Shown here piece after piece: positions 1 through 64,000 of a DNA stretch of 64,000 nt. The stretch is taken from NCBI GenBank assembly GCA_030148705.1, contig JASBSY010000024.1, positions 21,212 through 85,211 of the forward strand, read 5' to 3'. Position 1 is the stretch's first letter, and every line of letters starts with the position of its first letter. Origin of the DNA: Pukyongia sp. GTDB lineage: Bacteria > Bacteroidota > Bacteroidia > Flavobacteriales > Flavobacteriaceae. The notes beneath the pieces are model-generated. The model was given only the letters and a program-made list of their open reading frames with translations, was not told where the DNA came from and searched no databases. The translations under genes and the position numbers were made by a program.

Positions 1-274
1 AGGCAAAATAAAGCATGAGGCCGAAAGCGAAAAAAGAAAAGATCTGAATAGCTTTGAGCCTGGAGGTAAGACTTCGGTGATGAAAGCGGGCTATCCCAAA
101 ATATTTCACAAAGTTATAACCGCTGATAGTAGCAAAGAAAATAAAACCGAGCAGGTTTGTTTCCACACTTAAATCGTATTCGAAGACTGTAACGTAAACC
201 AGTGAGCAGACCGCTACAGCCACATGTATACTGCTATCCAGATAAAACTCGAGAGCTGCTCTTAAGTGCTTCAT
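1..274 (-). CDS. Membrane protein, possibly UbiA/prenyltransferase-like (partial, runs off window)
   Basis: Hand translation from ATG at 274 gives MKHLRAALEFYLDSSIHVAVAVCSLV...GYNFVKY, which is hydrophobic and open to the window edge. Confidence 0.6.
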   Translation of the reverse strand, partial: MKHLRAALEFYLDSSIHVAVAVCSLVYVTVFEYDLSVETNLLGFIFFATISGYNFVKYFGIARFHHRSLTSRLKAIQIFSFFAFGLMLYFA

Positions 275-401
275 GTAGTAAAAATAGCCAAAGTGTTAGT
301 AAGTCCGCTTTTTAGTTGAAAAAATGTTGATTCACCCTGCGATATTAACGGCGAATTATTAGTGAATATCGTAATTTTGCGCCATATTTAAAAAGTAGCT
401 G

Positions 402-3251
402 ATGAATACCGATTCTTTTGCATTACGACATATAGGTCCCCGAAGAAGTGATCTTCCAAAAATGCTTGAAACCGTGGGAGTGGAAAGCATGGATCAATTA
501 ATAGAAGAAACCATTCCTGCCGAGATTCTCCTGAAGGATAAACTGATCCTGGACGATGCCATGACAGAGCAGGAATACCTGGAGCATATCATTGATCTGG
601 GAAACCGAAATAAGGTATTCGACACTTACATCGGGCTGGGATATCACGAGGCCTATACCCCGGCGGTTATCCAACGCAATATTCTGGAGAACCCGGGATG
701 GTATACGGCTTATACCCCCTATCAGGCTGAAATCGCCCAGGGAAGACTGGAGGCCCTTTTAAACTTTCAAACCATGGTAAGTGATCTCACAGGTATGGAA
801 CTGGCAAATGCTTCTTTACTAGACGAGGCTACAGCCGCTGCTGAGGCAATGGCTCTGCTATTTGCAATTCGAGACAGGGATCAGAAAAAAAATAACGTAA
901 GTAAGTTCTTCGTTTCAGAAGAAGTATTACCACAGACCATTTCGTTACTGAAGACCAGGTCTAATCCATTGGATATAGAACTTGTGATTGGCGATCATCG
1001 CAGTTTTGATTATTCGAACGAATTCTTTGGTGCCATACTGCAATATCCCGGAAGTTCAGGACAGGTTTACGACTATACTTCTTTTATCAGTCGTTCTCAG
1101 GAAGCAGGAATCAAGATCGCAGTTGCAGCAGATATCCTAAGCCTCGTAAAATTAGAAGCTCCGGGTAAGATTGGAGCCGATGTCGTGGTAGGAACCACCC
1201 AGAGATTTGGGATTCCACTCGGTTACGGTGGTCCGCACGCAGCATTCTTTGCTACCAAGGAAGAACACAAACGACATATTCCGGGGCGGATCATCGGGGT
1301 AACTAAGGATACCGATGGCAACATGGCGCTACGTATGGCCTTACAGACCCGGGAACAGCATATTAAACGCGATAAGGCTACTTCCAATATTTGTACTGCC
1401 CAGGTACTTTTGGCCGTAATGGCAGGTATGTATGCGGTCTATCACGGACCGGAAGGGTTAAAATATATTGCGAATAAGGTTCATAAGGCGGCAGTGACTA
1501 CTGCCCATGCACTGGAACAACTCGATATTGAACAGATAAACACACATTATTTCGATACCATCTGTTTAAAAGCTGATACAAGCCGGGTACGCCCTATCGC
1601 AGAAGCCAATAAGGCTAATTTCTACTATCCCGATCGGGAGACCGTTCAGATTTCCATGAACGAAACCACCTCGCTAAAAGATGTGAATACCATAATAAAG
1701 ATCTTTGCCGAGGCCCTTGGGAAGGAAGTCTTTACTGTTTCCGAAATGATAGAAACAACTACAATCCCTGAGGGAGTCGGGCGGAAGTCTGAATTCCTCA
1801 CCAACGAAGTATTCAACTCCTATCACAGCGAAACCGAATTAATGCGTTATATCAAGAAACTGGAGCGCAAGGACCTAGCCTTAAACCATTCCATGATCTC
1901 GCTGGGCAGTTGTACAATGAAACTGAATGCAGCTGCTGAAATGTTGCCTCTGAGTAACGCAGCCTGGGGAAATATACACCCCTTTGTTCCCCTGAACCAG
2001 GCTATGGGGTATCAGTTAATGCTGAAAAAGTTAGAAAATCAACTCACCGAGATCACCGGCTTCGCAGGAACATCCCTTCAACCGAATTCCGGAGCACAAG
2101 GGGAATACGCCGGCCTGATGGTTATTAAAGCCTATCATGAATCGCGCGGGGAGGCTCACAGAAATATTTGTCTTATTCCTTCATCGGCACACGGTACCAA
2201 TCCGGCGAGCGCGGTTATGGCCGGGATGCAGGTTGTGGTGACCAAGGCAACGGAAGAAGGAAATATAGACGTAGAAGATCTGCGCGCTAAAGCGGAACAG
2301 CATAAAGAGAACCTGGCGGCCCTGATGGTTACCTATCCGTCCACACATGGAGTGTACGAATCGGACATCAAGGAAATCACAGCCATTATTCATAAATACG
2401 GCGGACAGGTGTATATGGATGGTGCCAACATGAACGCACAGGTAGCCCTGACCAATCCCGGGGTTATTGGTGCAGATGTTTGCCACCTGAACCTACACAA
2501 GACATTTGCCATTCCTCACGGGGGTGGCGGGCCGGGGGTTGGACCCATTTGCGTTGCCGAGCAACTGGTACCCTTTCTACCTACCAATCCCGTAATTAAA
2601 ACCGGAGGGAACCAGGCTATCACGGCTATTTCGGCTGCGCCATGGGGAAGTGCGCTAGCCTGTATCATTTCGTACGGGTACATCTGTATGTTGGGTGAAA
2701 ATGGCTTGAGAAAATCGACAGAGTACGCTATTCTTAATGCGAACTATATCAAGAACAGGCTTATGGGCCAATTCGAAGTGCTCTACACCGGAGAACGCAG
2801 CAGGGCAGCGCATGAGATGATCATTGATTGCAGGCCTTTTAAGGCGAATGGAATCGAGGTTACGGACATTGCCAAACGACTAATGGACTATGGGTTCCAC
2901 GCCCCCACGGTTTCCTTTCCGGTAGCCGGCACTATTATGATCGAACCTACCGAAAGTGAAAGTAAGGAAGAGCTGGATCGCTTTTGCGACGCACTGCTGT
3001 CGATAAGAAAAGAAATCGATAAAGCATCCAAGGATGAGCCGAACAATGTACTGAAGAATGCCCCGCACACCTTAAAGATGCTAACGGCCGATAGCTGGGA
3101 TTTCCCCTACTCCAGGGAGGAAGCCGCTTATCCGCTCGCCTACGTAAGTGAGAATAAATTCTGGCCTGCAGTGAGACGCGTGGATGACGCCTATGGCGAC
3201 AGGAACTTAATCTGTACCTGCACTCCGTTGGAAGCCTATGCTGAGGTGTAA
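402..3251 (+). CDS. gcvP: Glycine dehydrogenase (decarboxylating), P protein
   Basis: Motifs [27 protein letters not shown] and [18 protein letters not shown] (PLP lysine). Confidence 0.98.
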
Positions 3252-3393
3252 TAAAGTTAAAGCGTATTACAATCTTCGAGGCGTACAATAAGTAGCCCTT
3301 GCAGGTTAAGGTAACGATTTGAGGACACGCTTTTGTGATTTCTTTACATGGTTAGATTAACTGTTTTAACTATTTTTATAAAAATTAAGAAGT

Positions 3394-4452
3394 ATGAATA
3401 CGAAGATCACCGGTGTTGGCAGTTATATTCCTACGGGAATCGCACCTAATGACCAATTCAGCGAACATAGTTTCTACAATGAGGACGGTTCTAAATTCGG
3501 GCATGAGAACGCTGTGATTATCGAAAAATTCAAAGCGATCACAGGTATATCCGAACGAAGATACATCCAGGAAGACCTTACCACTTCAGAAATCGCACAT
3601 TTCGCTGCTGAAAAAGCTATAGAAGACGCGGGGATCGACCGCGAACAACTTGATTATATCATCGTTGCCCATAATTACGGGGATGTAAAACACGGTACGC
3701 ATCAAAGTGACACCGTACCCAGCATTGGCTCACGGGTAAAACACCTGCTTAAAATAAAAAATCCCGGTTGTGTAGCGTACGACGTAATGTTTGGTTGTCC
3801 CGGATGGGTGGAAGGGGTTATTCAGTCGCACGCCTTTATAAAAAGCGGCATGGCACAAAAGTGCCTGGTGATTGGTGCAGAAACTTTGTCGCGCGTGATC
3901 GACCAGCACGACAGGGATTCTATGATCTACAGCGATGGTGCCGGAGCCTCTGTGCTTGAGGCGCGAGATGAAGAAGGCGGAATCCTCGCCCATCATACTG
4001 CGACCTATGCTTACGACGAAGCTCATTTTATCTACTTTGGTGAAAGCAATAACCAGGAACTCAATGACGCCCGTCGATATATCAAGATGTACGGCCGCAA
4101 GATCTATGAGTTTGCAATTACGAATGTTCCCGCCGCCATGCAAACCTGTCTTGATAAAAGCGGCTGTGATATTTCGAAAGTTAAGAAGATCTTTATCCAC
4201 CAGGCAAACGAAAAGATGGACGAGGCTATTATAGACCGGTTTTACAAATTATACGATATGAAGCCTCCTACCGATGTGATGCCCATGAGTATAGACAAAT
4301 TGGGGAACAGCAGTGTGGCAACGGTACCAACTCTTTATGATTTGGTATTGCGAAGGGAACTGGATGACCATGAGGTGAATCCGGGAGACGTGGTAATGTT
4401 TGCCAGTGTTGGGGCCGGGATGAACATTAATGCCGTTGTTTACAAAGTATAA
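3394..4452 (+). CDS. fabH: 3-oxoacyl-ACP synthase III (FabH-like)
   Basis: Catalytic motifs FGCPG, HQAN and GNSSVAT. Confidence 0.85.
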   Translation: MNTKITGVGSYIPTGIAPNDQFSEHSFYNEDGSKFGHENAVIIEKFKAITGISERRYIQEDLTTSEIAHFAAEKAIEDAGIDREQLDYIIVAHNYGDVKHGTHQSDTVPSIGSRVKHLLKIKNPGCVAYDVMFGCPGWVEGVIQSHAFIKSGMAQKCLVIGAETLSRVIDQHDRDSMIYSDGAGASVLEARDEEGGILAHHTATYAYDEAHFIYFGESNNQELNDARRYIKMYGRKIYEFAITNVPAAMQTCLDKSGCDISKVKKIFIHQANEKMDEAIIDRFYKLYDMKPPTDVMPMSIDKLGNSSVATVPTLYDLVLRRELDDHEVNPGDVVMFASVGAGMNINAVVYKV

Positions 4453-4976
4453 TGTACGAAGGTAAAATTCCAAAGAAACGTTACAAACACACCTTAAGAT
4501 TTCTGAAGCAATTCGTTTCCGAAGAGGATCGAATCCTCGACCTCGGTGTGGAAAACCCCTTTTCGGAAATTCTTAAACGAGAAGGTTTTAATGTTAGCAA
4601 TACCTCCGGGGAAGACCTCGACCTGGAAACAGCGGCGGTTAAATCGGATGCCTACGATGTGGTAACCGCATTCGAGATCTTTGAACATTTGGTATCTCCT
4701 TTTAATGTCCTTCAGGATATCAAAGCCCGAAAATTGGTTGCTTCCGTACCTCTAAAACTATGGTTTGCCTCTGCTTACCGAAGCAAAACAGACGAATTAG
4801 ACCGTCATTATCACGAGTTTGAAGACTGGCAATTCGACTGGCTTTTGGAAAAATCGGGTTGGAGGATAAAAAAGAGGGAGAAATTTACAAACCCGGTAAA
4901 GAAGGTGGGTATACGCCCCATACTGAGACGATTTACTCCAAGATATTATCTTGTGTATGCTGAACGTATTAAGTGA
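4452..4976 (+). CDS. Class I SAM-dependent methyltransferase
   Basis: ILDLG and YDVVTAFEIFEHL motifs. Confidence 0.75.
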   Translation: MYEGKIPKKRYKHTLRFLKQFVSEEDRILDLGVENPFSEILKREGFNVSNTSGEDLDLETAAVKSDAYDVVTAFEIFEHLVSPFNVLQDIKARKLVASVPLKLWFASAYRSKTDELDRHYHEFEDWQFDWLLEKSGWRIKKREKFTNPVKKVGIRPILRRFTPRYYLVYAERIK

Positions 4977-5812
4977 GATTCTACATTGTAATACCGGCTC
5001 ATAACGAAGAAATGTTTCTGCAGCAAACATTGACTTCCCTTGTTACACAGTCGCTCCCTCCAAAACAAATAATCGTTGTTAACGACAATTCTACAGACGG
5101 CACACAAGAAATTATAGATAACTTCACGGAAGAATATTCCTTTGTTTCCGGAATTAAAACAAACTCGTCGGGTCAACACCTGCCCGGCAGTAAGATTATT
5201 AATGCCTTCTACGCAGGTTTCGAACAATTAGATACCGAATACGACATTATTTGTAAGTTCGATGCCGATCTTATCTTCCCTGAAAATTATCTTGAATTTC
5301 TTTCTACTTTATTCACAAATAATCCCGAATGTGGTATTGCGGGTGGGTTCTGCGCAATACAACAGAGAAAGGCCTGGAAGCTTGAAAACCTGACTTCCAA
5401 AGACCATGTTCGCGGAGCTTTAAAGGCATATCGAAAGGCATGTTTTAACCAAATTGGCGGCTTAAGAAAAAGCATGGGTTGGGACACCGTAGACGAATTA
5501 CTCGCCCGGTATCACGGCTGGGAAGTATGTACAGATGAAAGCCTGCACGTAAAACATTTAAAACCTACAGCCGCCTCTTATCCAGAGCAAGCCGGTCTAA
5601 AACAGGGAGAAGCCTTTAAAAAAATGCGATACGGTTTTATACTAACTATAATTGCCTCGGCTAAACTGTCTTACAAAAAGAAAAACTTTTCGTATTTTCT
5701 GAAATGCATACAGGGGTATTTCCGTTCAGAAAATGCCTATATCGTGACCCCGGACGAAGGTAAGTTCATCAGAAGGTACCGCTGGAAAGGAATTTGGAGT
5801 AAATTCTTCTGA
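4973..5812 (+). CDS. Glycosyltransferase family 2
   Basis: IVIPAHNEE, VVNDNSTDGT and KFDAD motifs. Confidence 0.9.
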   Translation: MRFYIVIPAHNEEMFLQQTLTSLVTQSLPPKQIIVVNDNSTDGTQEIIDNFTEEYSFVSGIKTNSSGQHLPGSKIINAFYAGFEQLDTEYDIICKFDADLIFPENYLEFLSTLFTNNPECGIAGGFCAIQQRKAWKLENLTSKDHVRGALKAYRKACFNQIGGLRKSMGWDTVDELLARYHGWEVCTDESLHVKHLKPTAASYPEQAGLKQGEAFKKMRYGFILTIIASAKLSYKKKNFSYFLKCIQGYFRSENAYIVTPDEGKFIRRYRWKGIWSKFF

Positions 5813-5878
5813 ACTATAACCTCAACTTAACACTTATTGCTTGCATTCTTGCTAATTTTGAGGATAAATCAATCCCCA

Positions 5879-6958
5879 ATGAAATTTATACTAAATATAT
5901 TTTTAATGCTGCTTGCATCCTCCATAATCGGGCAGCAACCATTGGATTCGCCTGCGAACCCTTCAGAAAAACCAAAGAATATTATTCTAATGATTGGAGA
6001 CGGCATGGGTCTGAGCCAGATCTCCATTGCTAACTTTTACAAGGACGGACCTTCTAATTTTGAGCGCTTTCCGGTTGTAGGGCTAATCAACACCAACTCT
6101 ACTACCCACCGCATTACCGATTCCGGGGCGGCGGCCACGGCTTTTGCATCCGGAGTGAAAACCTTCCACCAGGCCGTAGGAGTGGCGAACGATTCTACTG
6201 CCGTTCCAACCATAATCGAACAGTTGGAAACCCGCAACTACGCTACAGGCATCGTGGTTACAAAAGTTATTGTCCATGCCACTCCCGCTGCTTTTTATGC
6301 ACATGTACCCTACCGCTACGACTATGACGATATTGCTCCCTGGTTGATAAAGGCCGATATCGATTTTATTGCCGGCGGGGGGTTGCAGTATTTCAACAAG
6401 CGACCGGATGGCCTGAACCTTTTGAACGAGTTCCGGGAAGCTGATTACGCCATAGATACCCTTGCGTTGCCAACTGCTCCCACAAACAAAAAGCAATTGA
6501 TCCTTCTGAATGACGATGACCTCCCATGGAAAACCAACGGAAGAGGGGACTTCCTTACAGATGCAACCGGGCTTGCGATTGAAAAATTAAAACGAAACGA
6601 GGACGGGTTCTTTTTAATGGTGGAAGGATCGCTTATCGATTCCGCGGCCCATGACGAAGAATTGGAATATTTGATAGATGAACAATTGGATTTCGACAAT
6701 ACTATAGGCAGTGTACTCGATTTTGCCGTAAAAGATAAAGAGACACTGGTGATCGTTACCTCCGATCACGAAACCGGTTCCTTTGCCTTATCGATGGAAG
6801 ACGGCAATTACGACAAGATAAAACCAACCATCTACTCCGACGATCATTCGGCGACTATGGTCCCGGTCTTTGCTTTTGGTCCCGGGGCAGAGAATTTCGG
6901 CGGGGTATACGATAACACCCGTATCTATCATAAAATCATGGCTTTACTGGAGGAATAA
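5879..6958 (+). CDS. Alkaline phosphatase
   Basis: NIILMIGDGMG, TDSGAAAT, HATPAAF, MVEGSLID and VTSDHETG motifs; ATG at 5879 follows a TAATTTTG promoter box. Confidence 0.92.
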   Translation: MKFILNIFLMLLASSIIGQQPLDSPANPSEKPKNIILMIGDGMGLSQISIANFYKDGPSNFERFPVVGLINTNSTTHRITDSGAAATAFASGVKTFHQAVGVANDSTAVPTIIEQLETRNYATGIVVTKVIVHATPAAFYAHVPYRYDYDDIAPWLIKADIDFIAGGGLQYFNKRPDGLNLLNEFREADYAIDTLALPTAPTNKKQLILLNDDDLPWKTNGRGDFLTDATGLAIEKLKRNEDGFFLMVEGSLIDSAAHDEELEYLIDEQLDFDNTIGSVLDFAVKDKETLVIVTSDHETGSFALSMEDGNYDKIKPTIYSDDHSATMVPVFAFGPGAENFGGVYDNTRIYHKIMALLEE

Positions 6959-7024
6959 TCCCGGAGAATCTATGTTTAGTTTTTACAAAAAACAGTCGGC
7001 TAATTTTGTTACTTTAGCAAGGAT

Positions 7025-7771
7025 ATGGTCATAACGAATCTAATTAAAGACATAGGCTCTTATTTTATCATGCTGAAACGTGTTTTCAGTGGATTTACAA
7101 AGGGCTCGGTCTTAAAGGAACTGATCTTCAAAGAGATCGACGACCTTATCATAGGTTCGCTAGGAATCGTTGCCTTTATCTCATTCTTTGTAGGCGGAGT
7201 AATTGCGATTCAAACAGCCCTAAACCTCGAAAACCCTTTAATTCCAAAAAGTCTCATCGGTTTTGCCACCAGGCAGTCCATGATCCTGGAATTCGCTCCC
7301 ACCTTTATTTCGATCATCATGGCCGGAAAAATGGGGTCATTTATCACCTCCAGCATTGGTTCGATGCGCGTAACCGAACAGATCGACGCCCTGGATGTTA
7401 TGGGTATAAATTCCCTGAATTACCTGGTATTTCCTAAAATAGTGGCTCTGATGCTGTTCCCCTTACTGATCGCCCTATCCATGTTCCTGGGAATCACCGG
7501 AGGATATCTGGCAGGGGTGTACGGTGGCTTTACGTCAACGGGTGAATTCGTCGCCGGGTTGCAGGATTCGTTCGAACCTTTTCATCTTACCTATGCGTTT
7601 ATAAAAACCTTCGTCTTTGCTTTTATTCTAGCTACAGTACCTTCATGGCAAGGCTATTTTATGAAAGGAGGGGCATTGGAAGTAGGTAAAGCGAGTACAA
7701 ACTCCTTTGTTTGGACGAGTGTACTCATTATACTTTCCAACTATATAATCACACAACTACTGTTAAGCTGA
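7025..7771 (+). CDS. mlaE: MlaE-family ABC permease
   Basis: GSMRVTEQIDALDVMG signature. Confidence 0.9.
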   Translation: MVITNLIKDIGSYFIMLKRVFSGFTKGSVLKELIFKEIDDLIIGSLGIVAFISFFVGGVIAIQTALNLENPLIPKSLIGFATRQSMILEFAPTFISIIMAGKMGSFITSSIGSMRVTEQIDALDVMGINSLNYLVFPKIVALMLFPLLIALSMFLGITGGYLAGVYGGFTSTGEFVAGLQDSFEPFHLTYAFIKTFVFAFILATVPSWQGYFMKGGALEVGKASTNSFVWTSVLIILSNYIITQLLLS

Positions 7772-8535
7772 TGATACGCGTAGAGAACATACATAAGAGT
7801 TTCGAGGAGAATCAGGTGCTAAAAGGCATAAGCACTGTTTTTGAAAAAGGAAAAACCAGTCTGATCATCGGAGCCAGCGGAAGTGGCAAAACAGTGTTAT
7901 TAAAATGCCTGCTCGGACTTTTTCAGCCGGATGAAGGAACTATTTACTACGAGGATAAGGCAATAGGTATCATGGATGATGAAGAACACCGGGAACTTCG
8001 CGAGGAGATCGGGATGCTATTCCAGGGTGGTGCTTTGTTCGATTCCATGACCATAGAGGAGAACGTCATGTTCCCTTTAAGAATGTTCACCAGGCAGAAA
8101 AAAAGTGAGATGCTGGACCGGGTAAACGAGGTACTGGCGCGGGTAAAACTGGAAAATGTAAACAAACGCTTTCCAGCCGAAATTTCCGGCGGGATGCAAA
8201 AAAGGGTGTCGATTGCCCGGGCAATCGTTAATAAACCGAAATATCTGTTTTGTGATGAACCGAACTCCGGGCTGGATCCCAGAACGGCCACTATTATCGA
8301 CAACCTGATCCAGGAGATTACTCACGAATACAACATGACCACAGTAGTGGTTTCCCACGATATGAATTCGGTTATGGAGATTGGAGAAAGCATAGTGTTG
8401 TTAAAAGACGGGGTTCTTGTTTGGGAAGGCACTAACCAGGACATCTTCTCTACCGACAATAAGGATGTAACCGAATTTGTGTATTCATCCGAATTGTTCA
8501 AAAAGATCCGGGAGGTTCAGCAAAAGGAAGGATAA
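7771..8535 (+). CDS. mlaF: MlaF-family ABC ATPase
   Basis: Walker A GASGSGKT, ISGGMQKRV and CDEPNSGLDP; ATG overlaps the mlaE stop. Confidence 0.9.
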   Translation: MIRVENIHKSFEENQVLKGISTVFEKGKTSLIIGASGSGKTVLLKCLLGLFQPDEGTIYYEDKAIGIMDDEEHRELREEIGMLFQGGALFDSMTIEENVMFPLRMFTRQKKSEMLDRVNEVLARVKLENVNKRFPAEISGGMQKRVSIARAIVNKPKYLFCDEPNSGLDPRTATIIDNLIQEITHEYNMTTVVVSHDMNSVMEIGESIVLLKDGVLVWEGTNQDIFSTDNKDVTEFVYSSELFKKIREVQQKEG

Positions 8536-8601
8536 ATTTGAGCCAATTTTCTGCAAATCATATTTTTTACCCTATTTTTAACGCTATTAAAAACCCGAAT
8601 T

Positions 8602-10215
8602 ATGATAAATAAATTACTTTTTTGCCTTGTTTGTTGCTTTAGTGCGATATCTATTGGGCAGGTGTCTTTCACCAACGAAGGGGATCTCTTAGGAAATTAT
8701 CCGGATCATTCTGAAGTAGCCGTTGATATGAATGGCGACTACCTGGACGACTATGTGAGAGTTTCTCAGAATGGTATCGGAATCGATTATTCCAACGGCG
8801 ACGGAACCTTCAATTCAGTTTTCTATACAGTTCCCATCGAAAATACGCCCAACTGGAGTATTGCAGCCGGCGATCTTGATGAAAATGGGTATAACGACCT
8901 TGTTCTTGGTAATGGAAGTCGTGTATCCTTCTTGTACGCTAACGCAAACGGAACTGCATATACCGAAACGCCATTTCCCCAATTCATCTTTTCACAACGG
9001 TCCACTATGGCCGATATAGATAATGATGGTGACTTGGACAGTTTTGTTTGTCACGATGTGGATCTTAGTCATCCCTACCGAAACGATGGAACAGGGACTA
9101 TGTCATTAGATCAGACTTTGATCGTTACTATAGACGCTCCGGGTAATTATGCATCCGTTTGGGTGGATTACGACAATGACGGGGATACGGATATGTATCT
9201 CACCAAATGCCGCCAGGGAGCTGCTCCCGGCGACCCATTTAGGGATAATGCCATGTATACCAACAACGGTGACGGAACCTTTACCGAAAACGCCCAGGAC
9301 ATTAATATGCGTGATAATGCGCAGTCGTGGTCCACGGTTTTCGAAGATTTCGACAATGACGGGGATTTCGATGCCTTTATAGTAAACCACGATTTCCAGA
9401 ACAGGTTTATGCTAAACGACGGTACCGGAATGTTTACCGATATTATCGGAGGTACAGGCATTAATGCAAACGACCTGGGAGCCTGGGAGAATCAGGCAGC
9501 CGATTTCAATAATGACGGCTTTGTCGATATCTTTTCAGAACTTTCGAAAGAATTATATATCAACAACGGAGACCTGACGTTTACCGGAATCGACCTTCCG
9601 TTCGACGAAGGCGCTATTGGCGACCTCAACAACGACGGTTTCCTGGATGTGGTTAATGATGGGATTTTCTGGAGAAACAACGGAAACTCCAACAATTGGG
9701 TGAAAATTGCACTTCAGGGCGTAGAAAGCAACTACAACGGCATCGGCGCGCGTGTGGAAATTTACGGAGACTGGGGAATGCAAATACGGGAGGTTCGTTC
9801 AGGTGAAGGATTCAGTCATATGAACTCGCTTGTGGCGCATTTCGGCCTCGGTACTGCCACAACCATAGACCAGATCGTAATTCACTGGCCCAGCGGCATT
9901 GTGGATGTTATTGAAGATCCCAATATCAACGAACAACACATTTACGTGGAAGGAGAGAATATCCTTGCCGTTACCGATTTCCAAAAGGACGGAATCAAAT
10001 TATTCCCGAACCCCACAGTGGACAACATCAATTTCTCACTCCCGGGATTGGAGAATACAGCTGTACGGGTAATGGATGTAAACGGACGTACGGTTTTGAA
10101 CACCGTAATATCTTCTGAAAATTCAATCGATGTTTCAGGACTGAGAAGTGGTGCGTATTTTGTTCAACTGGAAGTTGAGAAAAAACTCGTAAGCTATAAA
10201 TTCGTTAAGCGATAA
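8602..10215 (+). CDS. FG-GAP/CRTAC1-like (ASPIC/UnbV) protein with T9SS C-terminal domain
   Basis: Repeated DxDNDGDxD motifs, NYNGIGARV..HFGLG, C-terminal LFPNP...YKFVKR. Confidence 0.85.
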   Translation: MINKLLFCLVCCFSAISIGQVSFTNEGDLLGNYPDHSEVAVDMNGDYLDDYVRVSQNGIGIDYSNGDGTFNSVFYTVPIENTPNWSIAAGDLDENGYNDLVLGNGSRVSFLYANANGTAYTETPFPQFIFSQRSTMADIDNDGDLDSFVCHDVDLSHPYRNDGTGTMSLDQTLIVTIDAPGNYASVWVDYDNDGDTDMYLTKCRQGAAPGDPFRDNAMYTNNGDGTFTENAQDINMRDNAQSWSTVFEDFDNDGDFDAFIVNHDFQNRFMLNDGTGMFTDIIGGTGINANDLGAWENQAADFNNDGFVDIFSELSKELYINNGDLTFTGIDLPFDEGAIGDLNNDGFLDVVNDGIFWRNNGNSNNWVKIALQGVESNYNGIGARVEIYGDWGMQIREVRSGEGFSHMNSLVAHFGLGTATTIDQIVIHWPSGIVDVIEDPNINEQHIYVEGENILAVTDFQKDGIKLFPNPTVDNINFSLPGLENTAVRVMDVNGRTVLNTVISSENSIDVSGLRSGAYFVQLEVEKKLVSYKFVKR

Positions 10216-10233
10216 GCATAATTGAACAGATTG

Positions 10234-10263
10234 AAAAAGGCGCTCTAATGGGGTGCCTTTTTT
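10234..10263. terminator. Bidirectional intrinsic terminator
   Basis: AAAAAGGCGCTC-TAAT-GGGGTGCCTTTTTT between convergent genes. Confidence 0.75.
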
Positions 10264-11695
10264 AGTTCATTCTACGCACCAACAGGGTATCGAGGTTCAG
10301 TTTGAACTTCAGCCATTCGGCCAGTTTCTTTTCATTTGATGTCCTTGTCCTGTTACCTATTCGATTGCTCCAGTCCACCTCAAAAACCGATATGGTGTCC
10401 ACCTTGTCGAAGTTGGTTATCAACTTTCGGCTGTAGCCGAAGGAATTCAGATCAGAATAATTAATCTTAACTTCTTTGCTAAGCTCCTGGAAAGGAACTT
10501 CCGAAATTTTCAACTTGGTGATCTCGTCTTCGAGAAACCGGATACGGGTTTCTTTATCGCGTAGTTTTTGTTCATTATTCACATAGAGGTCTTCCAGGAT
10601 TCCGGCTTTTAGCTCGCCCGAGATCTTTTCGGCAAGTTCCCCGGACTGATCAGTCCCCTGATAGATCTTTAACTGAGTATCGGAGAGCTTATCGGTTTCC
10701 TTTATCGTCTCCATCCATTGGGCAATTTGCGACTGAGGAACCTGTCTGCCTATAAGATAGATCTCAATTTCCTTTGTTTTGTAGTCCTGCGTGAATTTAA
10801 CCACTTCGGCACCGTCATAATTAATCACATCCTTTACGAATTCTTTGGTGGAATTCTCAAAAACCTGCTGATCCAAAAGCTTTACGAACAGTATCACACT
10901 TGGCACCATTACAATTAGGGCAATAAGCGATGCAACCCTGGCAATAAACCGGCGACGTTTCGAGTTTACATATCTCACCATAGGAAAACGCAGCAATTTA
11001 GCTACGATAAATGTGGACAGTGCGATAAAGGTAGCATTGATGGAAAACAGGTATATCGCACCCCCGGCATAGTTCAGGTTTCCAATTGCCAGGCCGTAAC
11101 CCACGGTACACAGGGGCGGCATAAGAGCGGTAGCAATAGCGACCCCGAAAATCACACTGGCGATAGTTCCGCTCTTGGTCTTGGCGACAATGAGGGCAAG
11201 GCCGCCAAAAATGGCTACCAGTACATCCAGAATGGTGGGATACGTCCTGGCCAGCAACTCAGGAGTTTCTTCTGTGAGGGGTGATACCTTAAAATAAAAG
11301 AAGGCCGTTAGGACACTAAGACCTATCATTACCCCCAGATTGATCATAGATCTTCGCAGGGTTTCAACATCGTTTATTGCTACAGACATACCTACCCCAA
11401 CGATCGGACCCATCAGTGGTGAGATAAGCATGGCACCAATTACCACGGCTGCGCTACTTACATTCAGTCCAATTGAAGCCACAAAGATCGAGAAAATGAG
11501 GATCCAGGCATTATGTCCTTTAAACGATATATCTTTCTTAACCGCCAGTATGGTAGCATCGTGATCGGTGTCCGCACGTATATCCAGTAGCTCCTTAACG
11601 AACTTCTTTACGCTTTCCCAGGCGGTAAGTCTTATCTTCTCGAATTGCTGTTCCTCCTGTGCCTGTTCTGCAGCACTTTTTTCTTCTTTGTTCAT
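10262..11695 (-). CDS. DUF389-like membrane protein
   Basis: AAVVIGAMLISPLMGPI and GVAIATALMPPL motifs. Confidence 0.8.
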   Translation of the reverse strand: MNKEEKSAAEQAQEEQQFEKIRLTAWESVKKFVKELLDIRADTDHDATILAVKKDISFKGHNAWILIFSIFVASIGLNVSSAAVVIGAMLISPLMGPIVGVGMSVAINDVETLRRSMINLGVMIGLSVLTAFFYFKVSPLTEETPELLARTYPTILDVLVAIFGGLALIVAKTKSGTIASVIFGVAIATALMPPLCTVGYGLAIGNLNYAGGAIYLFSINATFIALSTFIVAKLLRFPMVRYVNSKRRRFIARVASLIALIVMVPSVILFVKLLDQQVFENSTKEFVKDVINYDGAEVVKFTQDYKTKEIEIYLIGRQVPQSQIAQWMETIKETDKLSDTQLKIYQGTDQSGELAEKISGELKAGILEDLYVNNEQKLRDKETRIRFLEDEITKLKISEVPFQELSKEVKINYSDLNSFGYSRKLITNFDKVDTISVFEVDWSNRIGNRTRTSNEKKLAEWLKFKLNLDTLLVRRMN

Positions 11696-11701
11696 TTAAG
11701 A

Positions 11702-12775
11702 CTATTTAGCTCCAAAAGTTTGCGATATGTTCCTGGACAATTCCTTTATCGTCTGCTCCTTTGATTTTGGAAAGATAAGCAAGACCTCGTCATTTTCTAC
11801 TATGATATAATTGGAAACGTCTTGCAGAACGACTAATTTATCTGTGTTGGTAAAGATCATATTACCTTCTGAATTTTCCAGATGAAGCTTTGCATTTACC
11901 ACGGCATTATCCCGGTCGTCCTTCGAAAGCTTGTCGTGCAAAGCCCCCCAGGTCCCCAGGTCGTTCCAATCGAAAGTAGATTTCTTTACGTACACATTAT
12001 CGGCTTTTTCCAGTATGCCGTAATCGATGGAAATATTCTCGGCATCCGGGTAATTACTTAATACAAACCCAGCTTCATCTGAAGTGTTATAAGCATCCAT
12101 ACCCGATGCAAACAGCTTGTACATTTTTGGGAGATGGGCTTCGAAAGCCTCAATTATAGCTTTTACACTCCAGATAAATATCCCGGAGTTCCACATAAAA
12201 TTACCCCTTTCGATAAATTTCTTTGCTGTTTTATAATCGGGTTTTTCGGTAAATCGTTTTACTTTCCTAATCTCCGATGCCTCTGAAGGATCTGCCTCAA
12301 TATAACCATAGCCGGTATTGGGGAAGGTGGGTTGAATTCCCAGCGTAAGTAAGCCGCGACTTTCGTAACAAGCCTTTATACACGCTTGGAGATCGTCGTG
12401 AAAGGCTCTTTCATCCTCAATCCAGTGATCACTGGGTGCGACTATCATTACGGCCTCGGGATTTTCCTTATAGATCTTTAAAGCCGACAATAAAATACAA
12501 GGGGCCGTATTCCTCATTGCGGGTTCGGGAACGATCTGCGATTCGGTAATGGAAGGTAATTGCTCCATCACAAGGGAGTTATAGCGTGCGTTGGTAAGTA
12601 TCCAAATATTCTTTTCCGGAATGTTGGTGTTTAATCGCGAAAAGGTCTTCTGAAGTAAACTTTGCCCACTTCCAAGCATATCGTGAAATTGCTTGGGGTA
12701 TTCTGAAGTGCTCACAGGCCAGAATCGTGAACCGATTCCCCCAGCCATTATAACCGCGTAAACATTACTTTGCAT
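11702..12775 (-). CDS. manC: Mannose-1-phosphate guanylyltransferase
   Basis: MAGGIGSRFWPVS, EPAMRNTAP, FTEKPD and WNDLGTW motifs. Confidence 0.92.
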   Translation of the reverse strand: MQSNVYAVIMAGGIGSRFWPVSTSEYPKQFHDMLGSGQSLLQKTFSRLNTNIPEKNIWILTNARYNSLVMEQLPSITESQIVPEPAMRNTAPCILLSALKIYKENPEAVMIVAPSDHWIEDERAFHDDLQACIKACYESRGLLTLGIQPTFPNTGYGYIEADPSEASEIRKVKRFTEKPDYKTAKKFIERGNFMWNSGIFIWSVKAIIEAFEAHLPKMYKLFASGMDAYNTSDEAGFVLSNYPDAENISIDYGILEKADNVYVKKSTFDWNDLGTWGALHDKLSKDDRDNAVVNAKLHLENSEGNMIFTNTDKLVVLQDVSNYIIVENDEVLLIFPKSKEQTIKELSRNISQTFGAK

Positions 12776-12778
12776 AAA

Positions 12779-13375
12779 CTAATCTATTAATTCAACTTCG
12801 GCATTCGGATTAAAAAGATAGATTCTCCCACTTGCTACTTCCAGACATTCGAATCGTTTAACGCGTTGCTTACCTCTCTTAAAAATCTTGCCGTTATACA
12901 GCTTGAATGTACCCCCGTAGGGTATCTCAAAGATATAGTTTTTATCGTTGGGTGGATCGTAATGCTTTAATGCGAGGGATAATTTGCTGTCGGTGTCGCT
13001 GGACGCCTTTGGGTTCTTAAAATGCAACGCAAGCAAAGGCAATAGGTCACGGGGAAAGATCTCCGGCCTTAAGAAGGGTAACATGAGGAGTTGAAAAGTA
13101 CGCTTCCACTCTTTGCCATGTGGTTTTATGTGACGGCCATAATTTTCGAAAGCAACCAAATGGGCGATTTCATGAACAAGAGTGATAAGGAATCGGTATG
13201 TGTTCAGGTTTGCATTGACAGTAATCTGATGGCCTCCGCCCGGTAGTTTTCTGTAATCACCGTGCCTTGTTACCCGCTCATTAACGATCTTAAGATGAAC
13301 ATTGTGTGTTTTTATCAGTTCGAATATATCCGGAATTGAAGCAGCTGGGATATAATTGTCTAATACGTCCTTCAT
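12779..13375 (-). CDS. SprT-like metallopeptidase domain protein
   Basis: TLVHEIAHL and HGKEWK motifs. Confidence 0.8.
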   Translation of the reverse strand: MKDVLDNYIPAASIPDIFELIKTHNVHLKIVNERVTRHGDYRKLPGGGHQITVNANLNTYRFLITLVHEIAHLVAFENYGRHIKPHGKEWKRTFQLLMLPFLRPEIFPRDLLPLLALHFKNPKASSDTDSKLSLALKHYDPPNDKNYIFEIPYGGTFKLYNGKIFKRGKQRVKRFECLEVASGRIYLFNPNAEVELID

Positions 13376-13378
13376 CGA

Positions 13379-14062
13379 TCAGGGAGTGGAGCTGGAAACT
13401 TCCAGGGTTTTACCGTTATAGAACAGATTTCCACTTAGTGCGAACTCGGCAATATAATCGGCCATAGCTCTAGCCGAAATAGGCGCTTTGTAACCGGGGA
13501 ATGCTTCTTCCAGCATTTCAGTCTGCACAGATCCCAGTGCCAACACATTAAAACTCGGTCCGGTTTCTTTGTACTCTTCTGCAAGGACCTCGGTAAGCGT
13601 AATCAACGCACCTTTACTGCTGCTGTAAGCACTAAGTCCGGGAAATTTAACACTACCTCTTACCCCGCCCATGCTGCTGATGTTTACTACATGTCCGTCC
13701 TTTTTCATAAACGGAAGTACTTCCTGGGTTAATGCGGCTGCTCCAAATACGTTTACTTCATAAGCATCTCTGAAATCTTCCTTTGAAAGCTTTGCGAAGG
13801 GTTTGCTTATCAGATAACCGGAATTGTTAATCAGGATGTCTACCCTCTTCCAGTTCTTTTTGATGAATTCGCCAACCTTTGAAATGTCCTTGCTGTTGGT
13901 GATATCACAGGGAAAACAATGGCAATTGGAGAGTTCCATACCTGAAACCGGCACATCGTTGCGTGATAAAGCCAACACATTATGTCCCGCATCTGTGAAC
14001 AAAGCAACCAATTCATAGCCTATACCCCTGCTGGTTCCTGTTATTACTATGTTCTTTTTCAT
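13379..14062 (-). CDS. Short-chain dehydrogenase/reductase
   Basis: TGTSRGIG, LINNSG and YSSSK motifs. Confidence 0.9.
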   Translation of the reverse strand: MKKNIVITGTSRGIGYELVALFTDAGHNVLALSRNDVPVSGMELSNCHCFPCDITNSKDISKVGEFIKKNWKRVDILINNSGYLISKPFAKLSKEDFRDAYEVNVFGAAALTQEVLPFMKKDGHVVNISSMGGVRGSVKFPGLSAYSSSKGALITLTEVLAEEYKETGPSFNVLALGSVQTEMLEEAFPGYKAPISARAMADYIAEFALSGNLFYNGKTLEVSSSTP

Positions 14063-14158
14063 ATTTAAAAACTACTAAATCCTTAAAATAAAAACGCGCT
14101 AACCTTTAATTCATTCAAGGCCAACGCGAATTGTTTAAATGCGAAACGACCCGAATTC

Positions 14159-15811
14159 TCAAACAAACATGGTAACCGGGTTCTCGATATACAGTCGTAA
14201 GGTCTGCAGGAATTTCGCTCCCGTAGCCCCGTCTACCGTACGGTGATCGCATGCCAGGGTTATCGTCATTGTATTACCAACGGCAATGGCACCATTCTTC
14301 ACAACCGGTTTTTGCACTATGGTTCCTACCGAAAGTATGGCCGAATTCGGTTGATTGATAATCGAAGTAAATTCCTTAATCCCGAACATCCCAAGGTTTG
14401 ACACTGTAAATGTACTGCCCTGCATTTCGTCGGGAGTAAGTTTCTTGTTCCTGGCTTTGGTGGCCAGCTCCTTCACCTCGGCTCCTATTTGGGAAAAGGT
14501 CATATTATCGGTAAATTTCAGTACCGGTACCACCAAGCCTTCATCTACGGCCACGGCCACACCTATATGGATGTGTTTTGCTATCCTTGTTACCTTATCG
14601 TCCCACTGGGAATTAACCTGAGGGTGTTTCCTCAACGCCATGGCGCAGGCTTTCACTATCATATCATTAAAGGAGATCTTTACGTCCGGATCGCTGTTTA
14701 TCGCCTCACGAGACGCGATTGCATTATCCATATCCAATTCAACAGTTAGATAGTAATGAGGCGCTGTGAATTTCGATTCGCCAAGTCGCTTTGCGATTGT
14801 CTTACGCATTTGCGAATTGGTTACCTCCTCGAATGATTCGGTTCCAACCGGCACATAGGCAGCGGCTCCTGCTCCCGGCTGGTAATTTTCTATATCCCGT
14901 TTTACGATACGGCCGTTTTCTCCACTTCCGTGCACCGACGAAAGGGAAATACCTTTCTCTTCTGCCAGTTTTTTGGCTAGTGGCGAAGCAAATATGCGAG
15001 CGTCGGAAGGCCTGGAGGATGCCTCCTGGGTCTTCGTAGTTTCTTTAATCTCTTCCTTCTTAGAAGTTTCTTCTTTCTTTTCTTCCGCTTTGGGTTCGGC
15101 AGGTTTCTCTTGCTTTTCCTTCTTAGGGGCCGCGAGGCTTAGGTTCGACACATCGGTGCCTTCCGGACCGATAATTGCCAAAAGTGCATCTACCTTGGCT
15201 GTTTCTCCTTCGGCAATTCCTATTTTCAACAAGGTTCCCGAATAGAAGGATTCGAACTCCATGGTGGCCTTATCGGTTTCGATCTCGGCCAGAATATCCC
15301 CTTCAGAGACCTTGTCGCCTTCCTTCTTAAGCCAGGAGGCCACCGTTCCTTCTTCCATGGTATCACTTAGTCGGGGCATGGTAATAATCTCAACGCCTTC
15401 GGGCATTGATTCAGACTCTTCTTCATCGGTGTTGTCCTTATCTCCTGACTTATTCTCTTCGGAATCGTTTTCAGTTTTCTTTTCAGCAGCTTCTTCCTTA
15501 GCTTTTTTGGTAGAATCACTGCTTTTTTCTTCCTTAGGCTCTCCTTCCTGTAACAATTCGGAAATATCTTCACCTTCTTCTCCTATAATCGCCAATAGTT
15601 TGTCTACCGCAGCCGTTTCACCTTCTTCTATTCCGATATGCAGGAGCGTACCTTCATAAAAAGATTCGAACTCCATGGTGGCTTTATCAGTTTCGATCTC
15701 GGCCAGAATATCTCCTTCGGAAACCTTATCTCCAACTTTTTTAAGCCAGCTGGCTACCGTTCCCTCTTCCATGGTATCGCTGAGGCGTGGCATTGTTATA
15801 ATTTCAGCCAT
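14159..15811 (-). CDS. pdhC: Pyruvate dehydrogenase E2 with two lipoyl domains
   Basis: Two EIETDKATME lipoyl motifs, ASPLAKKLA, DHRTVDG. Confidence 0.96.
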   Translation of the reverse strand: MAEIITMPRLSDTMEEGTVASWLKKVGDKVSEGDILAEIETDKATMEFESFYEGTLLHIGIEEGETAAVDKLLAIIGEEGEDISELLQEGEPKEEKSSDSTKKAKEEAAEKKTENDSEENKSGDKDNTDEEESESMPEGVEIITMPRLSDTMEEGTVASWLKKEGDKVSEGDILAEIETDKATMEFESFYSGTLLKIGIAEGETAKVDALLAIIGPEGTDVSNLSLAAPKKEKQEKPAEPKAEEKKEETSKKEEIKETTKTQEASSRPSDARIFASPLAKKLAEEKGISLSSVHGSGENGRIVKRDIENYQPGAGAAAYVPVGTESFEEVTNSQMRKTIAKRLGESKFTAPHYYLTVELDMDNAIASREAINSDPDVKISFNDMIVKACAMALRKHPQVNSQWDDKVTRIAKHIHIGVAVAVDEGLVVPVLKFTDNMTFSQIGAEVKELATKARNKKLTPDEMQGSTFTVSNLGMFGIKEFTSIINQPNSAILSVGTIVQKPVVKNGAIAVGNTMTITLACDHRTVDGATGAKFLQTLRLYIENPVTMFV

Positions 15812-15814
15812 AAC

Positions 15815-16813
15815 TTATAGTTTATGAGGTAAAAATGGATAATCATCCTGTTCGTAAACTGTATCGTACATCACGTTCTTATCCGGATAGGGAGATTCTT
15901 CGGCGTATTGTTCGCACTCACTTACTCGCTCCTTCACCCGCTTATCGATCTTTTTTATATCTTCTTCCGTCGCCCATTTATTGGTATAGATATGATTCAG
16001 CACATAATCGATCGGATCTTCTTCCTGTTTCTTTGCTACCTCTTCCTTGGTTCTGTAATGTTGTGCATCACTCATTGAATGCCCCCGATATCTGTAGGTT
16101 CTCAGTTCGAGGAAGGTAGGGCCCTCTCCTTTTCTCGCCCGGGCAATCGCTTCATCCATTTCTCTGGCTACCACCTCGGGTTTCATTCCGTCCACCGCCT
16201 TGCTCGGCATTTCATAGCCGAGACCCAATTTGTAGATATCGGTATGGTTTGCGGTTCGTTCTACGGAAGTACCCATGGCATAGCCGTTATTCTCCACGCA
16301 GAAAACAACCGGCAGCTTCCACAGCATGGCCAGGTTGAAGGTTTCGTGCAGGGAACCCTGCCGGGTAGCTCCGTCTCCCATATAGGTCAACGTTACGGCG
16401 TCCCGTTCGAAATATTTGTCGGCAAACGCCAATCCTGCTCCAAGTGGGATCTGCCCGCCAACTATTCCATGTCCGCCGTAAAAGCGGTGCTCCTTGGAAA
16501 AGATATGCATGGAACCACCGAGGCCCTGAGATGTCCCTGTTCCCTTGCCGTATAATTCTGCCATCACCCGTTTTGGATCGACGCCCATCCCAATGGGTTG
16601 AACATGATTCCGGTAGGCGGTGATCATCCGGTCCTTCGACAGGTCCATGGCGTGCAGGGCACCGGCCAAAACAGCCTCCTGTCCGTTATACAGATGCAGG
16701 AAGCCCCGAACTTTTTGTTTTATATATACCTGGGCAAGTTTGTCTTCAAACTTTCGCCAGAATAGCATTTCCTCGTACCAGTTCAGGTACGTTTGTTTCG
16801 TAATTTTTTTCAT
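15815..16813 (-). CDS. pdhA: Pyruvate dehydrogenase E1 alpha
   Basis: GDGATRQG..ENN and TYRYRGHSMSD motifs. Confidence 0.96.
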   Translation of the reverse strand: MKKITKQTYLNWYEEMLFWRKFEDKLAQVYIKQKVRGFLHLYNGQEAVLAGALHAMDLSKDRMITAYRNHVQPIGMGVDPKRVMAELYGKGTGTSQGLGGSMHIFSKEHRFYGGHGIVGGQIPLGAGLAFADKYFERDAVTLTYMGDGATRQGSLHETFNLAMLWKLPVVFCVENNGYAMGTSVERTANHTDIYKLGLGYEMPSKAVDGMKPEVVAREMDEAIARARKGEGPTFLELRTYRYRGHSMSDAQHYRTKEEVAKKQEEDPIDYVLNHIYTNKWATEEDIKKIDKRVKERVSECEQYAEESPYPDKNVMYDTVYEQDDYPFLPHKL

Positions 16814-16951
16814 GCAATGAGGTGTGTCCAATACCGCTACTTGTAGTACGGTATAAATTTCACGAATAACAAAAATACTATATTCTTAAGTACTACGAAA
16901 AGTCAATTTGAAAAAAGAAATTAATATACGGCCACCTCGCTTAGGATAGGA

Positions 16952-17437
16952 TCAACGAAGGAAGGAACTGTCGAAAATCAAGGGTAGCAGGTCACTAACC
17001 GATGCGGCTTTTACCACTTTACCTATTTCTCCCATAAAGTACACTGAAATTGGACTCTGCTGTTTTATTTCGTATTCCGCCAGCACCTGCCTGCAGGCAC
17101 CACAGGGCGGGGTAGGTTTGTCGATTTCCTTCTGAAGGGACCGAACCGTAAGGGCTATAGCAGAAACTGCAACATCGGGATAGGTTGCGCCGGCATGAAA
17201 GACAGCTACCCGTTCGGCGCATAGGCCTGAAGGAAAAGCAGCATTCTCCTGGTTGCTTCCGCTAACCACTTCCCCGTTTTCCAGCAGGAGGGCAGCTCCT
17301 ACCTTAAAATGCGAATAAGGCGCATAAGCTTTTTCTCTTGCTTGCTGCGCCTTATTGATTAATTGTTGAATAGAATCGGGTAATTCTGTTACAGAATCGT
17401 AAACTTCCAGATATGATTCTATTTTGTGTTTCTTCAA
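16952..17437 (-). CDS. cdd: Cytidine deaminase
   Basis: AYAPYSHFKVGAA, CAER and PCGACRQ motifs; TTG start inferred. Confidence 0.9.
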   Translation of the reverse strand: MKKHKIESYLEVYDSVTELPDSIQQLINKAQQAREKAYAPYSHFKVGAALLLENGEVVSGSNQENAAFPSGLCAERVAVFHAGATYPDVAVSAIALTVRSLQKEIDKPTPPCGACRQVLAEYEIKQQSPISVYFMGEIGKVVKAASVSDLLPLIFDSSFLR

Positions 17438-17441
17438 GTTC

Positions 17442-18602
17442 CTAGTATTCGTCGTACTCGTCTCCAAAATTAAAGGTAAGTCCGAAACGCAGAGTGCCTT
17501 CAAGCGGGCTTCTTACCTTAGATGTAGAGAAGAGGTATGAAATATCTATGTTGATTGCCGTGTATTTGAAGCCGGCACCCAGGGAAAGGAATTTTCTGGA
17601 TCCTTTTTCTTCGCTTTCGTTGAAATAACCTGTACGGAAGGCGAATACGTCCTGGTACCAGTATTCTGCTCCCAGGGCCCAGGTAAATTCCTTAAGTTCC
17701 TCACTGAAACCATCCGGGGCATCACCGAAGGATTTAAACATTCCCGAGAAAAAACTGATAGACTCGTATTCTTCGTCGTCTTCAGCATCAATATCGCCAT
17801 CCCCGTCGAAATCCTGTGGGGTTGGAACGAGCAACTTATTAATTTCGGCGTTTACACCTATTTTATTGTATTCATCCAAGATAAAGTCGAAACCACCTCC
17901 CAAGGCGAGGTTGGTTGGCAGGTTGTTTTCCTGTCCCACTTCATCGTATTTAATCTTAGGACCAATATTCGAAATATTGAAACCCATTCTCCAGCGCCCG
18001 TCGAAATCGTTGTACGCGATCTCTTCAGACTGATAGAAACCGGCAATATCAACGGCAAACGAACTGGCTGCGGAAGCATCCTCGTTAGATGCCTGTATTT
18101 TAAGGTCGGATCTTAAATAACGCCCGGCTACTGCCATGGAAAATCGTTCGCCCAGTCTAAGTGCATAGGATACGTCGAAAGTAAACTCATTCGGACTCTG
18201 AATAAGTGGATCCTGATCGATGGTTTCCCGCAATTCGATGTCACCAAGGCTGAAATATCGCAAACTGGCACCAATGGCGCTACGTTCGTTCAAGCGATTG
18301 TAATACGTAAGGTTTCCTAGGAAGATGTCGTTTACCAACTGACTTAAATAAGGAGTATAGGTAACACCCAACCCTTGTTTGGAAATAGCAAAGGCATATT
18401 TAGCGGGGTTCCACTGCTGCGAAAATGCATCAGCAGAAGACGACACTCCAATGTCTCCCATACCAGCTGCGCGAGCATCTGCAGCGATCAATACGAACGG
18501 AACCGCAGTTGTAATAACTCGCTGATTTGCAGTTGGATCGTCTTGTGCATTTGCCTTAACAACAAACAAACAAATAAGGATTGGAATAATTATTTTCTTC
18601 AT
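17442..18602 (-). CDS. porV: T9SS outer membrane shuttle PorV
   Basis: TTAVPF..DARAAGMGD..WNPAK; adjacent to porU. Confidence 0.9.
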   Translation of the reverse strand: MKKIIIPILICLFVVKANAQDDPTANQRVITTAVPFVLIAADARAAGMGDIGVSSSADAFSQQWNPAKYAFAISKQGLGVTYTPYLSQLVNDIFLGNLTYYNRLNERSAIGASLRYFSLGDIELRETIDQDPLIQSPNEFTFDVSYALRLGERFSMAVAGRYLRSDLKIQASNEDASAASSFAVDIAGFYQSEEIAYNDFDGRWRMGFNISNIGPKIKYDEVGQENNLPTNLALGGGFDFILDEYNKIGVNAEINKLLVPTPQDFDGDGDIDAEDDEEYESISFFSGMFKSFGDAPDGFSEELKEFTWALGAEYWYQDVFAFRTGYFNESEEKGSRKFLSLGAGFKYTAINIDISYLFSTSKVRSPLEGTLRFGLTFNFGDEYDEY

Positions 18603-18635
18603 GAGGTTCAAATTTTGGACAAATATAGTTTTTTT

Positions 18636-21600
18636 TTAAAGTATTACCAGTTTTTCAAATTTTTCAATTTGCTGGTCAGTTAACGTAGATTTCACGGTTA
18701 TCTTGTACACATACACGCCTTTTCCTATTTTATCCCCGAAATCATCCTTGCCGTCCCAGACGATATCCCTGGACAGAAATCCATCGGTATTGATTATCTG
18801 GTTTTTAGTCCAAACGATCTTACCGGTAACGGTAAAAACCTGCACCTGTACTTCGAGTGGCTCGAACGGACGGTTGTGATTGAACCAGAATTCGGTGTAG
18901 TTCACAAAGGGATTTGGATAGTTCAGCACTCTGGTAATCTCGAGCTTGTCGTTCCCTGCCACGACAAACTGTATGTCCATGGTTGAAGAGTTATTATAAA
19001 CGTCCCAGGCCTTTAGTGTTAAGGTATGCAGGCCTTCTTCGAGGTCGCGCAAACGGTAGGTTGTCTTTCCACGGGTGTAGTCGTCCACCTCAGCCTGGTA
19101 GTACTCGTTCAGCACTATGGGGTTGGCCTCATCTCCGTCGAGGATAGCAATTATATCATGGCCGATTCCACTGGCGGTATTGATTCCGTTCTCATCTTCG
19201 AGTTTGGCGATAAGAATGGGCGAATCGTTAGTAACACCTCCATTTACGAAGCTCTCGTCGTTCATAAACAGGGAGATCTGAGGGCCGGTATTGTCCTCGG
19301 GGGCATCTTCATTCAACCCACCTATCATCAGGCTTAGGTTAACCCCGGTCTGATCTATTAGTTCTCCGTTCTTCTGGGCATATAAACTGGCGCGCCCTGT
19401 TCCTACCGGGATTTGTATATCTCTGGGAACCACGAATTCGAATTCGAATTTACCATTGGTAACGCTGGCTTGCCCGTTAAAGAGGATTTCCCCAAGGGTT
19501 TTAAAGGTCATTATTAATAAAGGGCCGTTGGGGCCATCAGTAACGCCGTCATTTCCCAGAGTCTGTCGTTGTACATTTTTATCGTATATCTTGCCCTCGA
19601 AAATACCGTTGTAATTGGAAAGTATATTTCCCGACTCATCTACGATCTCCCCTCCTATTTTCACTCTGCTGAGTGCCTTTAAGGTGTCCGTTGCCTGGGC
19701 GATAGGTACATCGTTTAATGTTGTAAGCCTAACACGTTGTTTTGGAAACGCCAGGTGCATGGACGGATCGCCAATAAAGAATACGACATATTTATCACTA
19801 CCGGCTATCCTGTTCCGCGCCAGGCGAAGGGCTTCGGCCGGAGGATTTATATTATTGGTTCCAAACCCGAAGAGTTCAGGAGCGAGTTCTTCGTTATAAT
19901 CCACCCCGGTACTAACCGTTATGGACCGGGTAGTGGTAATCAATGCAATGGCCCCTCCTTGCCTGTTCCAGTATGTAAGCTCTCCTGCCGTGATTCGCTG
20001 AGGGTTGTCGAATTTGGTAAACTCGCAAGTTACTGTGACTATACATGGATATTTGATGTTGCGGAGATCCTGGGCCTGTTCTTTGGTGAAAATAAACTCA
20101 TTGGCCAGTCCGTCTTCCCCACCGTGTCCAAAATAATTTATCACCAGGGCGCCAACTTCTATGGCATTGCTAATAGCCTCATTCACCTCGGGATATCGGT
20201 TGCCTCCTGCTGAAGTTTCCTGCTGATATGCATCACTGTGTATCTTCTTCACATTTACAAAGGGTTTCTGAAAAGTGATCTGATCTCCCAGCTGATCCAG
20301 GTTTACCTGAAGCGAATAATCCCCTCGTGTATCGGCATCATCTGAAATCAATACGAAATAATTTCGCCAGTTACCGTAAGAAGCCTTAGAAGAATAATCG
20401 ATGATCTTATCGACCAGGGAATTCGCCAACCCTACTTCATCGGCGAGTATCCTGCCCATGGCCAGATCGCTCATGTCGCTCAGGTTCATAAGACCATCGC
20501 TGGGATCCATCATCGCATAGAATTCATCCGACATATAAGAAGAAAACGTACTCTGGCTGTCATAGCGGTGATATACCGGTACTATATTATTGTTGTCCGG
20601 GATCCTGTCCTTATAGTCGATAGAAGCATCACCGAACATACATACATATTTAATACGCTTCGAGGGCGAGGAGGCATTATCATATATATACTTAATTAAA
20701 TTCCTGATGGCTGAAATATCCTGCCTGCCGGAACTGAATTCTTCATAGATCTTATCGGTTGTAACCACTTTTACATTCAATCCGCTAACTTCTTCGCGAT
20801 GCCGTGCGAGTTTCAGGGCAGGCTGTATAAGAAAAGGTGCGGTAACGATCAACATATCGATATCCTCGAAATTTCCGGACTGATCGTTAAAAATTGTGCC
20901 TTTGAGGTTTTGATTAGTCACCCGGGCCTGTGCCACTTCTATCGGGGAATAAAAATCGGAAGGATTTAAGGCCACATACTCACGTATTTCCCCCATAAAC
21001 GTTTTAAAGCTAATGGTGTTGGCACTCCCCTCGTTCAGTTTGGATGTAATATTCTGTGGATTTGTAACGTCCCACACCTCAGAGAACTGGGCGCCGTTTG
21101 AAATTCTGAACTCCCCTATTCCCAGTTGTGAGGCGGCATCGTTATACCTAAATGGCAGTTGTAATCCGGCACCGCTTAATTGCCTGAGAGCCCCAATTCG
21201 TATATAGTCGATATACCCTATACTGGACGGATTACCGTTGTTATTATAGGTAAGATCGACGGTAACCGTTTCGCCCCCGGCCGGGATTTCCCCAATATAT
21301 TCTTTGGTATCTAGTAATTTGGGATCGTTGATTGGATCGAATACCACGGGATCCAGGCTGGTACCGTTTACGGAAATCGCCATAGAGGTGGTCACTTCGG
21401 AAGCTGAAGCCAGCCGAATATCGACTTCCATTTGGGATCCACCAATAATATTAGAGAAAGTGAATTCGTAGGATTGTTCACTTTCAATGTCGAAACGGTT
21501 CCCGAACCAACGTCTCCCTACTTTGGCAGGTGAGGTTTCATCTACTTCATGAAATTCGTAATGATTAAATCTATCTATTGTAATGGAAGGCGATCCGCCG

Positions 21601-22481
21601 GGTTCTGTCATTGGCTGGACACGGCGGCCACTGTTGCCGCCTGCGGTAATATAATAATAGGAATCGTCTGAATAAGGGTTAAAATGAGTTAGGTTCTCTT
21701 CATCATAACCTACCGTGCTAATCCCGTAAAAAAGGATAAAATCCTGACTATTGAACACCCCGTCTTCCTCGCCTACAACTTTTATAGCTGTTTCGGGTAT
21801 ATCGTAAAAAACATTACTCTCATTTAAATACGGCAAGGCCTTTCCGCCGTGGCCGTAGATCTTAATAGTTCTGGGGTCTATGCCATCGGTGTTTAATCCT
21901 ATATCGTTCAGAAATTCCTTGTCGAGACGGTATATTCCGGTTTTATCTACTTTGAATTTAAACCAGTCTCCACTAGCCAGTACCGAGTTGCTAATGGGCA
22001 TTCGGCTGTTGTTCCTTGTCCGGGCGCTGTAATCATATGAAATACTGAAGGAAAGTACTTTTTTAAAGATGCCGTTGTCGTTTACGACAGGCGTAATACT
22101 GAGCACACTATAGAGAAGATCCCGCGCTATTGTGCTTCTTAAGGTAAGCACGGGCAACTTTGGAACCGCTTTTTTATCGATCTTGTTCAATTCCTCAGCA
22201 CTCAGATTGCCGTAACTGATACCACTTAATTGCACGCTGCCCTCGTTCACATAACGGCTGTCGAGCCACTGATAGGTGAACATGGTACGATCTCTGGATA
22301 ATTCCAAGTTAAACGAAACATCCTTTTCTTTGGAATCATTCCGGGATATCTCGGTATTCCCGGTGAAGGCGGGTGTGCTGTTCTTTTTACTGTCCCAATC
22401 TATAATAATAGTTCTGCTTTGCGCATTCATCAACAACGGAAAGGCAAATAGAACGATACACAGTACTACTTTTCTCATCAT
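18636..22481 (-). CDS. porU: T9SS sortase PorU (peptidase C25 family)
   Basis: NYFGHGGEDG, TCEF and LNYPNPF CTD; 1281 aa. Confidence 0.92.
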   Translation of the reverse strand: MMRKVVLCIVLFAFPLLMNAQSRTIIIDWDSKKNSTPAFTGNTEISRNDSKEKDVSFNLELSRDRTMFTYQWLDSRYVNEGSVQLSGISYGNLSAEELNKIDKKAVPKLPVLTLRSTIARDLLYSVLSITPVVNDNGIFKKVLSFSISYDYSARTRNNSRMPISNSVLASGDWFKFKVDKTGIYRLDKEFLNDIGLNTDGIDPRTIKIYGHGGKALPYLNESNVFYDIPETAIKVVGEEDGVFNSQDFILFYGISTVGYDEENLTHFNPYSDDSYYYITAGGNSGRRVQPMTEPGGSPSITIDRFNHYEFHEVDETSPAKVGRRWFGNRFDIESEQSYEFTFSNIIGGSQMEVDIRLASASEVTTSMAISVNGTSLDPVVFDPINDPKLLDTKEYIGEIPAGGETVTVDLTYNNNGNPSSIGYIDYIRIGALRQLSGAGLQLPFRYNDAASQLGIGEFRISNGAQFSEVWDVTNPQNITSKLNEGSANTISFKTFMGEIREYVALNPSDFYSPIEVAQARVTNQNLKGTIFNDQSGNFEDIDMLIVTAPFLIQPALKLARHREEVSGLNVKVVTTDKIYEEFSSGRQDISAIRNLIKYIYDNASSPSKRIKYVCMFGDASIDYKDRIPDNNNIVPVYHRYDSQSTFSSYMSDEFYAMMDPSDGLMNLSDMSDLAMGRILADEVGLANSLVDKIIDYSSKASYGNWRNYFVLISDDADTRGDYSLQVNLDQLGDQITFQKPFVNVKKIHSDAYQQETSAGGNRYPEVNEAISNAIEVGALVINYFGHGGEDGLANEFIFTKEQAQDLRNIKYPCIVTVTCEFTKFDNPQRITAGELTYWNRQGGAIALITTTRSITVSTGVDYNEELAPELFGFGTNNINPPAEALRLARNRIAGSDKYVVFFIGDPSMHLAFPKQRVRLTTLNDVPIAQATDTLKALSRVKIGGEIVDESGNILSNYNGIFEGKIYDKNVQRQTLGNDGVTDGPNGPLLIMTFKTLGEILFNGQASVTNGKFEFEFVVPRDIQIPVGTGRASLYAQKNGELIDQTGVNLSLMIGGLNEDAPEDNTGPQISLFMNDESFVNGGVTNDSPILIAKLEDENGINTASGIGHDIIAILDGDEANPIVLNEYYQAEVDDYTRGKTTYRLRDLEEGLHTLTLKAWDVYNNSSTMDIQFVVAGNDKLEITRVLNYPNPFVNYTEFWFNHNRPFEPLEVQVQVFTVTGKIVWTKNQIINTDGFLSRDIVWDGKDDFGDKIGKGVYVYKITVKSTLTDQQIEKFEKLVIL

Positions 22482-22691
22482 AACAATTAACGCTTTAAAT
22501 ATACGCTTAGTATGGCTGAAGAATCAAAGTTTTCGGTTGAAAAAAATAGATATAATAAATATGGAACAATTACGTTACTTTTGGGGTCGGTTAATCGAAC
22601 CGGTCCTCAGGTGCAGGATTAATATAAAATAATATTGCACTTTTATCGTTAATTACTATATTGCGAACCCAATTTTTTCATATTTGAAACT

Positions 22692-24371
22692 ATGAACTTG
22701 AGAAAAACCTTAGCATTACAGCTATTACTTGCGGTAGTTGCAACTTCCCTTTTTGTGAGTTGTAACAAATCACGAGACTACAAAAACAGTTCCAGAGCCA
22801 CCGGTTGGAAAATGAACGCCAAAGAAGGTGGTTTCCAATACAATCCGAAGGCAAAAGAGCAGGAAACAGGCCCCGGTCTGGTATTCATCGAAGGAGGAAC
22901 CTTTACCATGGGTAGAGTTCAGGATGACCCTATGCACGACTGGAATAACGCTCCAAACCAACAGCACGTGCAGTCCTTTTATATGGACGAAACTGAAGTT
23001 ACCAACCTGATGTACCTTGAATACCTGGATTGGATCAAGGAAGTTTTCCCTCCATCGGATGAAAATTACAGAAGAATTTACGACGGCGCAGTACCTGATA
23101 CCCTGGTATGGAGAAATCGCCTTGGATATAACGAAGTAATGACCAATAATTACCTGCGTCATCCCGCCTATGCCGACTACCCTGTTGTGGGAGTTAGCTG
23201 GATACAGGCCGTGGAATTCAGTAACTGGAGAACCGACCGAGTAAATGAACTTATTTTAGAAGAAGAAGGTATTACATCTCGTGGCGCCCGCTACGATGTA
23301 GAAGCCGGACAAACCTTCAGCACAGATACGTATTTAAATGCGCCTACCCAGACTTACGGCGGCAGTGATTCAATTACCCGTGGTGGTAAACGATCTGAAG
23401 CCCTGCTAAAGAGAAACGAGGACAGTACGAACCTTTACATTCAACGTAAAGACGGACTTCTATTACCCGATTACAGACTTCCTACTGAAGCAGAATGGGA
23501 ATATGCCGCCCTTGGTTTAGTTGGACTTAGAAGCTATAACGTATACCGCGGTAAGAAAAAATATCCATGGGAAGGACAATATACACGCTCCGGAAAACGC
23601 AGAAGCCGTGGAGACCAGTTAGCCAACTTTAAGCAAGGCGATGGTGATTACGGGGGAATTGCAGGATGGAGTGATGACGGTGCCGATATTACAGCCGAAG
23701 TAAAATCGTACGAGCCGAATGATTACGGACTTTACGATATGGCAGGAAATGTGGCCGAATGGGTTGCCGATGTTTACAGACCTATCGTAGATGACGAGTT
23801 TAACGATTTCAACTACTATCGTGGAAACGTTTATACCAAAAATGCTATCGGAGAAGACGGAAAAGTGAAAGTTGTAACTGCAGATTCGATAGTATACGAC
23901 ACCCTGGCCAATGGAAAGATCATTGCCAGAAACTTACCCGGTGAAATCCTTCAGGTACCGGTTGACGAGAATGAAACTTACCTGAGAACCCAGTTCTCTG
24001 AAAGTGATAACAGGGATTTTCGAGATGGAGACAGACGCTCTACGAGATATTACCAATCGTTCAGCGATTATAATGAAGGTGAAACAGACGAACAAAAACG
24101 TATGTATAATTCACCTAAACACCAGGTTTACGCAGACAGCACAGGAAGTCTTGAAAGACAATACGACAAGGCCACCAACCGTACGACTCTTATCAATAAT
24201 GAGGTGCGAGTGTACAAGGGTGGATCCTGGAGAGACCGCGATTACTGGCTAGATCCGGCACAACGCCGATATTTCCCTCAGGATATGGCAACCGATTATA
24301 TCGGGTTCCGATGTGCGATGTCGCGAGTAGGTTCTAAATCCAAAAAAGGAAAGACACCAAGACATAAATAA
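22692..24371 (+). CDS. gldJ: Gliding motility lipoprotein GldJ
   Basis: Lipobox FVSC, FGE-like motifs RLPTEAEWEYAA and YDMAGNVAEW; porU-gldJ-murF synteny. Confidence 0.92.
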   Translation: MNLRKTLALQLLLAVVATSLFVSCNKSRDYKNSSRATGWKMNAKEGGFQYNPKAKEQETGPGLVFIEGGTFTMGRVQDDPMHDWNNAPNQQHVQSFYMDETEVTNLMYLEYLDWIKEVFPPSDENYRRIYDGAVPDTLVWRNRLGYNEVMTNNYLRHPAYADYPVVGVSWIQAVEFSNWRTDRVNELILEEEGITSRGARYDVEAGQTFSTDTYLNAPTQTYGGSDSITRGGKRSEALLKRNEDSTNLYIQRKDGLLLPDYRLPTEAEWEYAALGLVGLRSYNVYRGKKKYPWEGQYTRSGKRRSRGDQLANFKQGDGDYGGIAGWSDDGADITAEVKSYEPNDYGLYDMAGNVAEWVADVYRPIVDDEFNDFNYYRGNVYTKNAIGEDGKVKVVTADSIVYDTLANGKIIARNLPGEILQVPVDENETYLRTQFSESDNRDFRDGDRRSTRYYQSFSDYNEGETDEQKRMYNSPKHQVYADSTGSLERQYDKATNRTTLINNEVRVYKGGSWRDRDYWLDPAQRRYFPQDMATDYIGFRCAMSRVGSKSKKGKTPRHK

Positions 24372-24390
24372 TAAATAGTTTCAAATAGAG

Positions 24391-24431
24391 AAACCCTCCA
24401 GTTTAGCCCAGGCAAATTCGGAGGGTTTTTT
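24391..24431 (+). terminator. Intrinsic terminator after gldJ
   Basis: AAACCCTCC...GGAGGGTTTTTT. Confidence 0.7.
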
Positions 24432-24462
24432 ATATCTTTAATTCTCTGAAAAACGATTTTCG

Positions 24463-25743
24463 TTGAAAATAGAAACTCTCCATACGCATTTTCTGAACAG
24501 CAGTGGAATTTGCACCGATACCAGAAAAATAACCCCGAATTGCCTGTTCTTTGCTCTGAAAGGCGACAATTTCAACGGAAACGAATTTGCCCAGGAAGCA
24601 TTGGATAAAGGCGCATACAAGGTTGTGATCGACGAGATCGCCTACCACAAGAATACCGGCGAAACCATTTTGCACGGCAATTCCCTTCAACTGCTGCAAA
24701 AACTGGCCAACTATCACCGAAAGTCTCTGGATATACCGCTTATCGCCTTAACCGGCAGCAATGGGAAAACCACTTCCAAGGAATTGATCAATGCCGTGCT
24801 GTCTCAACAGTTTAGCACCACTGCCACCACGGGCAATCTCAATAACCATATTGGGGTTCCGCTTACCTTATTGTCACTGACAGAACGGACAGAGATAGCG
24901 ATAGTTGAAATGGGGGCAAATCACCTGGGTGAGATCGAACAACTATGTGAGATCGCGGCGCCTGATTACGGGTATATCACAAATTTTGGAAAGGCCCATC
25001 TGGAGGGGTTTGGAAGTTTGGAGGGCGTGATTCAGGGAAAATCCGAATTGTATAAACACCTGAAGGAGCATGAAGGCAGGGTGTTTGTAAACGGCAATGA
25101 CAAGAAACAACTGGAGCTAACCAAATCCCTGGATCGTTTCACTTTCGGCCCTGAGGGCAGCGACTGTGAGGTTCGCCTGCTGGACGCAAGTGAGACGTTA
25201 TTGATAGGTTATAAGGATTACAGTATCCAGAGCAACCTCATCGGACTTTATAATTTCCACAATATAGCCGCGGCCATTGCAATAGGAGAGTATTTCAAGG
25301 TTGGGATTGATAAAATCAAGGCGGGAATCGAAGGGTATATACCACGGAATAATCGCTCCCAACTTCTGGAAAAGGCGGGACATAAGATAATCCTTGATGC
25401 ATACAACGCCAACCCTACCAGTATGATGGCTGCACTGGAGAATTTTCAGCAATCGGAAGGACAGCATAAGGTGATGATACTGGGCGATATGTTCGAATTG
25501 GGAAAGGAAGCAGCCAGTGAACATCAAAATATCGTTTCTCATCTTCAGAAAAACCCCTTCGGCTCGGTTTTCCTGGTTGGTAAGAATTTTTACAATACCG
25601 AATTCGCTTCAGACAATATACTGAAGTTTGAAAATTTCACTCAATTAGAATCTCATTTGAAGCAACATCCATTACCTCCTTCTATTATTCTAGTTAAAGG
25701 TTCCCGGGGTATGGCCCTGGAACGTATTTTGGAGATACTCTAA
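24463..25743 (+). CDS. murF: UDP-N-acetylmuramoyl-tripeptide--D-Ala-D-Ala ligase
   Basis: TGSNGKTTSKE, GNLNNHIGVP, EMGANH and DAYNANP motifs. Confidence 0.95.
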   Translation: MKIETLHTHFLNSSGICTDTRKITPNCLFFALKGDNFNGNEFAQEALDKGAYKVVIDEIAYHKNTGETILHGNSLQLLQKLANYHRKSLDIPLIALTGSNGKTTSKELINAVLSQQFSTTATTGNLNNHIGVPLTLLSLTERTEIAIVEMGANHLGEIEQLCEIAAPDYGYITNFGKAHLEGFGSLEGVIQGKSELYKHLKEHEGRVFVNGNDKKQLELTKSLDRFTFGPEGSDCEVRLLDASETLLIGYKDYSIQSNLIGLYNFHNIAAAIAIGEYFKVGIDKIKAGIEGYIPRNNRSQLLEKAGHKIILDAYNANPTSMMAALENFQQSEGQHKVMILGDMFELGKEAASEHQNIVSHLQKNPFGSVFLVGKNFYNTEFASDNILKFENFTQLESHLKQHPLPPSIILVKGSRGMALERILEIL

Positions 25744-25932
25744 TTTTCTGAGAGTTATTCGCTTACCCTTCTGCGAACCCAAGATTACCTACTGATTTCT
25801 AAATTTTTTAACAAGCCGATTTTTCAATTAACATAGTTTTTTGTTAAAACTCAATTCGCTTGGTTAAACACTGTTAATTCTGATTATAAGTACGATTCCG
25901 GTAGTATCTTAGTGTAAACCAACAACGCCTAC

Positions 25933-26838
25933 GTGATGAACCAACAGATCCAGGAATCCTTTAATGACATTTCCGATAAGTTATTGAATTGGGTTTCTAT
26001 TTTTATAGAAAACCTTCCCAATCTTGGAATAGCAGTATTAGTCCTGGTAATTGCGTACTTCCTCGCACGATATACAAGTTCGGTTGTTTATAAATTAGCC
26101 GCTCGGTATTTCGAACAAAAATCAATGTCTAAGCTCATAAGTCGTATTGCAGCTGTAATAGTTGTATTGGGTGGACTTTTTCTGGCCCTGGGGGTTATGG
26201 ATCTCAGTAAAACCCTCAACACCTTATTGGCAGGAGCCGGAATTTCCGGACTGGTTATCGGTTTGGCCTTACAAGGCACGCTGTCGAACCTGGTATCGGG
26301 AGTGGCGCTCTCACTTAGAAAGAACATCCGAATAGGTCATTGGGTAGAGACCAATGGTTTTGCAGGTGAGGTAATGGATATAAAGCTATACTATTTTATC
26401 TTAAAGGAAGCCGACAATAATATAGTGGTCATCCCAAACAAGATGATCAATGAAAATCCAATTAAAAATTACACCCTGACCACTAAAATGAGGATTAGCA
26501 TTGAGTGTGGCGTCGGCTACGAAAGCGATCTGGACCTGGTTCAGCAGCTCACTAAGGAGACTATTGCCAATTCCTTCGACCAGATAGGTAGTCCGGAAGA
26601 CGTGGAATTCTTTTATACCGAGTTCGGTGGAAGTTCAATTAACTTCTTGTGTCGTTACTGGGTAGAATCGGAGAATAGTATTGAAAAACTAAGAGCCAAA
26701 AGCAAGGGTTTAATTGAGATTAAAAAAGCATTCGACAGGGAGGATATCAACATTCCGTTTCCTATCCGGACGTTGCAGTTCGACAATGAATTAAGCCTGG
26801 AGAATACGTTGAAAAAAGAAAACATATCATCAAATTAA
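25933..26838 (+). CDS. mscS: Small-conductance mechanosensitive channel
   Basis: GLALQGTLSNLVSG, VIPN and INIPFP motifs. Confidence 0.85.
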   Translation: MMNQQIQESFNDISDKLLNWVSIFIENLPNLGIAVLVLVIAYFLARYTSSVVYKLAARYFEQKSMSKLISRIAAVIVVLGGLFLALGVMDLSKTLNTLLAGAGISGLVIGLALQGTLSNLVSGVALSLRKNIRIGHWVETNGFAGEVMDIKLYYFILKEADNNIVVIPNKMINENPIKNYTLTTKMRISIECGVGYESDLDLVQQLTKETIANSFDQIGSPEDVEFFYTEFGGSSINFLCRYWVESENSIEKLRAKSKGLIEIKKAFDREDINIPFPIRTLQFDNELSLENTLKKENISSN

Positions 26839-26913
26839 TATACGACCTCAGCCGTCCTGCCGCAAACTGTAGGATACGGAAAGAAAATTAACAACTAATT
26901 AAAACAAAAAACT

Positions 26914-27075
26914 ATGTTACGTTGGACAATAATATTTATCGTTATCGCACTAATCGCCGCAATCCTCGGATTCGGTGGAATTGCAGGAGCAGCGGCCGGA
27001 GTGGCTAAGATCTTATTTTACATCTTTATCGTATTGTTTGTAATTTCTCTGTTGTTCCGTTTGGCACGCAAGTAA
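26914..27075 (+). CDS. DUF1328/UPF0391 small membrane protein (not in ORF track)
   Basis: [35 protein letters not shown], 53 aa. Confidence 0.85.
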
Positions 27076-27127
27076 TTACAGCAAATTGAAAATTGACATT
27101 TATTAATCTATTTAAAAAAAAATCATT

Positions 27128-27487
27128 ATGGGAAATAATCAAAATTTAATCGCAGGACTGCTTAGCGGAGCCGCTATAGGCTTGGCAATTGGGGTGTTAT
27201 ATGCACCTGAAAAAGGTTCTGAAACAAGAAAGAGAATACGTGAGAAGGCGGCAGACGCCAAGGATTCTGTAATCAACCAGGCCAACGAGGTGAAAGGAAG
27301 AGTAATCTCAAAGACGCATGAGATTCAGAATCAATTGGCACATCGTCTGAAGACCGGTTCGACTGTGGAAGAAGAACTTGATCATATCGTAACCAGTGTT
27401 GGTTTGAAAACTGATGAAGTAATTACCGCCATGGAAAAGAAACTGGCTGATTTAAAAAAAAAGAATCGTAAAGCAACATTAAACTAA
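27128..27487 (+). CDS. YtxH-domain protein
   Basis: GAAIGLAIGVLYAPEKGSETR motif. Confidence 0.85.
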   Translation: MGNNQNLIAGLLSGAAIGLAIGVLYAPEKGSETRKRIREKAADAKDSVINQANEVKGRVISKTHEIQNQLAHRLKTGSTVEEELDHIVTSVGLKTDEVITAMEKKLADLKKKNRKATLN

Positions 27488-27488
27488 A

Positions 27489-27839
27489 ATGAAACTATTG
27501 AAATCTTTGAATGGCGCTATAGATGACGGAGCCGATAAGACCAGGGAGTATGCGGAAAAAGAATACGAACACCTGAAACTCAGGGTATTCTACCACCTTG
27601 CTAATATAGCGGTGCAGTCTGCAAACAAGCTACTTCTTATCCTCTGTGTATCCTTGTTCTGTTTCTTCGGTCTAATTGCGCTCGCCTTTTACCTGGGAGC
27701 CCTGACCGGCAGCATTGCACTTGGATTTTTGCTAACTTCTGTTGTATTTATACTATTGGCAGTAGTGGCGTATTTATTGCGTGATAAGATTGAAAAGTAT
27801 ATAGTTAATAGTTTATCGGCAAATTATTTCAAATTATGA
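27489..27839 (+). CDS. Two-TM membrane protein
   Basis: Two hydrophobic helices; in an operon with YtxH. Confidence 0.6.
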   Translation: MKLLKSLNGAIDDGADKTREYAEKEYEHLKLRVFYHLANIAVQSANKLLLILCVSLFCFFGLIALAFYLGALTGSIALGFLLTSVVFILLAVVAYLLRDKIEKYIVNSLSANYFKL

Positions 27840-28033
27840 GAGAGTACAATTCACTGGAAGAAATAGCGTACGACCTTAAAAAAGCAGATTTGGAACGAAA
27901 GATCGCCCAGGAGGAATTAATCCTGAAGTACAACGACTTTGGTTCTAAGGTTGCAAAAGGTTTTATGATCAGTACAGCAGCTCAGTTTGGAATAAGCTTA
28001 CTTCTAAAGGTGATAGCCAAACGATTCAAATAG
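27836..28033 (+). CDS. Small hypothetical protein
   Basis: Coupled ATGA overlap; followed by a hairpin terminator at 28101-28130. Confidence 0.55.
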   Translation: MREYNSLEEIAYDLKKADLERKIAQEELILKYNDFGSKVAKGFMISTAAQFGISLLLKVIAKRFK

Positions 28034-28200
28034 GTTGCAACCATCACATATTACAACAAGGTTGGTTTGCAGAATTACATTCGTGTAATTCTGTGGTTGA
28101 AGTCCCTCTCCACTTCGGAGAGGGATTTTTGCTTTCACAATTGTTATCCCGTTGAATCGATAAAATAATGCGCAAGCCGATTCAATTTTTATCTTTTTAA

Positions 28201-28231
28201 TTTGTGATAAATAAAAACTAGCTTATATTTG
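28201..28231 (+). promoter_or_regulatory. Bacteroidetes sigma-ABfr promoter of tRNA-Val
   Basis: TTTG at 28201 and TATATTTG (TAnnTTTG) at 28224-28231. Confidence 0.7.
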
Positions 28232-28247
28232 CATCCGCTAACTGCAA

Positions 28248-28322
28248 GGGCGCTTAGCTCAGTTGGTTCAGAGCACTTGGTTTACACCCAAGGGGTCGGG
28301 GGTTCGAATCCCTCAGCGCCCA
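28248..28322 (+). tRNA. tRNA-Val(TAC), prophage integration target
   Basis: Full cloverleaf; anticodon arm CTTGG-TTTACAC-CCAAG. Confidence 0.97.
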
Positions 28323-28324
28323 CA
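28280..28324 (+). repeat. attL core (3' half of tRNA-Val)
   Basis: GTTTACACCCAAGGGGTCGGGGGTTCGAATCCCTCAGCGCCCACA, identical to 62209-62253. Confidence 0.96.
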
Positions 28325-28416
28325 CCCTTAAAACCCCTATAAATATAGGGGTTTCTTATTTTTAGACGAATTTTAATTCCTTTGATTTCTTGTTTTAAGT
28401 GGGAAAAAGTACTAAA

Positions 28417-28450
28417 ATTGTACGTACTATTGTACGTAAATTGTACGATT
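28417..28450 (+). repeat. Three ATTGTACG repeats, putative integrase arm sites
   Basis: Copies at 28417, 28429 and 28440; the same motif recurs at 62128-62149 near attR. Confidence 0.7.
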
Positions 28451-29654
28451 GAAAGCTTCAGTTAAATTATTTACTTCAGATGGGGAAACCTCGCAGGGCT
28501 TTCCGGTGAAATTGGTGGTGTCTCATAAAGGGAAAACGCTGCGGCGGACCCTTGGGTATAGTCCGCTGGTTTATTGGGACTCGCTTCGGGGTAAACCTAC
28601 CCCTTCGCACCCGGATTATGAATCGCTTTATGGCCAGATGCTGGATATTGAAAAGAAAGCGTTAACCGCTCAGTTTCGCAATTCTACCGATGTGAACCTG
28701 GCTTTAAATGATCTGCTCGATGTGCCTGAAGCCAGGGATATTCCCCTGGAGTCGTATTTTAAAAAACAGATTTCCCTTATGCGTTCGCAGGGACGGCCGG
28801 GAAATGCCGATGCGTATGTCGCGGTGATGAATCAAATGGAATATTATTCACCGGGGTTGCTTTTAAGTGATATTGATGGGGTTTTATTGGAGCGGTTTAA
28901 ACGATATAAATTGAAAAGCTGTAGCGATAAGACGGTTAAAAATTACCTGGGTGTGCTCCGGGCACTCTATAATAAAGCGCTGGTGGATCCGGATGTGAAT
29001 CTAATGGATAAAGAGCCGTTTAAAGGTGTTATGACCGGGCTTATGGTAAAGCGAAGGCGGAAGAAAAACCGTTATTTGCTGCTAAAAGATATACAGCGAT
29101 TGGATGCGTTGTTCCACTCCAATAATCTTACACGAACTGAAAAGCGGGTGGTTGGATTGAGCTTGCTTCAGTTTTATTTGGGCGGCCTTAATCTGGTGGA
29201 TCTGTATTATTTAAAACGCTCTGCCTTTTATAAAGACAGGATCCTGCTATCCCGGAAAAAACTTGGTCGGTATGCGGAAGAATACGATGTGAGAGTGTTT
29301 CCTGTGGCGCGCGCGATTTTTGATTTTTTTGAAAAGGACCCTACTTATATCTTCCCATGGCGAAAAGATGAGCTGGGTTATAAAACCTTCAGAAGAAACC
29401 ATTACAGATCACTTTTAGCACTTCAGCAAAGACATCAAATTGAGTTACACCCAGTGGATGTAAGGCTTAATATTAATGCCTTTAGGCATACATTTGCCAC
29501 CCTGGGGAAGTTTGCCGGGGTGGACCCGGACATCATTAGGGAATTAATGGGCCACGAACGAAATGATATCGATACCGTTTATAAGGACCGGTATCCCGAA
29601 TCAGTAAGGGATGCAGCTCATGGTAAAATTATTGGAATTGGAACAGAGAAGTGA
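28449..29654 (+). CDS. int: Tyrosine integrase
   Basis: N-terminal arm-binding region, SAM-like core, NAFRHTFAT..ELMGH..TVY; adjacent to attL; TTG start. Confidence 0.92.
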   Translation: MKASVKLFTSDGETSQGFPVKLVVSHKGKTLRRTLGYSPLVYWDSLRGKPTPSHPDYESLYGQMLDIEKKALTAQFRNSTDVNLALNDLLDVPEARDIPLESYFKKQISLMRSQGRPGNADAYVAVMNQMEYYSPGLLLSDIDGVLLERFKRYKLKSCSDKTVKNYLGVLRALYNKALVDPDVNLMDKEPFKGVMTGLMVKRRRKKNRYLLLKDIQRLDALFHSNNLTRTEKRVVGLSLLQFYLGGLNLVDLYYLKRSAFYKDRILLSRKKLGRYAEEYDVRVFPVARAIFDFFEKDPTYIFPWRKDELGYKTFRRNHYRSLLALQQRHQIELHPVDVRLNINAFRHTFATLGKFAGVDPDIIRELMGHERNDIDTVYKDRYPESVRDAAHGKIIGIGTEK

Positions 29655-30117
29655 GCGTTTGATCGATACATTCCAGGTCTTTTTTAGCTTGTTTGTTGCT
29701 TCTCAGGGTTTTATCGCTTTTACGTAAAAGATACTGTTCAATCTTAGTATCCTGGTCTGAAGTTTCCACCGCTCCTAGATCTACAATTAAATTTGTTTGG
29801 AAAGAAATATCGTCTATTTTTACGGCGTAAGAATTTAGACTAATCGAAATGGTTACATAACCGTGAAAGTTGTTTCGTAAAAAAATTGCGGTGCCTTTGG
29901 TGTCGCAATTTTTTGTGATCAATCCGCTTCGGCCGCTTAATTTACCCGCGAGGTTTCGCAGTGCCGGATGATTCTGTAAATGTGTATAAATCTCTTCTTC
30001 AGAGAGTAAGGAAGGGAATTCTTTTTCCCATGTAATGTAATTATTTTTTACGCTGAAATTCTCCTGAGAAATTACTGATGACGTTGTGAAAAACAAAGCG
30101 ATAATTATCCATTTCAT
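29629..30117 (-). CDS. Secreted/periplasmic hypothetical protein, convergent with int
   Basis: Signal peptide MKWIIIALFFTTSSVISQ. Confidence 0.7.
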   Translation of the reverse strand: MKWIIIALFFTTSSVISQENFSVKNNYITWEKEFPSLLSEEEIYTHLQNHPALRNLAGKLSGRSGLITKNCDTKGTAIFLRNNFHGYVTISISLNSYAVKIDDISFQTNLIVDLGAVETSDQDTKIEQYLLRKSDKTLRSNKQAKKDLECIDQTLTSLFQFQ

Positions 30118-30274
30118 TGTCTAAAATTTTGTTAATACTAAATATTTTTTTTGGTCGTTCTAAGATAGTCACCCCCAATTAAATTATCATCAATCAATGC
30201 ACGAAAATCATCTTGTAGGGGTCTTATTATACAAGCAAAATAGAAACGAATACCGACAGGAAGAGCGTAAAAAA

Positions 30275-30757
30275 CTACGAATTCTGCTTCGCTCTTCTAT
30301 TTCTCCGGTCCTCGATGATGTTAGACAGACGCTCTAGTACTTCATTGTGCTTTTGCTGAAGGTCTAATATCTCATCGGTATCGAGAAGCAGTTCAGATAT
30401 TCCAGTCGACAGAAGTGTGTTACCGTTGGTAATGATCATTTCCAGTCGCTGTAACCCATGCTTTAAATCGTAGGCTTCCCGCGGCTCTCTAAGGACATTT
30501 ATTGCGTCGCCATTCTTTTTATGTCCAGGAACTTCGGTGGCGACGATTCTGGACTCTATATAGTTCAAAATAATATTTACCGTTTTAAGTCTTGGATTCG
30601 ACTTATCGGTTAAAATATTGTGTACTGTTACGTCTGAAATGTTCGTATTCTCCCCTATTTCATAGGCTGTAATCCCGTGTTTTCGCGTTAAATTCTTAAT
30701 TAACTCGATCTTCTCTTCAATCCCTAAATCCTTCATACTTAACTGGTTATAACTCAA
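30275..30757 (-). CDS. XRE/CI-like repressor
   Basis: HTH HGITAYEIGENTNISDVTVHNIL; divergent from the early operon. Confidence 0.8.
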   Translation of the reverse strand: MSYNQLSMKDLGIEEKIELIKNLTRKHGITAYEIGENTNISDVTVHNILTDKSNPRLKTVNIILNYIESRIVATEVPGHKKNGDAINVLREPREAYDLKHGLQRLEMIITNGNTLLSTGISELLLDTDEILDLQQKHNEVLERLSNIIEDRRNRRAKQNS

Positions 30758-30801
30758 TAAAAAAATTAATTCATTTATTTTAATTAAAATTAATTAAATT
30801 T

Positions 30802-30820
30802 CACTAAGTTTGTGTTAGTG
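30802..30820. promoter_or_regulatory. Putative operator overlapping the early promoter
   Basis: Inverted repeat CACTAA-N7-TTAGTG overlapping TAAGTTTG (30805-30812). Confidence 0.5.
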
Positions 30821-30875
30821 CATTGATATAAACAAATGACGTGCCAAATGTTAACGAAAAACAAAGATACGAAAA

Positions 30876-31136
30876 ATGGGGTATAAAGATGTTCTTATAA
30901 AACCATTTGATTACAAGGGTCACGTACTCGCAAATGCGCATCGGGTCCTTCAGGATTTTAAGCATAGGGGCTTTGCTTCTCGCAAGGCATTTATAGAGGT
31001 GGTTACCTCTAATAGCGATAAGTTCACTACCTACGATGAGTTAAAGCAGCTTGAAGGGTTTTGGCACTACCGCTGTACTGATTATCGTATAATCCAGGAA
31101 CTTGAAAATGTTCTCGAATCTTTAAAGGCTGAATGA
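30876..31136 (+). CDS. Early gene, Cro-position hypothetical
   Basis: First gene divergent from the repressor. Confidence 0.6.
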   Translation: MGYKDVLIKPFDYKGHVLANAHRVLQDFKHRGFASRKAFIEVVTSNSDKFTTYDELKQLEGFWHYRCTDYRIIQELENVLESLKAE

Positions 31137-31468
31137 TGGAAGGGGTAATTAAGGCATCGGAATTTATGGAAGAACTAAGACGGCAAAAGCTTGTGATAGT
31201 TCCGCAGACGGTGGCTGAAAGTATGACTGTTCGCGGCATCCCTATTGAGGCCTTTCAGAAAAGAATATTAACGAAAAAACTGCTCTCCAGTAAAGAGATA
31301 AGCGATGCCCGGTTGTGGGGCCCTATTGGAAAGCGAGCAGTACGAAAGATAATTTCCCAATTAGTTCCGGTTCATGACCAGGTAGCGTGTGATCCGTTAG
31401 GGACGATTAAAATCCCCCTGAGTATAGTCAAATCTATTGCGTCCAGTAGAGGCTATTCTTGGGGGTGA
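31133..31468 (+). CDS. Hypothetical, possible DNA-binding/excisionase-like protein
   Basis: ATGA-coupled; basic, with an HTH-like C-terminal half. Confidence 0.5.
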   Translation: MMEGVIKASEFMEELRRQKLVIVPQTVAESMTVRGIPIEAFQKRILTKKLLSSKEISDARLWGPIGKRAVRKIISQLVPVHDQVACDPLGTIKIPLSIVKSIASSRGYSWG

Positions 31469-31578
31469 TTTTTTTATACAATATACCATCGTGGTAGTGG
31501 TGTAGATGGTTTTTTTTCATAGTTGAATTTGTTTAAAGTTGATTAATTGTTAATCGCCACTACCAATTTTTAAGTGAG

Positions 31579-31728
31579 ATGAATTTTAATACTAACATAC
31601 AGGTATCTGAGCAGGGATGTAGGGTGAACAGGCGGTATTGCGTTGGCGGCTATGAGAGCGGCAAATGCGGAAATTACCAAAGCTGTTCTTTTATGGATCT
31701 GTGCCCTACCTGTAATAAAGCTGTGTAA
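31579..31728 (+). CDS. 49-aa Cys-rich peptide (not in ORF track)
   Basis: MNFNTNIQVSEQGCRVNRRYCVGGYESGKCGNYQSCSFMDLCPTCNKAV. Confidence 0.5.
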   Translation: MNFNTNIQVSEQGCRVNRRYCVGGYESGKCGNYQSCSFMDLCPTCNKAV

Positions 31729-31730
31729 TT

Positions 31731-31892
31731 ATGCATTTAGGTAAACTTGTAATATTTGGATTATGTATAACGGTCTTAATATGGATGTTGATGATAATTT
31801 TATACGCATTTGGAGTTAGGCAACTTTCCTTCTTGGAGGCGTGTGTGGTTCTTCTAATCCCTGTGATCACGTTAATCCTTGCATTGTTTTGA
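31731..31892 (+). CDS. 53-aa two-TM membrane peptide (not in ORF track)
   Basis: MHLGKLVIFGLCITVLIWMLMIILYAFGVRQLSFLEACVVLLIPVITLILALF. Confidence 0.55.
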   Translation: MHLGKLVIFGLCITVLIWMLMIILYAFGVRQLSFLEACVVLLIPVITLILALF

Positions 31893-31924
31893 GGGTATAA
31901 AGAATTAACTAAAGATATATAATT

Positions 31925-32086
31925 ATGGAACTGGCATTCTACACTATTTGCGCTATTGGATTTATAATCGGGATAGCAACTTTTATCGGGGTTTCCTTTG
32001 CAATCATTTTTGACAGCTGGGAGATGCGAAAGAAGGAAGAGAAACGCAATCTGCACAATATCGATGTGGATTACGAGGAAGTATAA
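31925..32086 (+). CDS. 53-aa single-TM peptide (not in ORF track)
   Basis: MELAFYTICAIGFIIGIATFIGVSFAIIFDSWEMRKKEEKR. Confidence 0.55.
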   Translation: MELAFYTICAIGFIIGIATFIGVSFAIIFDSWEMRKKEEKRNLHNIDVDYEEV

Positions 32087-32105
32087 CCTTTAACACCTTT
32101 CAATT

Positions 32106-32420
32106 ATGGATGTGATTAAACAAAAAATTAACAAGATGAACCGCCTTACTTCTTTGGTCGCGGCGGTTATGGACCTTAACTATTCCAGTATCCGAGGGTT
32201 CGATACCGAAGGAAAGGTGTTGGCCGCTTACATGGTTAAAAAGATACTGGGTTATGATAACGGAAACATCAGTGCTTTCTTCCGGATCCCGGTGGAGTTT
32301 ATGAAGAATAAATGGGAGGACCTGGAGATTAAACTTCAATTCGACGAGAACCTGGATATACAGATGGCCAGTGTGGTGAAGATATGGGAATCATTAACGG
32401 TAAGTGAGAAGGCGGCATGA
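32106..32420 (+). CDS. Hypothetical phage protein
   Basis: ORF coupled to the replication gene by ATGA. Confidence 0.6.
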   Translation: MDVIKQKINKMNRLTSLVAAVMDLNYSSIRGFDTEGKVLAAYMVKKILGYDNGNISAFFRIPVEFMKNKWEDLEIKLQFDENLDIQMASVVKIWESLTVSEKAA

Positions 32421-33052
32421 AGCAGATAAGGAAGTTTAAAGGGATATGGATGCCGGCCGCTTTGTGGGAATATCCGGGAATGAATATAACTGAGCGGTGC
32501 TTTTTTGCTGAAATAGACAGCCTCGATCATGGTGATGGTTGCTGGGCAAAGAACAACCACTTTTCGAAACTGTTTAAACTCAGTAAAAATCGATGCAGTG
32601 AGATTATAAATAAGATGGCTGAGAAAGGATTTATTCGAATAGAAATTGCTGAAAATGGGGATCGCAGAATGTTCCAAAATATAGGGTTCGGAATATCGAA
32701 CCCCCCTTCGGAATCTCGACTGACCCCTTCGGAATCTCGACAACCTATATATAAGGATAGAGATATACAATTAGAGAAACAAGAGAACGATGCGCGCGCG
32801 ATTGATTTTTTAAAAACTAATTATCCTATTCGCTTTCAAGCGTGGGAGATGTTGCACAAAAGAGCCATCGACGATTACCCGGAATTTCTTAAGCTGTTCG
32901 ATAACAAGGTTGATGTGGAAGGATTGGAATACACCGCCCGGATATTGTTTGCCCGGCTCGATAGTTTTTACACGAACTGGGTAAGGAATACCCGCAACAG
33001 GCAGAGCACTCGACATGACTTGCCTTTATCTCCTTTAAAACGAATCTCTTAA
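32417..33052 (+). CDS. Replication initiator (lambda O/DnaD-like, N-terminal HTH)
   Basis: CWAKNNHFSKLFKLSKNRCSEIINKM HTH; internal iterons; upstream of dnaB. Confidence 0.75.
   Translation: MKQIRKFKGIWMPAALWEYPGMNITERCFFAEIDSLDHGDGCWAKNNHFSKLFKLSKNRCSEIINKMAEKGFIRIEIAENGDRRMFQNIGFGISNPPSESRLTPSESRQPIYKDRDIQLEKQENDARAIDFLKTNYPIRFQAWEMLHKRAIDDYPEFLKLFDNKVDVEGLEYTARILFARLDSFYTNWVRNTRNRQSTRHDLPLSPLKRIS
32687..32741 (+). repeat. Iterons, putative phage origin
   Basis: TTCGGAAT(A/C)TCGA three times; the 18-bp CCCCTTCGGAATCTCGAC is exact at 32703 and 32724. Confidence 0.7.
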
Positions 33053-34467
33053 TGAGCGATAAGATAACAAAAGGAAAGTTGCCGCCGCAGGCTGTGGATC
33101 TTGAAGAAGCAGTACTGGGGGCAATGCTTATTGATACCAGGGGAATGGATACCGTTTTCGAGGTTATTAATAGCCCGGATGTTTTCTATAAGTCGGGCCA
33201 TCAGTGGATATTTAAAGCTGCTCAGTCATTGTATAAAAGATCGGAGGCGATTGATATGCTTACAGTAAGTGAGGAACTAAAGTCCTTCAATAAACTTGCT
33301 GATGCAGGTGGCCAGCGGCATTTAGTGGAACTTACTGAGCGTATCGCTTCATCGGCTCATACGGAGTACCATTGTAGAATTCTACTTCAGAAGTATTTGC
33401 AGCGACAGGTTATTAAGATAGCGAGCGAGGCGATTGAGGATGCATATAGTGATAAGTGTGATGCATTACAGCTGCTGGATGATACATCGGCTAAGTTCGA
33501 CCTGCTGCAAGGTGTGGTGAGTAGTGGTTATACTTCACAGGATTGGTCGGGCGCTGTACTGTCTATTCCTGCAAGGGTTGAGTTCTTAACTAATAATGAA
33601 GGGGAGATTACCGGGGTTCCTTCGGGATTGAAGAATGTGGATCAGTTTACAAACGGATGGCAGCCGGGAGAGTTTATTGTTATAGGCGCTGATAGTGGAA
33701 TGGGTAAGACTGCTCTTGTTATGGGAATGATATTGGCCAGTGCTAAGAATGGAAATCCGGCAGGTATGTTTAGTATGGAAATGCCGGTGGTACAGTTGGC
33801 AGCTCGTGGGGTTGCTGTTGAGAGTAATTTCCATATGAAACAACTCACTCACTATGGTTTTGAAAAGCAGGAATACTTTCAGTCACTCAATCGTGTGGTG
33901 GACCGCCTTAGTAAGTTGCCTATTCATATTGATGATAAACCGGCACTTACCATTCAGGAGATGAAACGTAAGGCTCGAACGATGTACAGGAAACATGGGA
34001 TTGAGTTTATTGTTATTGATTTCATTCAGATGTTTAGTGGGGATAGTAATGACATCCGGATTAATGTTGGTGATGCTGCCAGGGAATGTAAGAACCTGGC
34101 TAAAGAATTAAATATCCCTGTTATTGCTTTAAGTCAGTTAAGCCGTGAGGTTAAGAAGATCCAGTATTGTATCCCGCAGAAACACCACCTGAAAGAGAGT
34201 AGCGCGATTGAAGAGGCTGCGGATCTGATTGCATTACTGTATCGCCCATCTTATTACGGATATTCAGAAGCGACTCATCCTGCTTTGTTCGATCAGCTGG
34301 AGATGAAGCATAATGAGAATGCGTGTTTGATTATAGCGAAGAACAGATCCGGTGCGATGGGAACAATCGGCCTACACTTCATTGAGAATAAAACAAAGTA
34401 TGTGAATCCGGAAGATGTGCAGGGCCAACTAGTGGAAGCACAGGACGATGATGGGTTAGCGTTTTAA
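33052..34467 (+). CDS. dnaB: Replicative helicase DnaB-like
   Basis: LPPQAVDLEEAVLGA, GADSGMGKT, IDFIQ, ALSQLSR and IIAKNRSG motifs. Confidence 0.95.
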   Translation: MSDKITKGKLPPQAVDLEEAVLGAMLIDTRGMDTVFEVINSPDVFYKSGHQWIFKAAQSLYKRSEAIDMLTVSEELKSFNKLADAGGQRHLVELTERIASSAHTEYHCRILLQKYLQRQVIKIASEAIEDAYSDKCDALQLLDDTSAKFDLLQGVVSSGYTSQDWSGAVLSIPARVEFLTNNEGEITGVPSGLKNVDQFTNGWQPGEFIVIGADSGMGKTALVMGMILASAKNGNPAGMFSMEMPVVQLAARGVAVESNFHMKQLTHYGFEKQEYFQSLNRVVDRLSKLPIHIDDKPALTIQEMKRKARTMYRKHGIEFIVIDFIQMFSGDSNDIRINVGDAARECKNLAKELNIPVIALSQLSREVKKIQYCIPQKHHLKESSAIEEAADLIALLYRPSYYGYSEATHPALFDQLEMKHNENACLIIAKNRSGAMGTIGLHFIENKTKYVNPEDVQGQLVEAQDDDGLAF

Positions 34468-34468
34468 T

Positions 34469-34783
34469 ATGCCGAAGCGAAGTGATAAAATACAGCCGCA
34501 TTGGGTTCCTAAACGGAAGAAGCATGAAAGGCTTGTGGATAACTCAGCCTTCTATAACTCCAGCAAATGGAGAAAGTTTTCAAGAGCATACAAAGATAAG
34601 AATCCGTTGTGTGTCGAATGTGACAGATTAGGACTGGTGGGCCCGGCAGATGTAGCGGATCACATTGAAAGAATTGAAGATGGCGGGGCGAAGTTTGATG
34701 AAAAAAATATACAAAGCTTATGTAATAAGCACCACGCTCAGAAAAGTGGTCGAGAAGGTAGTATAAACAGGGGAACCCCTTAA
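34469..34783 (+). CDS. Packaging-associated HNH endonuclease
   Basis: PLCVEC..ADHI..NIQSLCNKHH. Confidence 0.9.
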   Translation: MPKRSDKIQPHWVPKRKKHERLVDNSAFYNSSKWRKFSRAYKDKNPLCVECDRLGLVGPADVADHIERIEDGGAKFDEKNIQSLCNKHHAQKSGREGSINRGTP

Positions 34784-34876
34784 AAAAGTTTGATCTTATG
34801 ATAAGCGAAACATCGCCTGTAAATCAAAATTTTTGTGTGTCATTATTTTTTAAGGGGGGGTATCAATAGTAATGTT

Positions 34877-35326
34877 ATGAAAGTAGTAGGAAAAGGAAAT
34901 GGAAATCTAGTTAAGTCGGACCTGGTTAAGAAGGTCCCTGGTGCACCGCGGTTTTTTACTCCGCGAGCAAAGACGACGTATAAAAGATTGGGTAATATTT
35001 TAATCGAGGCCGGTGTGCTAAAATCCCGCCACTTACCTACTCTTGAAATTCTAGCACAGAATTATGATCAGTGGCAAAGTGCGATCATGGCAATAAATAA
35101 AGCCAACCGGAAAAAGGCTATGAGTGGTTACATCCAAAAGTTTACCACCGGTGCCACGAACATCTCCCCGGAGGTGACTCTAAAAGAAAAAGCTGAGAAA
35201 CAAATTTTTATTTGCCTGAAGCGCTTCGGCTTGGATCCGAAGAGCGAGAAAGAACTCGATGCCGGAAATCAACTCCAGCTCCCGTTTACACTGGATGATA
35301 TTCTAAGCAACAAGCGAGCAGTATAG
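34877..35326 (+). CDS. terS: Terminase small subunit (P27-like)
   Basis: Follows HNH; C-terminal RFGLDPKSEKEL motif. Confidence 0.8.
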   Translation: MKVVGKGNGNLVKSDLVKKVPGAPRFFTPRAKTTYKRLGNILIEAGVLKSRHLPTLEILAQNYDQWQSAIMAINKANRKKAMSGYIQKFTTGATNISPEVTLKEKAEKQIFICLKRFGLDPKSEKELDAGNQLQLPFTLDDILSNKRAV

Positions 35327-35386
35327 TAAACACAGAGGGCGGCCGCCGTAGGAAGCAATACCACCCTCTTCAATCAATAATTAATT

Positions 35387-35899
35387 ATGAAATCAAAGGT
35401 AACACTAATTTTATTCCTATTCTCTTTAGGGGTATCAGCACAATTCAATAACGACGAAGATCTTACCGCGTCAGTATTTATCGATCCCACCTTCACAGAT
35501 GCCGGCTTTCAGTTTGGTGTCCAGCTTCGAAAAGAACTACTTTGGGGATGGACCGGAATTGAGGCATCTCATTACGGATCCTTAAATCCATCTTACACAG
35601 ACCTGGTAGGAAGCGGCGGAATGGCATTTGAGTTTAAACCAGTAACAATTCTCTTAGGTCCCAGGGCTGGAGTTTTATTCAGAGAACGATCACCTTATCC
35701 GCTTGTAGGATTGATTACAAATATCGAATTACAGATCAGTCAAAAAATCCGAGTGGGCTTTCGTTTATGGGTGGACCATCGCGAAGATCAGAAAGATCAG
35801 TTTTATGGTGACAGCGATGGATATGAACCGGGGATAATTTTCACTGGTCCGCTCGCTCAGGAAAATGGCGCGGCAGTATTAACCTGGATAATTCAATAA
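35387..35899 (+). CDS. Exported, beta-strand-rich (outer-membrane-like) moron protein
   Basis: Signal peptide MKSKVTLILFLFSLGVSA; alternating amphipathic strands. Confidence 0.6.
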   Translation: MKSKVTLILFLFSLGVSAQFNNDEDLTASVFIDPTFTDAGFQFGVQLRKELLWGWTGIEASHYGSLNPSYTDLVGSGGMAFEFKPVTILLGPRAGVLFRERSPYPLVGLITNIELQISQKIRVGFRLWVDHREDQKDQFYGDSDGYEPGIIFTGPLAQENGAAVLTWIIQ

Positions 35900-35926
35900 A
35901 ACACTCCTGAAAAAGAAATACAAAAA

Positions 35927-36547
35927 ATGGTTTTTGGATACGCGCGAGTAAGTACATCAGCACAAAAATTACAAATGCAAATAGACGCTTTGGAAGCATA
36001 CGGAATCGATACAAAAAACATCTTCACTGATGTAGCATCGGGAGCAAAATCCGACCGGCCCGGCCTTTCAGAATTGCTTATGAAACTACGTGAAGGAGAT
36101 ACGGTTGTGGTATGGAAGAGCTGCCGATTGGCCCGAAGCTTAAAACACATGATCACATTAATGGAGAATTTCAATTCCTTAAAGATCGAATTCAAGAGCA
36201 TCCAGGAACCATTCCTGGATACGAAGTCTGCTAATGGCCGCTTTATCTTCAATCTGTTTTCGGCACTCAACGAAATGGACCGGGAGATTAACCGCGAGCG
36301 AGTGATCACCGGATTAGAGGCCGCGCGTAAACGCGGTAAAGTAGGTGGCCGTCCAAAGGGACTGAGTAAAAGACTGCGGGATATATCTCCAGGTGTAGCT
36401 AGTATGTGGAAGGACCCTAACGCGTCTATCAATGATATAAAACGAATATTCGGCATCGCTCAGGCTTCGGTTTACAAGTGTGTGAGGTACCAGGGAATTA
36501 ATATCCATTCTATGGATCATAAGAATAAAGTCAAACGATCAAAGTGA
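35927..36547 (+). CDS. Small serine recombinase (resolvase/invertase)
   Basis: FGYARVST catalytic Ser, DRPGL, RLARSL, C-terminal HTH. Confidence 0.95.
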   Translation: MVFGYARVSTSAQKLQMQIDALEAYGIDTKNIFTDVASGAKSDRPGLSELLMKLREGDTVVVWKSCRLARSLKHMITLMENFNSLKIEFKSIQEPFLDTKSANGRFIFNLFSALNEMDREINRERVITGLEAARKRGKVGGRPKGLSKRLRDISPGVASMWKDPNASINDIKRIFGIAQASVYKCVRYQGINIHSMDHKNKVKRSK

Positions 36548-36550
36548 ATT

Positions 36551-38647
36551 ATGAATTTACAAGTAAATGAAATACCGGAAAACTGGAATCCAGGATGTGT
36601 AAAGTCATTTAATCGATGGGTCTCACGCATCCACAATCACGAAAAACGGCGATATGGTATTCCTATTCGAATCAGTAAAAACAAACAGTAATTAACGGCT
36701 ACGGCCATAAATCATAAAACAATGGAAGAATTAAAAGCGATTGAAAAAGAGCAACCCCAACATTTAGAAATGGCTAAAGAGGTGGCTGAGACATTAATTA
36801 ACACTTGTTCAAGCGAGCAGCAAGCAGAATTTTTAACGTTTGTTCAGAAAGTTATTGATGAAGATTATTGCAACAGGATTGCACGCTGTGAAAAAGAACT
36901 TGCTGTCATAAAAATGGAACACAACAGGTTTTTAGGGAATCCGAATAAACCACAAGAACCTTATTCAAACTAATTGTAGGATATGAGTGATCCACAGATA
37001 AGAGGTAGGTGTATTTCTACTGGGAAAATAATTATTAATTCTCAGGTGACTCAGATCGGAAACAGGATAAACAATGCCGACTGGATTTCCGAAAGAACAG
37101 GATGGTATAAAACAAAACAGTAATTAAGATGAAACCATATCCAAACCACAAATCATTGACATTCGACAAGGAAGCTCAGAATAACCTTCCACAAGAAATC
37201 AAAGACAAAATGAGAAACGACATGCAAGAAGCAAGATTATTCGACTATCTCTCGAAAGAAATTTCGGAAGGAAAAACAGAATTTAGAATCGCCATGCAAT
37301 CTAAAGATGAAGGCATTATACACCCATTAGGGAAGGATGGCAATACATACGATTTTAAAATTATTGACAAAGGAACTTTCCTTTCGTCATCTAAATAAAT
37401 AGTAGCTATTGAGGCTACGTAAAATCAAACGATATGAAACAACTTACAGAACAACAGGCAATTAATTTCGCTAATAGCGAAGAATGGAAGGAATGGACAG
37501 ACGAACAAATTGTAAGGCTACAATTATTCCAAAAAAGACTTTGCGTTCCATTTTCAAGATTTCAAGAAGCTATGACGAAAGTTTTAGGGCGATCCATTTG
37601 GACACACGAATTTACGACGTCGAACCATGATAATTTAGTTCAAGAATATTTAGGAACAAAGCCAGCTCCTTCATTTGAAGAAATTGTAAATCTAATACCC
37701 GAAGAAAAGAGGGTGATATTAAACCTGTAGTATGAGTTGGTATATAATCATGGAAAAGCATCCTGGGGGTAAATGGGAAGATCGTACAGATCCAGACAAT
37801 CATTGGCCGTCTATGAAAATTAAAATGCAGAAAATGAAAAAGGATAGACCAGAAAGTGAATTTAGAATAGTAAAAACGAACTATTAATACTGTAGGTAAT
37901 GGCAATGACACTATTAGGAGATATGAAGCTATCGCATAACATTCTCGATTTTTTAGGATTTGAGTTTGAAAAAGGTGGGTGTAAGTATTTTAAAGTCGAA
38001 TTAGATGCGAAAGGTTGGGCTTTAGTTTGGTGTGAAAGCCTGAAAGATTACTTCATTGAACCTAAATTTCAACCAACATCAAGAATAAGAGTAAGCACGG
38101 TCGATAAATTACACGCTGCTTACATTTTAATAACTGACAAAAATTTTAATCTGTAGAAATCATGGAAAATCAAAAATACAGACTAACGAAGCTAAGCGAT
38201 GATAGGTTTGATGGCCTTCATCCAAACGGAATCAATAAAGGGTATACAAAGAATGGAAACCGTATTCACCCTGAAAAGCCAACCAAAGGAAAAATCTTTT
38301 GGCTCGACAACATGAACACTTCAGTTGTTACCGAGGAAATGAACGATGATGGAATTTTTAAAACTCGAAATTCAACATACAAACTGGAAATACTGTAGAA
38401 TATGGCGCACCATTGTTATATATGTAATTCCGAATGCTATTGCAACGGCAGTATTGATGATGTAATAGTAGATAAGACACCTTCAAATTGTGAAGGATGC
38501 GGATGTGAAGATATGTTTTATGATGAAGATGAACATTTTGATCGATGCGAAGATTGTGACGGACACGATGCGTGTTTAGATTTTGGATGTGCATTTGAAA
38601 ACGGCTGCGGTCATTTAGTAGTAACAGATCCGGCTAAGAGTTGGTAA
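36551..38647 (+). other. Nine small co-oriented ORFs (36551-36691, 36722-36973, 36983-37123, 37129-37398, 37434-37730, 37732-37887, 37899-38156, 38162-38398, 38402-38647)
   Basis: ORF track plus hand translation; each ends at a CWGTAR-type motif. Confidence 0.75.
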
Positions 38648-38663
38648 TTAATAACTGTAGTTA

Positions 38664-39557
38664 GTGAACCACGGATCATTATTTAGCGGAATTGGAGGTT
38701 TTGACCTGGCGGCAGAATGGATGGGGTGGGAGAATGTATTTCACTGTGAATGGAATGAGTTTGGCCAACGAGTTCTTAAATATTACTGGCCTAATGCAAT
38801 AAGTTATGACGACATTACAAAAACAGATTTCACTATTCACCGAGGATCAATCGACATCCTTACGGGAGGATTCCCCTGCCAACCATACAGCACCGCAGGA
38901 AAACGAAAAGGAAAAGAAGATGATCGCCACCTCTGGCCGGAAATGCTTAGAGCGATTCGAGAGATTGCCCCAAAGTACGTTGTGGGCGAAAACGTTTCTG
39001 GGCTACTTAGTTGGAACGGGGGGCTGGTATTCGAAGAGGTGCAAGCTGACCTGGAAGCTGAAGGGTACGAAGTACAACCGGTCCTACTTCCAGCTTGCGG
39101 CATCGGTGCGCCCCACAAAAGAGAAAGAGTATGGTTTGTTGCCTACTCCCCAAGCAATAGATGGAAAAGGGAAGGGAAGAAAATTGAGAATGAAAACCGG
39201 AAATCGGGATCCTCAGAAATTGGGAAATTGGAGGGGGGATTTAAAAGATTGGGCGAATCAAGGATTATTGCCAACTCCGAGCGCAAGCGACAATCGGGAT
39301 CGGGGCGGGCCGACGAACCCCTGCGTACAAAAACGGATTCAGAATGGAAAGCAAGTTGGGCTTACGATGATGATAGATGGCCAACTCAATCCCCGGTTTG
39401 TAGCAGAGATGATGGGATTTCCAGAGAATTGGACGGAATTACCTTTTCTAAATGGTTACAAGGATCAATTTCAGGATATGGAAACGCAATAGTACCGGAA
39501 TTGGCATTTGAATTATTTAAAGCAATAGAACAAACAAAATATTCATTAAACCTGTGA
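38664..39557 (+). CDS. C5-cytosine DNA methyltransferase, main polypeptide
   Basis: Motifs I SLFSGIGGFD, IV GGFPCQ, VI ENV, VIII HKRERVW and X GNAIVP; motif IX is absent. Confidence 0.9.
   Translation: MNHGSLFSGIGGFDLAAEWMGWENVFHCEWNEFGQRVLKYYWPNAISYDDITKTDFTIHRGSIDILTGGFPCQPYSTAGKRKGKEDDRHLWPEMLRAIREIAPKYVVGENVSGLLSWNGGLVFEEVQADLEAEGYEVQPVLLPACGIGAPHKRERVWFVAYSPSNRWKREGKKIENENRKSGSSEIGKLEGGFKRLGESRIIANSERKRQSGSGRADEPLRTKTDSEWKASWAYDDDRWPTQSPVCSRDDGISRELDGITFSKWLQGSISGYGNAIVPELAFELFKAIEQTKYSLNL
38806..39492 (+). CDS. Overlapping +1-frame polypeptide carrying methyltransferase motif IX
   Basis: 228-aa nested ORF with LLPTP repeats and QLNPRFVAEMMGFPENWT. Confidence 0.75.
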   Translation: MTTLQKQISLFTEDQSTSLREDSPANHTAPQENEKEKKMIATSGRKCLERFERLPQSTLWAKTFLGYLVGTGGWYSKRCKLTWKLKGTKYNRSYFQLAASVRPTKEKEYGLLPTPQAIDGKGKGRKLRMKTGNRDPQKLGNWRGDLKDWANQGLLPTPSASDNRDRGGPTNPCVQKRIQNGKQVGLTMMIDGQLNPRFVAEMMGFPENWTELPFLNGYKDQFQDMETQ

Positions 39558-39559
39558 TT

Positions 39560-39870
39560 ATGTATAATGTATCATTTACAACAAAGCTAAAAGGGGAGCT
39601 GGTTGAAGAAGGATTTACAACTTCTCTATCTCCTAATATTGAAGATGCACTTCATCATTTTTCAGACGAAACTGATTTTGCTGATATAGATGAAATTGAA
39701 CTAAGGATCAATCCTTTAAATCTGTAATTAACGTACAATCAAACGATATGAAAAAATGTGAAAATTGTAATAAAGAAAAAGTGGGTGTGAGGTTTTTAGG
39801 TAAAGACATTTGTATGGCTTGCTACAACAGAATTACTGGAGCGATTAAACCACTAACTCAAAAACAGTAG
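39560..39870 (+). other. Two small ORFs (39560-39727, 55 aa; 39748-39870, 40 aa with CxxC..CxxC)
   Basis: Hand translation; both end in the CWGTAR motif. Confidence 0.6.
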
Positions 39871-39873
39871 GAT

Positions 39874-40314
39874 ATGAAAAAATCGGGATATTATGGAATT
39901 GGAGCATTGAATATGAAAACAAGCCAAAATTATGGTACGTTGTTCCGTACGGCCCAAATTCTTAATGCTGATTTTATTTTTCTGATTGGATGTCGATTTA
40001 AAAAGCAGGCAACGGACACTATGAAATCGTGGCGACATATTCCCCTTTTTGAATATGTGGACTTTGAAGATTTTAATAAGCACCGCCCACATGATTGTAA
40101 ACTTGTCGGCATCGAAATGACAGAGACTGCGATCCCAATTAAGGAATTTAAACATCCAAAACAAGCATGCTATTTGCTTGGTGCGGAGGATAGTGGGCTA
40201 ACTAAAGAGGCTGTCAAAAATTGCCAGGAGATAATATTTCTTCCTGGAGAACGAAGTATGAATGTGTCAGTAGCAGGAAGTATTGTGCTATTCGACCGCA
40301 TAAACAAACAGTAG
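39874..40314 (+). CDS. SpoU/TrmH-family (SPOUT) RNA methyltransferase
   Basis: NYGTLFRTA, LLGAEDSGL and SMNVSVAGSIVLF motifs. Confidence 0.88.
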   Translation: MKKSGYYGIGALNMKTSQNYGTLFRTAQILNADFIFLIGCRFKKQATDTMKSWRHIPLFEYVDFEDFNKHRPHDCKLVGIEMTETAIPIKEFKHPKQACYLLGAEDSGLTKEAVKNCQEIIFLPGERSMNVSVAGSIVLFDRINKQ

Positions 40315-40317
40315 GTA

Positions 40318-41309
40318 ATGTACTATAAGGCTGTAAAATGTGATTGTTGCAATGCAATTGAAATTGTTAGTCCGGCAAAACCGATTAACCTTTCAAGAGA
40401 TACAACTTTAAAAACCCTGGGCTGGATAACCCGGATGAATGGTAGGGCTGTTCTCGACTTTTGCAGTAAGAAGTGCGAAGAAATTTATAATCAAAAACAG
40501 TAGGTTAAATAGCGGATCCTGCTAATTAAGAAATCCGCTGAAAACTTAAATAAATCAAACACAATGAGAACTGCTATTTATACACAGGTTGGGCTAACTA
40601 TTGGATTGGTTATTAATGTGTTCTTTAAAGTAACTGAAATAAATGAAGCTGTTTTCATTTATATACTTTTAACGATGGGCTACTTTCTTGCCTTTTTTCA
40701 ATTTCGAAAAAAGATAAAAAATAAATTAACCAAAAACCACCCACCAATGACCGAAGAACAGATCCGCCAGCTGGGCTTTCAACTTGAAAAGCACTATACC
40801 CACGATGAATGGGAAACCTTCCGCTATAAAAAAGGAGTAATTCAGATTGAATTCACCTATGAAATTAAAAGCGGAAAGATTGATACAGTCGATGTAACCA
40901 TCGACGAAGTGATCGGAAAAGAAATGGGTTTTACGAACTTGCTTAAACTAGATCGAATTCTAAATTAATAAACAAATGCGACATCTATCCCAACGCGAAA
41001 AGCATGAAATAACCAGACATCAAAAAGAAGCCTACGAAGCGTATCTTTTAATGTGCGCGTCTCTTAATGAAGTGCCCAGGCCCGACATCGTAATTCTGAT
41101 AAGCGGATGTACAGTACGGAATCGACTTATAGAATCCACCGAAATATTTAAATCGAAAACTAACATTAACCCGGAAACATAAAATGAAATCAACCCGAAC
41201 CTGCAAACACAAGCGAACCATCCCTAGTAAACTGAATACCGGATATGTAATGTGCCTAAACTGCCTTAAAGTAGTACATCGGGAAACCGGAAAATTACTC
41301 CCGCGATGA
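40318..41309 (+). other. Four small ORFs (40318-40503, 40564-40968, 40976-41182, 41184-41309)
   Basis: ORF track plus hand translation. Confidence 0.6.
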
Positions 41310-41329
41310 CAATGCCTGTTTTTTAAAGA

Positions 41330-43111
41330 ATGAAGCCTACTAAAGAAATGACATCCTCAACCCCATGGACCTACGCTAACAATGTGCGAAGCGGAAAGAT
41401 CGCGTGCGGAAATTTCATAAAATTAGCAATAGAACGCTTTTACCGATGGGTGGATAATGCCGAGGCAGATGGATATTACATCGATCACGATGCCGGGATG
41501 CGCATAATAGAATTCTTTCCTAAACTCATTAATCACACAAAAGGAAGCATGGCCGGGAAGCCCTTTCACCTGGCACCCTTTCAGCAATTCACTTTATACA
41601 ATCTTTTCGCCTGGAAAAATAAAGAAACCGGCCTGCGGCGAATTAAAAAAGTGTACGATAAACGTGCAAAGAAGAACGGAAAATCGGCAGAGATGGCTGG
41701 GCTTAGTTTGTACGTAATGGCGGCCGATAACGAATATGAAGCCGAAGTATATGTGGGTGCCACTAAAGAGGACCAGGCGAAGATCTGTCACAACCAGGCA
41801 AAACAATTTATAGAATCCCCGGTGGCCAACCCGCTTCTTAAAGCGATAGGATTCAGTACCCGGCTCCGGGAAATCCGCTTCGAAGGAACCGCCAGTAAGA
41901 TGATGCCGCTGGGTGGAGATAGTAAAACCCAGGATGGAATCAATTCGCACGTATCCATTATAGACGAATACCACGCGCATAAGGACGATACGGTAAAAGA
42001 AAACCTGGAGAGTAGTAGTATTCAGCGCCGGCAACCCATCACCTATCACATCACCACTGCCGGGTTCAATACCCAGAGCGTGTGTTATAACTATGAGCAG
42101 GTGTGTAAGGATGTATTGCTGGGCACCAAAGAAGAGAACGACAGCTTGTGGATAATGATCCATGAACTCGATGAGGGTGATGATTGGCAGGATCCCGATA
42201 ATTGGATAAAAGCCAACCCCTTACTTCATAACGGATTGAGCCTGAAACGGCTAATGGAAGAGTATAACGATGCTATCCTTCAGCCCAGTAAACAGAATAA
42301 TTTTAAAACAAAGCACCTCAATATGTGGGTGGACGCTCCCGATGTGTTTATCTCGGATGAAGACTGGATGCGTAATTCTGAAAAGGTCCGTATCGAGAAC
42401 TTTATAAAATACGGATGCGAAGGAGCCATCGACCTGAGTACAACCACCGACCTTACCTCGCTGGGGTTTATTTCGTATCCGGACGATGAAGGGGTGCAGG
42501 ATTTGTTGGTGTTTAACTTTTGTCCTAAAGAAACAATCGACCAGCGGTCTAAAGCCGACAGGGTGCCGTACCGCTTTTGGAGCGAACAGAAGTATGCAGA
42601 CTTTATTACAGTTCCTAAAGAACTGGAAGATGAATTCGCGCACCTGCTTAACGATGTACCGCTTTTGGTGGCCACTCCGGGAAATGTGGTGGACTATAAT
42701 GTATTCGAAGATTATGCGGTATCCTATGCAAAACAACTTACAGCAAAGACGGTGAATTACGACCGGCACAACAGCACGCAGCTTATCACTAATATCGAAG
42801 AGGCCGGGGTAAAATGTATGCAGTTTGCGCAAACGATAATCTATTACAGCTATCCTACAAAGGAATTCGAAAAGCTGGCATTAAGCGGGAAATTGAGGCA
42901 TGGCGGAAATCCGGTATTGCGATGGTGCTTATCCGGCTGTGGGATCTACCGGGATCCAAATGAGAATATCCGGCTCAGTAAAAAGCACAGCTCAAAACGC
43001 ATCGATCCGTTAATTGCATCGGTGATGGCGTTGGCCGGGGTGCTCAATGTGGAGGAGCCCGAAAGAAAACAGAGTGTATATAACGACCCAAATAAAGAAT
43101 TCTATGCCTGA
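41330..43111 (+). CDS. terL: Terminase large subunit
   Basis: Walker A KKNGKS, IIDEYHAH, ITTAG, GAIDLS and RIDP motifs. Confidence 0.95.
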   Translation: MKPTKEMTSSTPWTYANNVRSGKIACGNFIKLAIERFYRWVDNAEADGYYIDHDAGMRIIEFFPKLINHTKGSMAGKPFHLAPFQQFTLYNLFAWKNKETGLRRIKKVYDKRAKKNGKSAEMAGLSLYVMAADNEYEAEVYVGATKEDQAKICHNQAKQFIESPVANPLLKAIGFSTRLREIRFEGTASKMMPLGGDSKTQDGINSHVSIIDEYHAHKDDTVKENLESSSIQRRQPITYHITTAGFNTQSVCYNYEQVCKDVLLGTKEENDSLWIMIHELDEGDDWQDPDNWIKANPLLHNGLSLKRLMEEYNDAILQPSKQNNFKTKHLNMWVDAPDVFISDEDWMRNSEKVRIENFIKYGCEGAIDLSTTTDLTSLGFISYPDDEGVQDLLVFNFCPKETIDQRSKADRVPYRFWSEQKYADFITVPKELEDEFAHLLNDVPLLVATPGNVVDYNVFEDYAVSYAKQLTAKTVNYDRHNSTQLITNIEEAGVKCMQFAQTIIYYSYPTKEFEKLALSGKLRHGGNPVLRWCLSGCGIYRDPNENIRLSKKHSSKRIDPLIASVMALAGVLNVEEPERKQSVYNDPNKEFYA

Positions 43112-43352
43112 ATTTAAACCGCTCGATCAGCTTTCGCACACCGAAAAAGTAACCATTGCAATAAAGTTAAAGGACACCAATAGTTTTTTTACGGCCTATT
43201 TTAATTACCTGCCGTATTTTGGCACCTATAGAGAGTGCTTCGAATATCTTAACGAAATTCACCTGGACATCTTCGGCTCGGAAAAGTACTCCAGCTTCGA
43301 CAGTTTCCGGGTATGTATGTATCGCGATCACCAAAATAAACGAACCCTATGA
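43104..43352 (+). CDS. Hypothetical phage protein
   Basis: ATG overlaps the terL stop. Confidence 0.6.
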   Translation: MPEFKPLDQLSHTEKVTIAIKLKDTNSFFTAYFNYLPYFGTYRECFEYLNEIHLDIFGSEKYSSFDSFRVCMYRDHQNKRTL

Positions 43353-43534
43353 AACCAATATTTATAATACTACGCTTTTTTCTTACCCTGGCCGTTTGCT
43401 TTGCCGGGTCCTTCCTGCTCGATGTAGAGATCATCCGGGATAACTGGCTGCGCTATACAGTGGTAGTGGTAGCCATCGCACTATTTTTTACCTTTATGCT
43501 GAAACTAACTATTAATGATATTAAGAAACTATGA
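43349..43534 (+). CDS. Small two-TM protein
   Basis: Hydrophobic, ATGA-coupled. Confidence 0.55.
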   Translation: MKPIFIILRFFLTLAVCFAGSFLLDVEIIRDNWLRYTVVVVAIALFFTFMLKLTINDIKKL

Positions 43535-44034
43535 AACCAACAGAATTAAGAGTAGGGAACTGGGTCCAGCTGTACAGAAGCCCCGAAGAAAACGAAATGT
43601 ATCCACAACAAATAATTTCTATTGAGTTTGATGCTGTTGGGTATATTACTGGTGAGGGGTATATGTTGCGTTTAGATGACGGCTTTTTTATAAACTGTGA
43701 CACAGGTGTGCTGCCCATCCCTTTAACCGAGGACTGGTTATTAAAGTTTGGCTTTACAAAGGGTGAGCAGACAAAAACTAAAGGCAACGGCGGGGATTAT
43801 CAACCCGAAGATGTTTACACTTTATCAACAATTTACAGTCTATACACGGATGATGATCCTGACGGAAATATAAAATATGAACTATCTACATGGCATTGGA
43901 GGGGAGGTGAACCAGAGAACCAGGACGCTTTTTGGTTTTACCATGATAGTTTAATTAGATGTGAATACGTCCACCAATTACAAAACTTATACCACGCTCT
44001 TACAGGAAAGGAACTTATACCTGTTGCTTTATGA
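43531..44034 (+). CDS. Hypothetical phage protein (ELRVGNWV...HQLQNLY type)
   Basis: ORF track; ATGA-coupled. Confidence 0.65.
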   Translation: MKPTELRVGNWVQLYRSPEENEMYPQQIISIEFDAVGYITGEGYMLRLDDGFFINCDTGVLPIPLTEDWLLKFGFTKGEQTKTKGNGGDYQPEDVYTLSTIYSLYTDDDPDGNIKYELSTWHWRGGEPENQDAFWFYHDSLIRCEYVHQLQNLYHALTGKELIPVAL

Positions 44035-44063
44035 TAAAAGCAATTTATTAAACCAGACAAATT

Positions 44064-45710
44064 ATGAAATCAACGTCCGAACAATCGCAATCAGAAACTA
44101 AGCTATGCCCTATGTGCGGTGTTAGTGGGGGTGCTTTTTTAGCCTTTATTAGAATTGATTACGAAGGTATATATGAAGGCAGTATAAAGTTATTTAAAAG
44201 CAAAACAGCAGCAGATAAATATATCAGTGAGTTAAAGAAAGAAAATGGTGGTGATTCGGTGACTTATGATATTGTAGAGTTGCATTTTCACTAACGGACG
44301 AGTGTATGAATAGTTTTATTATTAAAAACCAAAATTTAATAGATATGATTAAAATAACATTTGAGAACCAAACCGTAGCAATTTCTAAAGACTTGCTAAA
44401 TGACGAAATTATTGATATAGACTTTAACGGTGATATGATGGTGCAATTTAAAAAAGAGAACAATAACACATATACTGCTGTAAATGGTATGAATGGTTGG
44501 GGTCAAAATATAGCTTCTGAAATTGCGGGCAAAAAAGCCACAATCTCCGAATAATAAAATTATTTATACACATTGTTACCTGACGAAGTGAACAGTTTAA
44601 AATACTATTTATTATGAAAAAATGGACTAAAGAAGAAGAGCAAGAATTAGTGAGGCTTACTGAAAATGCGTGGGATTGGAATTTCCCAGGTTATGACTGG
44701 GTAAGAACTCTTTTAGAAGTTGATTACCCGAACGGTCGAACCGTTAACGCAATTAGGAAGAAGTACTATAGTATTTTAAATTGCAGGTAACGTGCCCCGT
44801 GTATGCGGACGTAGCCGATTTAAAAACTAATGTTTAACCTATAAAATACAACTTGATATGAAAACTGAAACTTTAAATACTGCCGAAACTAAGGCTATGT
44901 CGTATGACACGGTGTTAGCAACTGGCTTTGGCGAAGATGATTATGTAGAGGGAGTGTTTCTTATTAAAGCAAAAGCAAAGGAAACTTTCTTTAACCGAAA
45001 AAGAAGGCTTGAAGAAATCACTGGCTTTTCAGATGGTTTTTTTGATTCCTACGAAGAGGATGAAGAAGGTGGAGTTTGGAAAGTGATAACAACAGCTTGG
45101 TTTGAAAATGTTGACGAAATCAAAAAAGCTCTGAAAAAGATGGAAAAGTATAACTGGTTATTTCAGTACGATTCATCTATACTTTTTGAGGGCAAAGAAA
45201 TTTACTGTGATGGCAGGTGGCTTGTTTAAGCTTGTTGCTAACGGTTTGGTTATGCTTCCGTTGTGAGTAAAATCCGCAGGATTTTCCGAGTAGGAAGCTA
45301 CCAAACCAAGAATAGAATTAGATTGAATTATTAACAAAAAAGCAATGGAGTATAACCGTTGTTGTAAAACGTTTTTTAGCAATGCCCAAAACAAACACAA
45401 AATTACGATTAAAAGCTATTTTAAAATGGAATAAAGAAACTGTTTATGTTGAACCAATTTTATTTAGTTGGCACGTTGGTATACAATATAAAGTATTAAC
45501 TGGTAATAGTTCTGGTTCTTTATTTTGCAGGAAAAGAAGTGATTTTATTTTTCCTTTACAAACTAAAATAGCAATGCTTATTGTAAAAGCCTATTATTGG
45601 ATTTATGAAGGTGGTTATTGGCAAGGTAGAAGGAAAATAAAAACACGTATAAAAAGGTATAAATTAAGACATAATGAAGGTGATTTACCTTTCTAAATGT
45701 TTTACAACGT
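44064..45710 (+). mobile_element. Integron-like cassette array (attC cluster without integron integrase)
   Basis: attC-like hairpins at 44289-44581, 44784-44920 and 45234-45367; cassette-end complementarity; genes 44064-44294, 44345-44554, 44614-44790, 44858-45229 and 45382-45696. Confidence 0.85.
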
Positions 45711-45803
45711 CGTATATCACTAATAAACGAAACATTGTTTACATAAATAGATTTTAACCCTACCTACATTTACCTCATTCATAGTTGATTGGTTTTAGGT
45801 TAA

Positions 45804-47018
45804 ATGGAAAGTAGTATTACAAGAACGTTAAAGTCTATGGTATCGCTTTCACCGGGCGGAGAGAGCCGAAGCGCGGGGAATGTTTCGCTCTCTTCGCTTT
45901 TTGGTTTTGGTGCATCCGGAACTTCCGTTGTTAATCACGAAACCGCTCTTACCATCCCCGCACTCTTTAACGGGGTTGATCAAATTTCCAACGACATTGC
46001 AAAGCTTCCTAAAGGCGTTTATAGGAAAATAGATAACGGCCGCGAGGAAGTAAAGCACCGCATTAAATACCTTATCAATAAGGAGCCCAACAGGCAGATG
46101 GATGCCTTTACCTTCCATAAGATAATGACTCAGGCCGCAATTCTACGCGGCAACGGCCTGGCCGTGATCCTTCGCCATCCTAATACCGCAGCACTGGAAT
46201 CCCTGGTGTTTATCCACCCGGACGATATTCGGGACATACGGATGATTAAAGGCGATGTGTACTACATCACTAAATACGGTACGTTCACTTCAGACGAAGT
46301 AATTCACATTATGGGTTATACCGATAATGGCTGGCTCGGTAAAAGCGTTATCCGCTATGCAGCCGAAACACTGGGAATCGCTAAATCTGCTCAATCCTTT
46401 GCCGCTTGTAATTTCGATAATAGAGGTATTGGATATGGAGTAGTTCATACCGATAACGAAGTATCTCCTGAAGGTAAACAAAAGATCGAGGCCGGCATCA
46501 ATGCAAAGATGTCTATAAAAGATCGTTTCCGTACAGCTGTCATTGATGAAGGGATGAAGTATGAAGCTATTTCGGTTAGTGCTCAGGACGCGCAGTTAAT
46601 TGAGCAATCAAAGTTTTCTGTGATCGACATTTGCCGCTTCCTTAATATCTCCCCCAGGAAGGTGAAGGATTATACCATTAACAATTATGCTTCGGCCTAC
46701 CAGGATGCCACAGATCATGTAACAGACAGCATTCAGCCCTGGTCTAAAAAATTCGAAAACGAATACGACCGGAAGCTTTTCACCGCCACCGAAAAGGAAG
46801 ATCACTACGTAAAGTTTAATGATAATTACCTGCTTCGCGGGGACCTTACTGCAAAGTCTAATTACTATTTCAGGGCGACAGCCGGCGGATGGATGACAAT
46901 CAATGAGGTACGGGCTATGGAAGAACTCAATCCCATCGATGGAGGGGATGAGCCGCTTATCCCTATGAATATGCAGCAGGTAAAACAACTTGAAAATTCT
47001 ATGCAAGATGAAAAATAA
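45804..47018 (+). CDS. Portal protein, HK97 family
   Basis: PNRQMDAFTF, GNGLAVI, EVIHI, VIDEGMKY and TINEVRAMEELNP motifs. Confidence 0.95.
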   Translation: MESSITRTLKSMVSLSPGGESRSAGNVSLSSLFGFGASGTSVVNHETALTIPALFNGVDQISNDIAKLPKGVYRKIDNGREEVKHRIKYLINKEPNRQMDAFTFHKIMTQAAILRGNGLAVILRHPNTAALESLVFIHPDDIRDIRMIKGDVYYITKYGTFTSDEVIHIMGYTDNGWLGKSVIRYAAETLGIAKSAQSFAACNFDNRGIGYGVVHTDNEVSPEGKQKIEAGINAKMSIKDRFRTAVIDEGMKYEAISVSAQDAQLIEQSKFSVIDICRFLNISPRKVKDYTINNYASAYQDATDHVTDSIQPWSKKFENEYDRKLFTATEKEDHYVKFNDNYLLRGDLTAKSNYYFRATAGGWMTINEVRAMEELNPIDGGDEPLIPMNMQQVKQLENSMQDEK

Positions 47019-47634
47019 AGATTACCTACAAAACATAGACGGCGCCGAACGTCGGCACTTTGGGCCTGAAGTTCGCTATGAACTACGAGACGAAAAGGAT
47101 GTGGCCGGAGGCTATGCAGCTTTGTATAATGTCCGCGCAGATCTAGGATGGTTCGAAGAGGAGATCGCGCCCGGTGCGTTCGATGATGTTATAAATGATG
47201 ATGTTCGCGCACTCTTTAACCACGACCCTAACCATATCCTGGCACGATCCAAAGCAGGATCCGGAACGCTTCGCCTTTCAGTAGATGAGAAAGGCCTGGT
47301 GTACGATTTTGATATCCCGGACACTACTGCCGGCCGAGACCTTCGGGTTAATATGGAATTAGGCAATGTAACGCAATCTTCATTCGGGTTTTCCATCGAG
47401 GAAGAAGAGTGGGTGCGTCGAGACGGGAAGGAAAAAGACCTTCGCATTATAAAGAAATTCGGGCGGCTGTTCGATGTAAGCCCGGTAACCTTCCCGGCCT
47501 ATACCGATACGACAGTGGCAAAGCGGTCCTTTGAGGCCGTTCAAAAAGAAGAACAAGAAACCAGGGAACAGGATAAAAAAACGATGAGTGTATTCGAAGC
47601 TCGTCATAAGTTGAACGTAAATAAAAGTTTGTAA
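46990..47634 (+). CDS. Prohead protease, HK97 family
   Basis: GYAALYN, LFNHD, SSFGF and DVSPVTFPAY motifs; real start probably a few codons downstream. Confidence 0.93.
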   Translation: MKILCKMKNKDYLQNIDGAERRHFGPEVRYELRDEKDVAGGYAALYNVRADLGWFEEEIAPGAFDDVINDDVRALFNHDPNHILARSKAGSGTLRLSVDEKGLVYDFDIPDTTAGRDLRVNMELGNVTQSSFGFSIEEEEWVRRDGKEKDLRIIKKFGRLFDVSPVTFPAYTDTTVAKRSFEAVQKEEQETREQDKKTMSVFEARHKLNVNKSL

Positions 47635-47638
47635 ACAG

Positions 47639-48943
47639 ATGAAAACATCAGATCAGTTGAAACAAGAGCGAGCTTCAGAAATTAAAAAACAGGAAGCATT
47701 GCTAAAAAAAGCCGAAGCCGATAATAATCGAGACTTCACCGAAGATGAGCAAACGGAATTCAGGACCCTGAACACGTCCATCGAATCCTTCACTCAAAAG
47801 ATTAAGGATGCCGAAGAGCGCGAGGCTGCGCAAAAGCGCAATGCCGAAATGGCGGCCGCTTCGGGGGTTCCTAATTTGGACGCAGAGGAAAGAGAAAAAG
47901 GCAAGATCCAGAAGCGTGCATCCATCCTAACTGCCATCCGCAGAGGAATTGTAAATAAGCCGCTGGAAGGAGCCGAAAAAGAAATGGATGCCATCGGCCG
48001 ACAGGAAGATAGGGATGCCGATGTAAAGACTCCTGAGAACGCTCAGGTTGTTATCCCGATGAGTTTCCTGCGGGCCACTGCTCAAACAGTTTCGGAAGAC
48101 TCCGGAAACTACGGTGGATCGTTGGTGGTTGATCAGGCTCCGCGTGTGCAGATGGGCTTTAGTCCTCAAAGTGTGATCGAAGAACTTGGTGCGACAATAT
48201 GGACCGGCCTTTCCGGTGGGGATATTCCTCTTCCGGTAGCGAACGATTATACGTTTGCATGGTATGCGGAAACCGGCGCGATCACTCAGCAGAAGAACAC
48301 GATTACCGGTCCTACCCTTTCTCCTAAAAGGTTAGGTGCTGCCGTAGAAATCTCCAATCGTTTATTGGCTCAGGCATCTATGGATGTGGAGGCAATTATC
48401 CGCGCGAAGATCCTTAAAGGATATAACAACACTATTAACGTGGCGGCGATCAACGGTTCCGGTTCTTCCAACCAACCTGAAGGTGTCTTAAATAAGACCG
48501 GTATTGGGGCAGGATCTTCTGTGGATGCCGATGTACCTACAAAGGCGTTGGTAGCTGAATTAATTCAGTTGGTAATGGAGGCAGACAGCACTCAGGATAA
48601 GCTTGCTTTCCTTGGTTCTCCTGCCACTCAGTACCTGTTGGAAACTACCCTTCTGGATTCCGGAAGCGGGAAGTACATCAAAGAATTGAAGGACCAACTT
48701 TTAGGACATAAGTTTGTTGCCAGTACTCATGTGCCACAGCTTTCCGGTAATGAGGTGCTGATCTTCGGAAATTGGAGCGAACTGTTTATCGGACAGTGGG
48801 GATCACTTTCAGTATTGAGCGATCCTTTCGGCGCGGCACTTTCCAACAGTGTAAGACTTGTGCTTAACGGACACGCCGATGTTGCAATCGCACAGCCCGG
48901 CGCGTTCGCTGCGAACACATACTTCAATGAAACAGGAGTATAG
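47639..48943 (+). CDS. Major capsid protein, HK97 fold
   Basis: Coiled-coil delta domain; WYAETG, LSPKRLGA and IFGNWS motifs. Confidence 0.92.
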   Translation: MKTSDQLKQERASEIKKQEALLKKAEADNNRDFTEDEQTEFRTLNTSIESFTQKIKDAEEREAAQKRNAEMAAASGVPNLDAEEREKGKIQKRASILTAIRRGIVNKPLEGAEKEMDAIGRQEDRDADVKTPENAQVVIPMSFLRATAQTVSEDSGNYGGSLVVDQAPRVQMGFSPQSVIEELGATIWTGLSGGDIPLPVANDYTFAWYAETGAITQQKNTITGPTLSPKRLGAAVEISNRLLAQASMDVEAIIRAKILKGYNNTINVAAINGSGSSNQPEGVLNKTGIGAGSSVDADVPTKALVAELIQLVMEADSTQDKLAFLGSPATQYLLETTLLDSGSGKYIKELKDQLLGHKFVASTHVPQLSGNEVLIFGNWSELFIGQWGSLSVLSDPFGAALSNSVRLVLNGHADVAIAQPGAFAANTYFNETGV

Positions 48944-48975
48944 TAGTTAGTTTTTTCATAATTATTGGTTTAGCT

Positions 48976-49009
48976 AAAAAGGCCCTGTTTAGAGGCGGGG
49001 CCTTTTTTT
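48976..49009 (+). terminator. Terminator after capsid
   Basis: AAAAAGGCCC...GGGCCTTTTTT. Confidence 0.75.
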
Positions 49010-49021
49010 AAAAAGAGAACA

Positions 49022-49255
49022 ATGGCAAAGAAAAAAACAGCAACAGCAAAGCATCCTAAAAAGGAAACGGCCGAAGCGAACGACTCGCGTAAACCGGCTA
49101 AAGCTAAAAAGGCAGCATCCGGAATCAAGTTAAAGATAACCGGAGGTGTGGCCTGGCTTGGATGGCCTTACAGGGTTGGCCAGGTTGTGGAAGTTAATGA
49201 TACGAAACAAGCGGAAGAGGCAGTGAACGCCGGCCGCGCAAGATACGTCGATTAA
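49022..49255 (+). CDS. Small head-associated protein
   Basis: Position; Lys/Ala-rich N-terminus. Confidence 0.55.
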   Translation: MAKKKTATAKHPKKETAEANDSRKPAKAKKAASGIKLKITGGVAWLGWPYRVGQVVEVNDTKQAEEAVNAGRARYVD

Positions 49256-49821
49256 TGTCTGTAACCTATAACATACCAGCATATTCAGGGGGCGACGAAG
49301 TGATCACGCTTATCGAAGCAAAAGCACACCTTCGTATTACCCACGATGATGAAGATACAGAGATCCAGGCGTTTATAGATTCAGCTGTTTCGGAAGCAGA
49401 GTCTTATATGGGCGGGCCTATACTACAGCGTACCGGTGTGGTATTTGGTATTTCCGGGTGGCGACTTCATACAAAGTTTCCTACCGGCCCGGTAACGGCA
49501 ATTACAGAGGTTTCATACCTGGTTGCCGATGCTGATGATTATGTGGAACTTGATGCGGAGTATTACAAGTTGTACAACTTCGGTACTACCAGCCAGCAAA
49601 TTACCATTCGGGAGGTGGCTCATACGCCATCACTGGAGGAAGATACCCTGGATGCCGTTCGTATTACGGCAACCATTGGGTGGACTGCGGCAACGCTCCC
49701 GGATGCTATAAAAAAGGCGGTGCTCTTAATGATAGATGATGCATATACTTTCCGCGGAGAAAAAGAATTGAAAATGAACCGGAGCAGTCGTAACCTGCTT
49801 CGTCCTTATAAACAGTTTTAA
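49255..49821 (+). CDS. Head-tail connector (gp6-like)
   Basis: ITLIEAKAHLRI..ED and LPDAIKKAVL motifs. Confidence 0.88.
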   Translation: MSVTYNIPAYSGGDEVITLIEAKAHLRITHDDEDTEIQAFIDSAVSEAESYMGGPILQRTGVVFGISGWRLHTKFPTGPVTAITEVSYLVADADDYVELDAEYYKLYNFGTTSQQITIREVAHTPSLEEDTLDAVRITATIGWTAATLPDAIKKAVLLMIDDAYTFRGEKELKMNRSSRNLLRPYKQF

Positions 49822-49822
49822 G

Positions 49823-50158
49823 ATGGCCAACGACCAGGTATTTACAGGCCAGCGCGATAGAAAGATCGAGATCGTGAAGTTCACCAAAACGAAGAACGCA
49901 ATTAATGAGGTGGCTACAGCCGAGGTGAGTGTTGGTTTTTTCTGGGCGGCCATGAAGGATATATCGGGAAATGAGAATGAGGAAGGAAAGGTAATCCACC
50001 TAATTAACAGGACTTACACCATTCCGTATGTAGCGGAAGTGAAGACCGGTGGCGATCATATGGTGGTGAAGGATGAAGGAAGTCTATTCCAGGTGTATCA
50101 TGTACAGGAGTTGGGAAGAAAAGCCCAGCTGCTGTTAAAGGTAAAAGTACGTGAGTAA
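49823..50158 (+). CDS. Head closure protein
   Basis: GQRDRKIEI..WAA pattern; position. Confidence 0.8.
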   Translation: MANDQVFTGQRDRKIEIVKFTKTKNAINEVATAEVSVGFFWAAMKDISGNENEEGKVIHLINRTYTIPYVAEVKTGGDHMVVKDEGSLFQVYHVQELGRKAQLLLKVKVRE

Positions 50159-50633
50159 GACGTTATTTGAAATAGAGGGGTTTCCACAGCTTCAGCAGAA
50201 GATAAAGCAACTTCCGGATAAGGTAAAGAAGCGCGAAATGCTGAAGGTACTCCGCCAGGTGGCAAAGCCTACCGTTGCCGCTGCAAGGGCGCAGGCTCCT
50301 GTAGGGAATAAAACCCATAAGCGATACAGCCGAAAGGATGGCACCGTGTTGGCTACCTATCAGCCCGGCAACCTTAAAAAATCCATCGGAAACATTACAG
50401 GTAAGCGGGGACTGGGAAAGGTAAATGCAGTGCTTTATGTGGGGCCCAGAAGTAAGGGCAGGAAGTACGATGGGTATTACGGTGGTATGGTCCATGGAGG
50501 AACGAAGTTTCAACGGCCTAATCCGTTTATGGACCGGGCGTATAACCAGACAAAGGCGATGGTTACTAAAGATGCGGAAGTTAAGGTGGCGGCGGCTATT
50601 CAGAAACAAATAAACAGGTTGAGCAATGTATAA
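50151..50633 (+). CDS. HK97 gp10-like neck protein
   Basis: EIEGFPQL..GTKFQRPNPFM. Confidence 0.8.
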   Translation: MSKTLFEIEGFPQLQQKIKQLPDKVKKREMLKVLRQVAKPTVAAARAQAPVGNKTHKRYSRKDGTVLATYQPGNLKKSIGNITGKRGLGKVNAVLYVGPRSKGRKYDGYYGGMVHGGTKFQRPNPFMDRAYNQTKAMVTKDAEVKVAAAIQKQINRLSNV

Positions 50634-50994
50634 TGCGTTTGTGTTTATATCAGATCTGCTAACAGGGAACACCACAATCACCGATGAGTTTCCTACATCG
50701 ACCAATGTGGAAGGCCCTAACATCTTTGCGGGGATTGCAGACAGCGAGACCGAAGGGGATTTTATGGTGTACCTGGTGCGACGAAACAGCACCTTCACTA
50801 AGAATGGATTGCAGGAGTATGAGGCCGAAATAAGTGTTTTTGCAGACAGCATAATGGAGGCGGCACAGAAAGCCGACATCGTACAGACCGAGTTAACCAA
50901 CCACCCCAGAATCTATGGAAGCAGTGCCGACGTACAACTTACAGAAGACAGGACGCGTGCCTATATAAATTTAATATTCACTTTTAAAATATAA
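50626..50994 (+). CDS. Tail terminator-like protein
   Basis: Position and size. Confidence 0.6.
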   Translation: MYNAFVFISDLLTGNTTITDEFPTSTNVEGPNIFAGIADSETEGDFMVYLVRRNSTFTKNGLQEYEAEISVFADSIMEAAQKADIVQTELTNHPRIYGSSADVQLTEDRTRAYINLIFTFKI

Positions 50995-50998
50995 GATC

Positions 50999-51406
50999 AT
51001 GCCAAATACAATTAGCGGAGTAGCGCGAATTAAGGTAGATAGTGAGAATATCTATCACGAAATCGATTGCGAATTATCCATGGACCTTGAAACAAAGGAA
51101 CGTGAAACAAAAGACACCGACGGAACCGAATACCGGGCAGGAAAGAAATCCTGGACCATGAGCGGCAACGGCCTTCAGGTAGAAGATACTACCGGCAGTG
51201 AGCACACCTTTAGTGCATTATTTGCGAAATACGATGCCGCCACAGAGGTAGCAGTTGAGTTTACAACCGATAGTACCGGAGATAAGTACTACTCAGGAAA
51301 CGGGCTCATCACGAACCTTACTATAAATGCAACGGTTAATGAGGATCCTTCAGCTTCCTGGAGCATCCAGGGAACAGGAGCGCTAACCGAAGCTACTGTA
51401 GTTTAA
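50999..51406 (+). CDS. Major tail tube protein (TP901-1-like)
   Basis: ETKDTDG..KKSWTMSGNG..IQGTGAL. Confidence 0.85.
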   Translation: MPNTISGVARIKVDSENIYHEIDCELSMDLETKERETKDTDGTEYRAGKKSWTMSGNGLQVEDTTGSEHTFSALFAKYDAATEVAVEFTTDSTGDKYYSGNGLITNLTINATVNEDPSASWSIQGTGALTEATVV

Positions 51407-51416
51407 AAGCATCGTT

Positions 51417-51863
51417 ATGGACCAGGTACTAATTAACGGTGTTAACTACCCTATCAATTTAGGGTATAAATGCCTTCGGCCGCTTAGTGAGCGTTTGGGC
51501 CACAAAAGCCCTATTACTACCATCAGAACAGTGGGTGAGATTTTTCAGCCGCTGTTCGATGCGTATGCAGATATCGACGAATCGGAGTTCGACCAGGTAG
51601 ATTCAGAGAATATTACCTACGAACAGATTGAACTTTTCCGCCACCTTACCATCTGTGCAATACAGGCAGCCACACCGGGTATCGATTTTGATATCCCGGA
51701 GGAAGATAGTTTTACTTTCTTCACAAATAATGCTGCTGCTCTTGGCGTGATCATGGTAGGATTTGTAAAGGCAACCGTACCGCAAGACACCGCGATAGAG
51801 CCGGGAAAGCCGAAGCGGGCGAAGAGGGGTCCGAAGAAGAATATGAAAAAGCAAAAGGCATAA
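51417..51863 (+). CDS. Tail assembly chaperone G
   Basis: Between tail tube and tape measure; contains GGGAAAG. Confidence 0.8.
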   Translation: MDQVLINGVNYPINLGYKCLRPLSERLGHKSPITTIRTVGEIFQPLFDAYADIDESEFDQVDSENITYEQIELFRHLTICAIQAATPGIDFDIPEEDSFTFFTNNAAALGVIMVGFVKATVPQDTAIEPGKPKRAKRGPKKNMKKQKA

Positions 51864-52216
51864 ATGAAGTTACCTGGGATGAATTGGAGCAGTTGGCGTG
51901 CGGGGAGATAGGACTTGGTTATACCGAATTCTACTCTCTCACGCCGCGCCAATTCTATAACATCCAAAAGGGGTATTTCAATAAGTTGGAGCGGGTTGAA
52001 AATCAGAAGTGGTTACACACAAAAGTGATGAGTTATATGATATATCTCAACATTCCAACCAAAAAAGCAAAAAAGAAAAGCCTTGCAGAGTTTGATGAGG
52101 CTTTCTTTAAAACTAAAAAGAAGTACCAGGTAAAGGAAAAGCAATCCGGGCTATCAGTGGAAGAGCGTAAAAAACTGGCGATGGAGTTATGGTCCCGGAT
52201 CGATGCGAAGAATTAA
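51803..52216 (+). CDS. Tail chaperone T moiety, expressed as a GT fusion by -1 frameshift
   Basis: Slippery G GGA AAG at 51803-51809; the -1 frame is open through to 52216. Confidence 0.85.
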   Translation, partial: GKAEAGEEGSEEEYEKAKGINEVTWDELEQLACGEIGLGYTEFYSLTPRQFYNIQKGYFNKLERVENQKWLHTKVMSYMIYLNIPTKKAKKKSLAEFDEAFFKTKKKYQVKEKQSGLSVEERKKLAMELWSRIDAKN

Positions 52217-52289
52217 CGCGGCATGGAGCAGTTGGCAGCTCGCCTGCTTGCTTTGCAGGAGGTCACAGGTTCGAATCCTGTTGCCGCTA
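52217..52289 (+). tRNA. Atypical tRNA-like element: fMet-type body, GCT anticodon, short variable loop
   Basis: Perfect cloverleaf CGCGGCA/TG/GAGC-AGTTGGCA-GCTC/G/CCTGC-TTGCTTT-GCAGG/AGGTC/ACAGG-TTCGAAT-CCTGT/TGCCGCT/A. Confidence 0.9.
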
Positions 52290-52320
52290 CTAGAAGTATA
52301 ATTTAAAAGGGAATTGCCGA

Positions 52321-54606
52321 AGCGCGAGTTTAAGTAAAATAAACATTAAGTTTCATGCAGATCTGAAAGAATTCTCTTCTCAGATGCAGAATGCGGAGCG
52401 CTCCATGCAGAAGTTCGGGAAGAAACTGCGGGGTGCGGGCGCGGCACTTTCGGTAGGACTTACAGCACCTATTGTGGCTCTTGGCGCAAAAGGTGTTTTT
52501 GCTTTCGACCAGCAGGCAAAAGCCATCGCCCAAGTGGAAGCCGGTATAAAAAGTACCGGTGGCGCTGCCGGAAAAACGGCAACCGAACTAACAAAAATGG
52601 CCGCTTCCTTACAGGGAAGTACGCTCTTTGGCGACGAAGAGATATTAAAAGACGTTACAGCACAGCTTCTTACATTCACAAACATTGCAGGGACTCAGTT
52701 CGACAGGACCCAAAAGGCTGTACTAGATCTGGCCACCCGCCTCGATGGTGACTTGAAAAGCGCCTCCATACAATTAGGAAAAGCCCTTAACGATCCTGTG
52801 GCTAATTTAAGCGCCTTGTCCCGGTCCGGGATTCAATTCTCCACAGACCAGAAAAAGGTAATAAAATCCCTGGTAGAAACCGGGCGAATTGCCGAGGCGC
52901 AAACAGTTATACTCGATGAACTTGAAAAGCAATATGGCGGAGCTGCCGAAGCAGCCGCAAAGGCAGGATTAGGTCCGTTTAAACAGCTGGGTAATGCCCT
53001 GGGGGATCTTACCGAAGATTTTGGAAAGATCATCGTGGAAGCCCTGCTTCCGTTCGTGGAAAAACTAAAGTCGGTTGTATCGTCGCTTCAAAACCTCGAT
53101 GACGGTACAAAGAAAACCATTGCGATAGTCGCGGGATTTGCCGCTGCTTTAGGCCCGATATTGTTTACAATAGGATACCTGGCCACCAATGTTATTCCCG
53201 GATTGATCGTTGCTTTAAAAGCGCTTCAGCTGGCTATTATGACCAATCCGATAGGTGCTTTAGCCACTACGGTAACTGTATTTGCCGGAGCGGTATTGCT
53301 CGCAAATACCCGCCTTACATCACTTACCGATGCAAATAAAGAGTTTGCAAACCTGAGCGCACAGGCCGGGCGAAGTATTGCGGCCGAAAAGGTGGCGCTG
53401 GATAACCTTATCCGCACAGCTAACAATGAGCGTATAAGTAAAGAAAAGCGCCTCGATGCTATAAAAGAACTTAATCGAGTTGTTCCACAATATAACGGTG
53501 AGCTCACTCTTGAAACATTAAATACAGATAAGGCGCGTGAGGCCACTGATAAGTATGTTCAGAGTTTATTGTTAAAGGCTAAAGTACAGGCCGCTCAGGA
53601 AAAATTGGTTGAAGTAGAAAGACAGCTGCTCGATCTTATGCTTGGACAATCGGAAGCGGCAGATCCTTCCTTCTGGCAAAACCTGGGTAACGCGGTTACC
53701 TCCTTCGGAAGCCAGTCGGCTTATATGGGTAAAACCCTGGAGACGGTTGTGGATAATATGCAGGAGGAAGAAAAACAACTTACCTCGCTTCAGAAAAAAT
53801 TACTCGGCTTCCTTCAGTCCAATCAGGATGTGGTAGATGGTCTTAAAGGACAGGAAACTACCCTGGCCGATGTGGGGGCTCAGGGGGATCAAACAAGGAA
53901 ATCGCTCACAAAGCTTACCGGGGTGATGAATACCATGTTCGTGGATAACGAACCAACTGAGTTATATACCTGGGTGGATGCAATGAACCAGGTGGGGGCT
54001 GCGGCTAATAAGCTTATCCCCACACTAACAAAGGCACAACAGACAGCCGGGGCGGTAGCGGCATCCATCAACGAACAGGTGGGTCCTGCTATACAGGATG
54101 CGGCGGCCACCATCGCTTCGGGATTTGGTAAGATATTGGCGGGGTTCGCAACCGGGACCAGCGGCCTTCGGGATATTGCGAACCTTATTATTGGCACCCT
54201 GGGAGATCTTATGATCCGCCTGGGTGAGATTGCTATTCAGGCGGGAATTGGTATCCAGGCAATTAAGGCTGCCTTCGAAAGCTTAAACCCTGCTGTGGCT
54301 ATTGCCGCCGGTATTGCCCTTATTGCGTTTGGTTCGCTTATTAAATCGGCAATACAATCTGCACCGCCGGATGTTGCCCTGGCTCAGGGTGGATTGGTAC
54401 GCGGGGAAACCCTTGCTTTAATTGGGGATAACCGTAATGCTGCCTTCGATCCGGAAGTGGTTGCACCCCTGAGTAAGCTACGAGACTTTATAAATCCTAA
54501 CCAGGGCGCCGGCGGGGTCGATGTGCATATAAGCGGAAAGCTTGAAGGAAACGACCTGAAGCTTGTTATCGACAGGCAAATAGAAAGAAAGATTCGGTTA
54601 AAATGA
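52321..54606 (+). CDS. Tail tape measure protein (ORF track start 52384; open extension from AGC at 52321)
   Basis: Ala/Gly-rich helical protein, QLGKALNDP motif; in-frame extension ASLSKINIKFHADLKEFSSQ has no ATG/GTG/TTG. Confidence 0.9.
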   Translation, partial: SASLSKINIKFHADLKEFSSQMQNAERSMQKFGKKLRGAGAALSVGLTAPIVALGAKGVFAFDQQAKAIAQVEAGIKSTGGAAGKTATELTKMAASLQGSTLFGDEEILKDVTAQLLTFTNIAGTQFDRTQKAVLDLATRLDGDLKSASIQLGKALNDPVANLSALSRSGIQFSTDQKKVIKSLVETGRIAEAQTVILDELEKQYGGAAEAAAKAGLGPFKQLGNALGDLTEDFGKIIVEALLPFVEKLKSVVSSLQNLDDGTKKTIAIVAGFAAALGPILFTIGYLATNVIPGLIVALKALQLAIMTNPIGALATTVTVFAGAVLLANTRLTSLTDANKEFANLSAQAGRSIAAEKVALDNLIRTANNERISKEKRLDAIKELNRVVPQYNGELTLETLNTDKAREATDKYVQSLLLKAKVQAAQEKLVEVERQLLDLMLGQSEAADPSFWQNLGNAVTSFGSQSAYMGKTLETVVDNMQEEEKQLTSLQKKLLGFLQSNQDVVDGLKGQETTLADVGAQGDQTRKSLTKLTGVMNTMFVDNEPTELYTWVDAMNQVGAAANKLIPTLTKAQQTAGAVAASINEQVGPAIQDAAATIASGFGKILAGFATGTSGLRDIANLIIGTLGDLMIRLGEIAIQAGIGIQAIKAAFESLNPAVAIAAGIALIAFGSLIKSAIQSAPPDVALAQGGLVRGETLALIGDNRNAAFDPEVVAPLSKLRDFINPNQGAGGVDVHISGKLEGNDLKLVIDRQIERKIRLK

Positions 54607-56768
54607 TCTATTGTATCTCCATATCGGTTTATGATACAACGCTTCCTGCGGGGTCTGTGGAGCATATCCAGGACTATGCCGAAAAGGGATCTGTTAAGAT
54701 CGTGTACGATGGTGAAGATAATAAACTACCATCCATCCTTTCGTCCAGGGTAGAATTCTCCCTGGAGGTGCCGCACAATGTAACAGATACGGACCTGTTC
54801 TACGAAACCCTGTTTACCGGAAATGAAGTGCGCTATAGTGTTGTGGTGCGCGACCAGGACAATAATACGCTATGGACCGGCTTTGTGCTTGCCGATGAAT
54901 ATAATGAGCCTTATACCACCGGCACTTTCTATGTACGGTTTACGGCCACCGATGGCCTGGCGCGATTGAAAGGACAGGTGTTGCCCGATTCGTTCTATAC
55001 AGCCCGGCAAAGCATAAGCAAGGTAGTAACCGACTGCCTGAATAAAACAGGCCTTTCTTTAGACCTGTGGGTTAATGAGGCTATAAAGAACAACGGTGCC
55101 GGTTCGCGCTGGGATACCTTGTATGTGGATGGTGCTGCCTGGCTTTCAAATGGTACAAAGACCGATTGCTATGATATTTTAGAAGGAATCATCCATGAGC
55201 TGGGTTGTGTATTGTTTCAGCAGGATGGAAAGTGGTATGCAATAGGAATTAACAAGCGCGGAGTTACGGTGCCTATATATAACCGGTATGATACTTCCGG
55301 GGTGTATGTTGAAACACATCAGCCTCCTGCGTTAAAACCTAAATTTCTGCGGTGGGATGCCACCCCTTCCATCTCTATTAGTCCACCTTTCAGGGAGGTG
55401 GAGATCACTACCGGGGTGGAGATTACCAATACCCTTCTTCCGGAAGATATTGTACGACAGCCCTGGACTAAGACGGCCGAACCCCAGGACCCACCGCTTC
55501 CTAAATACTGGACGGGCACAGGCTTAACTCCTGTATTAAAACATAATAATAATGGTGCGTTTCCAACATATTTAGGAGAAGCGATAGAGGTTACCGGCTC
55601 TGCGGTAGGGGCAGAGCATATATATGCAGATCCGACTCCCACCCAGGTGTTAAATAATTACATTTCTTTAATTACAAAGCCTTATGTGCGCGGTGGTTCA
55701 GGAGAAACCATAGATGTTTCATTTACTTATACTTCTTTTTGGCCTTCTCCATTTGTAAATCCCGCAGAGTTTATGGATAATGATGTGGTAGTATATGACA
55801 TCTTGCTAGATGGAAGTACTATTATTAGTAATCGTTCCGGGTTTTCCTCTTCTGGGGCTTATGGCTTAGATTTCGATACGGTAAGTATAGGGGCGGGATT
55901 GTATAAAGTAGATGCACGCTTGAATATCACGGATTTTGAACTTCCTAATTCAGGATCTCTAGATATACGCTTTCACCACCTGGGCGATGTGGATGGTGTA
56001 TCGTACACTTCCGGGTATTTTGTAATATCTGATCTGTCTATAAACTATATTGCAGATACGACCAACGTATTTAAAAAGCGTCGCACTTTAGAGCACACAA
56101 AGACCCATGAGGTGAGCACCTTCCATGGTGATACGGTGCTGGATTTGGTTCCTAATTCGTTTATCTATCAGCCGTATATGGCTGCCGGGCAATTTACGTC
56201 CGTTACCTTTTCCGCTGCTTATATCTACGACAGCGGCGGGGATCCTATTGGATGGTGTTTAGGGGTTTCTTCGGCAAACTATTCTTCCCTGCAAAGCAAC
56301 AGCGACCGTATTTATGTAAAGCGAAACAACAGCGATTTCTACGAGTATATAACCGATATAACCTTTGTCACCGATGCCGGGAATTACTACGTGCTTATTC
56401 GTCATCAAGACGGTTATTTAACCCAGGTGGGCGATAGCCTGCTTATCCGTTCGGCCACAGGTGGAAACCCGCAGACCACCGTAGTAAGAGGCTACAGGGA
56501 GCAATGGAAGAAAACTACACAGAATACCGGCACCCAGCGATTTGCACAGGTGCTGGCCGAAACGATTCACGACATCTATCACCGGGCGGTGATCTCTTTT
56601 GAAGGGACCGTTACCGGACTGATATTCCCCTTAACAGTATTGCGGATGCAATTTAAGAACAAGGACCGGTTTTGGGTGGCCACCCGCATTACGATGGAGC
56701 CGGGTGAGAATACCAGCGATATAAAGATCATGGAATATGTGGACGAAAAAGTAACAGATTATGAGTAG
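54603..56768 (+). CDS. Tail tip/baseplate-region protein
   Basis: Follows the tape measure gene; 721 aa, beta-rich; ATDGLARLK motif. Confidence 0.7.
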   Translation: MIYCISISVYDTTLPAGSVEHIQDYAEKGSVKIVYDGEDNKLPSILSSRVEFSLEVPHNVTDTDLFYETLFTGNEVRYSVVVRDQDNNTLWTGFVLADEYNEPYTTGTFYVRFTATDGLARLKGQVLPDSFYTARQSISKVVTDCLNKTGLSLDLWVNEAIKNNGAGSRWDTLYVDGAAWLSNGTKTDCYDILEGIIHELGCVLFQQDGKWYAIGINKRGVTVPIYNRYDTSGVYVETHQPPALKPKFLRWDATPSISISPPFREVEITTGVEITNTLLPEDIVRQPWTKTAEPQDPPLPKYWTGTGLTPVLKHNNNGAFPTYLGEAIEVTGSAVGAEHIYADPTPTQVLNNYISLITKPYVRGGSGETIDVSFTYTSFWPSPFVNPAEFMDNDVVVYDILLDGSTIISNRSGFSSSGAYGLDFDTVSIGAGLYKVDARLNITDFELPNSGSLDIRFHHLGDVDGVSYTSGYFVISDLSINYIADTTNVFKKRRTLEHTKTHEVSTFHGDTVLDLVPNSFIYQPYMAAGQFTSVTFSAAYIYDSGGDPIGWCLGVSSANYSSLQSNSDRIYVKRNNSDFYEYITDITFVTDAGNYYVLIRHQDGYLTQVGDSLLIRSATGGNPQTTVVRGYREQWKKTTQNTGTQRFAQVLAETIHDIYHRAVISFEGTVTGLIFPLTVLRMQFKNKDRFWVATRITMEPGENTSDIKIMEYVDEKVTDYE

Positions 56769-56895
56769 GCTGAAATACAGAATTTTTATAGGTGTTGAAC
56801 CGGAGCCTACCGCACCCGAAGAAACGATAAACCTGGTGGTGCAGAGCGGGGATAATGCCGTAACACAAAGTGGAGATAATATAATAATTAAGTAG
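56761..56895 (+). CDS. 44-aa small virion-region protein (not in ORF track)
   Basis: MSRLKYRIFIGVEPEPTAPEETINLVVQSGDNAVTQSGDNIIIK. Confidence 0.55.
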   Translation: MSRLKYRIFIGVEPEPTAPEETINLVVQSGDNAVTQSGDNIIIK

Positions 56896-56897
56896 TT

Positions 56898-58199
56898 ATG
56901 CCAGATAAGAAATTTTCGGATTTTCCGTATTTGGATCCTTCAGAGGTTGCAGCCGATGATGAAATACTGATCCTGGATAAGAGCAATACCAGCCATGAGT
57001 TGGGAGATGCCGCAGGAACCATGTCGCGAACTCTGCCCGAAGCAGTGAAAAACACCGGCAACGTGGCTTCCCGGTTTATCTATACCCCTATAGATTTCGC
57101 CACTCCCGGCACCGATATCGATAAAGTGAAGGATGCTATTAACGCCATGGGCACCCTTGCTATGGAGCGGAAGGTATATAATTTCTATACCATCCGTTAT
57201 GTGGAAGGCGATGGCAGTACCACCATTAGCAGTGATGGCGGTCCCGGCTTCGACAGTATTATAGATTTCTACCAGCTGCTGCGCAATTATAGTTCCCTGG
57301 GTTCCGGTGGAACGCAGTTGCAGGGAAGCGGATATGCTAATTTACGACTGGCCAGCAGGATAAGTACCCGCGATACATCCGTGGCCGATAACGATTTGGG
57401 CGAGCAGGGTGTAACTGATATTGAAGATGTTGTGAACGCCAATGGACCGTATGTAACCAATCCGGGTGGGTTTAACCTGTTTACGGTAGATCGTTCCGGG
57501 GTGCCGCATCGCTATTTATATGTGGGTGAGGCAGTGAATATTGGTGATGGTGAAGTACAAACCACTTCGTCCGACTGGCTGGCCTGGCCTACCACTTCGG
57601 GGGAAGATGACGGTGAGCCGGACACTACCCCACAGGGCTATGAGAATTACATCTTTGTACAAAAAGCCTATGCAACCATGGCGGCTTTATACGCAGCCCA
57701 GGCGGACCAAATAAAAGGCGCTGTAATGTATGTGGCCGATGCGAGTGCGCACGCTAAGTTGATTTATGGATATGCCTATTTAGAGTATTTAGGAACCACA
57801 TCCGGGGATGAATCGGATTACACTATAATCTCTAGCCAGAAAGTGGAATCTGCGGAACTTATGTGTAGTGATATGAGTACTGATTTAAGCACCGGAACAG
57901 ATTTAGCCTATTGGTATCCTGAGAAGGATGGGACGATAGTAGCGGTATCGAGCGGGTGTTTTGTTGCCCCTACAGGAGCGGTTGTAACCAATGATATAAA
58001 TAAAAACGGAACAACAATTCTCAGTACAAAATTAACAATTGATGCAGGAGAAAAAACAAGTATAACCGCCGCCACTCCAGCGGTTATAAGCGTGTCTTCC
58101 TTTTCGACGGGTGATATATTTTCAGTGGATCGGGATACGGTTGGAAGCACTGTAAAAGGCAAAGGAAATATTGTGAAACTATTCTATATATATACGTGA
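56898..58199 (+). CDS. Putative tail fibre/receptor-binding protein
   Basis: N-terminal DKKFSDF; C-terminal TILSTKLTIDAGEKTSITAATPAVI beta-sandwich-like segment. Confidence 0.6.
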   Translation: MPDKKFSDFPYLDPSEVAADDEILILDKSNTSHELGDAAGTMSRTLPEAVKNTGNVASRFIYTPIDFATPGTDIDKVKDAINAMGTLAMERKVYNFYTIRYVEGDGSTTISSDGGPGFDSIIDFYQLLRNYSSLGSGGTQLQGSGYANLRLASRISTRDTSVADNDLGEQGVTDIEDVVNANGPYVTNPGGFNLFTVDRSGVPHRYLYVGEAVNIGDGEVQTTSSDWLAWPTTSGEDDGEPDTTPQGYENYIFVQKAYATMAALYAAQADQIKGAVMYVADASAHAKLIYGYAYLEYLGTTSGDESDYTIISSQKVESAELMCSDMSTDLSTGTDLAYWYPEKDGTIVAVSSGCFVAPTGAVVTNDINKNGTTILSTKLTIDAGEKTSITAATPAVISVSSFSTGDIFSVDRDTVGSTVKGKGNIVKLFYIYT

Positions 58200-58202
58200 T
58201 TC

Positions 58203-58958
58203 ATGGGGGTAATTCTAAATCCATATACATCTGATAATCTTATTCCTCTTGGAAACCTTGTGGCTTATTTAAGGTTTAATAATTCCGTGGCGGACCAGTC
58301 AGGAAATCATTCACCAACGAGCAACGGAGTAACGTATGTAAATGGTTTATTCTCCCTTGGATCATTGGAGGCTGTGTACTTAAATGATAACTCAGATTAT
58401 ATTCAAATTTCAGACGATGGTAGTTTAAGTTTTACAAATGGTAGTGCCGATCAACCTTTTAGTATTACGACTCTTATGGAGCCATTAAATCTGGGGGTGG
58501 TTGAAGGCAGTATCTATCAAAAGTTTTTGTTTTCGAAAAGAGGATCCGGATCGAATGGTGATCTTGAAAAAGAATACCAGTTTACTACCACCAATGCTTC
58601 AACAAATCATAAGCTATTTTGGTCGCAATGGGATCAAAGCTCTGGCGGTAGAAAAAATTGGCAAGGAAGTACCAATTTGGTAAACTCGACGAAGTACCAT
58701 ATTGGAGTAAGTACAGACGGTACAAATATGCAATTTTATGTGGACGCGGTTGCGGAAACTATGACACCATCCTCTTCCGGAACCTATACTTGCATGGAAA
58801 ACCTGGGGGCACCGTTTAAAATTGGTTCTACTCTTTGGGGTGATCAATATGGGCTACAAGCTTATTATGATGGTTTTGCTATTTGGGATATAGGGTTATC
58901 ACAGGAGCAAATGACAGCAATAAAGGAAAAGCAATATAGCGGACAGGAATTATTATAA
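58203..58958 (+). CDS. LamG/ConA-like lectin-domain protein
   Basis: VAYLRFN, YHIGVS, FYVDA and YDGFAIWDIGLS motifs. Confidence 0.75.
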   Translation: MGVILNPYTSDNLIPLGNLVAYLRFNNSVADQSGNHSPTSNGVTYVNGLFSLGSLEAVYLNDNSDYIQISDDGSLSFTNGSADQPFSITTLMEPLNLGVVEGSIYQKFLFSKRGSGSNGDLEKEYQFTTTNASTNHKLFWSQWDQSSGGRKNWQGSTNLVNSTKYHIGVSTDGTNMQFYVDAVAETMTPSSSGTYTCMENLGAPFKIGSTLWGDQYGLQAYYDGFAIWDIGLSQEQMTAIKEKQYSGQELL

Positions 58959-58978
58959 ATCAAAACAATTAAAAGATT

Positions 58979-59374
58979 ATGGCACTTACAGCAATCGAAC
59001 AATTAAGAATATTGGCGGGTGAAGCTCGGCCAGATGCAACAGACTTTAAAAGCTTAATACTTCAGTCCGCTGCGATAAACGGAACCGCGTTTATAAATAA
59101 CGCAAAAGATACTTCGTCTGATCCAACGGCTGAAAGCTACTATAACAAATACACAAGTATAGTACGCTCAATTTTTAGTAAGAATATGAGTATGGTCGAT
59201 GCGCTAGAGCGTGTTTTGGTGGTTCTATTAGGTCAAAATGCAGTAACGTTTTCTCAAGTGCAAAGTGCTACCGATGCGCAGTGGGAAGCATTTGTTACAG
59301 ATAAGATTGACGATGCCATCGAACTAGTTGCAATGACAACCAGTGCTGAGAAATTAGCATACGAAAATCTTTAA
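58979..59374 (+). CDS. Hypothetical phage protein
   Basis: ORF track. Confidence 0.65.
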   Translation: MALTAIEQLRILAGEARPDATDFKSLILQSAAINGTAFINNAKDTSSDPTAESYYNKYTSIVRSIFSKNMSMVDALERVLVVLLGQNAVTFSQVQSATDAQWEAFVTDKIDDAIELVAMTTSAEKLAYENL

Positions 59375-59386
59375 TAATTAAATGTC

Positions 59387-59737
59387 TTGGTAAAGGCTAT
59401 GGAAACAGACGTAAACATTTGGGCGTGTATAGGCCTGGGGCTTTTAGGGATTGTGTTCTTCACGTTCTTTAAGTCCAGGAAACACTTTATTGAGTGGAAC
59501 CCCTTTAAGCCGAGAACGGTTAAGGTAAATGATACATGGAGTTTTAGCGTACTGCTGCAAGAGAATTTCGGGGCGTGGCTATGGTCGTTTGTAATGATCG
59601 TACTGGTGGCCGTTGTGGTTGGATACATCCCGGATGTGGCAGAGGCTATTTCAGAGAATTTAGGGTTAACGGTAGGAACGACATCGAAGTCGTTCTTCAC
59701 TTTAGGCATTGCCCTGTCAGCACTTGTAAAAAAATAA
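59387..59737 (+). CDS. Multi-TM membrane protein, holin candidate
   Basis: Three hydrophobic segments, basic C-terminus. Confidence 0.55.
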   Translation: MVKAMETDVNIWACIGLGLLGIVFFTFFKSRKHFIEWNPFKPRTVKVNDTWSFSVLLQENFGAWLWSFVMIVLVAVVVGYIPDVAEAISENLGLTVGTTSKSFFTLGIALSALVKK

Positions 59738-59754
59738 CCTAACACGTATATGCG

Positions 59755-59910
59755 ATGAAAAATCCGAGTAAAGAAGAATTAAGATGGGTGGTTGCCTACT
59801 CCAGATGGCATTATAAGGTCGTTACGCAAGGGCTGTCAACACTGGATGATGACGATACGGTAAACCCTACCCCGCCACCACCACCGCCTCCACCACCAAC
59901 AGACGATTAA
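59755..59910 (+). CDS. 51-aa peptide with a run of 9 prolines (not in ORF track)
   Basis: MKNPSKEELRWVVAYSRWHYKVVTQGLSTLDDDDTVNPTPPPPPPPPPTDD. Confidence 0.6.
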   Translation: MKNPSKEELRWVVAYSRWHYKVVTQGLSTLDDDDTVNPTPPPPPPPPPTDD

Positions 59911-59911
59911 T

Positions 59912-60265
59912 ATGAAAGCGATCCTGGTTATATTGTTTATAATCCTTTTTATAGGGAACAGCTATATATGTACGTGGCTATACCCCTACGACCCGGCCAA
60001 TGCCGAAACGTATCATTATTTCAATGACTGGTATTATATGCGGGACCGGATCTATGAACTTATGTTCCTTATAGCAATTTGCTTTCCATTCACAAAAGGA
60101 ACGCGCCTAAGCCGGGCGGTTGTTTTTGGGGGATTTATAATTGTGCTTAGTAGTGTTTCAGATAAATTATTAATAGGGCAATACACCACCATGTTACGCG
60201 ATTGGTTAGTAATCGTGCCGGCCGCTGTGGCGATGTCCACCTTTGTATATATGCGATCAAAATGA
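59912..60265 (+). CDS. Four-TM membrane protein
   Basis: Hydrophobicity pattern. Confidence 0.6.
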   Translation: MKAILVILFIILFIGNSYICTWLYPYDPANAETYHYFNDWYYMRDRIYELMFLIAICFPFTKGTRLSRAVVFGGFIIVLSSVSDKLLIGQYTTMLRDWLVIVPAAVAMSTFVYMRSK

Positions 60266-60537
60266 GAAAAGAACTTTTCGATATTCAGTTACTGTTTAGA
60301 TTATTGCGTCACTTTGTAGTAGTGTACCTGGGCGCGTATGCCGCGCTTTTTTTCTACTCAGATTGGGATTGGGGAAACTTTTTATCGAACGGATTTAAGA
60401 TCGTCTGCATAAGCATAGCAACGATGATCTATTGTTACGGCGCGATCGCAATAATACGCGACATAAAAGCCGGGGCGTTGGCCGTCTTGGTAGGGCGAAT
60501 TAAAACATGGTTTAAAGTTTTAATACATGGAAGGTAA
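60262..60537 (+). CDS. Two-TM membrane protein
   Basis: ATGA-coupled; hydrophobic. Confidence 0.55.
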   Translation: MRKELFDIQLLFRLLRHFVVVYLGAYAALFFYSDWDWGNFLSNGFKIVCISIATMIYCYGAIAIIRDIKAGALAVLVGRIKTWFKVLIHGR

Positions 60538-60961
60538 GGGGTATATGATATTTTCGGCACCGGCATTTGTAAGCGTATATGAAAATCTGGTATATGGCAC
60601 ACAGATCGATTTTACCATCGTGATTGTTGCTATTGTTACCTCGCTTATAGGTTCCACCATGCAGATAACTCATAAAAACCTGGACCAGAAAAGAAGGCAG
60701 TTGCCGGTAATCTCCAAACTGGAGATATACGCCATCTATGTTACCGGGGTTGTTTTTGGCATCCTGGCTTATTACGTAGGCCAGGAAAAATCGAATTTAC
60801 TGTACACCATGCTTATAGGCATCTTTGGCAGTTACATGAGCCTGGACCTGTTTAAATACGGAAAGGCCGCTGTGATCTCCCTGCTGCAAAAACTCCCCGA
60901 TGCATTATTGCAGTATTGGTTCAATCAGAAAAGCAATTCAACCGATAAAGATAATAAGTAA
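60527..60961 (+). CDS. Multi-TM membrane protein, holin candidate
   Basis: Three to four TM segments, immediately upstream of the endolysin. Confidence 0.6.
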   Translation: MEGKGYMIFSAPAFVSVYENLVYGTQIDFTIVIVAIVTSLIGSTMQITHKNLDQKRRQLPVISKLEIYAIYVTGVVFGILAYYVGQEKSNLLYTMLIGIFGSYMSLDLFKYGKAAVISLLQKLPDALLQYWFNQKSNSTDKDNK

Positions 60962-60964
60962 GAT

Positions 60965-61561
60965 ATGATACCAATATTTGATAGTGGACACGCGGGGTTA
61001 ATAAACGGATTCTACGAAACTCCGGGAAAGCGATCTCCTAATTGGGAGTGCGGAATATTTTATGAAGGGATGGGAAATCGCTGGGCGGTTAACCGATTGA
61101 TAGAGCTGTGCGATCGTGCTGGAATTCCTTATTATCATGTATCTCCGGAACTATATGATGTGAGCCTTCAGGAGCGAGTAAAACGGGCAAATGATATTTA
61201 CGCCGTAAACAAGAACGTTTATTTCTTATCCATTCATCACAATGCAGGAGGCGGCCATGGAATTGAGGGGTTTACGTCTATAGGAGAAACGACATCTGAT
61301 AAGATAGCTGAAGTGTTCCTGCAAAATTTTAAAGCTGATTTTGCCCACGATACAACATTAAGAACCGATGTGTCTGATGGGGATCTCGATAAAGAATCGA
61401 ACTTCTTTGTGCTTCGAAATACGCTCTGCCCATCCGTACTACTGGAACTTGAATTTATGGATAGTAAGTCCGGGTATTTGAACTGCTGGAGTGAGACGGT
61501 CATGGCTCTAAAAGTTGAATCTATGTTTAAAAGCATAGTTAAAGTATATAACGAATTGTAA
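60965..61561 (+). CDS. Endolysin, N-acetylmuramoyl-L-alanine amidase (Amidase_3)
   Basis: DSGH, YEG, SIHHNA and SVLLELEFM motifs. Confidence 0.9.
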   Translation: MIPIFDSGHAGLINGFYETPGKRSPNWECGIFYEGMGNRWAVNRLIELCDRAGIPYYHVSPELYDVSLQERVKRANDIYAVNKNVYFLSIHHNAGGGHGIEGFTSIGETTSDKIAEVFLQNFKADFAHDTTLRTDVSDGDLDKESNFFVLRNTLCPSVLLELEFMDSKSGYLNCWSETVMALKVESMFKSIVKVYNEL

Positions 61562-61566
61562 CTAAT

Positions 61567-62127
61567 ATGAAAAATCTGTTATTGATCTTCCTGGTGCTGC
61601 TGTCTATGACCAGCTGTAGAAGTAAAAAGAAACTTGTGGAGCGTGAGCGAACAAAGACCGAACTCTCTGAAGTTGTGAAACTCGATAGTGTGGTGAAGAA
61701 AGATACCAGTATCGATTCATCGGCTGTTAAGAAATCGGAAACGATAACCGTATCGAAAGATGCCGAAATAGAGATATCCGGAAACGATACAGACACTATT
61801 ACGGTAAATGAATCGATTACCCCTACCGGTAGGAAGATAACCGTTACAGGGGCTAAAAAAGTGGTTATTCGTGATAAACAACAATCTACCAGGATAAAAG
61901 ATAGCGCAGCTGTAGATGTTAAGAAAACAGATCGCTCTGAAATTGTGCGATCGGAGACCAGGGAAAAGGAGGAATCTGCTGAGTCGAATTCCCGAAAAAC
62001 AGATACAAAGACAAAAGGCACCAATACTTTTGTATCCATTGCAATAGGTGTTGGTATAGTTGGCGGGATATTGGCATTAATAATTATATGGTATATTAGG
62101 CGTAAACGGCGGATGCTGAGCGGGTAA
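61567..62127 (+). CDS. u-spanin-like lipoprotein
   Basis: Lipobox MTS-C17, hydrophilic linker, C-terminal TM followed by RRKRR. Confidence 0.7.
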   Translation: MKNLLLIFLVLLSMTSCRSKKKLVERERTKTELSEVVKLDSVVKKDTSIDSSAVKKSETITVSKDAEIEISGNDTDTITVNESITPTGRKITVTGAKKVVIRDKQQSTRIKDSAAVDVKKTDRSEIVRSETREKEESAESNSRKTDTKTKGTNTFVSIAIGVGIVGGILALIIIWYIRRKRRMLSG

Positions 62128-62208
62128 AATGTACGATTATTGTACGATTGGAATATTTACAGATTGTAATGTATTGAAAATACGCATGTTACAAAATAAT
62201 ACCTCTTA

Positions 62209-62253
62209 GTTTACACCCAAGGGGTCGGGGGTTCGAATCCCTCAGCGCCCACA
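62209..62253 (+). repeat. attR core (displaced 3' half of tRNA-Val)
   Basis: Identical to 28280-28324; followed by the host hairpin AATCCCGGTT...AACCGGGATT. Confidence 0.96.
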
Positions 62254-62529
62254 TCAAGCAGAATCCCGGTTCATTTTCGAACCGGGATTTTTATTTTCAA
62301 AATACCTGAGTTTTGGTCTTGGGATTCTTGAAAATAAAAATACCATGAGCAGTGAAACTGCCTGGGATTCTACTTGCAGTAGCGGGTTCGCAAAGGGAGC
62401 ACACCATTAATCAAAGATAATGGCGCTTACAGAAATAATACCGCAAGTAGTAAAACAGGCAGAACAGAAATTGAAACAGGTGTAAATTCACTTTTCTTTA
62501 TCGAATTTTGTAATTTTGGAACCCATATC

Positions 62530-62604
62530 GGGTCATTAACTCAGTTGGTTCAGAGTGTTACCTTGACAGGGTAGAAGTCACTGGTTCGAATCCAGTATGA
62601 CCCA
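62530..62604 (+). tRNA. tRNA-Val(GAC)
   Basis: Cloverleaf with anticodon arm TTACC-TTGACAG-GGTAG; TAATTTTG promoter box at 62511-62518. Confidence 0.96.
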
Positions 62605-62631
62605 CATCAAATAGAATTCCGGTGCGACAGC

Positions 62632-62914
62632 ACTGGAATTTTTCGTTTTAAGCGTTAAAAGCTCCGCTTTTATGAGCGATAAAACGGAGAATTACATACT
62701 CACGCAGTGAGAGGAATTCTATTTGCAGGAGTGGATCTACTCTGGATCATGAAAATAATCCAGAACTGGAATTTTTCGTTTTAAGCGTTAAAAGCTCCGC
62801 TTTTATGAGCGATAAAACGGAGAATTACATACTCACGCAGTGAGAGGAATTCTATTTGCAGGAGTGGATCTACTCCGGATCATGAGACTAATCCGGCACC
62901 GGAATTTATCGTTT
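62632..62914 (+). repeat. 133-bp tandem intergenic repeat (2 copies plus a partial)
   Basis: Near-identical units start at 62632 and 62765; a partial unit starts at 62898. Confidence 0.9.
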
Positions 62915-64000
62915 AATACGTAAGCAGTGCATCAGCCACCGTAAAGGTACTACCGCCTATAAAAACCACATCATTCTTTTCGGCACTATTCAGTGCTACC
63001 GAGAGGGCCTCTCCCACCTGTTGGTACGCTTTACCCTTCAGCCCGAATTGGGCAGCTGTATCTCTAAGGATTTCTGCCTGAAGGCCCCGGGGTATATCGG
63101 GCCTGCTAAAATAATAGATCGCATCTTTTGGAAAAAGCGGCAAGATCTTAGTCAGATCCTTGTCATTCACGGTCCCCAGAACTATATGGAGCTTTTCGTA
63201 GTTCTGAGCGAGGAGTTGGCGCAAAACGATCTCCAAACCTTCCTTATTGTGTGCAGTATCGCAAATTACCTTGGGGTTCTCTTGCAATAGCTGCCATCTC
63301 CCCATAAGGCCGGTGTTCTTTTCCACTTTATTCAACCCATGAACGACTGCTTCCTCCGAAATATTCCAACCGGCATCTCTCATAACCCCGATAGTTGCAA
63401 GTACAGTACGAATATTCCGAGTCTGGTAGGCTCCTTTCAGATCGGAGGTATAACCATCAAAGTTCATTTCTTCGGCAAAACTAATGGGAGCCAATTGCTG
63501 TTCGGCCACCTGTTCGAAGACGAAGCGGGAGTCCGGTACGGTTTCTCCTATGACCACCGGAATACCCTGCTTGATAATACCAGCCTTTTCTGCAGCGATT
63601 TCGGATATGGTATCACCCAGCATCTGGGTATGGTCGAACCCTATATTGGTAATAACGGATACTTCAGGGGTAATGATGTTGGTGCTGTCCAACCTACCTC
63701 CTAGCCCTACTTCGATTACCGCAATATCGACTTTTTCATTTCTGAAATAATGAAATGCCAGGCCGACGGTCATTTCGAAAAAGGACAGGGAATTCTCCTC
63801 AAAAAACTCCTTGTACTCATCGACGAAACGTATCACCTCCTCCTCTCCTATCATAATCCCGTTCACCCGGATGCGTTCCCGGAAATCCTTAAGATGAGGG
63901 GAAGTGTAAAGCCCTACCTTATAGCCTGACTGTTGTAGGACCGACGCTAACATATGACTGGTAGAACCTTTCCCGTTGGTCCCCGCCACATGAATGCTTT
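62913..64000 (-). CDS. folC: Folylpolyglutamate synthase/dihydrofolate synthase (5' end outside window)
   Basis: AGTNGKGST, YTSPHL, EVGLGGRLDSTN and DTAHN motifs. Confidence 0.95.
   Translation of the reverse strand, partial: SIHVAGTNGKGSTSHMLASVLQQSGYKVGLYTSPHLKDFRERIRVNGIMIGEEEVIRFVDEYKEFFEENSLSFFEMTVGLAFHYFRNEKVDIAVIEVGLGGRLDSTNIITPEVSVITNIGFDHTQMLGDTISEIAAEKAGIIKQGIPVVIGETVPDSRFVFEQVAEQQLAPISFAEEMNFDGYTSDLKGAYQTRNIRTVLATIGVMRDAGWNISEEAVVHGLNKVEKNTGLMGRWQLLQENPKVICDTAHNKEGLEIVLRQLLAQNYEKLHIVLGTVNDKDLTKILPLFPKDAIYYFSRPDIPRGLQAEILRDTAAQFGLKGKAYQQVGEALSVALNSAEKNDVVFIGGSTFTVADALLTY

What the first reader, a model, noticed from the sequence alone, without database searches (positions are those of the whole stretch)
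52217..52386. Initiator-type tRNA with a GCT anticodon next to a tape-measure gene that appears to start at AGC: candidate phage-private non-AUG initiation system
Seen: a perfect 73-nt cloverleaf begins on the base right after the tail-chaperone stop. It carries the initiator/formylation features C1xU72 mismatch, G2-C71, C3-G70, A11-U24 and A73, but its anticodon is GCT (52250-52252) instead of CAT. It has no long variable arm, so it is not a normal tRNA-Ser. Starting 31 nt after it, the tape-measure frame reads AGC-GCG-AGT-TTA... = (x)ASLSKINIKFHADLKEFSSQ-M. Between the in-frame stop (52291) and the ATG at 52384 there is no ATG, GTG or TTG. The ATG at 52384 lacks the A-rich Bacteroidetes start context, and AAAGGGAA lies 8 nt before the AGC. 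AGC is exactly the codon read by GCT, so ATG to AGC and CAT to GCT are fully compensatory double changes. Knowledge: anticodon-swapped E. coli initiator tRNAs can start translation at their cognate non-AUG codons. The extension also resembles, as I recall it, the usual MA...INxKFxADL tape-measure N-terminus. Inference: tape-measure translation, and so tail assembly, may be locked to this RNA, acting as a timing or stoichiometry control or as a key that other elements cannot use. Caveats: the anticodon stem lacks the three G-C pairs of true initiators, and the charging synthetase is unknown.
Basis: partly seen in the sequence, partly recalled or inferred. Interest (0 to 1): 0.97.

Follow-up and report, generated by a model that had tools for sequence, protein, structure and literature searches.

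The report
Phage initiator tRNA with private start codon
A prophage in a marine Flavobacteriaceae genome carries an initiator-type tRNA whose anticodon matches the non-AUG codon (AGC) at the start of the adjacent tail tape-measure gene, and the anticodon and that codon change together in related phages, so these phages seem to define their own start codon.

Summary

**The tRNA.** Window 52217-52289 is a real tRNA (ARAGORN; Rfam 56 bits). It has initiator hallmarks: C1xU72 mismatch, G2:C71, C3:G70, A11:U24 and A73. Its anticodon is GCU, it has U37-U38, and it has no long variable arm.

**The start codon.** 31 nt downstream, AGC (52321) sits exactly where homologous tape-measure proteins have Met-1 (MASLSKINIKF...).

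**Covariation.** In 11 distinct tRNA-bearing relatives the codon at that position is always the exact complement of the anticodon:
- GCU/AGC in 6 loci
- ACU/AGU in 1 locus
- CCU/AGG in 4 loci

There were at least four independent switches. Three relatives without the tRNA have ATG. An in-frame stop usually lies directly before the AGN. One relative has no ATG/GTG/TTG in its first 60 codons. The N-terminal extension is under purifying selection.

**Other phages.**
- Gut Bacteroidales phages, including the cultured Bacteroides phage BS-TP2, carry the same tRNA type with GAC or AAC anticodons. They have GUC/GUU starts behind the same GCYGA context.
- A rumen phage with a CCU version has candidate AGG starts on its portal and major capsid genes.

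**Open points.** The charged amino acid is unknown (Arg is inferred). The anticodon stem lacks the three G:C pairs of true initiators. No natural precedent turned up in the literature searches; engineered ones exist.

The parts
28280..28324 (+). attL: 45-nt direct repeat inside the 3' part of host tRNA-Val(UAC) (28248-28323). Left end of the prophage.
   Evidence: Exact 45-nt repeat with 62209-62253. tRNA-Val. Integrase at 28449-29654, PF13102/PF00589.
62209..62253 (+). attR: second copy of the 45-nt repeat. Right end of the roughly 34-kb prophage.
50999..51406 (+). Tail tube protein gene.
   Evidence: PF06199 Phage_tail_2, E 3.7e-9.
51417..51863 (+). Tail assembly chaperone, gpG-like by position. 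The candidate -1 slippery site G AAA AAG lies at 51845-51851.
   Evidence: ORF list. Sequence and frames read. Same gene order as in L001-L004. No Pfam hit.
51845..52216 (+). -1 frame extension of the chaperone (gpGT-like 'T' part). It ends with TAA at 52214-52216, directly before the tRNA.
   Evidence: The -1 frame is open from 51845. Called ORF 51884-52216. Homologous ...WDELEQMACGE... ORFs sit at the same place in L001 and L002.
52217..52289 (+). Initiator-type tRNA with anticodon GCU (52250-52252), U37 and U38. It has C1xU72, G2:C71, C3:G70, A11:U24 and A73. It has no long variable arm, and CCA is not encoded (A73 is followed by CUA).
   Evidence: ARAGORN. Rfam 56.2 bits. Family-wide cloverleaf with 12 of 20 pairs showing compensatory changes and none broken. 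1:72 is mismatched in all 41 unique family members. Best INPHARED matches are phage tRNA-Met genes at about 78% identity.
52290..52320 (+). 31-nt leader of the tape-measure gene, with an A-run at 52305-52308 (positions -16 to -13) and the conserved GCCGA at 52316-52320 directly before the start codon.
   Evidence: Context table over 11 loci: -1 A 11/11, -2 G 9 or A 2, -3 T 8 or C 3, -4 C 10/11, -5 G 9/11, plus an A-run upstream. An A-rich motif about 11-14 nt upstream is the Bacteroidia initiation signal (PMC6847099).
52321..52323 (+). AGC, the inferred start codon of the tape-measure gene and the exact complement of the tRNA anticodon.
   Evidence: It aligns with Met-1 of homologues. Codon/anticodon covariation across 11 loci.
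52321..54606 (+). Tail tape-measure protein gene, 761 codons counted from AGC. Gene callers start it at the internal ATG 52384 (740 aa).
   Evidence: PF06791 TMP_2. 3585 homologues. pN/pS of codons 2-21 is 0.44 against 0.58 for codons 22-101.

Best explanation
The prophage encodes a dedicated initiator tRNA whose anticodon has changed from CAU to GCU. The start codon of the adjacent tape-measure gene has changed from AUG to AGC.

**Proposed steps.**
1. The tRNA is co-transcribed with the late tail operon and cut out by RNase P and RNase Z. CCA is added by the host enzyme.
2. A host synthetase that tolerates any base at position 34 charges it. ArgRS is the best guess, because every tape-measure-linked member keeps C35-U36 together with A73, G2:C71 and C3:G70.
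3. The 1:72 mismatch with G2:C71 and C3:G70 makes it a substrate for formylation and keeps it off EF-Tu.
4. It enters the 30S P site and pairs with AGC. U37 may also pair with the invariant A at -1.
5. The full-length tape-measure protein, including the conserved N-terminal 21 residues, is therefore made only when this phage RNA is present.

**Status of each step.** Shown by sequence comparison: the tRNA, its initiator features, the position of AGC at Met-1, the covariation, and the constraint on the extension. Inferred: expression, processing, charging identity, formylation, P-site use, and the biological purpose.

**Likely purpose.** Gating or down-tuning of a low-copy structural protein by a phage-made RNA. 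The tRNA-plus-start unit may also behave as a self-locking cassette.
For: 1. **AGC lies at Met-1 of homologues.** P0003 is MASLSKINIKFFADL and P0004 is MASLSKINIRFNADL, against (x)ASLSKINIKFHADL in the window. 95 of 119 homologues have the full N-terminal segment after a called start.

2. **Covariation.** The pairs are:
   - GCU/AGC in the window, L004, L098, L113, L116 and L120
   - ACU/AGU in L003
   - CCU/AGG in L101, L042, L044 and L118

   That is 11 of 11. By my own arithmetic, the chance of a full match under random pairing of these labels is 6!·4!/11! = 4e-4.

3. **Independent switches.** With the anticodon masked, each tRNA's nearest relative often has a different anticodon: L113 GCU with L044 CCU (88% identity), L004 GCU with L042 CCU (88%), L116 GCU with L003 ACU (85%), L120 GCU with L101 CCU. 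This gives at least four coupled switches. The TMP tree shows the same interleaving.

4. **Controls without the tRNA** (L001, L002, L117) all have ATG at that codon.

5. **The frame cannot extend upstream.** In 8 of 11 loci the codon just before AGN is an in-frame stop.

6. **Canonical starts are far away or absent.** L101 has no ATG/GTG/TTG in its first 60 codons. The first canonical start is at codon +28 in L116 and about +32 in L120.

7. **The extension is constrained.** pN/pS is 0.44 for codons 2-21 and 0.58 for codons 22-101 among tRNA-bearing loci.

8. **Initiator features are not imposed by the search pattern.** Among 41 unique tRNAs, 1:72 is mismatched in 41 (six different base combinations), G2:C71 holds in 40, C3:G70 in 40 and A73 in 40. 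The cloverleaf is kept by compensatory changes.

9. **The same logic appears in other phages.**
   - GAC/AAC versions in gut Bacteroidales phages pair with GCYGA-GUC/GUU starts. AAC loci use GUU only, 8 to 0. GAC loci use GUC 10 and GUU 12, as G34 wobble predicts.
   - One homologue has canonical GTG at the same spot.
   - A rumen phage with a CCU tRNA has candidate AGG starts on its portal gene (Pfam profile position 2 aligns to residue 8, first canonical start at +31) and on its capsid gene.

10. **Experimental precedent.** E. coli initiator tRNA with an AAC anticodon starts translation at GUU with Val or formyl-Val (bioRxiv 10.1101/2021.05.25.445580). Other anticodon mutants are reviewed in PMC11744186.
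Against: - There is no experimental evidence of any kind: no expression, charging, ribosome profiling or N-terminal peptide data.
- The anticodon stem keeps only G30:C40 of the three G:C pairs that E. coli initiators need for P-site and IF3 selection.
- U37 is abnormal for any tRNA.
- The charging enzyme is unknown. ArgRS normally needs A20 (PMC9976931), and position 20 is C or U here.
- CCA is not encoded.
- Most loci, including the window, keep an in-frame ATG at codon 22. Most also keep Ile codons (ATA/ATT) at codons 7 and 9. A shorter product made with the host initiator therefore cannot be excluded.
- The tRNA and the start codon are adjacent, so they can be inherited or exchanged as one unit. 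That inflates the apparent number of independent observations, but it does not explain the coupled switches.
Confidence: 0.8

Rival explanations
1. The tape-measure protein starts at the annotated ATG (52384) or at a near-cognate Ile codon, using the host initiator. The N-terminal 21 codons are a decaying remnant. The tRNA is unrelated cargo, for example a codon supplement or a decoy against anticodon nucleases.
For: An in-frame ATG at codon 22 is present in the window and in 5 of the other 10 loci. Gene callers choose it. Phage tRNAs with altered anticodon loops have been proposed to evade host anticodon nucleases (PMC10264068, listed).
Against: - Codon and anticodon match in 11 of 11 loci, with coupled switches.
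- The extension is as constrained as the downstream coding region.
- L101 has no canonical start in 60 codons, and L116 and L120 have none before codons 28-32.
- The universal 1:72 mismatch argues against an elongator role.
- A 5-nt variable region, A73 and A11:U24 fail the tRNA-Ser identity rules.
Confidence: 0.06
2. The tRNA serves mainly as an RNA-processing signal ('punctuation'). RNase P and RNase Z cleavage separates the tape-measure mRNA from the tube and chaperone mRNA. The host initiator then starts weakly at AGN, helped by the GCYGA and A-rich context.
For: The tRNA sits exactly between the chaperone stop and the tape-measure leader in the compact loci, which lack the insertions seen in L003, L116 and L120. 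The conserved leader motif is shown. A low tape-measure copy number would fit weak initiation; this rests on general knowledge of siphovirus tails.
Against: - A host CAU initiator gives no reason for the start codon to track the phage anticodon (AGC, AGU, AGG).
- In L003, L116 and L120 the tRNA lies 0.9-1.3 kb from the start.
- In gut and rumen phages it lies 0.5-4.9 kb from its target genes.
- Processing and decoding are not mutually exclusive.
Confidence: 0.05
3. This concerns the ultimate cause and is compatible with the main mechanism. The tRNA plus altered start codon is a selfish, self-locking cassette, at times carried with an HNH homing endonuclease. Once ATG has become AGN the phage cannot lose the tRNA. 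The changed start region may also protect the allele from the endonuclease.
For: - An HNH endonuclease gene plus a small ORF lies between the tRNA and the AGN start in L003 and L120/L121, two separate lineages. L116/L012 has an insertion of about 0.9 kb at the same place that I did not annotate.
- tRNA-bearing and tRNA-less phages are interleaved on the TMP tree, which suggests repeated gain, loss or exchange.
Against: - 8 of 11 loci have no endonuclease.
- In gut and rumen phages the tRNA serves several dispersed genes, which looks more like a regulon than a single-site cassette.
- No target-site analysis was done.
Confidence: 0.25

Closest known systems
Engineered anticodon-swapped E. coli initiator tRNAs: amber initiator CUA, i-tRNA(GAC), i-tRNA(AAC)
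   Same: An initiator body (1:72 mismatch, G2:C71, C3:G70, A11:U24) carries a non-CAU anticodon. It starts translation at the complementary non-AUG codon with the amino acid dictated by the new anticodon. For i-tRNA(AAC) at GUU that is Val or formyl-Val (bioRxiv 10.1101/2021.05.25.445580; PMC11744186). The gut-phage tRNAs found here carry the very same AAC and GAC anticodons.
   Different: Those tRNAs are laboratory constructs that keep the three G:C pairs and A37. The phage tRNAs are natural. They have lost two of the three G:C pairs, have U37-U38, and come with a conserved mRNA context (GCYGA) and with target genes whose start codons have co-evolved.
Bacterial initiator tRNA-fMet (CAU), including phage-encoded tRNA-Met genes
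   Same: Overall sequence: the best database matches are phage tRNA-Met genes at about 78% identity. Acceptor and D-arm determinants also match.
   Different: The anticodon, the anticodon stem, positions 37 and 38, and so the amino acid and the codon read.
Stop-codon recoding in gut phages with phage-encoded suppressor tRNAs (code 15 and code 4 phages; bioRxiv 10.1101/2021.08.26.457843 and PMC9523058, listed)
   Same: A phage-encoded tRNA changes how particular codons in late or structural genes are read, so that those genes depend on a phage RNA.
   Different: That system acts in elongation at stop codons. This one acts at initiation and creates new start codons. No sense or stop codon is reassigned inside genes.
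Natural non-AUG starts read by the normal initiator (GUG, UUG, the AUU of infC)
   Same: A non-AUG start is used to set the expression level.
   Different: Those codons are near-cognates of CAU and are read by wobble. AGC, AGU, AGG, GUC and GUU differ at the second and/or third position and are matched by a separate tRNA.
Extended codon-anticodon interaction at initiation (position 37 of the initiator with mRNA position -1); recalled from the literature, not checked here
   Same: U37 faces an invariant A at -1, and U38 faces G or A at -2 in 10 of 11 loci.
   Different: There is no covariation to prove it. L118 has A38 opposite A at -2. The remainder of the GCYGA motif (-3 to -5) is unexplained.

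Membership tests
Bacterial initiator tRNA | Mismatch (no Watson-Crick pair) at 1:72 | tested here: met
   C1xU72 in the window. All 41 unique family members are mismatched: CxA 21, CxU 9, CxC 4, UxC 3, AxA 3, AxC 1.
Bacterial initiator tRNA | Formylation determinants G2:C71, C3:G70 and A73 | tested here: met
   Present in the window. 40 of 41 for each across the family.
Bacterial initiator tRNA | A11:U24 in the D stem (elongators have Y11:R24) | tested here: met
   GAGC/GCUC in the window. Invariant in the 11 tape-measure-linked tRNAs. For the wider set this pair was part of the search pattern.
Bacterial initiator tRNA | Three consecutive G:C pairs 29:41, 30:40 and 31:39 | tested here: not met
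   The window has U29:A41, G30:C40 and C31:G39. Only G30:C40 is invariant in the tape-measure-linked set. The CAU-anticodon relative L036 does have all three.
Bacterial initiator tRNA | CAU anticodon and charging with methionine | tested here: not met
   The anticodon is GCU. MetRS needs C34, A35 and U36 (PMC9976931).
Bacterial initiator tRNA | Actually used in the P site to start translation | not testable with these tools
   Supported only indirectly, by codon/anticodon covariation at the Met-1 position.
Elongator tRNA-Ser(GCU) | Long variable arm, G73 and C11:G24 (SerRS identity) | tested here: not met
   5-nt variable region, A73 and A11:U24. Identity set from PMC9976931. ARAGORN's 'Ser' label reflects the anticodon only.
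tRNA-Arg (ArgRS substrate) | C35, U/G36, A/G73, G2:C71, C3:G70 | tested here: met
   All are present in every NCU member. Identity set from PMC9976931.
tRNA-Arg (ArgRS substrate) | A20, the main determinant in E. coli | tested here: not met
   Position 20 is C in the window and U or C in the others (D loops). Arg charging is therefore only a hypothesis.
Phage tail tape-measure protein (TMP_2, PF06791) | Pfam domain, gene size, and position after the tube and G/GT chaperone genes | tested here: met
   PF06791 is precomputed for P0001 and most homologues. My own scan gave 25.5 bits against a cut-off of 30.2. Gene order.
gpG/gpGT tail chaperone pair | Two overlapping ORFs joined by a -1 frameshift at a slippery heptamer just upstream of the tape-measure gene | tested here: inconclusive
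   The -1 frame is open from 51845 across G AAA AAG. There is no Pfam hit and frameshifting was not tested.

The most novel reading that the evidence does not exclude
Phages of Bacteroidota carry a family of natural 'reprogrammed' initiator tRNAs that create private start codons. The family is defined by an initiator-type acceptor and D arm with the anticodon loop U33-NNN-U37-U38. The start codons are AGC, AGU and AGG in marine Flavobacteriaceae siphoviruses and a rumen phage, and GUC and GUU in common human-gut Bacteroides and Prevotella phages. These codons head structural or late genes: tape-measure, portal, capsid, and a set of unannotated small basic proteins. They are marked by a shared GCYGA context. 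Only anticodon position 34 drifts. That is the one position host ArgRS and ValRS do not read, which implies that these proteins begin with (formyl-)Arg or (formyl-)Val. Initiation, and not only elongation or termination, would then be a recoding layer that viruses exploit. Standard gene callers also mis-start or miss these genes systematically.
Probability: 0.65. Interest if true: 0.97.

Novelty: categorically new. Interest (0 to 1): 0.94.

Why it matters
- **Basic biology.** If confirmed, this would be the first natural case I know of in which a dedicated initiator tRNA with a non-CAU anticodon defines a new start codon. Six full-text literature searches on this question found none. Until now this was only an engineering trick.
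- **Genetic code.** It would extend viral manipulation of the code from stop-codon recoding to initiation.
- **Phage regulation.** It would give a simple RNA-based switch that makes key virion genes translatable only in the presence of a phage product.
- **Annotation.** It would explain a class of annotation errors: truncated tape-measure, portal and small-protein calls, and missing PHROG families.
- **Synthetic biology.** It would supply naturally evolved orthogonal initiator/start-codon pairs and a conserved mRNA context.
- **Testability.** A cultured system exists. Bacteroides phage BS-TP2 was reported in 33.5% of 930 gut virome datasets from healthy donors in China (PMC12694917), so the claim can be tested directly.

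Tried and rejected
- **blastn of 51400-53400 against INPHARED:** no match.
- **Exact anticodon-arm pattern in IMG/VR:** no match.
- **First general pattern:** it had one N too many and found nothing. I corrected it and checked it on known copies before the productive scans.
- **Is the 0.9-1.3 kb insertion in L003/L012 a self-splicing intron?** Rfam found only the tRNAs. The insertion holds an HNH endonuclease gene.
- **Naive search for 'stop followed directly by GTC/GTT':** no enrichment. The signal appeared only once the GCYGA context was used.
- **Other GCYGA-AGY starts in the window:** only the tape-measure gene is convincing. GCCGA-AGC at 34476 and at 51809-51816 head short out-of-frame ORFs and look like chance.
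- **PHROG search of the gut small basic proteins:** no family.
- **Exact-cluster look-up to name the host:** no names returned. The host was inferred from FabH homologues instead.
- **Initiator-like tRNAs with A37 and a non-A35 anticodon:** only an ordinary tRNA-Thr (U1:A72 paired) and a non-tRNA hit.
- **Co-occurrence of the prophage SpoU-family methyltransferase with the tRNA in other loci:** none in the DNA held.
- **Pairing of GCYGA with the anticodon stem, the acceptor stem or the 16S 3' tail:** examined by eye; nothing consistent beyond U37:A-1 and U38:R-2.
- **Possibility that the AGC is a sequencing error:** rejected because the arrangement recurs in independent samples.
Full report
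**Setting.** The window is a piece of an uncultured marine Flavobacteriaceae genome. Its FabH is 76-79% identical to those of Marixanthomonas, Marinirhabdus and Luteirhabdus. A prophage of about 34 kb is integrated in tRNA-Val(UAC). A 45-nt direct repeat at 28280-28324 and 62209-62253 marks its ends, and the integrase lies at 28449-29654. It is an HK97-like siphovirus:
- large terminase 41330-43111
- portal 45804-47018
- prohead protease 46990-47634
- major capsid protein 47639-48943
- connector and head-completion genes
- tail tube 50999-51406
- two chaperone ORFs, 51417-51863 and a -1 frame ORF open from 51845 across G AAA AAG to 52216
- the tRNA, then the tape-measure gene, distal tail genes, and an amidase at 60965-61561

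**The observation.** ARAGORN and Rfam (56.2 bits) both call a tRNA at 52217-52289. It starts on the base after the chaperone stop. Reading the sequence gives:
- C1xU72, G2:C71, C3:G70
- A11:U24
- A73
- a 5-nt variable region
- the anticodon loop U-U-GCU-U-U
- the anticodon stem C:G, C:G, U:A, G:C, C:G

The body is initiator-like. The best INPHARED matches are phage tRNA-Met genes at about 78% identity. It fails the identity rules for tRNA-Ser, which are a long variable arm, G73 and C11:G24 (PMC9976931).

31 nt downstream the tape-measure frame reads AGC GCG AGT TTA AGT AAA ATA AAC ATT AAG TTT... up to the annotated ATG at 52384. There is no ATG, GTG or TTG after the in-frame TAG at 52291.

**Is AGC the Met-1 position?** Yes. 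I searched with the tape-measure protein including the extension. Most homologues cover 98-99% of the query, and their N-termini read MASLSKINIKFFADLKQFSS... The window's (x)ASLSKINIKFHADLKEFSSQ aligns residue for residue, with AGC opposite Met-1. 95 of 119 homologues carry this segment after a called start. Most of the rest are 'truncated' calls. Those I examined turned out to be one of two things:
- Mis-calls with a normal ATG upstream and no tRNA: L001, and L117. L002 is a correctly called ATG relative that also lacks the tRNA.
- Further examples of the same phenomenon.

**Covariation.** Eleven distinct loci from unrelated metagenomes and MAGs carry an initiator-type tRNA between the chaperone and the tape-measure gene. 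In every one the codon at the Met-1 position is the Watson-Crick complement of the anticodon:

| Anticodon / codon | Loci |
|---|---|
| GCU / AGC | window, L004, L098 (Allomuricauda), L113, L116 (=L012), L120 (=L121) |
| ACU / AGU | L003 |
| CCU / AGG | L101 (Flagellimonas), L042 (=L115), L044 (=L069, L111, L112), L118 (=L119) |

- By my arithmetic, random pairing of these labels gives a full match with probability about 4e-4.
- The classes are not clades. With the anticodon masked, nearest-neighbour tRNAs differ in anticodon: L113/L044, L004/L042, L116/L003 and L120/L101. The TMP tree interleaves GCU, CCU, ACU and ATG/no-tRNA lineages. At least four anticodon changes were therefore each accompanied by the matching start-codon change.
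- The AGC-to-AGU case is telling. G34 could read AGU by wobble, yet the anticodon became A34.

**Further support for AGN as the start.**
- In 8 of 11 loci the preceding codon is an in-frame stop, so the reading frame cannot begin earlier.
- L101 has no ATG/GTG/TTG in its first 60 codons. The first canonical start is at codon 28 in L116 and about codon 32 in L120.
- Among the tRNA-bearing loci, codons 2-21 have pN/pS 0.44, against 0.58 for codons 22-101. The extension is therefore translated in these very lineages.
- The leader has an A-run at about -16 to -13. This resembles the A-rich initiation motif described for Flavobacterium johnsoniae (PMC6847099).
- A conserved pentamer GCYGA ends at -1. 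The counts are -1 A 11/11, -2 R 11/11, -3 Y 11/11, -4 C 10/11 and -5 G 9/11.

**The tRNA family.** I scanned with a pattern that fixes only the D arm and U33/U37/U38. It returned 86 IMG/VR contigs, 18 genome contigs and 8 metagenome contigs.
- The acceptor stem was not part of the pattern. Even so, all 41 unique tRNAs have a 1:72 mismatch in six base combinations. G2:C71, C3:G70 and A73 are each present in 40 of 41.
- RNAalifold on the 11 tape-measure-linked tRNAs gives a clean cloverleaf. 12 of 20 pairs show compensatory changes, none is broken, 1:72 is unpaired and G30:C40 is invariant.
- Anticodons over all pattern hits: GAC 71, AAC 22, CCU 5, GCU 4, CAU 2, ACU 1.
- A companion search for A37 versions found no further members. 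U37-U38 is therefore a hallmark of the family.

**Generalisation to gut phages.** In gut Bacteroidales phages and prophages (Prevotella, Bacteroides, Muribaculaceae), GAC or AAC tRNAs lie upstream of one or more small basic-protein genes of about 60-120 aa. In one lineage they also lie upstream of a PAPS-reductase-like gene.
- These genes begin (AGGAGGAA)-N-GCYGA-GUC/GUU-AGA-AGA. A stop often sits at -1, and the first canonical start lies 8-33 codons downstream.
- AAC loci use GUU only (8 to 0). GAC loci use GUC (10) and GUU (12), as G34 wobble allows (Fisher p = 0.03).
- Database gene calls for one such family are mostly truncated to 61 aa (MYNAGRQYGLG...). One homologue has canonical GTG at exactly the GUY position in the same context. 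This confirms that the position is the start.
- The cultured temperate Bacteroides phage BS-TP2 (PQ571275.1) has an unannotated GAC tRNA and a GCUGA-GUC site 33 nt upstream of the annotated start of gp53.

**Generalisation to a rumen phage.** Phage L109 has a CCU version of the tRNA, with A1xC72.
- Its portal ORF begins at GCGGA-AGG. Pfam Head-tail_con profile position 2 aligns to residue 8, and the first canonical start is at +31.
- Its major capsid ORF begins at GCUGA-AGG, with a stop at -1. A GTG lies at codon +7, so this case is weaker.

**Mechanism.**
- *Shown:* the tRNA, its initiator determinants, the position of the non-AUG codon, the covariation, and the selective constraint.
- *From established knowledge:* a 1:72 mismatch with G2:C71 and C3:G70 directs formylation and disfavours EF-Tu. 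Anticodon-swapped E. coli initiators start at the complementary codon with the amino acid set by the new anticodon. One example is i-tRNA(AAC) at GUU with Val or fVal, and others are in PMC11744186.
- *Inferred:* the phage tRNA is released from the late transcript, receives CCA, is charged and formylated by host enzymes, and pairs with AGC in the P site. U37 may add a pair with A-1.

Variation in the family is confined to anticodon position 34. Positions 35-36 stay C-U (tape-measure and rumen groups) or A-C (gut group). These are the anticodon determinants of bacterial ArgRS and ValRS, and neither enzyme needs position 34 (identity table in PMC9976931). I therefore predict Arg for the window's tRNA and Val for the gut tRNAs. 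The Arg prediction has a caveat: A20, the main ArgRS determinant in E. coli, is absent.

**Purpose (speculative).**
- Gating or down-tuning of low-copy or late structural proteins by a phage-made RNA.
- Protection against expression in the wrong context.
- A self-locking cassette. An HNH endonuclease gene sits between the tRNA and the start in L003 and L120. L116/L012 has an unannotated insertion of about 0.9 kb at the same place.

**Weak points.**
- There is no experiment.
- Two of the three initiator G:C pairs are missing.
- U37 is unusual.
- The charging enzyme is unknown.
- The internal ATG at codon 22 and the Ile codons at 7 and 9 could give shorter products.
- The tRNA and the codon are physically linked.
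- The GCYGA motif is unexplained.

**Novelty.** Six of the seven full-text searches bore on this question. They found engineered non-AUG initiators and phage suppressor-tRNA recoding. They found no natural initiator tRNA with a reassigned anticodon and a matched start codon. The paper describing BS-TP2 mentions neither tRNAs nor start codons. I rate the finding as categorically new as a natural system. Its mechanism was anticipated by engineering work.

Noticed in passing
L005-L108 (IMG/VR and GTDB loci); L122 = Bacteroides phage BS-TP2 PQ571275.1, tRNA at L122:4991-5063, GUC start at L122:5514: A large family of initiator-type tRNAs with GAC or AAC anticodons in human and mouse gut Bacteroidales phages and prophages. 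They are matched by GCYGA-GUC/GUU starts on small basic proteins and on a PAPS-reductase-like gene. Database annotations truncate or miss these genes. The BS-TP2 tRNA is unannotated.
   Followed up: yes
L109 (Ga0247611_10001039): tRNA at 8028, portal start at 10322, major capsid start at 12894; also L074 and L110: A rumen phage with a CCU initiator-type tRNA (A1xC72). Its portal and major capsid ORFs appear to start at AGG behind GCGGA or GCTGA and an SD-like AGGAG. The capsid case is weaker because a GTG lies at codon 7.
   Followed up: partly
L003:1684-2887; L120:1125-2409 (=L121:633-1989); L116/L012, about 0.9 kb after the tRNA: In L003 and L120/L121, a small ORF plus an HNH endonuclease gene is inserted between the tRNA and the AGN start. 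L116/L012 has an insertion at the same place that I did not annotate. This suggests a link between the tRNA/start unit and homing-type mobility. Rfam finds no intron there.
   Followed up: partly
window 39874-40314 (+); neighbours at 35927-36547 and 38664-39557: The prophage encodes a minimal SpoU/TrmH-family RNA 2'-O-methyltransferase (PF00588, E 4e-22; weak similarity to RlmB, TrmH and TrmL). It sits in a block with a serine recombinase and a C5 DNA methylase that separates the small terminase (34835-35326) from the large terminase (41330). It could modify the phage tRNA or rRNA. No homologue was found in the other loci held.
   Followed up: partly
L036 (IMGVR_UViG_3300029583_000016) and L093 (Mediterranea sp. 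MAG): Versions of the same tRNA type with a CAU anticodon and U37-U38. L036 keeps all three G:C pairs and has U1xC72. It could be an intermediate between ordinary initiators and the reprogrammed ones.
   Followed up: no
gut-phage start sites, e.g. L011, L013, L033, L072; L123:110-130: A strong Shine-Dalgarno-like AGGAGGAA lies about 6 nt upstream of many GUY starts. Bacteroidia ribosomes are reported to be blind to SD sequences (PMC13000453, PMC7797042), so its role there is unexplained.
   Followed up: no
L064, 1921 nt after the tRNA start: One exception in the gut set: AGGAGGAACGCTGA-GCC-AGA in a GAC-tRNA locus. The middle base of the codon mismatches the anticodon. It could be a dead gene, a sequencing error or tolerated mispairing.
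   Followed up: no
gut small basic proteins: The GUY-started small proteins are Arg/Lys-rich and most end in a conserved ...NG (MGLNNG, LSNG, GLTNG, NGSNG). They have no PHROG family, and their function is unknown.
   Followed up: partly
window 51809-51816 (+): A second GCCGA-AGC octamer lies inside the chaperone gene, in the tape-measure frame phase. It is followed by only a 10-codon ORF, so it is probably chance.
   Followed up: yes
window 62530-62605 (+): A second, different tRNA-Val (GAC) lies just outside attR. It is a host gene and is unrelated to the phage GAC initiator-type tRNAs.
   Followed up: yes
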